A stretch of 64,000 bases of DNA from Paragordius varius. Taxonomy: Eukaryota > Animalia > Nematomorpha. The notes below the pieces were generated by a model. It ran no database searches. It was not told the DNA's origin and worked only from the letters and a program-made list of their open reading frames with translations. Shown here one piece after another: positions 1-64,000 of this stretch. Positions within the stretch are counted from its first letter, which is position 1. Each line of letters begins with the position of its first letter. A program made the position numbers and the translations under genes. The DNA is taken from positions 7,006,001 through 7,070,000 of the forward strand of contig OZ176053.1 of assembly GCA_964247055.1 (NCBI GenBank), in the 5' to 3' direction.

Positions 1-431
1 ATGGTGAGTCAGTTGGGTTTTAAGTTGGTTAAAATGCCGCCACATTTTGACTAACTCCCTGGTTACAAAGGAAAATCGAAAACCGCCAAATATTCTAGTA
101 ATTATAGACAAAAGGATATGGTGAGTCAGTTGGGTTTTAAGTTGGTTAAAATGCCGCCACATTTTGACTAACTCCCTGGTTACAAAGGAAAATCGAAAAC
201 CGCCAAATATTCTAGTAATTATAGTCAAAAAGATATGGTGAGTCAGTTGGGTTTTAAGTTGGTTAAAATGCCGCCACATTTTGACTAACTCCCTGGTTAC
301 AAAGGAAAATCGAAAACCGCCAAATATTCTAGTAATTATAGACAAAAAGATATGGTGATTCAGTTGGGTTTTAAGTTGGTTAAAATGCCGCCACATTTTG
401 ACTAACTCCCTGGTTACAAAGGAAAATCGAA
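1..431. repeat. 117-bp tandem satellite array 1 (3 full units plus a partial unit; runs off the window start)
   Basis: Units start at 1, 118, 235 and 352 (ATGGTGAGTCAGTTGGG...), period exactly 117. It ends at ...AAATCGAAA, followed by the AGAGAAATGC flank shared by all three arrays. Confidence 0.97.
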
Positions 432-1045
432 AAGAGAAATGCAATTAAACAGCCAAATATGGAGCTATCCATAACAGAAAAATCCGAATTACCGCCAAAT
501 TTGGATAATTCAGTAGTTACACAAAAAGAATAACTTCAGAAAAATTACAATTTAATTTATTGCAGATACTCTCCCCTTAACAATCTATAGATCAAATTAT
601 AAATAAATGAAGATCATATTTTACTTACTAATTTAACAAGTGTAGAACGTTTCACTTTATTAAATACGTTAAATATTTTGTAGCAAAATAAAAATAATTG
701 TGTATATAAGAGGGTCAAAAATTAGATCAATTTTTCGTGGACACAAACGCAGGTACACTTACAAAACACTTAATAATACACCTAGTTAATATGTTAATTG
801 TATTTCAAGAAAAATAGAATTCAAGTATTGTGTTACACAAACATGTATAGGAAGAAATTTCTCTAGACGGCCTTAATTAAAAAAAAAATTTGGCCGATAT
901 GTTTTATATATAGAGCGAATTTTAGCTTCAAAAGACATGACGACAAGCGATAACAATTGCACGACGTTATTTCTCGCTTAGGCAGGAATGTCGGTCAAAA
1001 AAGAACTTCTTTTTTCAAATTCGCGCGACAATATCATCTGACCCG

Positions 1046-1438
1046 CAGGGGCGTACCGATGGGGGGGCAAGGGGGTGCATCATGCCCCGGGCGCCGTTAT
1101 TTAGGGGCGCCTAAATGATTTTTTAAAATTAAATTGTAATTTTGCAAAAAAATAAGAACTTTTAAATGAGATTTTTCAGCAATTTATGTAATAATCCCTA
1201 TAATATATACTCTATTATTCACCTAATTAGTACCATTGAATAAATTTAGTATCATATAAATATATATATTTAATAGATTTAAAATATATATGATTGTGCT
1301 GTCTTATCTATGGTGTTTAGGTTACAACGTTTGTATTTTTTTTACTAAATTGTTTTATTGGCTTTTAAAAATAAGGGGGAGGGGGGGCGCCATAAATGTT
1401 TTATGCCCCGGGCGCCGCAAATGCTCGGTACGCCACTG
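1046..1438. mobile_element. hAT-family MITE, 393 bp
   Basis: TIRs CAGGGGCGTACCGA / TCGGTACGCCACTG match 13/14. The 8-bp TSD CTGACCCG is at 1038-1045 and 1439-1446. Empty sites occur at ~48360 (a single CTGACCCG) and ~24041 (CTGACCAG). Confidence 0.95.
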
Positions 1439-1977
1439 CTGACCCGATATCATTGAAGCCGGCAGAAAATTTACGAATCGAATGGGACGAATATATCCCA
1501 GGCCAGATTTGATTCGTAAAACTTCATCGATAACAAAATGTAACATTAAATTTTTTTACGAGTCAAACCTACGTAAAATACAACTTCAAGCTTAACGTAG
1601 AGGGAAAAATGCTCGACGCTTTCATTGCAGGCATGGGAGTCAAAAAATTATTATTAGATTTGTATAGCAGATTCCCCACTCCATGTGGGAAAACGAACCC
1701 TAACCCTAAAACAAGTGAACATTGCTCTCAATTATAAATAGGCACCTCAATTAGCACTAATCGATGGCAACATGTTACGACAACAGCTGGGAAATACCAG
1801 AACAAGTGTCGATTCTGCCGTTTAAGTCATGACTGGAATCACCTCCAACTATACTGTAAGAAAAAAATGATTGCAATGTTTAGAACATCGAATGTGAAGC
1901 CACCCCTAAGATAACATTGATAATTAATTGAAAGCCAATACGCATGATGATGGACACAGTCAAGTGTTTCTTTTTTC

Positions 1978-2656
1978 GTCCCAATTCAACATTAAATTCG
2001 AAATTTCGAAAATTAAATAAGTTTTAGATCCATGTATTTTATATCATTCGAAAGAGCGTGAAAAACTGTATCTTCCAAATGGTAGTAAATTATTTTTAAT
2101 TAATCAGATGTAAAATTTATATGGTCGAAATTTTCAGCCCTGTAAACAAGTCAAAAGTTTTCACAGACAAACTATTAATTTTAATATTATTATTATTATG
2201 GTTATATTAATGTTTGATTAAAAAAAGTCTTTGAAAAAGCTTTTGGTTTGCTTTATTATAAAATTATTATTATCTTAAATATTTTACCTGGTGGATACTA
2301 AAATGCATAGATATAACTGTAAATTTATTGCATAATGGCCATAAAAGATCAAAATACCTTAAACTTGGTTCTTGTTTTTAAAATTTTGAAATTATAAGCT
2401 TTAAGGAAAAATAATTGATGAGATGGTAATTTTTTAAAAAACTAAACACTTAATGGCTGTTTTGAGAATAAAAGCAATAAAAAAATGTTTTAATCATTAA
2501 AACTCTCTTGTGTTTTCTTTTTTTGGACATCATCACCATATATACAAAGTTTGATTTATTTACATCCATTAGTTTTAAAAATATATTAAATAAAAAAACG
2601 CTCTCGTTTCGTGCGTTTGTCGCTCTCTATGCCCAATATTAATAATAGATGTAAAA
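1978..2656 (+). mobile_element. Truncated copy of an unclassified non-autonomous element (fuller copy 28798-29650; third copy 48899-49577)
   Basis: Matches 28798-29590 and stops abruptly at AGATGTAAAA, where a TAATGTGACCAGAT end begins. Confidence 0.5.
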
Positions 2657-5160
2657 TAATGTGACCAGATATTTAGAACCCTGGCGCAGTACAAAATTAA
2701 AACACACTTTGCCTATTTTTTAACCGGATTTTCGGTGTTTTATATTAAATGATATTGTTCGTTATTTATAAGCTCATTAGAAATTAGAATATCCAACAAT
2801 AAATTTATTAAAAATTTAATATAAATGTATGTACATATAATTATAGCATATGTCATATATATGGATATATAATAATACTAGCGTAAATCTCGTGCTGCTA
2901 CGCAGCTCGAGGAAGTGCTTCGGACTGGGGGGCTATTTGAAAAAAGGGACAATAAAATGATCCACATATGTAATGTGACCAGATATTTTGAATTTTGACG
3001 CAGTACAAAATTAAAACATTTACAACATCGGGGTGGTATATTACACAGTCACAAAATATCTCAATGATATATATATATATATATATATATATATTCTGAT
3101 AAGAAAATATCAAAATTATCAAGGTTTTGGTTTTAACCCTTACCAGTTATCAAAGTAAGTTATTTACACTTTTGTGATTAAGTCCGTATATAATTGCCAA
3201 AGGTGCGCATTTTTTCAAATACATATTTTGGTGAAAGCTAAATGCTTTATTTCAAAAGATATCACTAAAAAATATAACACAAACTAAAAGAGCAAAACAA
3301 TATTTTTAATTTATAATTTTTAGATATGGGCTCTGAAAGTCTCATTTTTTTGCCTCTTTTAAAATGGACTGTGCTCTAAAAACGGAAAAATTTCGACATT
3401 ATACAATAATTTCAAATATATTCTAAATTTTGTTATCGAATAAATATGTTTTTTAAAAAATGCATACCTTAAAAATTTAATTTTTAGCAAAATTTTGTTG
3501 AAGCGTTTTTGTTTATGATGGACACGATACAAACGGTTGAGATGCTATACAATTTATATATATAATTCGATAATGCTAATTTTTCTCGTTCAGAATTTTG
3601 ATTAAAATTTTCGCTCGTTTTTAAGTAAAAATTGTGTTTTATAACAAAAATTCACCAAAATTTGCAAGCAAACAAACCTTTAATTTAAAATTCTCAACAT
3701 ACAGTAATTTTCAACATCATTTAACTCTTTAGAGGGTTTTATTATATCCTAAAGCTTTATACCGTTTTCATTCTGCTTCAAAATAGTTTGCGCTTCAATA
3801 AAATATTTCAAATTTGTTTATGAAAAATAAGAAAACTAATAAAAATTAAAGTTAAGGAAAAAAATTTAGAAATATCATACCTCCCATCGCTGATCAAATC
3901 ATGACCCGGTCAATTGACCGGGTCATGATCAGGTCAGTGACTATTTATTTTTTAACCATAGTCATTGAAAAAAACACCTTTTAAAAAAATGCTAGTAAAT
4001 TTTTTTTGGAAGAGAGATAGTAAGATTTTATTGTTTTTAATATATTTTTTAAAACACAAATATTATTTAAATATGCTTATTTCGAAAAACAAAACAATAT
4101 AGCACTTTGCAAAATATGCAATACAATATATGTGAACCAATCAAAAATGAAAAACATCCTATAATTGGTATTTTAATGATGAAAGAAAGTGTAAAACAAA
4201 TTAGGTAAAATTTAAAATATCTAGTATAAAAAATCTATGCATTTGAAGATTCAGAAGGCTACAAACATGTGGCAAAATTTATTTGAAAACAATTTCTTGA
4301 TCAAATTCGATCGAAAATATGTGTAAATAATAAATATCAAAAAAATGTATACAAACTTTAAAGAAAAAACATGACATTATTAATGTAACGCAAGTGTAAT
4401 TTAAACTTATTTTGACAATCCAATATCGCATGATACTTATTTAAGTACAATTGGTCATGACCATGGTCTGACTGGGTCTGACCGGATTTTTTGAAAAAGT
4501 AATCAAGCACAACCCTACTCCCACCTAATGAGTAAAGACGTAAAAACAAACAATTTTTAAATACGAAAAAACGTTTATTTCGTTATCATATGCCATATAT
4601 AATGAATTTTATATAATATGTTACGGGAATAACAATTTTCTACATAATTTCCCGTTTGATTAATATAACAAAAAAATGAAATTTTTAAACGTGCTCAAAC
4701 ATTTATTAAAATATCATGAATTAATTTTGTTAACTCACTCTAAATTTGGAGGCACCTCTTTTTGCGTAAGCCCTGAATAAAAGAGCCATTAGCCTGAATC
4801 TTACGATTCGAGATTTATAGTTTTGCCACTGCTGCCTTTATAAGCGGTTTGACGCATTCAATCCAATTTTATGTATAATACGAGTGGAAAATAAAATATT
4901 AACCAATTAAAAATAGGCCAATCTTAGTTTTTTACCGCAAAATGAACCATTTCTTTACAATTTATGTGGTTATTTTTACAGAGGGTACTATATTAAATTC
5001 TAAAATACTTTTATTGAATAAATAAAAGGTAAATTATATATTTATATAAAATTTATTTTTTTAATTTAAAAAAGCAGTACAAAAGTGGGCGCAGTACAGG
5101 CGCAGTTTTTTTCTGAAAACCCAGTACTGTACTGCGAAAAACAGCCTATCTGGTCACATT
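2657..5160. mobile_element. Putative non-autonomous DNA transposon with AATGTGACCAGATA termini (two left ends, at 2657 and 2971) and GCAGTAC subterminal repeats
   Basis: AATGTGACCAGATA at 2658 and 2972; its inverse TATCTGGTCACATT at 5147-5160. GCAGTAC motifs lie inside both ends. Copies at 34794-36910 and 49578-52053, and an inverted right end at 43997. No TSD found. Confidence 0.5.
3889..4500. mobile_element. Dispersed ~600-650 bp repeat with GGTCA/TGACC-rich ends (MITE-like)
   Basis: Homologous copies at 27583-28240 (different left flank), 35671-36270 and 50814-51400, and a partial inverted copy at ~44630-44745. Both ends are packed with GGTCA/TGACC palindromes. Confidence 0.55.
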
Positions 5161-6244
5161 TTGTATTATTTTTCAATTTTTCCATTGCACACATGTCACG
5201 CTGACTAAATTTTTAACTTTAGGTTTTAGTTAAAAGTAAATATTATCAAGTATTTTTGAATAAAATTTTTAATATATTTCTGTTAATTAATGTAATATAA
5301 AAGTAAAATTTTGCCATCGTTTCAATTCCCTCCATATTTTTTAAAGTATTTAATTTTATACAGACCCGGGGTATCCAACTACCCCAATTTAAATCGAAGG
5401 GCTAAAATGAATGTCTTGTATCCAAGTGTTAAAAAAGGATCTGTAGCTAGCCAAATGAATAGTAATAGTAAGAACGTATGTGGTAATTGGCCAGAAATCA
5501 AATCTCCTGGGAATTATACATATCGAAATAAAAGGTCAACGAAACATTTTGGCTAGTTTTATTAGAAGCGTTCTCAAAACGGTGTGAGGTTGTGTTCACA
5601 AAGTTATATCCTCAACTGTTTAATATATAAATTTTTTTGGTTTGGTGTAGACGGCTTATTTCTTTAATTTCTGAAACAGATCATCGTCAGAGTTCAAAAA
5701 CTATTGATTGAAACTCCATATTAAACATTTCTCACCTCTTTACCACCCTCAAACTAAAGTGTCAGTAAAACGACGATTCGGACGATAAAGATAAAATATG
5801 ACGCGAAAAAAGCAAAATCGTTCAGACTTGGCGATGCTAAATTTATCGGACTATTGCTAGATGTGTCTTTGTTGATCAAAAAACAGAAATATTTTTTGAA
5901 CTAGAAAGCCAGCGGAATACTGAAGGGATCAGTAGATTTTAAAGATTCATCCGAAGTAACTTATTATTCGGAATGTAAAGACCAAAGGTTGGCGAAAAGA
6001 CGTAGTTGCTCGCCCAATATCGCCCACATGGTCGCTGTTTTTGATGGTCGAGTTAATTTTCCCAAAAAAATGCTAAGCTGTACGCCAAAATTTGGAAGGG
6101 AGATGTTAGGAGAATTTTGTTTAGTTATAAATATTAATTCTATATTTAATAGAATATACATTCTAATCGCTATATATGTATTATTGTATTGTATTTATAA
6201 CTATTCTGATTTAATAAATAGCTTAAATGTAAACAACTATTTTA

Positions 6245-6720
6245 AATATGGTAACAGCATCCGATAAAGAAACTATATCTTTAAAGCGGGTAAAACGGTT
6301 TTCCTTGTTAAATAATGGTGAAAGAAAAATCAATCTCGAATACTGTGCTAGAGAAGGCATTTGATTTTTCTCCAAATATAATAACAACAGCCGATAATGA
6401 GTGCTGAGAATCGGTTAAAACAATCTTTTTTTATAGTAATAGAGCGGTACTTATCATTTACGCGACCATGTCTCATAACACATTTGATAATCACATTCAT
6501 ACTGCAATACTATATTCCGAAACCACTGAAATTTAAAAAATTGATACCGGGTATTATAAGAAAATAAATCAATTGGCCTCCTATAGATGTTGAAGAATTT
6601 TTTTAAGAAGAAACCGAATGAATACCCCGAATGGTCAAAGCTTCAACACATGACGCTCTCAAATTTTACGTTCACGCTCAAAACTACGATCCAAAAAACT
6701 TACTTCCAAATTCACCGTAA
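6245..6720 (+). pseudogene. Pseudogenised 3' part of the lysine-rich/WPPIDVE gene family (variant a)
   Basis: Translates KPLKFKKLIPGIIRK*INWPPIDVEEFF with frameshifts and ends AATTCACCGTAA (NSP*). DNA homology to roughly 20300-20826 is visible. Confidence 0.85.
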
Positions 6721-7191
6721 GAGTTTTTTAACACAGTTCTAGATATATATATACATTTTAATAAATTAAATTTTATTATCGCCCTAAATCAGAAAATTTT
6801 GTTGGATATAATCCTGCAAATAAACCCAATTTAAATAATTAAATTTATTCATTAATGAGATTTTATGAATCCTTTGTTTCAGACATTTGAGTTTATTTTT
6901 ATGTATGAGTCAATACCTTCTTCAAATTAAGGGTACAGATATATTTATAACTATTATTCGTTTATAAATTGTAAAAAATTTATTTATTTTATTATATTTT
7001 GCCTTAAAAATTATATCAATTGAAAATCTTATACCATTTAATATGGTTGTGCGAAAAACATATTTGTGAAAATTTTGACTGACTATCTTTATAACGACAC
7101 TAAAGAATCATAATATAAATGAATATAGTTCTGCAATACAATTCGCCTAATCATCTTTGTAATTTATTGTTAAGATTTGGTAATATATATA

Positions 7192-7724
7192 TGCACTTCA
7201 TAGAGTATCCTTGAACACTTCAGGTTAGTCCTTGATCATTTGTTTGATCCTTAAAATTTTAAATTTAGATTTAATCATAATGTTTAGATGATTTTTTTTG
7301 ATTATTTTTTAACCGAATTTACTTTTATCACATATTTCTTCATTTTAAAATTAAATTGTTCATTCAAAAACCAAATATATTTGTTTTAACTTAAATTTTT
7401 TCAATTCAAAAAATATTAATTTATAAATCATGAAAATATGTAATTAATGGCCCAGAAAACCTATATAATTTATAATTACGTATTAAATATTTATGGATAA
7501 AATATTTTTAAATTGATAAGATAGATTGTTTCTGCATGATTAAAGTTGATATTGATTAGATGTTGAATTAAGATAATAGATTAAAAATCATAAAATAGAT
7601 GAATGATAAAACTTTGATTGATAAAGTTAAAAATTTACAAAAAGTTAAAGGACCAACTTGAAGTGTTCAAGGACCAACTTAAAATGTTTAAAGAGTAACT
7701 TGAAGATACTCTTGAAGTGCAAAT
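7192..7724. mobile_element. TA-flanked MITE with TIRs built of ~21-bp subrepeats
   Basis: Left end GCACTTCATAGAGTATCCTTGAACACTTCAGGTTAGTCCTTG is the inverse of the right end ...GGACCAACTTGAAGTGTTCAAGG...GATACTCTTGAAGTGCAAAT. (TA)n lies on both sides. Confidence 0.65.

Positions 7725-7726
<2 letters not shown>

Positions 7727-7788
<62 letters not shown>
7727..7788. repeat. (TA)31 microsatellite
   Basis: Uninterrupted TA run; only about (TA)8 at the paralogous site 54660-54675. Confidence 0.98.
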
Positions 7789-7792
<4 letters not shown>

Positions 7793-8459
7793 TTTAGATA
7801 TAACTTTTAGATACCTAAAATCCTAACTAAAACGAACAAAAATAGTATTTTGATATCAAATTGTCAAATAACGCGACAAAGATATATTTTCCATAAATTA
7901 ATATTAATAAATAATTAAACGCATATTAAAGATTCAAAAAGCAGCCTTGTGACAATGTACAGCGTGGAGAAAAAGGTATCCTACGCAAACCAAATTTTAC
8001 TGTGGAAAAGGGTCAGTTACTTTAATAATTAAAATACAAAAGAATATTTGGCTCATTAATCGAACAGTCGTATTCGCGGAAAAGGTCAAAATTGGATTTG
8101 CGCTTTTCCCATTCCGTTTCTATTTGCGCGCTCTAAATTTGTTGAATTTATATAAAACGAACGACACTAAAAGTTAAAAAAGAGCCGTTGTCTGTTATAG
8201 GGTTAATATAATATATTCCCACACCTACCAACCCTTTATAAATTCGTTGTACAATATATGCGACAATAAAAATAAGCCTATACGTTTTTCAATTGTTTTA
8301 AAGTAATTTTAATGAAAAATTTTATAAGTTAAATTATGTATATATAGATCAATCAAGATATAAATCAATCAATTAATCTACATCGCTAGTTGCAAAATAT
8401 TATCTTTTTATATTTATAGCTAATTGTATTTTTTTATAAGTGGACAGTCTTCAATAATT

Positions 8460-8660
8460 TGGTAATTTCTCTGAGACCATTGAACTAAGCAACTTATCTG
8501 GTGGGTCATTTTGATTTCTCTGTAACTGGACACATACCTAGCGGTTTATTTAGCTTAATACCTATAAAACAGGTAACATATCTGGTGGTTCACATAATTT
8601 CTCAGTAGTTATATAATTGGGCCATTCACCTGACGGTTTATTGTGATTTCTCTGTAATTA
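8460..8660 (+). repeat. Degenerate ~50-bp minisatellite (consensus ~CATTGAACTAGGCAACATATCTGGCGGTTTATTTTGATTTCTCTGTAAC)
   Basis: Recurrent CATATCTGG(C/T)GG and GATTTCTCTGTAA motifs. Also at 14330-14750, at 15340-15860 and 39410-39610 (both minus), at 55340-55545, 61205-61660, and at 62260-62780 (minus). Confidence 0.75.
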
Positions 8661-8720
8661 TCAAATTAGGGTTAGGGTTTTTGTAATCAAAGGGTTATAT
8701 CAACGTTTATATATAAATAC

Positions 8721-9178
8721 ATTTTGTCTTCAAGAGTATCTTTAAACACTTTAAGTTAGTCCTTAAACATTTAAAGTTAATCCTTAAACATTTCATTGGT
8801 CCTTTAACTCTTTTTCGTTTTAAGTTTTATAAATCAAACTTTGTATCATTCATCCATTTAATGATTTTTAACTTATTCTCTTAATTCAATATAGACGCTA
8901 AATAAATATCAACTTTTAAACAATCTATCTTATTAATTTTTTAAAAAAATATTTTATATATACGTATATATAGGTTTTCTAAGCCATTAATTACAAATTC
9001 CCATGAAACATCTATAAATTAATAATTTTTTTGAATTGAAATTTGAGTTGAAACAAATAAATCTGGTTGTAAGAACAATATCAAAATTATGATCAATAAA
9101 TTTCAAAATTTAAGGACAAATTGAAAATGATCTAGGACTTACCTGAAGTGTGTTCAAGGGCACTCTTGAAGTGCAAAT
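8721..9178. mobile_element. TA-flanked 21-bp-subrepeat MITE copy (inverted relative to 10796-11245)
   Basis: ATTTTGTCTTCAAGAGTATC ... CACTCTTGAAGTGCAAAT termini, followed by (TA)n. Confidence 0.65.
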
Positions 9179-9647
9179 TATATATATATATATATATGTT
9201 ACCAAATCTTAACAATAGTTTACAAAGATGATAATTTTAGGCAGGAAGTAGTAAAGAATTGTATTGCAGAACATGATTCCCCCATGAAATGATTCTTTAG
9301 TGCCGTTTATAAAGATAGCCAGTCAAAATTTTCACATACGAATCAGGCACGTCCATATAGAATGGATAATTTTAAAATTGATATAATTTTTATGGTGTTT
9401 TTAAAATTAAATATTTTTTTACAACTAATCGAATAAGAACTATAGAATTTATTTGTGCCCGTAATTTGAAGAAGGTGTTCATTCATACAATAAAATAAAC
9501 TCAATCTGAAAGCTATGATCCATAATATCTCTATTCTCTAATGAATAATACTAATTATTTAAATTGAGTTTATTTACAGGATATATTTTCCGACAAAATT
9601 TTCTTATTTAGGGCAAAATTTATCATAAAATATAGATCTGTTAACTC

Positions 9648-9992
9648 TTACGGTGAATTTGGAAGTAAGTTTCGTAATATGTTGATGATTTGAGCATTAG
9701 TCGCATTCATTAAGTTTTTTCTTTAAAAAATTCTTCAACATCTATAGGAGGCCAATTGATTTATTTTCTTATAATTCACGGTATCAATTTTTTAAATTTC
9801 AGTGGTTTCGGAATATAGTGTTGCCAGTATGAATCTGATTTGAGATGTTGTAGGAGGCATGGTCGCATAAAGGATAAGTACCGCTGTATTACTATTAAAA
9901 AAGATTGTTTAAACCGATTCTTATCACTCATTATCGGCTGTTGTTATCATATTTGGAGCAAAATTAAATGCCTTCTGTAACACAGTATTCGA
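9648..9992 (-). pseudogene. Pseudogenised WPPIDVE-family 3' fragment (variant b), inverted
   Basis: The reverse complement reads ...AATTGGCCTCCTATAGATGTTGAAGAATTT...AATTCACCGTAAGAG and contains in-frame stops. Confidence 0.85.
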
Positions 9993-10106
9993 AAAAATTT
10001 CAGGAGTTAAATTATGTATATATAGATCAATCAAGATATACATCAGTCAATTAATCTACATCGCTAGTAAAAAAATTTTCAATAAAAAACTGAATGAATG
10101 CGCCGA

Positions 10107-10335
10107 TGCGACCATGCCTCCTACAACATCTGAAATCAGATTCACTGGCAACACGATAGGACTCAAATATTTCAAAACCAATGAAATTTAAGATGTGGAT
10201 ACCGGATATTATAAGAAAAAAAATCAATTGGCCTTTTATAGATGTTAAAGAATTTTTTTAAGAAAAAACTGAATGAATCCGCCTAATGCTCAAAGCATCA
10301 ATATATTACGAAACTTACTTCCAAATTCACCGTAA
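10107..10335 (+). pseudogene. Pseudogenised WPPIDVE-family 3' fragment (variant b)
   Basis: WIPDIIRKKINWPFIDVKEFF*, then AATTCACCGTAA. Confidence 0.85.
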
Positions 10336-10795
10336 GAGTTAACAGATCTATATTTTATGATATATTTATTGCCCTAAATGAGAAAATTTTGTCGGAAAAT
10401 ATATCCTGTAAATAAACTCAATTTAAATAATTAGTATTATTCATTAGAGAATAGAGATATTATGTATCTTAGCTTTCAGACTTTGAGTTTATTTTATTGT
10501 ATGAGTGGACACCTTCTTCAAATTACAAAGGGCACAAATAAATTCTATAGTTATTATTCGATTAATTGTATATTTAATTTTAAAAAGACCTTAAAAATTA
10601 TATCAATTTTAAAATTATCCATTCAATATGGACGTGCCTGATTCGTATGTGAAAATTTTGACTGGCTATCTTTATAAACGGCACTAAAGAATCAATAGGG
10701 GAATCATGTTCTGCAATACAATACTTTACTACTTCCTGCCTAAAATTATCATCTTTGTAAACTATTGTTAAGATTTGGTAATATATATATATATT

Positions 10796-11245
10796 ATTTG
10801 CCCTTCAAGAGTGCCCTTGAACACACTTCAGGTAAGTCCTTGATCATTTCCAGTTGGTCCTTAGATTTTAAATTTTATTGATCATAATTTTGTTATTGTT
10901 CTTTAAACCAGATTTATTTGTTTCAACTCAAATTTTTCCAATTCAACAAAATTATTAATTTATAGGTGTTTCATGGAAATTTGTAATTAATGGCTTAGAA
11001 AACCTATATAATTATTACGTATATATAAAATATTTTTTTAAACAATTAATAAGATTTGATATTTATTTAGCGTCTATATTGAATTAGGAGAATAGGTTAA
11101 AAATCATTAAATGGATGAATGATACAAAGTTTGATTTATAAAACTTAAAACAAAAAAGAGTTAGGACCAATGAAATGTTTAAGGATTAACTTTAAATGTT
11201 CAAGGACTAACTTGAAGTGTTTAAAGATACTCTTGAAGACAAAAT
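10796..11245. mobile_element. TA-flanked 21-bp-subrepeat MITE copy
   Basis: ATTTGCCCTTCAAGAGTG ... GATACTCTTGAAGACAAAAT termini. Further copies at 38882-39343, 54146-54657, 55606-56060 and 57678-58127, and a partial copy at 40090-40310. Confidence 0.65.
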
Positions 11246-11266
11246 GATATATTATATAATCTATAT

Positions 11267-13717
11267 CAGTGATACTCAAACCGCGGCCCGCGGGCCGCAT
11301 GCGGCCCTAAGTGCTCTTTAAAAATGCACTATGACTGATATTTATTTTTTTTTAAATAATATTTATTTTTTACCCAATTTGAAATGTAGAAAAATTTTCT
11401 ACATTAAAATAATTTTAAAATTTATGATTTATGGGCACACGTTGTTTCTTCTTCTTTTCTTTTTGAAATTTTTATTGCATTTCTTTTTTATTTTCACCCA
11501 TTGCACATACATTTCATTATCCTGCATCATTTTTAAAACTCATTCTCATAAAATATTTTCAACTCAATATCATTAAATTTCAACTTGTTTTTTATAGCAT
11601 AATTCAATTTATATTCCTATCTTTTTTACAGAATATTTAAACATAAATTCAAAGGATGACATCTAATGCCAAAAAACGTAAATTATCCGATGAAAATCGC
11701 TCCTTTAAAAAAGAATGGGAAACTAGTTTTTTTGTAGTTTTAAATAACAATGTTGCTACCTGCCTTATATGCAAGGACAATATAATTATAAAAAAATTCA
11801 ATATTGAAAGACATTTTAAAATCCATCATTCTCATAAATTACCAGAAAATCTTGAGGAAAGAAATGAAAAATATAAAAATTTTAAGGAATTATACGAGAA
11901 AGAAAAATCTATTATGGCCATAGCTTTTTCCCAGGAAAAAGCTGTAACATTAGCTTCGTATGAAATATGCTATATTTTAGGAAAAAATATGAAACCGTTT
12001 ACTAATTCCCAACTAATAAAAGAATGTTTAATAAATGGTTGCACTTTTTTATTTGATAAATTCCATAATAAAGATCAAATCATGAGACAAATTAAAAAAC
12101 TTCAACTTTCTGATTCAACATGTGCTCGACGCATTGAAGATATGTCTAAATATATTTTTAACAATACATTATTGGCTCTGAAAAATTGCAAATACTTCAG
12201 TATTGCAATCGATTCCAGCACTGATATAAGTTCAACACCTCAATGTGCGCTCTTCGTGAGATTTTGCAACGACAACATAATCAACGAGGAATATTTGAAA
12301 TTTTTACCAATGAATAATACCACAAAAGGCAGTGATTTTCTTGAAGTAATTAGCACCTTTTTCGATAATAATGGTATATCTATGAAAAAATTGGTTTCGA
12401 TCTGCACAGATGGCTGTCCCTCTATGATTGGAATAAACAAAGGGTTTATTTCTCTTTTAAAAAACAAATATAATTTGCAAAATCTATTATCCTTTCACTG
12501 CTTTATTCATCAGCAAAACTTGGTTTCGCGTGTAAAAGATGAATCACTAAATTTAGTAATTAAAACGGTTGTGGATATAGTTAACTACATCCGTGGCAGA
12601 GAATTCAATCACCGTAAATTCAAAAACCTCCTGAAAGATATCCACAGTGAGTTTGATGATATTCTTTTGTACACCGCTGTGAGATGGCCAAGCCTTAGCA
12701 AAGTATTGAATAGATTTTTTGATTTAAGACATGAAATTCTATTATTTATAAAAGATAACAGAAAGTTTGACGAGGAAATTAATAGTGACAAATGGTGGGT
12801 TTTATTAGCCTACCTTTGCGACATTACTTATAAACTTAGTACTTTTAATACAAGTCTTCAAGGGAGCAAAATAATAACCCAATTTGCTAATCATATATTT
12901 GCTTTTGAAGAAAAATTAATAATATATAAACAAGATTTTATAGATAAAACACTCCTACATTTTCCAACACTCAAAACGATTCATAAAGAAAATATGGAAT
13001 TTACCGCGGATATTAATTTAATAATAGACAATCATTTAACATTTTTATCTAATGAGATGAAATTCAGATTTCAAGAATTAAAAAATATAAAAAATTGCTT
13101 AAAGCTAGTGGAAAATCCATGGCATATGGATATATCCAACATTAAGCAACTTGAGCTTTTCGGTTTTGATCAGGCGGTTATCATTGAAGAATTCGTTGAT
13201 TTTAAAAATGATTCCAATTTGGAAGCTATATTTAAGGAAAACCGTAGAGAAGAAAGATATGTAGAGTTTTGGCAAGTTGTGCCAAATAAATATGAAAATA
13301 TAAAAAAATGTGCTCAAGTTGTCCTAACTATTTTTCCATCAACTTACACATGTGAGACGGCATATTCAAAAATGAAGTATATTAAGAATACTTACAGAAA
13401 TCGCTTAACTAATGATCATATGGACAACGTATTAAGAATGGCCTGCCATGAGGCGAAACCAAATTTGTCAAAAATTATTGGTTAATATTAAAATAAATGT
13501 TGTTATCTATATATTTTAATTTTTAAAACTAAATGGTACAAAACGAATTTTTAGCTGGATTTACATGCGACCCGCAAAAAATTTATTGTGCTGATTTAAA
13601 GTATAAATATGTGCGTTGTCAAATAGCTATGGAATATTTGCCATTATAAGCTTCATGGCCCTCGAAAAAAAAATATGTTTTATTTGGCCCGTCAAATTTT
13701 TTTGGTGAGTACCACTG
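11267..13717 (+). mobile_element. Full-length hAT DNA transposon (SPIN/Charlie/Buster-like), 2451 bp
   Basis: TIRs CAGTGATACTCA / TGAGTACCACTG match 11/12. The 8-bp TSD ATCTATAT is at 11259-11266 and 13718-13725. Subterminal GCGGCCCGCGGGCCGCATGCGGCCC is present, and it encodes one 609-aa transposase. Confidence 0.97.
11656..13485 (+). CDS. hAT transposase, GTF2IRD2/SPIN-like, 609 aa, uninterrupted
   Basis: N-terminal KKRK and a BED-like CLIC...H..HH. Catalytic triad in IAIDSSTD, ICTDGCPSM and STYTCETAYS; CFIH motif; VRWPS where the family usually has RWLS; C-terminal YRNRL dimerisation region. Confidence 0.95.
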   Translation: MTSNAKKRKLSDENRSFKKEWETSFFVVLNNNVATCLICKDNIIIKKFNIERHFKIHHSHKLPENLEERNEKYKNFKELYEKEKSIMAIAFSQEKAVTLASYEICYILGKNMKPFTNSQLIKECLINGCTFLFDKFHNKDQIMRQIKKLQLSDSTCARRIEDMSKYIFNNTLLALKNCKYFSIAIDSSTDISSTPQCALFVRFCNDNIINEEYLKFLPMNNTTKGSDFLEVISTFFDNNGISMKKLVSICTDGCPSMIGINKGFISLLKNKYNLQNLLSFHCFIHQQNLVSRVKDESLNLVIKTVVDIVNYIRGREFNHRKFKNLLKDIHSEFDDILLYTAVRWPSLSKVLNRFFDLRHEILLFIKDNRKFDEEINSDKWWVLLAYLCDITYKLSTFNTSLQGSKIITQFANHIFAFEEKLIIYKQDFIDKTLLHFPTLKTIHKENMEFTADINLIIDNHLTFLSNEMKFRFQELKNIKNCLKLVENPWHMDISNIKQLELFGFDQAVIIEEFVDFKNDSNLEAIFKENRREERYVEFWQVVPNKYENIKKCAQVVLTIFPSTYTCETAYSKMKYIKNTYRNRLTNDHMDNVLRMACHEAKPNLSKIIG

Positions 13718-13949
13718 ATCTATATATATAAACGTTGATATAACCTTTTGATTCCAAAAACCTTAACTAAAATACAGATTGTAAAATAACCAAAGATATA
13801 TTTTCCATAAACTAATATCTAAATAATCAGAGACATATTATGAAAATTAAAGCTTTAAAAAGCAGCCCAGTGACTATGTACAACGTGACAGAGGAAAAAG
13901 CATCGTACGCAAATACTGTGGAAAAGGGCCACTTACTTTAATAATTAAA

Positions 13950-16230
13950 ATACAAAATAATGTTAGGTTCATCAAATGAACCGTCGTATTCGCGGAAAAG
14001 ATCAAAATTGAATTTGCGCTTTTCCCATTCCGTTTCTATTTGCGCGCTCTAAATTTTTTGAATTGTTATAAAACAAACGACACTAAAAGTTAAAAAAGAG
14101 CCGGTCCGCCTGTTATAGGGTTAATATAATAAATTACCTCACCTATCAACCCTTTATTTAATATTCGTTGCACAATATATGAGATAATAAAAATAAGCAT
14201 ACACATTTTTCGATTGTCAGTAATTTCACTAAAAAAATTTAAAAGTTGTATAAATCAATTTATTAATCTACATCCCTAGTTGCAAAATAAATATTTGTAT
14301 TCTAGTTTAATTATGGACAATCTTGAATAATTTGGTAATTTCTCTGAGACCATTGAACAAGGCAACTGATCTGGTGGGTCATTTTGATTTCTCTGTAGCT
14401 GGACATATACCTGACGGTTTCACAATGGAACAAGGCAACATATCTGGCGGTTCAACTTTAATTTACTGCGATTATGGAACTAAACATATCGGCCGGTTTT
14501 TCTGTAACTATGAAACTAGGCAACATATTTTAAGTTAATTTCTAGGTAATTATTTGAATAGGCGACATATCTGGTGGTTTATATTGATTTGTCTGCAACC
14601 ATTGAAGTAGCAAATATATCTGGTCGTTTTTAACTAGGCGACATGCCGTTTATTTTAATTTCTCTGTGATCATTAAACTAAGCAATATATCTGGCGGTTT
14701 ATTTTAATTTTTCTGAAACCTAAGAACTAAGGCAGCATATCCATAGGTATTTATTAAAATACCCTTTTTCCGAGTATATTTGGTTTGCGTGCGATCCATA
14801 TTCCTGATTCACTGTTGCAGGTGGATATAGAGGTGTCTGAAGCTCTATTTTTCCGAACAAAACCGTTTGCGTGTGACAATACAAACAGAATAATTTATTT
14901 TATGTTAATATATTGTTTACACAATTTTATCTGACACTCTGAAGAAATAATATGTGTTGGCGGCTTTATGTGGCCTAATTCAATAATTTCAGAGAAGTAA
15001 ATAACCGCCAGGATTTAGCCATTAACTACAGACAAATCAGAATGAATGACAGACAAGTTGGATAGTTCAATAGTCTCAGAGAGGCAAATAATTGATCATT
15101 CTTACTATAAGTAATTATTACCCACATAAAGCTGTCCATAAATACTAGTTTTACAGAGTGTCATATAAAATCGTCTAAAATAATTATATTATGTACATAA
15201 AATACATTATTCCGTTTATATGTCATATGCAAATTGTTTAAAAATATAGAGCTTCAGAAAGCATTCCTATATCTATGCGCAACAGTGAGCCAGAATTTTA
15301 TTGGGGAAAAGGGTGATTTTCTTTTATAATTATCGAGAGATATGTCGCCTTCTTGGGTTGCAGTTAAGTCAAATTGAACCCTCAGATATGTTGCTTAGTT
15401 CAATGGTCACAATGAAATCAAAATAAACCGCTAGATATGTCGCCTAGTTTAAAAACTCTCAGATATATTTGTCCACTTCAATGGTTACAAAAAAATAAAT
15501 ATAAACCGCCAGATATGTCACCAAATTTAATAATTACATAGAAAATAACCCCAGATATGTTGATATACTTCAATGGTTGCAGAGAAATCAGTGTGAACCG
15601 CCAGATATGTTGCTAGTTTTTAGTTGCAGAGAAACCGTCAGATATGTTAGTACCATAATCACAGTAAATTAAAAATGAACCGCCAGATATGCTGCCTAGT
15701 TCATTGGTTTAGGAGAAACCAGTCTGAATTGCCATATATGTAGCCTAATTTTATAATTACAGAAAATCAAAATAAACCGTCAGGTATGTTGTAACTAAGG
15801 AGAAATCAAAACCACCAGATAAATTGGCTTGTTCAATGCTCTCAAAAAATTACCAAATTATTGAAGATACTACTTATAAAAAACAATCTATACATTTCAC
15901 TATAAACTTATAAAGAGTATATTAGCGATGTAGATTAATGTTTCAAATGGTTTATATCTTCATATTTTATAAAATAAAGCAGTGAAATCAAATTAAGACA
16001 ATCGAACAACGTGTTTTATTTTAATTATTGTATTTGGTAGGTGTGGTAATTCATTATAATTCTATAAAAGCGGAACGGCCCTTTTTTAGCGTTTAATTTC
16101 GTTAGTCCTCTTAAAATTTCAACAAATTAGAGAGCGCTAAAAGAAACATAATGGGAAAACTAAGTAACTCCAATTTTGACCTTTCCCGCGTAACCCTTCG
16201 AGTAATGCCCCTAACATTAAACAATTTTAT
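13950..16230. mobile_element. Old foldback-like structure: ~1 kb imperfect inverted arms containing the 50-bp minisatellite, with a ~120-bp loop (copy at ~60830-63140)
   Basis: For example, CGCGGAAAAGATCAAAATT (~13990) vs AATTTTGACCTTTCCCGCG (~16172), TGACACTCTG (14932) vs CAGAGTGTCA (15154), and CTGAAGCTCTAT vs ATAGAGCTTCAG. Ends are not defined. Confidence 0.55.
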
Positions 16231-17477
16231 ACACTCTCATATATGCATGTTAATATACAGATATACCTACTAATTGAACAATTATATGACAATCCACTTT
16301 ATTAAATGGTTAAATACTTTAAATATTAAGTACTAAAAGAATAAAGATAATTGTGGTGCATACGTAAGCGGGTTCGACCATTTTTTATTATAATTACAGT
16401 AAAATACTGTTAATTTTTAACGAATGTCTCAGTGTTTCATCGATTAATTGCGTTGCCGTTACGACGCGGACATTAAAGTCAAAATAATATATATGAATCA
16501 CGATAAAGACAAAATCTATATTTCCTGAATCATTATGCGCACTAATTTTTGAAAATATTAGGGATAATGAAATTAGCTGTTTATCAAAACCATATCAGAT
16601 TAAAAAACGTTAAAATGTATTTATAAAAGCTGTTGATTTATCGATTTTGCGAACACAGTAATTATTATATAATATTTAAACATCCTTAAACTTAGATTAT
16701 AATGTCAGCCGCATAAAAAAATTGTTTTGAAGACCCGACGGTCGAAAAGTTTCTGATTGCTGTTTTACACTTTTTTATCCCTTTCATTGTTTATTTTATC
16801 ATATAAAAGTAAAATGTATTTTGATTCTCATATTGGTTTTGGTTTATGAGCTTGGAAGTTATTCAAGAAAACCCTATTTATCCTAATAGAAAATCGCACA
16901 CCCTTTTTTAAATTCATGCTTGATAACAGTTTATTCCGTCAATACATGCCCTAAATTATATTTATTCAAGATATGATTTTCATACATGAACTTATTTGAA
17001 AATATTTAATAATATCTGTTAATATCGGCTCTTTAATATAAACGCAAATTACCTGATCATTTGTTATTTATTGTATGTTGAAATAACTTTTAAAGTTAAT
17101 TTTTCTACATAGTGGGCTTTACACATATCAAAACGGTAGAAAAATCACCATAAAATATACAAAAAAACTTTTTCCATTAGATGCCGAAGAATACTTATTA
17201 TCTCAAAATTAATTTCAAATTTTCGCCATTATTTTTAATTAAAATTTAAAATATATTTACTGATAAAAGTCACGGGATTGCAGCACATTCCAAAAGTTTA
17301 AGAGACTATGTTTATTATTTTGACGATTCGATTAATAAATGTTCCTATCGTGGTTAAATCGAATTCTAGCTTTAACTCCAGCATATGGAAAATATTATCC
17401 CGATGTAGAACACATACGACCGTATTTATTTAATAATGGCTATTTTTTACGATCGAATAAGATCCTTTTAAAGTTGG

Positions 17478-17790
17478 TTGACAGAAACCAAACAGGTTAA
17501 AATTGAAAGCGACACTATAAGATTGGATTTATTTGGTTTAACTGTAACTAATCAAAAAGTTAGCGGGAAAAAACAAAACGAAAAATATACCTATAATATT
17601 GGGGAGAAAAAACCAATAATAGAAGGGATTAAAGTATTAATCAAAAACGAATCGAATAAAAATCTCAATAGTTATACACCATATACGACCAGTATAATAT
17701 TGAACTAACTGCTAAGTCACTTATAATTGTATACATAGTAGTCTATGCCCCTACGTCAAACGTTCCTAAAGAACACATTTTAGGCAAAGC
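17478..17790 (+). pseudogene. Decayed APE-type endonuclease fragment of a LINE
   Basis: QVKIESDTIRLDLFGLTVTNQKVSG...EGIKVLIK, and after a frameshift IIVYIVVYAPTSN, parallel the RTE endonuclease N-terminal motifs (IDILGLSE..W.GSG; GVG..I; IQVYAPT). Confidence 0.55.
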
Positions 17791-18120
17791 TCCAAATTTT
17801 ATATGTAACTAAGAAAGGATACGCTTATGTTTAGATTGTTTTCTAATATCTTTAAGTCTTTTTCATTCCACCATGCTCCATTCAGGTTGATTTTACCTGC
17901 AAAAACTTGATATTTATAATTAAAATCAGCTGTTTTGTTCAATCGTGCTTTAAGCTTCCCAATTATAGACTCTAGGAGGAACAAATAAAATAATAAATTT
18001 TATCTAATACAGCAGTACCATGTTTGTCAATTATTAACAAAAAAAATTAAAAACAGTAGTTTATTGACAACATTAAGATCTGGGATATCAAAGTTATTTT
18101 TGAAAAAATCGAAATTTTGT

Positions 18121-19330
18121 ACGGTCCCCGAGACATTGTGTGCGGCCCGCGAAAAATTCGAGAATCTATAATTTGCAAAAATATGCTCACAGCTCATTAA
18201 AGTTGATATTTTTTAGACACAATCCAATGTGTTTTGCTTATATCTTTTATACGATACATTTTAGTGATATTTTTTGAATGAAGCTTTTGGCCTTTATCAA
18301 AAAAAATTTTCTTCACAAAATGAGCATAAATCTTGCTATTTTCAGATATGGAGCAGTTTACACAAAAGTGAATATGACTTTGTTTATCAAGCGGCATTAG
18401 AGCACAAAAATTCCTGAAATCAAAAAACGTCGATAGATCCTTTTTTCTGCATCGAATCGAATGAAAAAGGGATTAATATAATATTTGAGCTTTAGCGTTG
18501 ATAGAAATTATCGAAACACTTTGTTTTTATAAGGCTTAATTTTTTGGAGGCTTATTGGCGAAACTCTATAACTCTATATAGATTTAATATATGATTGTTT
18601 TGATAAAAATCAATATCGTTTACCGTATATTAACAAATTTATGATTTATGATTCACCCTGAAATGATTTTTTGACCTTATATTTTTGGTCTTAATGAGCT
18701 CCCAAAAAAGAAGAATCTTAATTGATAACATTGCGTTTGTAACTATCCTTATTCTATACATAAACAAATTAAATTTAATTGACGCTTTTTTATTTAATTT
18801 TATTGGACCTAATGTGAGATAAAAAAATTTTAATTTTGGTTATTAACAGAAATACATACCTTTTTTAGTATATTTACCGCATATATCATTTTAATATTAA
18901 TTAACCTGAAACTATCTATCGAATGATATATCAATCCATTAATATTTATATTGCAGCCTACGGTGTTATATTCTACTAGAATAGATAAGTTTTTTAATCT
19001 GAAAGCAAAATCTCCAGGATTGCTTTAAATTTTTTATGTATGCTAGAGATTAAATAAAGTTATTTCGGAAAAAAATAAATATCTTGCGCGGCCCAAAGAG
19101 ACCGTATGCGTGACCCGCGAAAAAATCGGAAATCCATAATTTGCAAAAATATGCTCAGTTTTAGATAATTATTATTTCTTAAATTCAAATTAGCCTATTG
19201 AATTGATAACGAAATTTTTTTTATCGTGCTTGTATTTTTTACTAATGTAAATTGAATAAAATATTTTTGAATGCCCTTACATATTTAAATGCGGCCCGCC
19301 GGTTTATTGCGTCAAAAATGCGCTCCCCGG
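18121..19330. mobile_element. Degenerate hAT-like remnant with duplicated subterminal block
   Basis: Direct repeats GCGGCCCGCGAAAAATTCGAGAATCTATAATTTGCAAAAATATGCTCA (~18140) and GTGACCCGCGAAAAAATCGGAAATCCATAATTTGCAAAAATATGCTCA (~19110), plus GCGGCCCGCC at ~19290. These resemble the 3' subterminal GCGACCCGCAAAAAATT of the hAT at ~13567. Confidence 0.4.
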
Positions 19331-19590
19331 AAAGATGTTTTAAATATCCCTAAATGAATGCTTTAAATTGTGCTTCATATAAATTTTATTTATGTAGTTT
19401 TTTCTGCAATGATTAACAAATGGTTAAATTTTTTTAATCTTGACTAAATCACGCAATACGTCAGTGCGCAGCTAGTAATATATACTATGAATATTATTGA
19501 TATGAGTGTCAATAATCAAAACTTTAAACGTTTTCATTGTTATACCTTCTAAAATTTAAAACAAATTTTTAAAATCATAATTTGATATTA

Positions 19591-20826
19591 ATGAAAAAGT
19601 GCGAAATTTCGAAAGCTAAAAAGCGAAAGATAAAGATGAATTGTTCAAAAAACAAAAAGAACAAAACAAAAAAGCAGAGTATGAAAAAAATGTGCAAGCG
19701 TCAACCTCAACGTCCTTTGGCAAATAAAAAGCGACATCTCAAGAAACGAAAAGCACCCAAAAAGAGCCCTAAAAACACTAAAATTAAAACGCTGAAAAGT
19801 AACAAAGGTGGAAGGAATTCGAAAAAACACTCTATAACTCAAAAGAAGCGTTTCAACTCCAAAAATAACAAAGGAAAAAGAAATACAGCGATAAAGTGTA
19901 GAAAGGTCAGTGAAAAACGAAAAATTAAAACTACTACTACAAGAAACAAAGCACCCAAGAGAAAAAAGCAAACTGGAAGAAAATTAAAAAAATATGTTGG
20001 AAATAAAAGATTAAGATGCAACAAACTCACAATTGTAACGGATCATCCTTCACAAAATCAGTCTGATAATGATTCAGTAATAGTACCGGAAACAAATGTT
20101 CCTACCCAGACATTAAACAAAAACATTTCAACAGATTCTTCGAAATTAATTAATAGCTCTCCTGCTGTAAGTAAAAAACCCCGAGAAATTACAATACATA
20201 CAACAAAAGAGTTAAAGCAGTCTGCTTTGTCAAACAATAGTACAGCAACAATTAATAATATCCTCGAAACTCTTACGCCTGCAGAAAAACATTTAGATAA
20301 GACTGTTTCTAATATAATAGCCACATCTTATAATAATTCCCCAGTAACAGTTATGCCTTCAAAAAAAGGGTTAAAACGGTCTAATTGTACAGCAAAAATC
20401 AATTTCGAAACCACTATGCCTACGAAAAAACCTTCAAAGCCTGTTCAAAACATAATAACAACAAATGAGTGCGAAAAAACAATTATGCCTTCCAAACGGT
20501 TAAAACAACCTTCTTTGTTAAATAGTGATTCAACAATAGTTATACCTGATGCAACCATGACTAGATCTGAAAATCAGATTTGTGAAAACACGATTTCCAC
20601 ATTAAATCCAAAACCAGTAAAATTAAAAAAATGGATACCAGATTATATAAGAAAAGAAGCCGATTGGCCGCCCATAGACGTTGAGGATTTTTTTTTAAAG
20701 AAAAAATTAAAAGAATTGCGACTTATTCTTAAGTCATCAATCATAGGACACGCTGAAATTTCACGTTCACGTTTCCAACTGCCACCCAAAAAATATACTT
20801 CCAATATTAATTATAATTCTCCGTAA
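19591..20826 (+). CDS. Unrecognised protein, 411 aa from the first ATG: highly basic N-terminus, S/T/N-rich repeats and a conserved C-terminal domain
   Basis: A 1.2-kb stop-free frame in very AT-rich DNA. The track's start at 19582 is TTG; the first ATG is 19591. About 64 K+R vs 2 acidic residues in the first ~147 aa (hand count). The C-terminus aligns with 21390-21842. Confidence 0.8.
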   Translation: MKKCEISKAKKRKIKMNCSKNKKNKTKKQSMKKMCKRQPQRPLANKKRHLKKRKAPKKSPKNTKIKTLKSNKGGRNSKKHSITQKKRFNSKNNKGKRNTAIKCRKVSEKRKIKTTTTRNKAPKRKKQTGRKLKKYVGNKRLRCNKLTIVTDHPSQNQSDNDSVIVPETNVPTQTLNKNISTDSSKLINSSPAVSKKPREITIHTTKELKQSALSNNSTATINNILETLTPAEKHLDKTVSNIIATSYNNSPVTVMPSKKGLKRSNCTAKINFETTMPTKKPSKPVQNIITTNECEKTIMPSKRLKQPSLLNSDSTIVIPDATMTRSENQICENTISTLNPKPVKLKKWIPDYIRKEADWPPIDVEDFFLKKKLKELRLILKSSIIGHAEISRSRFQLPPKKYTSNINYNSP

Positions 20827-21389
20827 GAGTTTTTGACACATCATGTCCTACTATACTGATTGTTTAGTAATTTGGGCCTTAAATTATCAGCTTTTTAAAT
20901 TATTGTTAAGATTTGGTAACATATATATATTTTTAATATCATTTTTTGATTCCTAAAACACTAACTAAAACTGTCAAAAAAATTTTATCAGAGTGGAAAA
21001 TAAAGCGTTAAAGATATATATTCTATAAATTAATATTAATGATTACACGTTGATGTGAATATTAGAGCTTCAGAAGACAGCCCAGTGGCTATGTCCAATA
21101 GTGACACAGGAAGATATGTCGCAGGCAAACCATTCATAAATTATTCCCCCAAAAAAGGTAATAAATAAATAATTTAACCATTTTAAAACACCTATTACTA
21201 TACGGTTTAACTTCATTAAGATTATCATTTTAATTAAATTATATATTTATTTATTTTCTTTTATAAGATTTTAAGCTCTATTATTATGCTTAACTTATAG
21301 ATTTCAATTCAAAATATTAATTAACTATAAATTTAAAAAAGTTTACAAAATTTCGGGACCAGCAGCACATAATACAAAGATTTGGTTAA

Positions 21390-21842
21390 TTGTCACATAT
21401 TTTTGTCAAATTTGAAATATTATATTACAATCATATGCATCCAAAAAATATAACAATAGCCTATTGGCAAGAAATATACAATATTCCTTCAACAAAACGG
21501 CTAAAACGGTCCACATTTTTGTATAATGACACACCACCAATGACAAATGATTTACAAGAAGAAACAACTCCAACAACATCTCAAGATAAGATTGATGACA
21601 ACAAGCCAAGGACATCAAATAATGCAAAACCAGTGAAATATCAGAAACTGATACCGGAATTCCTGAGGGAACGAATCGATTGCATATCCCCGATTAATTT
21701 TGAACAAATTAGTTTGAAGAAAAAAATCGCCCAATTAAGAAACGTAATCAGTGCATCCGAAATCGGTCAGGCCGAATTTTTACGCTCAAGGTCGCTTCAG
21801 CGTAAAAAATTCGCAAGTGATACAAATTTCAATTCACCGTAA
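21390..21842 (+). CDS. Paralogous ORF/terminal exon of the same family (true 5' boundary uncertain)
   Basis: PSTKRLKRSTFLYND...KPVKYQKLIPEFLRERIDCISPINFEQISLKKKIAQLRNVISASEIGQAEFLRSRSLQRKKFASDTNFNSP* aligns residue by residue with the end of 19591-20826. The track start is TTG. Confidence 0.7.
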   Translation: MSHIFVKFEILYYNHMHPKNITIAYWQEIYNIPSTKRLKRSTFLYNDTPPMTNDLQEETTPTTSQDKIDDNKPRTSNNAKPVKYQKLIPEFLRERIDCISPINFEQISLKKKIAQLRNVISASEIGQAEFLRSRSLQRKKFASDTNFNSP

Positions 21843-22639
21843 GAATTTTCTTACAAAAATATAGAAATATAATTTATATTCATATAAATAATCATACGAT
21901 TCCGAATATAATAGACTAAGTGTATTCGTAATAGAAATACTAAATATTTTCGAGTTTGGGTTTAATTTATATATAAAAATTAATTAAATTTTAAAAATAA
22001 AGTGAGAAATCTATAAAAAACTCTAAAGTTTACATTTATATTGAATAGTTTCGAGTTTGATAATTTAATTTTTAGGATAGTTTTTAGTTGATTATTTTAC
22101 AATAACGTGTCGTGCTTAAGTTAATACTTTCTAAGAAATTAATTGGACTACACAAAAATGTATGCCTTAAATATCTTAAATAACTCCATAATATTTAGAA
22201 ATAATAATTATAAACATAAGATTTTATATTTACAGTACTAACCAATAATTTTAAACCAATGCTAAAATAACCAATCTAAGGTTTTATTATGCTACCTATA
22301 GTATATTTATCACAAGTTATATAGATTATATTGATTTTTACAGTAAATGCAATCTTGCGAAACTTAATGAAAAAGTAGCAATGTATAGTTTCTTACAGGA
22401 TATATTTTTTGAATTTTTTTACTAAAGCCACGAAATACTATTTTTTTTATTTGTCAGATAAAATTATGCATAATGATTAATAATTCCTATTATATTTTAA
22501 TGTGCAAATTGTTTTGTTCGTAAAAATAGAGTTTCGGAAACCCCAATATCCGATTCCAACAATGAATCTGGAATAAGGATAGTTCGCAAACCTTATTTTC
22601 CTTGGGAACATCAGTAACTTTTAAAAATGACCGAGAGAT

Positions 22640-23416
22640 ATGGTGCGTCAGTTGGGTTGTCAGTTAGTTAAAATGCCGCCACATTTTGACTAACTCCCTG
22701 GTTACAAAGGAAAATCGAAAACCGCCAAATATTCTAGTAATTATAGACAAAAAGATATGATGAGTCAGTTGGGTTTTAAGTTGGTTAAAATGCCGCCACA
22801 TTTTGACTAACTCCCTGGTTACAAAGGAAACTCGCAAACCGCCAAATATTCTAGTAATTATAGACAAAAAGATATGGTGAGTCAGTTGGGTTTTAAGTTG
22901 GTTAAAATGCCGCCACATTTTGAATAACTCCCTGGTTACAAAGGAAAATCGCAAACCGCCAAATATTCTAGTAATTAGAGACAAAAAGATATGGTGAGTC
23001 AGTTGGGTTTTAAGTTGGTTAAAATGCCGCCACATTTTGACTAACTCCCTGGTTACAAAGGAAAATCGCAAACCGCCAACTATTCTAGTAATTATAGTCA
23101 AATATGGTGAGTCAGTTGGGTTTTAAGTTGGTTAAAATGCCGCCACATTTTGACTAACTCCCTGGTTACAAAGGAAAATCGCAAACCGCCAAATATTCTA
23201 GTAATTATAGTCAAAAAGATATGGTGAGTCAGTTGGGTTTTAAGTTGGTTAAAATGCCGCCACATTTTGACTAACTTCCTGGTTACAAAGGAAAATCGCA
23301 AACCGCCAAATATTCTAGTAATTAGAGACAAAAAGATATGGTGAGTCAGTTGGGTTTTAAGTTGGTTAAAATGCCGCCACATTTTGACTAACTCCCTGGT
23401 TACAAAGGAAAATCGA
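22640..23416. repeat. 117-bp satellite array 2 (6 units plus a partial unit)
   Basis: Unit starts at 22640, 22757, 22874, 22991, 23104 (previous unit 4 bp short), 23221 and 23338. Confidence 0.97.
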
Positions 23417-24562
23417 AAAGAGAAATGCAATTAAACAGCCAAATATGGAGCTATCCATAACAGAAAAATCCGAATTACCGCCAAATTTGGATAATTCAGT
23501 AGTTACACAAAAAGAATAACTTCAGAAAAATTACAATTTAATTTATTGCAGATACTCTCCCCTTACCAAAACAATCTATAGATCAAATTATAAATAAATG
23601 AAGATCATATTTTACTTACTAATTTAACATGTGTAGAACGTTTCACTTTATTAAATACGTTAAATATTTTGTAGCAAAATAAAAATATCTGTGTATATAA
23701 GAGGGTCAAAAATTAGATCAATTTTTCGTGGACACAAACGCAGGTACACTTACAAAACACTTTATAATATACCTAGTTGATATTGTTAATTGTATTTTCA
23801 AGAAAAACAGTTAGTAATAATTCAAGTATTGTGATATTACACAAACATGTACAGGAAAAAATTTCTCTAGACAGCCTTAATTAAAAAAAAATTTGGCCGA
23901 TATTTTTTATACATTCAGGGAATTTTAGCTGCAAAAGACATGAGGACAAGCGACAACAATTGCAGGACGTTATTTCTCGCTTAGGCAGGAACGTCGGTCA
24001 AAAAAGAACTTATTTTTTCAAATTCGCGCGACAATATCATCTGACCAGATATCATTGAAGCCGGCAGAAAATTTAAGAATCGAATGGGACGAATATAGCC
24101 CAGGCCAGATTTGATTCGTAAAACTTCATCGAAAATAGAATGTAACATTAAATTTTTTTTACGAGTCAACCTACGTAAAATACAACTTCAAGCTTAACGT
24201 AGAGGGAAAAATGCTCGACGCTTTCATTGCAGGCATGGGAGTCAAAAAATTAGAATTAGATCTGTATAGCAGATTCCCCAACGCCATGTGGGAAAACGAA
24301 CCCTAACCCTAAAACAAGTGAACATTGCTCTCAATTATGAATAGGCACCTCAATTAGCACTAATCGATGGCAACATGTTACGACAACAGCTGGGAAATAT
24401 CAGAACAAGTATCGATTCTGCCGTTTAGGTCATGACTGGAATGACCTCCAACTATACTGTAAGAAAAAAATGATTGCAATCTTCAGCACATCGAATGTGA
24501 AGCCACCCCTAAGATAACATTAATAATTAATTGTAAGCCAATACGCATGATTATGGACACAG
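23417..24562 (+). repeat. Diverged paralogue of the post-satellite flank (432-1960; 47754-48880), lacking the MITE
   Basis: Collinear match from AGAGAAATGCAATT to TGGACACAG. Confidence 0.92.
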
Positions 24563-25743
24563 GTTCAAGTTTTTCCATAATACTTCGAAATAAGGTTTCA
24601 CAGCACCCCATTATTTGTATTTTCTGTTACCTAATAGCATGGAAAGGCTAAAACAAAAAAATGAGGATGCCAATAAGATTTTTTAATTTTAATAAAAACA
24701 ATTTTTCATCGTGTACACATATTTCAATATTTAAACGAGCAAGTCAATACAAGTGGTATTTCAGAGCCAGGTATTTTCATTATAATTTTAAAATAAAAAT
24801 CAAAAATGATTCAAATATAGCAGACCCAGTAAACTAAACCACAGAAGATTTTTTTAACGAAGACTCTACAAAAAATGTTATTGATGATCCATATAATTTT
24901 ATCTAAAAATGTCAGCGATCTTTATATTAAAAAATATAAACTGCTTAAAATTGCTGCTGTAGGTTTGTTATTTCTTTGACGCACTACGTCTTATCGAGCG
25001 GGCTTGTTATTCGATAGAAATAGACATACGATAAATAAATATTCAATTTATTGAATATAATTAAAATTCTATTTATTAAATAAAAGATACGAAGATATAG
25101 AATTAAAGCTAAGAGCCAAATTATTAAAAATCAAAAATATTAAAAATCCAAATTCACAGAATAGAGTTAGACAATTTTGACCATTAAATTGGATAAGAAG
25201 ATAAGATAAGAAGTGGTCATATCAATATGGTAGGAAATCTATTCAGGTAATAAAAGTGGCCGCCCAACATCCATCTGAAATTCAAATTATACCGCATCCA
25301 ATGATTTTCAAAATAATTAATATCCACTAGGTATAAATATTAGGATTTTTAGTAAGAATCAACCGACAAGAAAAACCCTAATAAATAGTGGAAAAAAATA
25401 AAACTAACAAATTAAATAAAGCCTCTGTAAAAGCCGAAAGATGAAACTACCAAACACCGCTTTAGTACGTGTTTAAAATTAGCTTTAAAAAAATCTCCCT
25501 GATATTTAAATGACATATTATTTAAAAGATAAAGTTTAAAACGCTTTATGATACCAATTATTTAATATACCTTTTTATAATAAAGCTAAATTTCATTTTC
25601 TGTCATTTTCTTCTTGTTCAATAATTGAAAAACCTGTAATATCCTGATTAGGGGAGTCAAAGTTTTTTTCAACGCTGAAATTAATCAAAACTTAAAAATT
25701 TGAATGGTGGTGCTCAAAAAAGTCCAAATTTATGGATTTTGTA

Positions 25744-27149
25744 ACAGATGTCTCGAATATAACGGAATTGTGTTGCTCCACGCAGGGCATAAATAAACCT
25801 ATTGCCTACGCATCAAGAAAGTGGTCAAACCCGACGAAAAATATTCAGTGATGAAAAGGGAGCACAGCCATACTTTCCGCTTTAGAATAAAACGTTTATT
25901 ACGGGGAAGAAGTTTGAACTGTGTATTGAGCACAAACCACTAATAAAGCGGTTTGGAAATAATTGAAACTAGACCAATTAATCATTCCAAGCTACTACGT
26001 TGGATATATAAAGCTACCGTTACAATCTACGGTGCCTAAAAGCCACGAAAATGCAGATCCATTGTCCCGCATGCTGGCGAATCACAACACTAAGACATTG
26101 AAGGTCTTCAAACAGCAGACCATGCAAGGTTTGACAATAGTAGTGTATTCAACATTATCGTGACCATATTAGAAGCCAGACCGAAACCAACCCAAACTTA
26201 AAATACGTAATAATTGCACTAAGACCAAACAACTGGTTCAATAAAATAATACACCCATTCCAAAGTTTTAGAAATATTGAAAATATTTACGGGTTATATT
26301 GGCATGATAGATTAATACCAGAATCTCATAGTGTAATTATTTTATAAAACACGTCGGACACGCGGGGTCCAAAGCAATATACGAACAAGCAAGATAAATA
26401 GTCTTTTAGCATAACATGGAGACATAAAAAAGTGGGTTGATACGTGTAAAAAATGTCAAGAAAACCGTCCGATGCGCAAAACTGAATTTCCATACATATG
26501 GAATATTAATACAGCAATATTGGAGAGATTACATCTAGATATAAGGCCCGATCAAGTTTTATTGGATAGTTCTTATTGACAGTTAATCTCGATGAGTCGA
26601 AGCTAAACTTGATATCGATTAAAAATATCTTAAATTTCCTAGACAAATGTTTCAGTCGATTTGGATGTCCTAGAATAATAGTAACCGATATAACGCGTCT
26701 TACTTTTCTCTCAGGAGTTTAAAAAATTCATGGAATCGGAAAACATTAAACATGTAACATTAGTTTCCTATCATCCAAAACCGAACAGAATGGTAGAAAG
26801 AGTAGTATATACCCTAAAAAAACATTACCGGTCAGCAGAAAACTGTGATCCACAATCAAAAATAAATAACATGCTTTGGGGATTCCGCATTAACTGCTAA
26901 TATACCTGTCCCCACAACTTTTATTAAAACGTATACCCCCCCCTCCATCCAATCACATGCTAGAATATAAACAAACAGACTTATTAGGCAATGCACAACC
27001 GAAACACTAATACCATGAAAACGAAAAAATATTTATAAATAATGAACTAGTGAATGATTGGCGAGAAGGATTTTGAATAAACGACTTTACTCTCATACGA
27101 AATACAAGATGGTAACAATATCATCCGAAAACACGCCGATCAATTAAGA
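25744..27149 (+). pseudogene. Heavily decayed Ty3/Gypsy pol remnant (RNase H to integrase)
   Basis: Fragments read TDVSN..., KPIAYASR, EHKPL, WxRLHLD, PRIIVTD, YHPKPNRMVER and IRKHADQLR across many frameshifts. A purine tract AAGGGAGAGAGG then TG at 27164 may mark a 3' LTR ending near 27440. Confidence 0.75.
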
Positions 27150-28797
27150 TCAAGGGAGAGAGGTGAAAGAAAGGGATATATCAGTTTCAGGGAAAAATGA
27201 TGCTAAATTAAATCCTACTTTCGACACAAACGCACTATACAAGCGCTTATAACACTTTATGATGCACGTAGTCAATATTGTTAATTGAATCTTCAAGCAA
27301 GATAGTTGTTCTATTGTGAGATTACACATACATGTTTGATTTTAATATCGAATATTTCTTTGTAAAATACTTCAAACTCCATTAGAGGGTTAGCTCATTT
27401 TTCATTATTATTAAAGTAAAGTCTGTTTCTTATTTGTACACAATGTATAATTTTTCACAATTGATTGCGTTGCCATTTCGAGCATACAAAATTAAAAAAC
27501 ATAAAAAACGATTTAATTAAATTTTTTTATTAATTATGCGCACAAATTTTCGAAAAACTTAGCGACAATGAAATGAACTTGTGCTGACCAAGTCATGACC
27601 TGGTCAATTGACCGGGTCATGATTAGGTCAGGGACTATTTATTTTTTGACCATGGTCATTTAAAAAACAGCTGTTTTTTAAAAAAATGTTTGTAAATTTT
27701 TTTGGAAGAATGATAGTAAAATTTATTGTTATTTAATATATTTATTAAAAAATATAAATTTTTAAATATGCTTATTAAACATATATTAAAAATCCTTAAA
27801 CAGGCATCCTTATAACATTAGCATATATCAAAAGATAAATCAAGCACTGAAGATATGTAATTATTCCATATATGACCAATAAAATGAAAAAACTTCTAAT
27901 TAGCTATTTCAATGATGAAAGAAAGTGTATAGATAATATTTTAAATATCCAGTATTAAAGCTATGTATTTGAAGATTCAGACGGCCACAAACATGTGACA
28001 AAAATCAGTTGAAAACAAAGTTTTTGATTAAATTTGATTGAAAATATATGTCAATAATAAATATCAAAAAAATGTTTAATACAAACTTTTAAGAACATAA
28101 CATTATTAGTGAAACGCAAGTGTCGTTCGAACATTATTTTCACAATCTCCAATATCGCATGATATTTACTTAAGTAAAAAGTGGTCACGACCGTGGTCAT
28201 GACCAAGGTCTGACTGGGTCTGACCGGACTTTTTTGAAAAAGCAGTCAAATTTACTACCCTACTACCGAGATACTATTTTTATTTTACATTAGAAACATA
28301 AATAAACCCAAAAGTCGTATATGAATTCGTTTTTGGTTATTTGTTATGCCTTCTTGATAAAAATGATTTATGAAACATAAATAAATATTATAATTAAAAT
28401 CTTCTATATAAATAAACCCAAGAACAATGTAATATGGTAATATAATTTTTACAAAGTTTAAATCGGATTAAGTCAAACTTTTTATTATAGCCATGTCGAG
28501 CTGAATTTAAACTAGAATAAATGAAAAGATAAAATTTGATATATAAAAATATATTTTAAATATTGATATCCTGCAGTAAGATACATACCTATTGATATGA
28601 AATAACCGTGATCAGACTCTTCGCATGAATGGCATAAATAACCGATTTAAGACTGATAACACTAGACAACAAATTTTGACTTTTTTAACTGCCATTCTTG
28701 TAATTTAAAATTTATTTTATTAAGGTACATAAATTATATATCTGGAAAAATATTGGTCTAACACTTAATTTTATATTATAGTTTATCGATAATTTTT

Positions 28798-29650
28798 GGC
28801 CCCAATTCAACATTCAATTCGAAATTTCGAAAATTAAATAAGTTTTAGATCCATGTATTTAATATCATTCGAAAGAGCGTGAAAAACTGTATCCTCCAAA
28901 TGGTAGTAAATTATTTTTAATTAATCAGATGTAAAATTGATATGGTCGAAATTTTCAGCCCTGTAAACAAGTCAAAAGTTTTCACAGACAAACTATTAAT
29001 TTTAATATTATTGGATATTGTTTACGCTGAAGTGTGATTATATTATTATATATGGAATAATTCAGCAAAAATAATATAAATTTATTATAATATTTCGATT
29101 ACTACAAGTAATCTTTGTCAAACGTAAAATATGGTTATATTAATATTTAATTAAAAAAAAGTCTTTGAAAAAGCTTTTGGTTTGCTTTATTATAAAATTA
29201 TTATTATCTTAATTATTTTACCTGGTGAATACTAAAATGCATAGATATAACTGTAAATTTATTGCATAATGGCCATAAAAGATCAAAATACCTTAAACTT
29301 GGTTCTTGTTTTTAAAATTTTGAAATTATAAGCTTTAAAAAAAATAATTGATGAGATGGTAATTTTTTTAAAAAACTAAACACTTAATGGCTGTTTTGAG
29401 TATAAAAGCAATAAAAAAAATGTTTTAATCATTAAAACTCTCTTGTGTTTTCTTTTTTGGACATCATCACCATATATACAAAGTTTGATTTATTTACATC
29501 CATTAGTTTTAAAAATATATTAAATAAAAAAACGCTCTCGTTTCGTGCGTTTGTCGCTCTCTATGCCCAATATTAATAATAGATGTAAAACATTTTAAAC
29601 ATTTTATAGAGTTGTTTTACTCTTTCGAATGATATATTACAACTGGGCAT
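28798..29650. mobile_element. Unclassified non-autonomous element with subterminal inverted repeat TATCATTCGAAAGAG
   Basis: TATCATTCGAAAGAG at 28863 and CTCTTTCGAATGATA at ~29620. The body matches 1978-2656. No TSD found. Confidence 0.5.
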
Positions 29651-30051
29651 TTCTTGTATATTTTTTGAAGGAAAACATTTTTTAGTAAAATTTTGATAAA
29701 GAGGATGCATAATCAAAAAAATCAATTTATTCGACTTAGGTGAAGATATAATTTTTATTTCAGATTTGCTGTTAAAATGATGGAAAAATGCAAACTTGAG
29801 TAGCAGAAAAATATACTGTCCATTGTAATATCTCGTAAAAGGTGTTCGTTGACCTTTATAAGGTATTGAGTGCCATACCTAATATACAAAAATTATTTAT
29901 GAAATTATATTAAAATAATTTTTTTATTTACTATCTAAGCTCACTATTAACACTTGATTCAATTTGGGTAACTAAATACAACAGACTAAATTAAAGTTAA
30001 AATTTTTAAAAATCTACTGAAGGAAACGGTCGTAATTTAAATTTATGCTCT

Positions 30052-30319
30052 TGTAAAGTTGATTTATTCACATATAGCAATATGGTATATTAAAATAGAG
30101 TTGAGCGATAAAAAGAAAAACCAAAATAAAAAAGTGAGTGGCTATTATATCACAAGTTCTTTTTATGTGTGCATGACTTATTTGCGTAGACGTTACACAA
30201 TGGTTATTCTCAACAACAGATAAGCTTTAACACGAAATATATATATAATATTCAAATACAAAATAACTGATGCAACATGAATTGAGTGTGTTAACAAAAT
30301 AGAATATTATAACCTTACA
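30052..30319 (-). repeat. 3' LTR (268 bp)
   Basis: Three substitutions and no indels seen versus 34316-34583. Confidence 0.96.
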
Positions 30320-30322
30320 TTA

Positions 30323-30332
30323 CTCTCCCCCT
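30323..30332 (-). promoter_or_regulatory. Polypurine tract AGGGGGAGAG
   Basis: Lies 3 nt upstream of the 3' LTR on the element strand. Confidence 0.85.
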
Positions 30333-30499
30333 AAGTTAACCACGGGGGCTGTCGTGTTCGTACATTATACCTATAAGTTTAAACGATCGGGAGGCTGCCG
30401 TCTTCTTAGCGGATATCTACGCTCGGGTAGGTCAGAAACCTCTTTTACCACGTCGGGTGTGGCCTCTACCGGCGTCAGCGATTCTGGGGCTACGTCTTG

Positions 30500-33400
30500 C
30501 TATGAGGTAGCAGGAGTTGGGGCATGGACTATTTGAGATTCCGAGGTGGGATGGAAGGTTTGTTCGGAGTGGGCTCCCTCGAAATGACCCGGGACACTTT
30601 CGACGCTGGGATATTTATGCAGTATTAAGGGATTAGTTTCGTATGAATTCCCTCCTGACCTACGTCGTAACTGATCTGCATGTTTACGTTTACGAATCCC
30701 TTCCTCATCTTGCACTTCATACGAGAGTAACCCCCTTCTCTCCAGAATGTGACCTGGCCGCCAGCCTACGGCCATCTCATTTTTAATATAGACAGGATCG
30801 TCTTGTTGGAATTCGCGTCTCGGTTCATTTTCGTGCTCTATAAATTCGACAGGGGTTGTTTTTACCCAAGAGATAGGATTGTGTACACGCCGTTTTAGGA
30901 ATATGGCGGAAGGCGTTTCTTTTAGCGAAGAATGCATGCTAGTTCGATACGAATAAAGGACCGTGTTGATAGCTTCATATGCATGCATTTGTTGGGTCTT
31001 AGTAGCGGCGTATTTCGTTTTTAATGTCTTTATTACTCCACTAGACCGTTTGTTTTGGGGTGATAGGGTGTTGCACAGATGTGCTTGATATTCATATGAT
31101 TTAGGAGAGTCATAAATTCTCTTGAAGTAAAATACGTGGCGTTATCGGTCACAATTTGGCGGGGAAAACCAAATCGTGCGATGTGTTTTTCCAGGCAATT
31201 TAAAACGCTTTGACTCGTTATTGATTTAAAAAGATCTATCTCTACCCACCGTGAGGCGCTATCGATAGTCACTAACCAATAATATCCGTCCACCGGTCCA
31301 GCAACATCTATATGTAACCTTTCCCATGTCAAAGTGTTAAAATTCCATCGATAGGGAAGATTTTCAGGTGCGTTAGGTCGATAGGTTTGGCAAGCCTCGC
31401 ACCTTTCCACATAATTCGCTAGATCGGTGTCTAATTCGGGCCAAAATACCGAACACCGGGCTTGGGCTTTCATTGTTTTTAGCCCGCTTGGTCCCGTATG
31501 CAGAAGTTTCAATATCGTTTCCTGCATCGCTTGTGGTATCACTAAGCGATCATTCAGGTATAACAGATTATAACAACACTCCAAGTCGTTTTTATGTTTT
31601 AAAAAAGGTTTCAGATCTTAGTCGATCCAACTGTTTGTCCTGAGAGCATTTTTAACTTTTGATAACCGTTGGTCAGTGATCGTTGCCTCTTCGACCACTT
31701 TCTTATTTACATCCAGCGTTTTTAGAGCCAAAAATCGTACCTGCTTGGTGGCCGCGGCATCTTCATCATCTGGTTGGCTATGCTCTATGGGAAGTCTCAA
31801 CGCGTCGGCTAAGTTTTCTTCCCCTTTTTTGTAAAATATTTCATACTCGTACCTGATGGTCTTCGATATCCACCTGAGCAGTTTGCTATTATTAATGTTG
31901 TTGATGTCTCTCTTCCGCCCAAATAGTGACACCAGCGGTTTATGATCTGTATATATCTCGAACGGTCTTCATATAAAGTATTTAAATTTTTCTAGGGCAA
32001 ACACTATGGCCTTGGCCTCTTTTTCGATCGTGGAATAACCCTTTTCTGCTATTGAACAAGTTCGTGACGCGTAAAAAATTGGGCGTTTCCCCTGTGGGGT
32101 CTTATGAAACAGTATTGCCCCAAACCCCTTGTTGGAAGGATATGTTTCGATCAACAAGGGAAAACAGTCGTTAATTGGCATTAAAGCCGGGGGCCTGGTT
32201 AGCAAGCTTTTTGCTTTCGCGAATTCACTATCATCTGCCGGGGTCCACCGCCAAGGTGTATTCTTTCCACTTAACTTGTGTAAGATTGCTAGGTGTGGGT
32301 GACAGTTTGGTATAAACCGCTCATGAAAATTTATTAAGCCTAAGAACGAACGTAGCTCAGTTTGTTTGTAGGTGTCGGACAATTTTTAATGGCCTCTAAT
32401 TTTTCATTGGACGGCTCAATACCTTGGTCAGAAATCACGTACCCCATGTATTTGACTCGTGAGATACCAATTTGCAATTTGTTTCGGCGCAATCGTAATC
32501 CCGCCTCTTGTAACCTTCTAAATACTTCCCTTAATCTTTGATCATGTTCCTCCCTGGTAGCTCCGGAAATTAAGACATCATCCAGGTACACACAAATACC
32601 AGGTATGTCCTTTAAAAGATTGTCCATGCATCTTTGAAAGATCATAGGTGCTGAAGTTAATCCGAATGGAAGTCGTTGGTAAGCATAAAACCCTTTGTGA
32701 GTTGTGATGGTTACTAGCGTCTGTGACGCCCGGTCTATCGGAAATTGTAAGTAAGCATCTTTCAGGTCTAAAGTGGAAAAAATTATCCCATTTGCCACTT
32801 TGGTGGCCAACTCGTCAAAAGTAGGTATCAGATGAGAATCCTTTGCTAAATAACGGTTTATACTAATTCGGAAATCGGCAATATCCTAATTTCTCCATTT
32901 CCTTTAACTATATTTACTGTGGGAGAGGCCCATATTGGGGTTTGGGTCGGATCGATAGGTCGGAGTATTTTGAGTTTAAATCTATCAATTTCATTTTCTA
33001 CTAAAGGTTTTAGAGTTAAAGGTACCCTACGACAAGGAAAAACTTTAGGTTTGGCCCCGGGGTCGATAAATAATTTTATTGGGGGCCACTTGAAAGTACC
33101 TAACTCGTCTGAAAACAATTTGTCAAAATAATCAAATAACATTTTATTATTAGGTGCTTGCGTATGTAAAACTGAAAAAACATTTTTTGGGAATTCTAAC
33201 CGAAACGCCCGCATCCAATTCATCCCAAACACGGCTGGCGGGTTAGTTTGCGTCACCACGCAGGGCAGGCACTTCTCTTCTTCATTCAAAACCACTGAAA
33301 TCATCGATTTTCCGAGTACTTCTATCGGACCATCATTGAAGGTTCGCAAATTTGGAGCTGGGAGCAAACGAGGTCGACCAATATTTACCCAAGTGCGCTT

Positions 33401-34293
33401 GCCAATTACGGATACCTCGGCGCCCGTATCGTAGATAAACGTTGTTGGTATATTATTTATTAGTACCTGAATCCGGGGGGTGTTGTTCGGGCTAGTCATG
33501 GTGCGGATTGACGGCCGTCGGAACGTTGCCTTGCATACTGTGCTGAAATGATTCCATTTGTCGCAATTGAAACACCGTTTTCCTTTTGCCGGGCAGGTGG
33601 CGAAACCATGTCGATACCCACAATTACTACATAGCTTTCGGGTTATTTGATTGATTGTATTATTATCATTAACAACTGGTTGGATACTTGAAGGAAGTTC
33701 ACTGGTATTATTATTGTTCAAATCATTATTATCTCTGATGTTGTGAACCTTTTTATCTTCTAATTCATAGGAATAAGCGATGTCTACAATCGCTTGAAGG
33801 GTTACCGGACCCCATCCTTTTTGCCATCTGGATATTTGGATTGAATTTCGCGTTCTACTCTGGGATTTTCAAGACCTACCAGGAATAAATCGCGTAATTT
33901 TGACTGAATATCCCCTTCAAATTTCCCGGCTTCACACTTTGCTTTCAGACGTTCCAGGAAATCCATGACTGATTCATCTGGCATTTTTTTTAATCGGTAG
34001 AATTCAACTCGATTTAACCATAGGCTGCTGATTGGTGATTATATCTGAGTGGCCAAGGTTGCAATTTCCTCCCATTCCATGTCATCTATGAGTTTTGGGT
34101 ATGCTAACGTTTCGATTTTCATTATTACTTGAATACCGCCGAAAGCGAGAAAAGTGCGTTTCATTGTGGTGTCATTGGATTCGATATTTTTGGAATTTAA
34201 GACTCTCCTGATGTGACGTATATATTGCGTAAAATTCATCGGTTCCTTAAAAGGCTCCAAAATCAGTTTTGAAATGTCCAACGCTTGGCTCAT
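30500..34293 (-). pseudogene. gag-pol fragmented by nonsense codons and frameshifts
   Basis: Gag twin knuckles CSNCGYRH..C/CFNCDKWNHFSTVC; protease YDTGA; RT LDLKDAY and YLDD; RNase H EKEAKA and TDHKPL; integrase HIDVAGP, VTDNA and NGLVE; C-terminal KHADQLR. Confidence 0.95.
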
Positions 34294-34304
34294 TGAAAGC
34301 TAAA

Positions 34305-34313
34305 ACGGCACCA
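34305..34313 (-). promoter_or_regulatory. Primer-binding site TGGTGCCGT (complementary to the 3' end of tRNA-His)
   Basis: Lies 2 nt inside the 5' LTR. It matches the ...ACGGCA-CCA end of eukaryotic tRNA-His for 9 nt, then diverges from the vertebrate sequence. Confidence 0.75.
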
Positions 34314-34315
34314 AA

Positions 34316-34583
34316 TGTAAAGTTGAATTATTCACGTATAGCAATATGGTATATTAAAATAGAGTTGAGCGATAAAAAGAAAAACCAAAATAAAAAAGTG
34401 AGTGGCTATTATATCACAAGTTCTTTTTATGTGTGCATGCCTTATTTGCGTAGACGTTACACAATGGTTATTCTCAACAACAGATAAGCTTTAACACGAA
34501 ATATATATATAATATTCAAATACAAAATAACTGATGCAACATGAATTGAGTGTGTTAACAAAATAGAATATTATAACCTTACA
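34316..34583 (-). repeat. 5' LTR (268 bp)
   Basis: TG...CA termini, adjacent to the PBS. Confidence 0.96.
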
Positions 34584-37500
34584 GCTCTTATCCAAATAAA
34601 AATTATATAAATAAGCAAAATATCTAAATAAAATTTTGTTTTGAAAAAAAAGTTTCAAGTCAAACTATTTCGACGCCATTTTTATTTTGCGAATTTTTGC
34701 AAAATATCGTCTTCATTTAATTTTAAGTGTAAAAATCAATTTTTTATTTTAATTACATCTAACATTAATAGAAATAGAAAAAACGGTTTATTTTAATGTG
34801 AACAGATATTTTGAACTTTGACGCAATACAAAATTAAAACATATTTTGCTTTACAACATCGGGGTGGTATATTACACAGTCACAAAATATCCCGATGAAA
34901 TATATATATTCTGATAAGAAAATATCAAAATTATCAAGGTTTTTAAGTGATTTACACTTTTGTGATCAGTCCGTATATAATTGCCAAAGGTGCGCATTTT
35001 TTTCAAATACATTTTTTGGTGAAAGCTAAATGCTTTATTTCAAAAGATATCACTAAAAAATATAACACAAACTAAAAGAGCAAAACAAAATTTTTATAAT
35101 TTTTAGATATGGGCTCTGAAAGTCCCATTTTTTGCCTCTTTTATAATGGACTGTGCTCTAAAAACGGAAAAATTTTGACATGATGCAATAATTTCAAAAA
35201 TATGATAAATTTTGTTATCGAATAAAAAGGTTTTTTTAAAAATGCATACCTTAAAAATTTATTTTTTAGCAAAATTTTGTTGAAGCGTTTTTGTTTATGA
35301 TGGAAACGATACAAACGGGTGAGATGCTATTCCATTTATATATATAATTCGATTATGCTAATTTTTCTCGCTCAGAATTTTGATCAAAATTTTCGCTCGT
35401 TTTTAAGTTAAAATTGAGTTTTATAACAAAAATTTACCAAAATTTGCAAGCAAACAAACCTTTAATTTAAAATTCTCAACATACAGTAATTTTCCACATC
35501 ATTTAAGTATTTAGAGGGTTTTATTATATCTTAAAGCTTCATACCGTTTTCATTCTGCTTCAAAATAGTTTGCGCTTCAACAAAATATTTCAAATTTGTT
35601 TATGAAAAATAAGAAAACTAATAAAAATTAAAGTTAAGGAAAGAAATTTAGAAATATCATACCTCCCATCGCTGGTCAAATCATGACCAGTGACTATTTA
35701 TTTTTTAACCATAGTCATTGATAAAAACACCTGTTTGAAAAAATGGTAGTAAATTTTTTTTGGAAGAGAGATACTAAGATTTATTGTTTTTTAATATATT
35801 TTTTAAAATACAAATATTATTTAATTATGCTCATTTAACAATATTTAAAATTGTTAAAAATGCCTCTTTATAATACAAGTATTTAAGCATAATTAGTTAT
35901 TTCGAAAAACAAGATAGCACTTTGCAAATTATGCCATACAATATATGTGAACCATTCAAAAATGTAAAACATCCTATAATTGGTATTTTAATGATGAAAG
36001 AAAGTGTAAAACAAATTAGGTAAAATTTAAAATAAATCTATGCATTTGAAGATTCAGAAGGCCACAAACATGTGGCAAAATTTATTTAACAATTTCTTGA
36101 CCAAATTCGATCGAAAATATAAATATATACAAACTTTAAAGAAAAAACATGACATTATTAAAGAAACGCAAGTGCAATTTGAACTTATTTTGACAATCTA
36201 ATATCGCATGATACTTATTTAAGTACAAAGCGGTCATGAACCTGGTCTGACTGGGTCTGACCCGATTTTTTAAAAAAGTAATCAAGCACAACCCTACTCC
36301 CACCTAATGAGTAAAGACGTAAAAACATTTTTAAATACGAAAAAACGTTTATTTCGTTATCATATGCCATATATAATAAATTTTATATAATATGTTACGG
36401 GAATACTAATTTTCTACATAATTTCCCGTTCATAAAATGAAATTTTTAAACCTTAACATAGATTAAAATATCATGAATTAATTTTGTTAACTCATTCTAA
36501 ATTTTGAGGCACCTCTTTTTGCGTAAGCCCTGAATAAAAGAGCCATTAGCCTGAATCTTACGATTCGAGATTTATAGTTTCGCCACTGCTGCCTTTATAA
36601 GCGGCATCCAATCCAATTTTATGTATAATACGAGTGCAAAATAAAGTATTAACCAATTAAAAATAGGCCAATCTTAGTTTTTTACCGCAAAATGAACCAT
36701 TTCTTTACAATTTATGTGGTTATTTTTACAGAGGGTACTATATTAAATTCTAAAATACTTTTATTGAATAAATAAAAGGTAAATTATATATTTATATAAA
36801 ATTTATTTTTTTAATTTAAAAAAGCAGTACAAAAGTGGGCGCAGTACAGGCGCAGTTTTTTTCTGAAAACCCAGTACTGTACTGCGAAAAACAGCCTATC
36901 TGGTCACATTTTGTATTTTTTCAATTTTACCATTGCACACATGTCACGCTGATTAACTTTTTAACTTTAGGTTTTAGTTAAAAATAAATATTATCAAGTA
37001 TTTTTGAATAAAATTTTTAATATATTTCGGTTTATTAATGTAATATAAAAGTATTTTGCCATCGTTTCAATTCCCTCCATATTTTTTAAAGTATATAATT
37101 TTAACAGGCCAGGGATATCCAACTACCCCAATTTGAATTGAAGGACTAAAATGAATGTCTTGCATCCAAGTGTTAAAATAGGATCTGTAGCTAGCCAAAT
37201 GAATAGTAATAGTAAGAACGTATGTGGTAATTGGCCAGAAATCAAATCTCCTGGGAATTATACATATCGAAATAAAAGGTCAACGAAACATTTTGGCTAG
37301 TTTTATTAGAAGCGTTCTCAAAACGGTGTGAGGTTGTGTTCACAAAGTTATATCCTCAACTGTTTAATATATAAATTTTTTTGGTTTGGTGTAGACGGCT
37401 TATTTCTTTAATTTCTGAAACGGATCATCGTCAGAGTTCAAAAACTATTGATTGAAACTCCATATTAAACATTTCTCACCTCTTTACCACCCTCAAACAG

Positions 37501-37989
37501 AAGTGTCAGTAAAAAACGATTCGGACGATAAAGATAAAATATGACGCGAGAAAAACAAAATCGTTCAGACTTGGCGATGCTAAATTTATCGGACTATTGC
37601 TATATGTGTCTTTGTTGGTCAAAAACCAGAAATATTTTTTGAACTAGAAAGCCAGGGGAATACTAAAGGGATCAGTAGATTTTAAAGATTCCTCCGAAGT
37701 AACTTATTATTCGGAATGTAAAGACCAAGGTTGACGAAAAAACGTAGTTGCTCGCCCGACATCGTCCACATCTCTGTTTTTGATGGTCGAGTTAATTTTC
37801 CCAAAAAAATGCTAAGCTGTACGCCAAAATTTGGAAGGGAGATGTTAGGAGAATTTTGTTTAGTTATAAATATTTATTCTATATTAAATAGAATATACAT
37901 TCTAATTGCTTTATATGTATTATTGTGTTGTATTTATAACTATTCTGATTTAATATATCTATAGCTTAAATATAAACAACTATTCCAAA

Positions 37990-38420
37990 TATGGTAACGC
38001 ATCCGATAAAGAAACTATATCTTTAAAGCGGGTAAAACGGTTTTCTTATTTAAATAATGGTAAAAGAAAAATCAATCTCGAATACTGTGCTGCAGAAGGC
38101 ATTTGATTTTGCTCCAAATAAAATAACAACAGCCGATAATGAGTGCTAAGAATCGGTTAAAACAATATTTTAAATAGTAATACAGCGGTACTTATCATTT
38201 ATGCGACCATGCTCCCACAACATCTGAAATCAGATTCATACTGGCAACACTATATTCCGAAACCACTGAAATTTAAAAAATTGATACCGGATATTATAAG
38301 AAAATAAATCAATTGGCCTCCTCTAGATGTTGAAGAATTTTTTTAAGAAGAAACCGAATGAATGCGCCTAATGCTCAAAGCCTCAACATATTACGAAACT
38401 TATTTCCAAAATCACCGTAA
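37990..38420 (+). pseudogene. WPPIDVE-family pseudogene fragment (variant b 3' end)
   Basis: KPLKFKKLIPDIIRK*INWPPLDVEEFF, ending ATCACCGTAA. Confidence 0.85.
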
Positions 38421-40777
38421 GAGTTAACAGATCTATATTTTATGATAAATTTATTGCCCTAAATAAGAAAATTTTGTCGGAAAATATATCCTGTAAATAA
38501 ACTCAATTTAAATAATTAGTATTATTTATTAGTAATAGAGATATTATGGATCATAGCTTTCAGATTGAGTTTATTTTATTGTATGAATGAACACCTTCTT
38601 CAAATTACGGGCACAAATAAATTCTATAGTTCTTATTCGATTAGTTGTAAAAAAATATTTAATTTTAAAAACACCATAAAAATTATATCAATTTTAAAAT
38701 TATCCATTCTATATGGACGTGCCTGATTCGTATGTGAAAATTTTGACTGGCTATCTTTATAAACGGCACTAAAGAATCATTTCATAGGGGAATCATGTTC
38801 TGCAATACAATTCTTTACTACTTCCTGCCTAAAATTATCTTTGTAAACTAGTGTTAAGATTTGGTAACATATATATATATAATTTGCACTTCAAGAGTGC
38901 CCTTGAACACACTTCAGGTAAGTCCTTGATCATTTCCAATTTGTCCTTAGATTTTGAAATTTATTGATCATATTTTAATATTGTTCTTAAAACCAGATTT
39001 ATTTGTTTCAACTCAAATTTTTCCAATCAAAAAAATTATTAATTTATAGATGTTTTATGGAAATTTGTAATTAATGGCTTAGAAAACCTATAAAATTTTC
39101 AATTACGTATATATAAAATATTTTTAAAAAAACTAATAAAATAGATTGTTTAAAAGTTGATATTTATTTAGAGTCTATATTGAATTAAGAGAATAGGTTA
39201 AAAATCACAAAATAAATGAATGATACAAGGTTTTATTTATAAAAAACAAAAAAGAGTTAAAGGACCAATGAAATGTTTAAGGATAAACTTGAAATGTTCA
39301 AGGACTAACTTGAAGTGTTTAAAGATACTCTTGAAGACAAAATAATATATTATATTTATATATAAACGTTGATATAACCTTTTGATTCCAAAAACCCTAA
39401 CCCTAATTTAATCATTACAGAGAAATCACAATAAACCGTCAGGTAAATGGCCCAATTATATAACTACAGAGAAATTATATGAACCACCAGATATGTTACC
39501 TGTTTTATAGGTATTAAGCTAAATAAACCGCCAGGTATGTGTCCAGTTACAGAGAAATCAAAATGACCCACCAGATAAGTTGCTTAGTTCAATGGTCTCA
39601 GAGATACCAAATTATTGAAGACTGTCCACTTATAAAAAAAATATACAATAAACTTTAAATATAAAAATATAATATTTTGGAACTAGCGATGTAGATTAAT
39701 TGACTGATTTATATCTTGATTGACCTATATATACATAATTTAACTCATAAAATTTTTCATTGAAATTACTTTAAAACAATTGAAAAACGTATAGGCTTAT
39801 TTTTATTGTCGCATATATTGTACAACGAATTTATAAAGGGTTGGTAGGTGTGGGAATATATTTTATTAACCCTGAAACAGATGAACGGCTCTTTTTTAAC
39901 TTTTAGTGTCGTTCGTTTTATATAAATTCAACAAATTTAGAGCGCGCAAATAGAAACGGAATGGGAAAAGCGCAAATCCAATTTTGACCTTTTCCGCGAA
40001 TACGACTGTTCGATTATGAGCCTAACATTCTTTTGTATTTTAATTATTAAAGTAACTGACCCTTTTCCACAGTAAAATTTGGTTTGCGTTTTTGAATTGA
40101 AAAACTTTAAGTTGAAACAAATATATTTGGTTTTTGAATTAACAATTTAATTTTAAAATGAAGAAATATGTAATAAAAGTAAATTCGGTTAAAAAATAAT
40201 CAAATAAAAAAAATCATCTAAACATTATGATTAAATCTAAATTTAAAATTTTAAGGATCCAACAAATGATCAAGAACTAACCTGAAGTGTTCAAGGATAC
40301 TTTATGAAATTATATATATTACCAAATCTTAACAATAAATTACAAAGATGATTAGGCGAATTGTATTGGAGAACTATATTCATTTATTTTATGATTCTTT
40401 AGTGCCTTATAAGGATAGCCAGTCCAAATTTTCACAAATATTCGCACAAGCATATTAAATGGTATAAGATATTCAATTGATATAATTTTTAAGGTTAAAA
40501 TGTAATAAAATAAATAAATTTTTTACAATTTAAAAACGAATAATAGTTATAAATATATCTGTACCCTTTATAATTTGAAGAAGTTGACTCATACATAAAA
40601 ATAAACTCAAATGTCTGAAACAAAGGATTCATAAAATCTCATTAATGAATAAATTTAATTATTTAAATTGGGTTAATTGATTATATTTTCCGACAAAATT
40701 TTCTGATTTAGGGCGATAATAATATTTAATTTATTAGAATGTATATATATGTATCTAGAACTGTCTAAAAAAACTCT

Positions 40778-41250
40778 TGTGAATTTGAAAGTAAGTTTTT
40801 TGGGTCGTAGTTTTGAGCGTGAACGTAAAATTTCAGAGCGTCATGTGTTAAGCTTTGAGCATTCGGGGCATTCATTCGGTTTCTTCTTAAAAAAATTCTT
40901 CAACATCCAGAGGAGGCCAATTGATTTATTTTCTTATAATACCCGGTATCAATTTTTTAAATTTCAGTGGTTTCGGAATATAGTATTGCAGTATGAATGT
41001 GATTATCAGATGTGTTATGAGACATGGTCGCGTAAATGATAAGTACCGCTCATTACTATAAAAAAAGATTGTTTTAACCGATTCTCAGCACTCATTATCG
41101 GCTGTTGTTATTATATTTGGAGAAAAATCAAATGCCTTCTGTAGCACAGTATTCGAGATTGATTTTTCTTTTACCATTATTTAACAAGGAAAACCGTTTT
41201 ACCCGCTTTAAAGATATAGTTTCTTTATCGGATGCTGTTACCATATTTGG
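40778..41250 (-). pseudogene. WPPIDVE-family pseudogene fragment (variant a), inverted
   Basis: Reverse complement of 6245-6720 with substitutions. Confidence 0.85.
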
Positions 41251-41366
41251 AATAGTTGTTTATATTTAAGCTATAGATTTATTAAATCAGAATAGTAATA
41301 AATACAACACAATAATACATATAAAGCAATTAGAATGTATATTCTATCAAATATAGAATTAATATT

Positions 41367-43648
41367 CATTATTGTAGCAAAGATCGTTGTCGATTTTTTG
41401 CTTTTTCGAAGGTGTATTTTCTCCAGTTTATATGATTGTAAGTGAGTGATGTTAACTGTTGTAAAGAGAGATTGGTTTCTTTGGTTAGGTTTTCAATCTA
41501 GCGCATCTTGCAGCGTCCACGTTTCCTAGATCCGTCGACCATGCCTTTCATTAGTTGGAATTCCAAGTCATTAGCTCTGGTAATGTGACCAAAGTATGAT
41601 AATTTCATTTTGAGGCACATGCCAATCAAGTGTATCTCGGGGTTTATTTTAAGGATTACAGTGTTTTTTACTTTATCTTTCCAAGTGATTTGAAGTGCCT
41701 TCCGCCAGCACCAGATTTCGAAGGCGTTAATGTATTTTTCGTCTACCTTTTTTATTGTCCAGCTTTCTGATGCATATAGCATGCTAGGAAATATTAGGGC
41801 TTTAACTAAACGGATTTTTGTTTTAAGTTTGATGTCGTGTGATGACCATAGTTTATTATATTTTATCATTTTTGGCTTTGCAATTCCTATTCTTCTTTTA
41901 ATGTCTGGGGTGCTGTTGTTAGTTGTATTTATAAGACTGCCTAGGTAAGTGTATTGGGACACTACTTCTTTTTGTTGGTTGTGAAAAGATAAGTTGTTAT
42001 AATGGGTATGAGCGTTTATAGTCATGATTTTAGTTTTTTTTGAAATTGATCGTCAATTCAAATTTTTGGCATTCGTTTGAGAATTCAGTTAGGAGTTTTT
42101 TCAGGTTGTCCACTGAGTTTGACAGCAGTATGGTGTCATCAGCATAATGAAGTGATGATATAATAATGCCGGCAATGCTTATACCATTTATCTATGTTCC
42201 GTAATACGCTTCTATGCAGACGTTAAAAAGAGTGGGTGAGAGGATACAACCTTGTCTTAGACCATACCCAATTACTTGTGCCATGTGGGGTTTTTATGTT
42301 TAGTGATGAATTGGAATAAAGGGATTTTATGATGTTTAAAATGTGATCTGAAACTCCCATCTGAGATATTGCCTTCCACAGCGTGTCGTGTTTCACGCTG
42401 TCGAAGGCTTTTGTAATCAATGAAGCAGATGTGGGTTTCTTTCTGAAATTCAATTTGTTTTTCGAATATCCAACGTATATTGCTGATCATGTCCCTGCAT
42501 CCGCGATTGGATCTAAATCCCGCTTGAGTATTAGAAAGTTCGGCTTCAATTATGCCTTGGATACGCCTGTGAATTATTTTGAGGAAAACTTTTGATGCTT
42601 GATTGATTAGCGCTATAGTTCTATAGTTGTTAAATGATTTAGGATCGCCTTTTTTCAAGATGGGGATGAGTATTGATTTGCACCAGTCTTGGGGGAATGA
42701 GGCGTGAGCAAATATCTTTTGGAATAAGCCAGTTAGGATATGGGGGATAAAACAAATGAGTTCGGTTGGAATATCGTTGTACCCCTCAGATTTGTTGGGG
42801 AATGGTTAAGCGCCCATTCAACTTCCTCTTTGATGATCGGCGGGTCATGTTGATAGATCTCATTGTTTTTATCGGCGTTCATGGACTGGAGCCGTATAGT
42901 TTTAATACATATGGTTCCCATTGTTTCACCAGTGTTTTTTTGTCTGTGATGATATCTCCATCTTCCTTTCTCATTGGGCCTTTGTAGATTTTAGAACTAC
43001 GTGGAGCAATGTGTACTTCAGCAAAGTAGTTGTTGTTATGTTTAGCAGCGTTTTCTAGTTTTAAGCACAGCTGATTGTAGTGATCGTTTTTGTCTTCCCG
43101 AGCGCTTTTTTGGAAATTTGCGTTAAGTGATTTGTACTCTGCCATATTATAGCGTTTAGGTTGGCGCCGTTTGTCCGCCAAATCTAAACTTTTTTGTGAT
43201 AACTTAATTTTGTTAAGATGGGATTTTTGGATAGGGATGCATTATCTGGCTGTAGTGCTAGTGATATTTTGTATTGTATTCTAAAGATTTTCAGCGTCAT
43301 CGTCTATTTCGAGTGTTTTAAATCTGTTTTCAAGTAACAAAGGAAACTCGGGGTAGATCGCAGAGAAATCTAATTTGAGTTTATGCTGAAATTTTGGTTA
43401 GCGTGAGAGAACTGTTTTAATTTTTAGTTTAGCTATAAGGAGATTATGATCAGAATAGCAGTCAGAACCAGGGTAAGTTTTTACGTTCATAAAGGAAGAT
43501 TTATATTTTTGCATACCGAGAATAAAGTCAATTTGGTTTCTGTGCTTCTTGCAAGGTGAAATCCATGTGTATAGCCTTCGCTTAGGTTGTTAGTTTGATA
43601 TGAATAATTTGTGTCCACTGCAAAATTCTATGAGGCAGTCTCCTCTCT
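41367..43648 (-). mobile_element. 5'-truncated RTE-like non-LTR retrotransposon (partial endonuclease plus RT), frameshifted
   Basis: RGDCLIEFC, PKRRLYTWISP, NQIDFIL, PGSDCYSDHNL (endonuclease). KKGDPKSFNNYRTIALIN, QAGFR, CFIDY, AFDSV, QGCILSP, YADDT, YLGS (RT). It interrupts a sequence that is contiguous at 6110-6145. Confidence 0.93.
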
Positions 43649-45255
43649 AAACACAATCCTCCTACTATCTCCCTGCCAAATTTTGGCGTACAGCTTAGCA
43701 TTTTTTGGGAAAATTAACTCGACCATCAAAAACAGAGACGATGTGGGCGATATTGGGCGAGCAACTACGTATTTTCGCCAACCTCTGGTCTTTACATTCC
43801 GACGTTCACCTGTTATATCGATATGTATACAGGAGATTTGATTTCTGGCCAATTACCACATACGTTCTCATTATTACTATTCATTTGGCTAGCTACAGAT
43901 CCTTTTTTAACACTTGATTATTTTTAACAAAAACCTAAAATTAAAAATTTAGTCAGCGTGACGTGTGTGCAATGGTAAAATTGAAAAATAATACAAAATG
44001 TGACCAGATAGGCTGTTTTTCGCAATACAGTACTGGGTTTTCAGAAAAAAACTGCGCCTGTACTGCGCCCACTTTTGTACTGCTTTTTTAAATTAAAAAA
44101 AATTAATTTTATAATATATAATTAACTTTTATTTATTCAATAAAAATATTTTAGATTTTAATATAGTACCCTCTGTAAAAATAGAAATGGTTCATTTTGC
44201 GGTAAAAAACTAAGACTGACCGTTTTTAATTGGTTAATATTTTATTTTCCACTCGTATTATACATAAAATTGGATTGGATGCGTCAAACCGCTTATAAAG
44301 GCAGCAGTGGAAAAACTATAAATCTCGAATCGTAAGATTCAAGCTAATGGCTCTTTTATTCAGGGCTTACGCAAAAAGAGGTGCCTCCAAATTTAGAGTG
44401 AGTTAACAAAATTAATTCATGATATTTTAATAAATGTTTGAGCACGTTTAAAAATTTCATTTTTTTGTTATATTAATTAAACGGGAAATTATGTAGAAAA
44501 TTGTTATTCCCGTAACATATTATATAAAATTTATTATATATGGAATATGATAACGAAATAAACGTTTTTTCGTATTTAAAATTGTTTGTTTTTACGTCTA
44601 CTCATTAGGTGGGAGTAGGGTTGTGCTTGATTACTTTTTTAAAACATCCGGTCAGACCCAGTCAGACCATGGTCATGACCGTGGTCATGACCATTTTGTA
44701 CTTAAATAAGTATCATGCGATATTGGATTGTCAAAATAAGTTCAAAATCTTGTGTTTATAATTAGTATTTCTAAATATTATGGAGTTATTTAAGATATCC
44801 TCGCTTTTGTATTTATAGTGTTTGAAAGGAATAAGAGTATAATTTTAAGATCGAATCGTATGTTTAATAATGAATTTGAATGGAGAAGTAAAAAATATAT
44901 TAATAATCGTTGTTTTTAAAATTTTAAGGCATACATTTTTGTGTAGTCGAATTAATTTCTTAAAAAGTATTAACTTAACCAGGACACGTTATTGTAAAAT
45001 AATCAAATAAAAACTATCCTAAAAATTAATTTATCAAACTCGAAACTATTCAATATAAATGTAAACTTTAGAGTTTTTTTTTATAAATTATTTACTTTAT
45101 ATTTATAATTTAATTAATTTATATATATATTAAACCCAAACTCGAAAATATTTAGTATATCTATGACGAATATACTTAGTCTATTATATTCGGAATCGTA
45201 TGATTATTTATAAGAATATAAATTATATATCTTCTAAATTTTTGTAAGAAAATTC

Positions 45256-45325
45256 TTACGGTGAATTGAAATTCGTATCACTCGCGAATTTCTTACGCTG
45301 ATGAGACTTTGAGCGTAAAAATTCG
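45256..45325 (-). pseudogene. Inverted 3' fragment of the 21390-type paralogue
   Basis: EFLRSKSHQRKKFASDTNFNSP* on the minus strand. Confidence 0.8.
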
Positions 45326-45662
45326 GATCATCCTTCACAAAATCAGTCTGATAATGATTCAGTAATAGTACCGGAAACAATTGTTCCTACCCAGACATTA
45401 AACAAAAACATTTCAACAGATTCTTCGAAATTACTTAATAGCTCTCCTACTGTAAGTAATAAACCCCGAGAAATTACAATACATACAACAAAAGAGTTAA
45501 AGCAGTCTGCTTTGTCAAACATAGTACAGCAACAATTAATAATATCCTCGAAACTCTTACGCCTGCAGAAAAACATTTAGATAAGACTGTTTCTAATATA
45601 ATAGCCACATCTTATAATAATTCCCAAGTAACAGTTATGCCTTCAAAAAAAGGGTTAAACGG
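45325..45662 (+). pseudogene. Internal fragment of the 411-aa gene (equivalent to 20038-20380) with a 1-bp deletion, fused to the 21205-type sequence
   Basis: GGATCATCCTTCACAAAATCAGTCTG... matches 20040 onward; CAAAC ATAGT vs CAAACAATAGT at the frameshift. Confidence 0.9.
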
Positions 45663-45975
45663 TTTAACTTCATTAAGATTATCATTTTAATTAAATTATA
45701 TATTATATTTATTTTCTTTTATAAGATTTTAAGCTCTATTATTTTGCTTAAATTATAGATTTCAATTCAAAATATTAATTAACTATAAATTTAAAAAAGT
45801 TTACAAAATTTCGGGACCAGCAGCACATAATACAATTTGGTTAATTGTCACATATTTTTGTCAAATTTGAAATATTATATTACAATCATATGCATCTAAA
45901 AAAAATATAACAATAGCCTATTGGCAAGAAATATACAATATTCCTTCAACAAAACGGCTAAAACGGTCCACATTT

Positions 45976-46299
45976 TTGTATAATGACACGCCACCAATGA
46001 CAAATGATTTACAAGAAGAAACAACTCCAACAACATCTCAAGATAAGATTGATGACAACAAGCCAAGGACATCAAATAATGCAGAACCAGTGAAATATCA
46101 GAAACTGATACCGGAATTCCTGAGGGAACGAATCGATTGCATATCCCCGATTAATTTTGAACAAATTAGTTTGAAGAAAAAAATCGCCCAATTAAGAAAC
46201 GTAATCAGTGCATCCGAGATCGGTCAGGCCGAATTTTTACGCTCAAGGTCTCTTCAGCGTAAAAAATTCGCAAGTGATACAAATTTCAATTCACCGTAA
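45976..46299 (+). CDS. Second intact copy of the paralogous terminal domain (likely exon; track start is TTG)
   Basis: Differs from 21519-21842 by 3 synonymous changes and 1 non-synonymous change. Confidence 0.65.
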   Translation: MYNDTPPMTNDLQEETTPTTSQDKIDDNKPRTSNNAEPVKYQKLIPEFLRERIDCISPINFEQISLKKKIAQLRNVISASEIGQAEFLRSRSLQRKKFASDTNFNSP

Positions 46300-47217
46300 G
46301 AATTTTCTTACAAAAATTTAGATATATAATTTATATTCTTATAAATAATCATACGATTCCGAATATAATAGACTAGGTGTATTCGTCATAGAAATACTAA
46401 ATATTTTCGAGTTTGGGTTTAATTTATATATAAAAATTAATTAAATTATAAAAATAAAGTGAGAAATCTAAAAAAAACTCTAAAGTTTACATTTATATTG
46501 AATAGTTTCGAGTTTGATAATTTAATTTTTAGGATAGTTTTTAGTTGATTATTTTACAATAACGTTTCGTGCTTAAGTTAATACTTTCTAAGAAATTAAT
46601 TGGACTACTCAAAAATGTATGCCTTAAAACAATTAAAAAACAACGATTATTAATATATTTTTTACTTCCATTCAAATTCAATTATTAAACATACGATCCG
46701 ATCCTAAAATTGTAATCTTATTCCTTTCAAACAATATAAATACAAAAGCGAGGATATCTTAAATAACTCCATAATATTTAGAAATAATAATTATAAACAC
46801 AAGATTTTATATTTTACAGTACTAACCAATAATTTTAAACCAATGCTAAAATAACCAATCTAAGGTTTTATTATGTTACCTATAGTATATTTATCACAAG
46901 TTATATATATTATATTGATTTTTACAGTAAATGCAATCTTGCGAAACTTAATGAAAAAGTAGCAATGTATAGTTTCTCACAGGATATATTTTTTAAATTT
47001 TTTTACTAAAGCCACGAAATACTATTTTTTTATTTGTCAGATAAAATTATGCATAATGATTAATAATTCCTATTATATTTTAATGTGCAAATTGTTTTGT
47101 TCGTAAAAATAGAGTTTCGGAAACCCCAATATCCAATTCCAACAGTGAATCTGGAATAAAGATAGTTCGCAAACCTTATTTTCCTTGGGAACATAAGTAA
47201 CTTTTAAAAATGACCGA

Positions 47218-47753
47218 ATGGTGCGTCAGTTGGGTAGGTTAGTCAAAATGCCGCCACATTCTGCTGGTTACAAAGGAAAATCGAAAACCGCCAAATATTC
47301 TAGTAATTAGAGAGAAAAAGATATGGTGCGTCAGTTGGGTTTTAAGTTGGTTAAAATGCCGCCACATTTTGACTAACTCCCTGGTTACAAAGGAAAATCG
47401 AAAACCGCCAAATATTCTAGTAATTATAGACAAAAGGATATGGTGAGTCAGTTGGGTTTTAAGTTGGTTAAAATGCCGCCACATTTTGACTAACTCCCTG
47501 GTTACAAAGGAAAATCGAAAACCGCCAAATATTCTAGTAATTATAGTCAAAAAGATATGGTGAGTCAGTTGGGTTTTAAGTTGGTTAAAATGCCGCCACA
47601 TTTTGACTAACTCCCTGGTTACAAAGGAAAATCGAAAACCGCCAAATATTCTAGTAATTATAGACAAAAAGATATGGTGATTCAGTTGGGTTTTAAGTTG
47701 GTTAAAATGCCGCCACATTTTGACTAACTCCCTGGTTACAAAGGAAAATCGAA
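47218..47753. repeat. 117-bp satellite array 3 (degenerate first unit, 3 full units, partial unit)
   Basis: Unit starts at 47218, 47323, 47440, 47557 and 47674. Confidence 0.97.
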
Positions 47754-50700
47754 AAGAGAAATGCAATTAAACAGCCAAATATGGAGCTATCCATAACAGA
47801 AAAATCCGAATTACCGCCAAATTTGGATAATTCAGTAGTTACACAAAAAGAATAACTTCAGAAAAATTACAATTTAATTTATTGCAGATACTCTCCCCTT
47901 AACAATCTATAGATCAAATTATAAATAAATGAAGATCATATTTTACTTACTAATTTAACAAGTGTAGAACGTTTCACTTTATTAAATACGTTAAATATTT
48001 TGTAGCAAAATAAAAATAATTGTGTATATAAGAGGGTCAAAAATTAGATCAATTTTTCGTGGACACAAACGCAGGTACACTTACAAAACACTTAATAATA
48101 CACCTAGTTAATATGTTAATTGTATTTCAAGAAAAATAGAATTCAAGTATTGTGTTACACAAACATGTAAAGGAAGAAATTTCTCTAGACGGCCTTAATT
48201 AAAAAAAAATTTTGGCCGATATGTTTTATATATAGAGCGAATTTTAGCTTCAAAAGACATGACGACAAGCGATAACAATTGCACGACGTTATTTCTCGCT
48301 TAGGCAGGAATGTCGGTCAAAAAAGAACTTCTTTTTTCAAATTCGCGCGACAATATCATCTGACCCGATATCATTGAAGCCGGCAGAAAATTTACGAATC
48401 GAATGGGACGAATATATCCCAGGCCAGATTTGATTCGTAAAACTTCATCGATAACAAAATGTAACATTAAATTTTTTTACGAGTCAAACCTACGTAAAAT
48501 ACAACTTCAAGCTTAACGTAGAGGGAAAAATGCTCGACGCTTTCATTGCAGGCATGGGAGTCAAAAAATTATTATTAGATTTGTATAGCAGATTCCCCAC
48601 TCCATGTGGGAAAACGAACCCTAACCCTAAAACAAGTGAACATTGCTCTCAATTATGAATAGGCACCTCAATTAGCACTAATCGATGGCAACATGTTACG
48701 ACAACAGCTGGGAAATACCAGAACAAGTGTCGATTCTGCCGTTTAAGTCATGACTGGAATCACCTCCAACTATACTGTAAGAAAAAAATGATTGCAATGT
48801 TTAGAACATCGAATGTGAAGCCACCCCTAAGATAACATTGATAATTAATTGAAAGCCAATACGCATGATGATGGACACAGTCAAGTGTTTCTTTTTTCGT
48901 CCCAATTCAACATTAAATTCGAAATTTCGAAAATTAAATAAGTTTTAGATCCATGTATTTTATATCATTCGAAAGAGCGTGAAAAACTGTATCTTCCAAA
49001 TGGTAGTAAATTATTTTTAATTAATCAGATGTAAAATTTATATGGTCGAAATTTTCAGCCCTGTAAACAAGTCAAAAGTTTTCACAGACAAACTATTAAT
49101 TTTAATATTATTATTATTATGGTTATATTAATGTTTGATTAAAAAAAGTCTTTGAAAAAGCTTTTGGTTTGCTTTATTATAAAATTATTATTATCTTAAA
49201 TATTTTACCTGGTGGATACTAAAATGCATAGATATAACTGTAAATTTATTGCATAATGGCCATAAAAGATCAAAATACCTTAAACTTGGTTCTTGTTTTT
49301 AAAATTTTGAAATTATAAGCTTTAAGGAAAAATAATTGATGAGATGGTAATTTTTTAAAAAACTAAACACTTAATGGCTGTTTTGAGAATAAAAGCAATA
49401 AAAAAATGTTTTAATCATTAAAACTCTCTTGTGTTTTCTTTTTTTGGACATCATCACCATATATACAAAGTTTGATTTATTTACATCCATTAGTTTTAAA
49501 AATATATTAAATAAAAAAACGCTCTCGTTTCGTGCGTTTGTCGCTCTCTATGCCCAATATTAATAATAGATGTAAAATAATGTGACCAGATATTTAGAAC
49601 CCTGGCGCAGTACAAAATTAAAACACACTTTGCCTATTTTTTAACCGGATTTTCGGTGTTTTATATTAAATGATATTGTTCGTTATTTATAAGCTCATTA
49701 GAAATTAGAATATCCAACAATAAATTTATTAAAAATTTAATATAAATGTATGTACATATAATTATAGCATATGTCATATATATGGATATATAATAATACT
49801 AGCGTAAATCTCGTGCTGCTACGCAGCTCGAGAAAGTGCTTCGGACTGGGGGGCTATTTGAAAAAAGGGACAATAAAATGATCCACATATGTAATGTGAC
49901 CAGATATTTTGAATTTTGACGCAGTACAATATTAAAACATATTTTGCTTTACAACATCGGGGTGGTATATTACACAGTCACAAAATATCTCAATGATATA
50001 TATATATATATATATATATTCTGATAAGAAAATATCAAAATTATCAAGGTTTTGGTTTTAACCCTTACCAGTTATCAAAGTAAGTTATTTACACTTTTGT
50101 GATTAAGTCCGTATATAATTGCCAAAGGTGCGCATTTTTTCAAATACATATTTTGGTGAAAGCTAAATGCTTTATTTCAAAAGATATCACTAAAAAATAT
50201 AACACAAACTAAAAGAGCAAAACAATATTTTTAATTTATAATTTTTAGATATGGGCTCTGAAAGTCTCATTTTTTTGCCTCTTTTAAAATGGACTGTGCT
50301 CTAAAAACGGAAAAATTTCGACATTATACAATAATTTCAAATATATTCTAAATTTTGTTATCGAATAAATATGTTTTTTAAAAAATGCATACCTTAAAAA
50401 TTTAATTTTTAGCAAAATTTTGTTGAAGCGTTTTTGTTTATGATGGACACGATACAAACGGTTGAGATGCTATACCATTTATATATATAATTCGATAATG
50501 CTAATTTTTCTCGTTCAGAATTTTGATTAAAATTTTCGCTCGTTTTTAAGTAAAAATTGTGTTTTATAACAAAAATTCACCAAAATTTGCAAGCAAACAA
50601 ACCTTTAATTTAAAATTCTCAACATACAGTAATTTTCAACATCATTTAACTCTTTAGAGGGTTTTATTATATCCTAAAGCTTTATACCGTTTTCATTCTG

Positions 50701-53136
50701 CTTCAAAATAGTTTGCGCTTCAATAAAATATTTCAAATTTGTTTATGAAAAATAAGAAAACTAATAAAAATTAAAGTTAAGGAAAGAAATTTAGAAATAT
50801 CATACCTCCCATCGCTGGTCAAATCATCAGGTCAGTGACTATTTATTTTTTAACCATAGTCATTGAAAAAAACACCTTTTGAAAAAATGCTAGTAAATTT
50901 TTTTTGGAAGAGAGATAGTAAGATTTTATTGTTTTTAATATATTTTTTAAAACACAAATATTATTTAAATATGCTTATTTCGAAAAACAAAACAATATAG
51001 CACTTTGCAAAATATGCAATACAATATATGTGAACCAATCAAAAATGAAAAACATCCTATAATTGGTATTTTAATGATGAAAGAAAGTGTAAAACAAATT
51101 AGGTAAAATTTAAAATATCTAGTATAAAAAATCTATGCATTTGAAGATTCAGAAGGCTACAAACATGTGGCAAAATTTATTTGAAAACAATTTCTTGATC
51201 AAATTCGATCGAAAATATATGTAAATAATAAATATCAAAAAAATGTATACAAACTTTAAAGAAAAAACATGACATTATTAATGTAACGCAAGTGTAATTT
51301 AAACTTATTTTGACAATCCAATATCGCATGATACTTATTTAAGTACAATTGGTCATGACCATGGTCTGACTGGGTCTGACCAGATTTTTTGAAAAAGTAA
51401 TCAAGCACAACCCTACTCCCACCTAATGAGTAAAGACGTAAAAACAAACAATTTTTAAATACGAAAAAACGTTTATTTCGTTATCATATGCCATATATAA
51501 TGAATTTTATATAATATGTTACGGGAATAACAATTTTCTACATAATTTCCCGTTTGATTAATATAACAAAAAAATGAAATTTTTAAACGTGCTCAAACAT
51601 TTATTAAAATATCATGAATTAATTTTGTTAACTCACTCTAAATTTGGAGGCACCTCTTTTTGCGTAAGCCCTGAATAAAAGAGCCATTAGCCTGAATCTT
51701 ACGATTCGAGATTTATAGTTTTGCCACTGCTGCCTTTATAAGCGGTTTGACGCATTCAATCCAATTTTATGTATAATACGAGTGGAAAATAAAATATTAA
51801 CCAATTAAAAATAGGCCAATCTTAGTTTTTTACCGCAAAATGAACCATTTCTTTACAATTTATGTGGTTATTAGAGGGCACTATATTAAATTCTAAAATA
51901 CTTTTATTGAATAAATAAAAGGTAATTATATATTTATATAAAATTAATTTTTTTTAATTTAAAAAAGCAGTACAAAAGTGTGCGCAGTACCGGCGCAGTT
52001 TTTTTCTGAAAACCCAGTACTGTACTGCGAAAAACAGCCTATCTGGTCACATTTTGTATTATTTTTCAATTTTTCCATTGCACACATGTCACGCTGACTA
52101 AATTTTTAACTTTAGGTTTTAGTTAAAAGTAAATATTATCAAGTATTTTTGAATAAAATTTTTAATATATTTCTGTTAATTAATGTAATATAAAAGTAAA
52201 ATTTTGCCATCGTTTCAATTCCCTCCATATTTTTTAAAGTATTTAATTTTATACAGACCAGGGGTATCCAACTACCCCAATTTGAATCGAAGGGCTAAAA
52301 TGAATGTCTTGTATCCAAGTGTTAAAAAAGGATCTGTAGCTAGCCAAATGAATAGTAATAGTAAGAACGTATGTGGTAATTGGCCAGAAATCAAATCTCC
52401 TGGGAATTATACATATCGAAATAAAAGGTCAACGAAACATTTTGGCTAGTTTTATTAGAAGCGTTCTCAAAACGGTGTGAGGTTGTGTTCACAAAGTTAT
52501 ATCCTCAACTGTTTAATATATAAATTTTTTTGGTTTGGTGTAGACGGCTTATTTCTTTAATTTCTGAAACAGATCATCGTCAGAGTTCAAAAACTATTGA
52601 TTGAAACTCCATATTAAACATTTCTCACCTATTTACCACCCTCAAACTAAAGTGTCAGTAAAAAGACGATTCGGACGATAAAGATAAAATATGACGCGAA
52701 AAAAACAAAATCGTTCAGACTTGGCGATGCTAATTTTATCGGACTATCGCTAGATGTGTCTTGTTGATCAAAAAACAGAAATATTTTTTGAACTAGAAAG
52801 CCAGCGGAATACTGAAGGGATCAGTAGATTTTAAAGATTCATCCGAAGTAACTTATTATTCGGAATGTAAAGACCAGAGGTTGGCGAAAAGACGTAGTTG
52901 CTCGCCCAATATCGCCCACATGGTCTCTGTTTTTGATGGTCGAGTTAATTTTCCCAAAAAAATGCTAAGCTGTACGCCAAAATTTGGAAGGGAGATGTTA
53001 GGAGAATTTTGTTTAGTTATAAATATTAATTCTATATTTAATAGAATATACATTCTAATTGCTATATATGTATTATTGTATTGTATTTATAACTATTCTG
53101 ATTTAATAAATAGCTTAAATATAAACAACTATTTTA

Positions 53137-53609
53137 AATATGGTAACAGCATCCGATAAAGAAACTATATTAAAGCGGGTAAAACGGTTTTCCTTGTTAA
53201 ATAATGGTAAAAGAAAAATCAATCTCGAATACTGTGCTAGAGAAGGCATTTGATTTTTCTCCAAATATAATAACAACAGCCGATAATGAGTGCTGAGAAT
53301 CGGTTAAAACAATCTTTTTTTATAGTATTAGAGCGGTACTTATCATTTACGCGACCATGTCTCATAACACATTTGATAATCACATTCATACTGCAATACT
53401 ATATTCCGAAACCACTGAAATTTAAAAAATTGATACCGGGTATTATAAGAAAATAAATCAATTGGCCTCCTATAGATGTTGAAGAATTTTTTTAAGAAGA
53501 AACCGAATGAATACCCCGAATGGTCAAAGCTTCAACACATGACGCTCTCAAATTTTACGTTCACGCTCAAAACTACGATCCAAAAAACTTACTTCCAAAT
53601 TCACCGTAA
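53137..53609 (+). pseudogene. WPPIDVE-family pseudogene (variant a), duplicate of 6245-6720
   Basis: Essentially the same sequence, ending AATTCACCGTAA. Confidence 0.85.
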
Positions 53610-53629
53610 GAGTTTTTTAACACAGTTCT

Positions 53630-53633
<4 letters not shown>

Positions 53634-53697
<64 letters not shown>

Positions 53698-53706
53698 TAT
53701 ATATAT
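53634..53706. repeat. Long interrupted (TA)n microsatellite
   Basis: About 70 bp of TA with one AA interruption; only ~5 units at the paralogous site 6743-6752. Confidence 0.95.
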
Positions 53707-56526
53707 ACATTTTAATAAATTAAATTTTATTATCGCCCTAAATCAGAAAATTTTGTTGGATATAATCCTGCAAATAAACCCAATTTAAATAATTAAATTT
53801 ATTCATTAATGAGATTTTATGAATCCTTTGTTTCAGACATTTGAGTTTATTTTTATGTATGAGTCAATACCTTCTTCAAATTAAGGGTACAGATATATTT
53901 ATAGCTATTATTCGTTTATAAATTGTAAAAAATTTATTTATTTTATTATATTTTGCCTTAAAAATTATATCAATTGAAAATCTTATACCATTTAATATGG
54001 TTGTGCGAAAAACATATTTGTGAAAATTTTGACTGACTATCTTTATAACGGCACTAAAGAATCATAATATAAATGAATATAGTTCTGCAATACAATTCGC
54101 CTAATCATCTTTGTAATTTATTGTTAAGATTTGGTAATATATATATGCACTTCATAGAGTATCCTTGAACACTTCAGGTTAGTCCTTGATCATTTGTTTG
54201 ATCCTTAAAATTTTAAATTTAGATTTAATCATAATGTTTAGATGATTTTTTTTGATTATTTTTTAACCGAATTTACTTTTATCACATATTTCTTCATTTT
54301 AAAATTAAATTGTTCATTCAAAAACCAAATATATTTGTTTTAACTTAAATTTTTTCAATTCAAAAAATATTAATTTATAAATCATGAAAATATGTAATTA
54401 ATGGCCCAGAAAACCTATATAATTTATAATTACGTATTAAATATTTATGGATAAAATATTTTTAAATTGATAAGATAGATTGTTTCTGCATGATTAAAGT
54501 TGATATTGATTAGATGTTGAATTAAGATAATAGATTAAAAATCATAAAATAGATGAATGATAAAACTATGATTGATAAAGTTAAAAATTTACAAAAAGTT
54601 AAAGGACCAACTTAAAATGTTTAAAGAGTAACTTGAAGATACTCTTGAAGTGCAAATGGTATATATATATATATATTAATTTAGATATAACTTTTAGATA
54701 CCTAAAATCCTAACTAAAACGAACAAAAATAGTATTTTGATATCAAATTGTCAAATAACGCGACAAAGATATATTTTCCATAAATTAATATTAATAAATA
54801 ATTAAACGCATATTAAAGATTCAAAAAGCAGCCTTGTGACAATGTACAGCGTGGAGAAAAAGGTATCCTACGCAAACCAAATTTTACTGTGGAAAAGGGT
54901 CAGTTACTTTAATAATTAAAATACAAAAGAATATTAGGCTCATTAATCGAACAGTCGTATTCGCGGAAAAGGTCAAAATTGGATTTGCGCTTTTCCCATT
55001 CCGTTTCTATTTGCGCGCTCTAAATTTGTTGAATTTATATAAAACGAACGACACTAAAAGTTAAAAAAGAGCCGTTGTCTGTTATAGGGTTAATATAATA
55101 TATTCCGACACCTACCAACCCTTTATAAATTCGTTGTACAATATATGCGACAATAAAAATAAGCCTATACGTTTTTCAATTGTTTTAAAGTAATTTTAAT
55201 GAAAAATTTTATGAGTTAAATTATGATATATAGATCAATCAAGATATAAATCAATCAATTAATCTACATCGCTAGTTTCAAAATATTTCTTTTTATATTT
55301 ATAGCTAATTGTATTTTTTTATAAGTGGACAGTCTTCAATAATTTGGTAATTTCTCTGAGACCATTGAACTAAGCAACTTATCTGGTGGGTCATTTTGAT
55401 TTCTCTGTAACTGGACACATACCTGGCGGTTTATTTAGCTTAATACCTATAAAACAGGTAACATATCTGGTGGTTCACATAATTTCTCAGTAGTTATATA
55501 ATTGGGCCATTCACCTGACGGTTTATTGTGATTTCTCTGTAATTATCAAATTAGGGTTAGGGTTTTTGTAATCAAAGGGTTATATTAACGTTTATATATA
55601 AATACATTTTGTCTTCAAGAGTATCTTTAAACACTTAAAGTTAGTCATTAAACATTTAAAGTTAATCCTTAAACATTTCATTGGTCCTTTAACTCTTTTT
55701 CGTTTTAAGTTTTATAAATCAAACTTTGTATCATTCATCTATTTAATGATTTTTAACTTATTCTCTTAATTCAATATAGACGCTAAATAAATATCAACTT
55801 TTAAACAATCTATCTTATTAATTTTTTAAAAAAATATTTTATATATACGTATATATAGGTTTTCTAAGCCATTAATTACAAATTCCCATGAAACATCTAT
55901 AAATTAATAATTTTTTTGAATTGAAATTTGAGAAACAAATAAATCTGGTTGTAAGAACAATATCAAAATTATGATCAATAAATTTCAAAATTTAAGGACA
56001 AATTGAAAATGATCTAGGACTTACCTGAAGTGTGTTCAAGGGCACTCTTGAAGTGCAAATTATATATATATATATATATGTTACCAAATCTTAACAATAG
56101 TTTACAAAGATGATAATTGGCAGGAAGTAGTAAAGAATTGTATTGCAGAACATGATTCCCCTATGAAATGATTCTTTAAGGCCGTTTATAAAGATAGCCA
56201 GTCAAAATTTTCACATACGAATCAGGCACGTCCATATAGAATGGATAATTTTAAAATTGATATAATTTTTATGGTGTTTTTAAAATTAAATATTTTTTTA
56301 CAACTAATCGAATAAGAACTATAGAATTTATTTGTGCCCGTAATTTGAAGAAGGTGTTCATTCATACAATAAAATAAACTCAATCTGAAAGCTATGATCC
56401 ATAATATCTCTATTCTCTAATGAATAATACTAATTATTTAAATTGAGTTTATTTACAGGATATATTTTCCGACAAAATTTTCTTATTTAGGGCAAAATTT
56501 ATCATAAAATATAGATCTGTTAACTC

Positions 56527-56870
56527 TTACGGTGAATTTGGAAGTAAGTTTCGTAATATGTTGATGATTTGAGCATTAGTCGCATTCATTAAGTTTTTTC
56601 TTTAAAAAATTCTTCAACATCTATAGGAGGCCAATTGATTTATTTTCTTATAATTCACGGTATCAATTTTTTAAATTTCAGTGGTTTCGGAATATAGTGT
56701 TGCCAGTATGAATCTGATTTCAGATGTTGTAGGAGGCATGGTCGCATAAAGGATAAGTACCGCTGTATTACTATTAAAAAAGATTGTTTAAACCGATTCT
56801 TATCACTCATTATCGGCTGTTGTTATCATATTTGGAGCAAAATTAAATGCCTTTTGTAACACAGTATTCG
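56527..56870 (-). pseudogene. WPPIDVE-family pseudogene (variant b), inverted; duplicate of 9648-9992
   Basis: Matches 9648-9992. Confidence 0.85.
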
Positions 56871-56986
56871 AAAAAATTTCAGGAGTTAAATTATGTATAT
56901 ATAGATCAATCAAGATATACATCAGTCAATTAATCTACATCGCTAGTAAAAAAAATTTTCAATAAAAAACTGAATGAATGCGCCGA

Positions 56987-57217
56987 TGCGACCATGACTC
57001 CTACAACATCTGAAATCAGATTCACACTGGCAACACGATAGGACTCAAATATTTCAAAACCAATGAAATTTAAGATGTGGATACCGGATATTATAAGAAA
57101 AAAAATCAATTGGCCTTTTATAGATGTTAAAGAATTTTTTTAAGAAAAAACTGAATGAATCCGCCTAATGCTCAAAGCATCAATATATTACGAAACTTAC
57201 TTCCAAATTCACCGTAA
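56987..57217 (+). pseudogene. WPPIDVE-family pseudogene (variant b); duplicate of 10107-10335
   Basis: Matches 10107-10335. Confidence 0.85.
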
Positions 57218-58148
57218 GAGTTAACAGATCTATATTTTATGATATATTTATTGCCCTAAATGAGAAAATTTTGTCGGAAAATATATCCTGTAAATAAACT
57301 CAATTTAAATAATTAGTATTATTCATTAGAGAATAGAGATATTATGTATCTTAGCTTTCAGACTTTGAGTTTATTTTATTGTATGAGTGGACACCTTCTT
57401 CAAATTACAAAGGGCACAAATAAATTCTATAGTTATTATTCGATTAATTGTATATTTAATTTTAAAAAGACCTTAAAAATTATATCAATTTTAAAATTAT
57501 CCATTCAATATGGACGTGCCTGATTCGTATGTGAAAATTTTGACTGGCTATCTTTATAAACGGCACTAAAGAATCAATAGGGGAATCATGTTCTGCAATA
57601 CAATACTTTACTACTTCCTGCCTAAAATTATCATCTTTGTAAACTATTGTTAAGATTTGGTAATATATATATATATTATTTGCCCTTCAAGAGTGCCCTT
57701 GAACACACTTCAGGTAAGTCCTTGATCATTTCCAGTTGGTCCTTAGATTTTAAATTTTATTGATCATAATTTTGTTATTGTTCTTTAAACCAGATTTATT
57801 TGTTTCAACTCAAATTTTTCCAATTCAACAAAATTATTAATTTATAGGTGTTTCATGGAAATTTGTAATTAATGGCTTAGAAAACCTATATAATTATTAC
57901 GTATATATAAAATATTTTTTTAAACAATTAATAAGATTTGATATTTATTTAGCGTCTATATTGAATTAGGAGAATAGGTTAAAAATCATTAAATGGATGA
58001 ATGATACAAAGTTTGATTTATAAAACTTAAAACAAAAAAGAGTTAGGACCAATGAAATGTTTAAGGATTAACTTTAAATGTTCAAGGACTAACTTGAAGT
58101 GTTTAAAGATACTCTTGAAGACAAAATGATATATTATATAATCTATAT

Positions 58149-60595
58149 CAGTGATACTCAAACCGCGGCCCGCGGGCCGCATGCGGCCCTAAGTGCTCTT
58201 TAAAAATGCACTATGACTGATATTTATTTTTTTTTAAATAATATTTATTTTTTACCCAATTTGAAATGTAGAAAAATTTTCTACATTAAAATAATTTTAA
58301 AATTTATGATTTATGGGCACACGTTGTTTCTTCTTCTTTTCTTTTTGAAATTTTTATTGCATTTCTTTTTTATTTTCACCCATTGCACATACATTTCATT
58401 ATCCTGCATCATTTTTAAAACTCATTCTCATAAAATATTTTCAACTCAATATCATTAAATTTCAACTTGTTTTTTATAGCATAATTCAATTTATATTCCT
58501 ATCTTTTTTACAGAATATTTAAACATAAATTCAAAGGATGACATCTAATGCCAAAAAACGTAAATTATCCGATGAAAATCGCTCCTTTAAAAAAGAATGG
58601 GAAACTAGTTTTTTTGTAGTTTTAAATAACAATGTTGCTACCTGCCTTATATGCAAGGACAATATAATTATAAAAAAATTCAATATTGAAAGACATTTTA
58701 AAATCCATCATTCTCATAAATTACCAGAAAATCTTGAGGAAAGAAATGAAAAATATAAAAATTTTAAGGAATTATACGAGAAAGAAAAATCTATTATGGC
58801 CATAGCTTTTTCCCAGGAAAAAGCTGTAACATTAGCTTCGTATGAAATATGCTATATTTTAGGAAAAAATATGAAACCGTTTACTAATTCCCAACTAATA
58901 AAAGAATGTTTAATAAATGGTTGCACTTTTTTATTTGATAAATTCCATAATAAAGATCAAATCATGAGACAAATTAAAAAACTTCAACTTTCTGATTCAA
59001 CATGTGCTCGACGCATTGAAGATATGTCTAAATATATTTTTAACAATACATTATTGGCTCTGAAAAATTGCAAATACTTCAGTATTGCAATCGATTCCAG
59101 CACTGATATAAGTTCAACACCTCAATGTGCGCTCTTCGTGAGATTTTGCAACGACAACATAATCAACGAGGAATATTTGAAATTTTTACCAATGAATAAT
59201 ACCACAAAAGGCAGTGATTTTCTTGAATTAGCACCTTTTTCGATAATAATGGTATATCTATGAAAAAATTGGTTTCGATCTGCACAGATGGCTGTCCCTC
59301 TATGATTGGAATAAACAAAGGGTTTATTTCTCTTTTAAAAAACAAATATAATTTGCAAAATCTATTATCCTTTCACTGCTTTATTCATCAGCAAAACTTG
59401 GTTTCGCGTGTAAAAGATGAATCACTAAATTTAGTAATTAAAACGGTTGTGGATATAGTTAACTACATCCGTGGCAGAGAATTCAATCACCGTAAATTCA
59501 AAAACCTCCTGAAAGATATCCACAGTGAGTTTGATGATATTCTTTTGTACACCGCTGTGAGATGGCTAAGCCTTAGCAAAGTATTGAATAGATTTTTTGA
59601 TTTAAGACATGAAATTCTATTATTTATAAAAGATAACAGAAAGTTTGACGAGGAAATTAATAGTGACAAATGGTGGGTTTTATTAGCCTACCTTTGCGAC
59701 ATTACTTATAAACTTAGTACTTTTAATACAAGTCTTCAAGGGAGCAAAATAATAACCCAATTTGCTAATCATATATTTGCTTTTGAAGAAAAATTAATAA
59801 TATATAAACAAGATTTTATAGATAAAACACTCCTACATTTTCCAACACTCAAAACGATTCATAAAGAAAATATGGAATTTACCGCGGATATTAATTTAAT
59901 AATAGACAATCATTTAACATTTTTATCTAATGAGATGAAATTCAGATTTCAAGAATTAAAAAATATAAAAAATTGCTTAAAGCTAGTGGAAAATCCATGG
60001 CATATGGATATATCCAACATTAAGCAACTTGAGCTTTTCGGTTTTGATCAGGCGGTTATCATTGAAGAATTCGTTGATTTTAAAAATGATTCCAATTTGG
60101 AAGCTATATTTAAGGAAAACCGTAGAGAAGAAAGATATGTAGAGTTTTGGCAAGTTGTGCCAAATAAATATGAAAATATAAAAAAATGTGCTCAAGTTGT
60201 CCTAACTATTTTTCCATCAACTTACACATGTGAGACGGCATATTCAAAAATGAAGTATATTAAGAATACTTACAGAAATCGCTTAACTAATGATCATATG
60301 GACAACGTATTAAGAATGGCCTGCCATGAGGCGAAACCAAATTTGTCAAAAATTATTGGTTAATATTAAAATAAATGTTGTTATCTATATATTTTAATTT
60401 TTAAAACTAAATGGTACAAAACGAATTTTTAGCTGGATTTACATGCGACCCGCAAAAAATTTATTGTGCTGATTTAAAGTATAAATATGTGCGTTGTCAA
60501 ATAGCTATGGAATATTTGCCATTATAAGCTTCATGGCCCTCGAAAAAAAAATATGTTTTATTTGGCCCGTCAAATTTTTTTGGTGAGTACCACTG
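58149..60595 (+). mobile_element. Second copy of the hAT transposon, 2447 bp
   Basis: Same TIRs and ATCTATAT TSD (58141-58148; 60596-60603); 4 bp shorter. Confidence 0.97.
58538..60363 (+). pseudogene. hAT transposase split by a 4-bp deletion at ~59227
   Basis: TTGAAGTAATTAGC in copy 1 is TTGAATTAGC here, giving 241-aa and 367-aa ORFs. It retains VRWLS. Confidence 0.92.
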
Positions 60596-63500
60596 ATCTA
60601 TATATATAAACGTTGATATAACCTTTTGATTCCAAAAACCTTAACTAAAATACAGATTGTAAAATAACCAAAGATATATTTTCCATAAACTAATATCTAA
60701 ATAATCAGAGACATATTATGAAAATTAAAGCTTTAAAAAGCAGCCCAGTGACTATGTACAACGTGACAGAGGAAAAAGCATCGTACGCAAATACTGTGGA
60801 AAAGGGCCACTTACTTTAATAATTAAAATACAAAATAATGTTAGGTTCATCAAATGAACCGTCGTATTCGCGGAAAAGATCAAAATTGAATTTGCGCTTT
60901 TCCCATTCCGTTTCTATTTGCGCGCTCTAAATTTTTTGAATTGTTATAAAACAAACGACACTAAAAGTTAAAAAAGAGCCGGTCCGCCTGTTATAGGGTT
61001 AATATAATAAATTACCTCACCTATCAACCCTTTATTTAATATTCGTTGCACAATATATGAGATAATAAAAATAAGCACACACATTTTTCGATTGTCAGTA
61101 ATTTCACTAAAAAAATTTAAAAGTTGTATAAATCAATTTATTAATCTACATCCCTAGTTGCAAAATAAATATTTGTATTCTAGTTTAATTATGGACAATC
61201 TTGAATAATTTGGTAATTTCTCTGAGACCATTGAACAAGGCAACTGATCTGGTGGGTCATTTTGATTTCTCTGTAGCTGGACATATACCTGACGGTTTCA
61301 CATACCTGGTGGTTTGTTTGGCTTTGCCTATAACTATGGAACAAGGCAACATATCTGGCGGTTCAACTTTAATTTACTGCGATTATGGAACTAAACATAT
61401 CGGCCGGTTTTTCTGTAACTATGAAACTAGGCAACATATTTTAAGTTAAATTCTAGGTAATTATTTGAATAGGCGACATATCTGGTGGTTTATATTGATT
61501 TGTCTGCAACCATTGAAGTAGCAAATATATCTGGTCGTTTTAAACTAGGCGACATGCCGTTTATTTTAATTTCTCTGTGATCATTAAAACTAAGCAACAT
61601 ATCTGGCGGTTTATTTTAATTTTTCTGAAACCTAAGAACTAAGGCAGCATATCCATAGGTATTTATTAAAATACCCTTTTTCCGAGTATATTTGGTTTGC
61701 GTGCGATCCATATTCCTGATTCACTGTTGCAGGTGGATATAGAGGTGTCTGAAGCTCTATTTTTCCGAACAAAACCGTTTGCGTGTGACAATACAAACAG
61801 AATAATTTATTTTATGTTAATATATTGTTTACACAATTTTATCTGACACTCTGAAGAAATAATATGTGTTGGCGGCTTTATGTGGCCTAATTCAATAATT
61901 TCAGAGAAGTAAATAACCGCCAGGATTTAGCCATTAACTACAGACAAATCAGAATGAATGACAGACAAGTTGGATAGTTCAATAGTCTCAGAGAGGCAAA
62001 TAATTGATCATTCTTACTATAAGTAATTATTACCCACATAAAGCTGTCCATAAATACTAGTTTTACAGAGTGTCATATAAAATCGTCTAAAATAATTATA
62101 TTATGTACATAAAATACATTATTCCGTTTATATGTCATATGCAAATTGTTTAAAAATATAGAGCTTCAGAAAGCATTCCTATATCTATGCGCAACAGTGA
62201 GCCAGGCAAAAATTTTATTGGGGAAAAGGGTGATTTTCTTTTATAATTATCGAGAGATATGTCGCCTTCTTGGGTTGCAGTTAAGTCAAATTGAACCCTC
62301 AATGTTGCTTAGTTCAATGGTCACAATGAAATCAAAATAAACCGCTAGATATGTCGCCTAGTTTAAAAACTCTCAGATATATTTGTCCACTTCAATGGTT
62401 ACAAAAAAATAAATATAAACCGCCAGATATGTCACCAAATTTAATAATTACATAGAAAATAACCCCAGATATGTTGATATACTTCAATGGTTGCAGAGAA
62501 ATCAGTGTGAACCGCCAGATATGTTGCTAGTTTTTAGTTGCAGAGAAACCGTCAGATATGTTAGTACCATAATCACAGTAAATTAAAAATGAACCGCCAG
62601 ATATGCTGCCTAGTTCATTGGTTTAGGAGAAACCAGTCTGAATTGCCATATATGTAGCCTAATTTTATAATTACAGAAAATCAAAATAAACCGTCAGGTA
62701 TGTTGTAACTAAGGAGAAATCAAAACCACCAGATAAATTGGCTTGTTCAATGCTCTCAAAAAATTACCAAATTATTGAAGATACTACTTATAAAAAACAA
62801 TCTATACATTTCACTCTAAACTTATAAAGAGTATATTAGCGATGTAGATTAATGTTTCAAATGGTTTATATCTTCATATTTTATAAAATAAAGCAGTGAA
62901 ATCAAATTAAGACAATCGAACAACGTGTTTTATTTTAATTATTGTATTTGGTAGGTGTGGTAATTCATTATAATTCTATAAAAGCGAAGCGGCCCTTTTT
63001 TAGCGTTTAATTTCGTTAGTCCTCTTAAAATTTCAACAAATTAGAGAGCGCTAAAAGAAACATAATGGGAAAACTAAGTAACTCCAATTTTGACCTTTCC
63101 CGCGTAACCCTTCGAGTAATGCCCCTAACATTAAACAATTTTATACACTCTCATATATGCATGTTAATATACAGATATACCTACTAATTGAACAATTATA
63201 TGACAATCCACTTTATTTAATGGTTAAATACTTTAAATATTAAGTACTAAAAGAATAAAGATAATTGTGGTGCATACGTAAGCGGGTTCGACCATTTTTT
63301 ATTATAATTACAGTAAAATATTGTTAATTTTTAACGAATGTCTCAGTGTTTCATCGATTAATTGCGTTGCCGTTACGACGCGGACATAAAAGTCAAAATA
63401 ATATATATGAATCACGATAAAGACATAAAATCTATATTTCCTGAATCATTATGCGCACTAATTTTTGAAAATATTAGGGATAATGAAATTAGCTGTTTAT

Positions 63501-64000
63501 CAAAACCATATCAGATTAAAAAACGTTAAAATGTATTTATAAAAGCTGTTGATTTATCGATTTTGCGAACACAGTAATTATTATATAATATTTAAACATC
63601 CTTAAACTTAGATTATAATGTCAGCCGCATAAAAAAATTGTTTTGAAGACCCGACGGTCGAAAAGTTTCTGATTGCTGTTTTACACTTTTTTATCCCTTT
63701 CATTGTTTATTTTATCATATAAAAGTAAAATGTATTTTGATTCTCATATTGGTTTTGGTTTATGAGCTTGGAAGTTATTCAAGAAAACCCTATTTATCCT
63801 AATAGAAAATCGCACACCCTTTTTTAAATTCATGCTTGATAACAGTTTATTCCGTCAATACATGCCCTAAATTATATTTATTCAAGATATGATTTTCATA
63901 CATGAGCTTATTTGAAAATATTTAATAATATCTGTTAATATCGGCTCTTTAATATAAACGCAAATTACCTGATCATTTGTTATTTATTGTATGTTGAAAT

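Follow-up and report, generated by a model that had tools for sequence, protein, structure and literature searches.

A candidate taxonomically restricted, ampliconic gene family encoding polycationic proteins at a single locus of the horsehair worm Paragordius varius

Sperm nuclear basic proteins (SNBPs) form a functional class of spermatid-expressed proteins that replace histones on sperm DNA. Protamines P1 and P2 are shorter than ~100 aa and dominated by Arg, and linker histones H1/H5 are marked by a central winged-helix globular domain with tails rich in Lys, Ala and Pro. The SNBP genes of Drosophila are described as rapidly evolving, restricted to lineages and gained by tandem or ampliconic duplication with many pseudogenes (PMC9917458, PMC10120018). 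Here we analyzed a 64,000 nt stretch of the P. varius genome (hereafter the window; contig OZ176053.1, positions 7,006,001 to 7,070,000 of the forward strand), in which a long open frame encodes a strongly basic protein. The Drosophila SNBP expansions are the best-described parallel to its family, which is likewise fast-evolving, lineage-restricted and ampliconic and includes many pseudogenes. Like the protamine-like/H1-derived SNBPs (invertebrate PL proteins and Drosophila Mst77F, Mst35B, the Dox family and Y-linked Mst77Y), the protein carries a long charged stretch that is predicted to be disordered. Unlike SNBPs, it has neither a winged helix nor an HMG box, is 411 aa long and rich in Lys and Asn rather than in Arg or in Lys, Ala and Pro, and ends in a conserved helix module of its own without counterpart.

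The assembly spans 110.6 Mb in 44 contigs with ~29% GC. Its mitochondrial contig contains perfect zero-spacer palindromes with arms of 97–131 nt; mitochondrial palindromes of this kind are reported for Nematomorpha (PMC6649704). The full-length ("long") gene copy in the window is an uninterrupted coding sequence of 411 codons plus TAA at 19591..20826 on the + strand, where the frame is already open from 19573 and the ATG-started ORF begins at 19591. The remaining two + frames of this interval contain 35 and 37 stops. The maximum open frame among 2000 dinucleotide-preserving shuffles of the long ORF was 170 codons, and 0 of 2000 shuffles of its N-terminal 441 nt stayed open. Because the shuffles never gave comparable open frames, A-richness is insufficient to explain the long ORF. 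A TATA-like AT run, TAATATATAC, located at 19474..19488 (+) and ~105 nt upstream of the ATG, may act as a core promoter, and the first AATAAA past the stop, at 20999..21004 (+; +173 nt from the stop), is a candidate poly(A) signal; together they would fit a compact single-exon unit. An Rfam search over 17.0–24.5 kb of the window gave no match.

The encoded protein can be divided into three parts. Residues 1–147 (19591..20031, +), which are found only in the seven full-length copies, form a polycationic region of 43.5% K+R (49 K and 15 R) and 1.4% D+E with a pI of 11.9. This region contains several KKRK/KRKK clusters and five Cys and is poor in Ala and Pro, and TRF detected no real tandem repeat in its DNA. 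Residues 148–335 are rich in S, T and N and about neutral, and residues 336–411 are mildly basic. Neither a signal peptide nor a hydrophobic segment was found in the protein. The middle part includes internal repeats of the form NI(I)x…(M/I)P(S/T)K(K/R)xK (20236..20506, +), arranged as two ~47-aa units of two ~20-aa sub-repeats each. The motif [MI]P[ST]K[KR] occurs three times, at residues 255, 276 and 299, with NI(I) or IN before each, and the DNA of 20236–20377 is 66% identical to that of 20383–20506. A preliminary description made from the sequence alone had already listed the 411-codon frame, the very basic N-terminus of ~147 aa and the internal repeats, and all three were recovered here, the frame being far longer than chance allows in the shuffles. 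The richness of the protein in Lys, Asn and Thr is partly expected from any A-rich strand in a genome of 29% GC.

The C-terminal module, residues 336–411 (20596..20823, +), is defined by the family alignment. It begins with PVKxxKxIP(D/E)(Y/F)(I/L)R, continues into a predicted amphipathic helix and closes with SxIGxAE(I/F)xRSR…KK(Y/F)xS…N(Y/F)NSP; the helix is called amphipathic because of a hydrophobic stripe at 369/373/376/380/384 that can be read from the sequence. AlphaFold models, computed from a shallow alignment of two diverged lineages only, gave the last 130 aa a mean pLDDT of 50 and placed helices at model positions 83–101 and 103–112 (protein residues ~364–382 and 384–393) at a pLDDT of 58–68. 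For the full-length protein the mean pLDDT was 36.5, and a single helix was left at residues 364–383. The models lend weak support to the notion that the protein is mostly disordered apart from one or two C-terminal helices, because their confidence is low and comes from shallow alignments. The preliminary description had spoken of a C-terminal domain of ~70 aa. Its conservation is evident, but no confident globular fold was obtained (helices at pLDDT 50–68 from the shallow alignment), and the segment is apparently closer to a short module of the helical or linear-motif kind.

We searched for relatives of the family at the levels of sequence, profile and structure. Pfam searches at E≤10 with the whole protein, the short paralog described below and the C-terminal 84 aa returned nothing usable, and PDB sequence searches with the protein and the C-terminal profile reached only chance level (Mis18BP1 by low complexity, E=0.027; DOCK9, E=1.3). 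No relative was found by word-index protein searches with residues 325–411 and 148–340, the ESM Atlas contained no usable match to the family protein, and a Foldseek search of the PDB with the low-confidence model gave no structural match. The sole HMMER profile match among 1.84 billion representative proteins was an 842-aa tandem-repeat translation that aligned weakly 11 times to positions 10–45 and was discarded as spurious. An exact look-up in a collection of 15 billion proteins retrieved none of four window ORFs, the intact transposase included. The genome's own proteins appear to be absent from the libraries, so that "orphan" here means without relatives in other sampled taxa. Within this scope, the searches agree with the preliminary description, which had recognized neither the gene nor its C-terminal domain and had proposed a lineage-specific protein: no known family emerged from Pfam, PDB, Foldseek, word or profile searches, and a match of the module to a TE protein or to a widespread family was looked for and not found. 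The family appears to be lineage-restricted as far as libraries can show in which Nematomorpha are thinly sampled.

The proposed affiliation with protamines or H1, in contrast, did not withstand comparison with the hallmarks of these families, as the protein lacks a winged helix and an HMG box, prefers Lys over Arg, contains few Ala and Pro and is 411 aa long. With regard to linker histones H1/H5, there was no Pfam match at E≤10 and no folded domain in the AlphaFold models, and Ala and Pro are scarce. With regard to protamines (P1/P2), the length of 411 aa, the ratio of 49 K to 15 R and the lack of a Pfam protamine match all point away from membership. The HMG-box SNBPs of the Drosophila type (MST-HMG box) were represented by neither an HMG-box Pfam match nor a structural match. 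The protein resembles generic polycationic disordered proteins of the nucleus or nucleolus, such as the C-terminal tails of H1 and HMGN-like nucleosome binders, in its Lys-rich low complexity with NLS-like clusters, but there is no sequence or profile match between these proteins and the family protein. Close to the C-terminus, a short R-S-R…basic-aromatic motif has a loose resemblance to the arginine anchors by which some proteins bind nucleosomes, a likeness of few residues that we take to be a lead only.

In the window, tblastn located 12 occurrences of the C-terminal module. Three occurrences are intact (20572–20823, 21621–21839 and 46078–46296), and nine, at about 6517, 9811 (−), 10175, 38257, 40976 (−), 45333 (−), 53406, 56690 (−) and 57057, are degraded by shared stops or frameshifts. 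The second intact module belongs to a "short" paralog at 21435..21842 (+), whose frame is open from 21390 and which corresponds to approximately the last 130 residues of the long type with 41–47% identity. Another short-type copy of the macro-unit, at 45892..46299 (+), has no equivalent of the first ATG in the copy at 21435..21842. The interval 45324..45667 (+) is a truncated pseudogene of the middle of the long gene, 97.7% identical to 20039–20384 with two 1-nt deletions, and 45259..45333 (−) is an inverted fragment from the 3′ end of a short-type copy. Degraded module copies are located at 6516..6728 (+), with in-frame stops, a frameshift and ~71% nt identity to the long gene, and at 9651..9919 (−) and 10105..10336 (+), which form the two arms of an inverted pair. 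All three have counterparts in the next macro-unit, at 53405..53617 (+), 56530..56798 (−) and 56985..57218 (+), respectively. The other two degraded copies at 38151..38420 (+) and 40785..40985 (−) differ in their last codons. Ten of the copy ends read AAY-TCN-CCN-TAA-G (NSP-TAA-G), the copy at 38151..38420 reads KSP-TAA-G, and that at 40785..40985 has no stop, having lost CGT at this site including the T of the stop codon. The preliminary statement that all but one degraded copy end in N-S-P-TAA-G agrees with these ends except for one N-to-K change. Weak tblastn matches to "PDLIRK…" at 1503, 24105 and 48424 fall within a fragment of a retrotransposon that encodes a DTG protease motif, and they were set aside as chance.

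We then extended the count to the whole assembly by six-frame searches with three queries, namely the first 281 aa, the C-terminal 84 aa and a profile built from the final ~130 aa. Seven full-length copies, approximately ten short 3′ copies and ~30 decayed fragments were found, all within 430 kb of one contig (OZ176053.1, 6.98–7.41 Mb), and the profile search of the 110.6-Mb assembly gave nothing outside this region at E≤1. Five full-length copies lie in direct orientation at distances of 42.7–47.8 kb, forming a tandem macro-repeat, and differ from each other only by one codon deletion, one substitution and one stop loss from TAA to CAA. Two inverse copies are located ~200 kb further on and are 92–94% identical at the protein level; one of them (L006) has an in-frame deletion of 63 codons between the internal repeats. 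The order is fixed: a long copy is followed 560 bp downstream by a short copy and ~0.8 kb later by a 117-bp satellite that is found nowhere else in the genome. The window covers one macro-unit of 46.9 kb and part of the next, which are 98.6–99.5% identical and show sub-duplications inside the unit as well as decayed copies arranged in inverted pairs. Each macro-unit also harbors TEs, namely an intact hAT and Gypsy-like and LINE fragments, and we saw no host-like ORF in it besides the long and short family members. Thus, the amplification suggested in the preliminary description is borne out by the genome-wide copy count and is confined to one locus. The family is ampliconic and taxonomically restricted: near-identical copies are carried in large tandem or inverted units at one locus, and neither the rest of the genome nor the other sampled taxa yielded a homolog. 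The locus is similar to Stellate/Su(Ste) and mouse Slx/Sly in that high-identity tandem macro-units combine a young gene with satellites, TEs and inverted fragments in one region. It differs from them in that no parent gene is identifiable in the worm genome and its inverted fragments have diverged too far from the intact copies to target them.

Whether the frame has been maintained by selection was examined from the differences among copies. The full-length copies are distinguished by four indels, all of them in frame (−3, −3, +3 and −189 nt), and none of the seven has a premature stop. The 500-bp upstream flanks of the same loci contain many out-of-frame indels, and the truncated copy of similar divergence (97.7% identical) carries its two 1-nt deletions. 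In simulations, the probability of finding no premature stop after ~60 random substitutions was ~0.03–0.07, and the joint probability of in-frame indels and no stop under neutrality was ~5e-4. When the long and short types were compared, the C-terminal module showed 52 nonsynonymous changes at 170.5 sites (pN 0.31) and 34 synonymous changes at 45.5 sites (pS 0.75), and the linker ahead of it looked neutral. A pN this far below pS in the module indicates that purifying selection acted in the past as the long and short lineages diverged.

The same comparisons contain the material for the rival that survives best, namely that the family is a functionless passenger, once coding or a chance A-rich extension, whose frames are intact owing to a young amplification and gene conversion. 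Recent copies show a dN/dS of ~1.1–1.3, a value derived from just 5–6.5 synonymous changes; the coding sequences diverge by 2.6–3.2%, about equal to their immediate flanks; and tracts of 1.3 kb are identical between distant copies, which looks like gene conversion rather than selection. The five direct copies are virtually identical, pseudogenes make up the majority of the family, and even full-length members include one stop loss and one 63-codon deletion. Recency does not readily account, however, for four in-frame indels without a stop in ~60 substitutions, for the frameshifts in a fragment of equal age or for a pN far under pS across the older long/short split, and we regard a passenger as unlikely. 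In our reading, the frame and the C-terminal module are probably under selection now or were so recently, and the basic and repeat parts would evolve freely.

The conservation at the 3′ end raises a different question. A 17-nt block, AATTCTCC/GTAAGAGTT, spans the stop codon at 20815..20831 (+); it is the most conserved stretch in four family lineages and has a strong 5′ splice-site sequence. When the 12 copy ends were aligned, AATTC(A/T)CC-GTAAGA(G/A)TT ranked top in conservation among lineages that are otherwise ~60–70% identical. Within the block lie 8 nt past the stop as well as the synonymous G of CCG, a codon seldom seen in such AT-rich DNA. In the short type and one degraded lineage, the GT is followed at a distance of exactly 26 nt by an AG, ahead of which stands a YTRAY-like motif resembling a branch site. 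This candidate intron of 26 nt, which in the short copy would begin after 21837, falls in the size class of two GT-AG introns with GTA… donors in the tubulin genes of this genome, one of 29 nt directly after the ATG and one of 25 nt. To judge from these sequences, the conserved TAA-G is more plausibly one piece of the 17-nt block, which has the sequence of a strong 5′ splice donor as well, and this makes the position of the 3′ end uncertain. A stop codon inside GTAAG needs care from gene finders and readers in a genome with introns of 25–29 nt.

These features could be taken to mean that C/GTAAGAG at the "stop" (20821/20822) serves as a 5′ splice site in the transcript; the frame would then be an exon whose product continues downstream, and the "terminal domain" a duplicated exon end with its donor. 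Such a gene model would explain why the block tops conservation in four lineages down to the CCG G and the 8 nt past the stop, and both the AG at +26 with its YTRAY-like motif in the short type and one degraded lineage and the confirmed tubulin introns of 25 and 29 nt agree with it. The long gene, however, lacks an AG at +26, and its next good acceptor would give an intron of 45 nt. In each lineage, splicing to the nearest plausible acceptors would extend the protein by only 7–17 non-conserved residues up to the next stop, so that the module would lie at or near the C-terminus either way. Furthermore, the copies are more than exon edges, since their homology extends ~100–300 nt upstream and ~20–100 nt downstream of the block, and we found neither a conserved exon downstream nor any other host-like ORF in the macro-unit. 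We consider the exon model decidedly unlikely. We also considered splicing of the long ORF in frame onto the short ORF, but two candidate AG acceptors identified by eye upstream of the short ORF are out of phase.

Two further alternatives concern the origin of the array. The gene might be a selfish or conflict gene of the germline, a segregation distorter or its antagonist, with inverted pseudogenes serving as hairpin-RNA suppressors as in Dox/Nmy of Drosophila simulans. Ampliconic organization, fast evolution and a basic product are what such a gene would show, a locus-specific satellite lies beside each module, and inverted fragment pairs do exist, the arms of 1.15 kb at 8710–9868 and 10106–11258 being 90% identical, with further inverted arms at 38.1–41.4 kb. 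Amplified protamine-like genes engaged in conflict are reported as a precedent (PMC9917458, PMC10120018, PMC10317233). The inverted copies, however, reach just 70–72% identity with the intact gene, and not a single exact match of at least 18 nt links them to it, so that they could not supply siRNAs against the intact gene today. This rules out hairpin suppression of the present-day intact gene, and we consider a conflict gene of this type very improbable. A protein of a TE or an endogenous virus, such as a nucleic acid chaperone or core protein, is the least credible origin: basic disordered proteins are a frequent component of TEs and viruses alike, hAT, Gypsy-like and LINE sequences abound in the macro-unit and a dispersed ~220-bp repeat lies 260–490 bp upstream of the long gene, but there is no homology (no Pfam match at E≤10, no relative in 1.84 billion proteins), no convincing TIR or LTR around the gene, and no dispersal of copies, which stay at one locus in the fixed long-short-satellite order.

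We are thus left with a reading to which we give an even chance: the long ORF may be a genuine taxonomically restricted gene, one of seven full-length paralogs, whose product would not be secreted but would bind nucleic acid or chromatin and be dosed by the array. What the sequences show is the ORF, its composition, the copy structure, the lack of relatives in the libraries and signs of coding constraint; nuclear localization, nucleic acid binding and any germline role are what we infer. The polycationic N-terminus with its NLS-like clusters would direct the protein into the nucleus, where the disordered N-terminus could bind nucleic acid or chromatin electrostatically. The C-terminal helix might mediate self-association or the docking of a partner, and unequal exchange and gene conversion in the array would keep copy number and dosage high. 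Among nuclear proteins, a sperm chromatin function of the SNBP type is one possibility, though a rather unlikely one. A possible part in sperm chromatin condensation is suggested by charge and amplification.

If expressed, the genes would represent a new family of strongly basic nuclear proteins that is an orphan by sequence, and a clean case of gene birth and amplification in Nematomorpha, a phylum with almost no functional genomics. If the expression were testis-specific, they would be a further, independently arisen set of genes for sperm DNA packaging or conflict. The boldest version, which we hold to be a long shot, is that a polycationic chromatin protein, arisen de novo or diverged beyond recognition in the horsehair worm lineage, was amplified in conflict and that the decayed inverted copies are relics of RNA suppression. 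If true, this would be an independent parallel, based on neither HMG boxes nor H1, to the Dox/SNBP arms race of Drosophila in an almost unstudied phylum.

Just upstream of every long copy of the basic-protein gene lies a GC-richer dispersed repeat of approximately 220 bp (window 19098-19330, also 18130-18189), which could contribute promoter sequence to these genes. A first look yielded at least 140 candidates of this repeat with approximately 70% identity, and the 40 candidates with a score come from seven different large contigs. The 117-bp satellite (window 22502-23499, 47218-47755 and 1-433) is confined to the gene-family locus at C4:6.98-7.41 Mb, and follows each short-type copy, the paralog matching the last ~130 residues of the long type, at a further distance of ~0.8 kb. 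The satellite unit contains GGTGAGT … GACTAAC … AG with a spacing of ~67 nt, a sequence arrangement resembling donor, branch and acceptor signals. It is open in only one frame, on the minus strand, where ORFs of 110-175 aa consist of 39-aa repeats.

Very short introns are present in the tubulin genes, both of which are encoded on the minus strand. The alpha-tubulin gene (L032, G000:C3:3257300-3260300) has a 29-nt GT-AG intron immediately 3′ of the ATG, and the beta-tubulin gene (L033, G000:C4:4965300-4967800) has one of 25 nt located after …GAK. Both genes harbor further introns of 43-81 nt, and the donors are GTA-type, yet variable. On the mitochondrial contig (L031, G000:C44:5980-10320), we found perfect spacer-free palindromes, whose arms measure 131 and 97 nt, and ~72 bp hairpin units arrayed upstream of cox1. 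Six TGA codons are read through in cox1, as expected from the invertebrate mitochondrial code.

The macro-units also carry transposable elements. A hAT-type transposase ORF (window 11656-13485) is intact in one unit and encodes 609 aa. In the next unit (window 58538-60363), a frameshift divides its copy into ORFs of 241 and 367 aa, showing that the units diverged after they were duplicated. The minus strand (window 30500-33721 and 41498-43181) harbors a Gypsy-like LTR retrotransposon, conspicuous by its 41% GC, whose gag knuckle, protease, RT and integrase are fragmented into several ORFs. LINE reverse-transcriptase fragments occur as well.

The full-length copies themselves vary. In L001 (G000:C4:7071986-7075237), the TAA stop is changed to CAA, which adds 11 codons and also abolishes the GT of the putative donor overlapping the stop. 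In L006 (G000:C4:7407705-7410956), an in-frame deletion of 189 nt lies between the internal repeats. The most diverged copy, L007 (G000:C4:7373716-7376967), has 12 differences clustered within 100 nt of the conserved C-terminal module (window-equivalent 20672-20771), and its RSRSKLPPKKF tail is nearer to the decayed copies than the tails of the other long copies are. This suggests that the C-terminal module of L007 either retains the ancestral form or was acquired by conversion from a different lineage.
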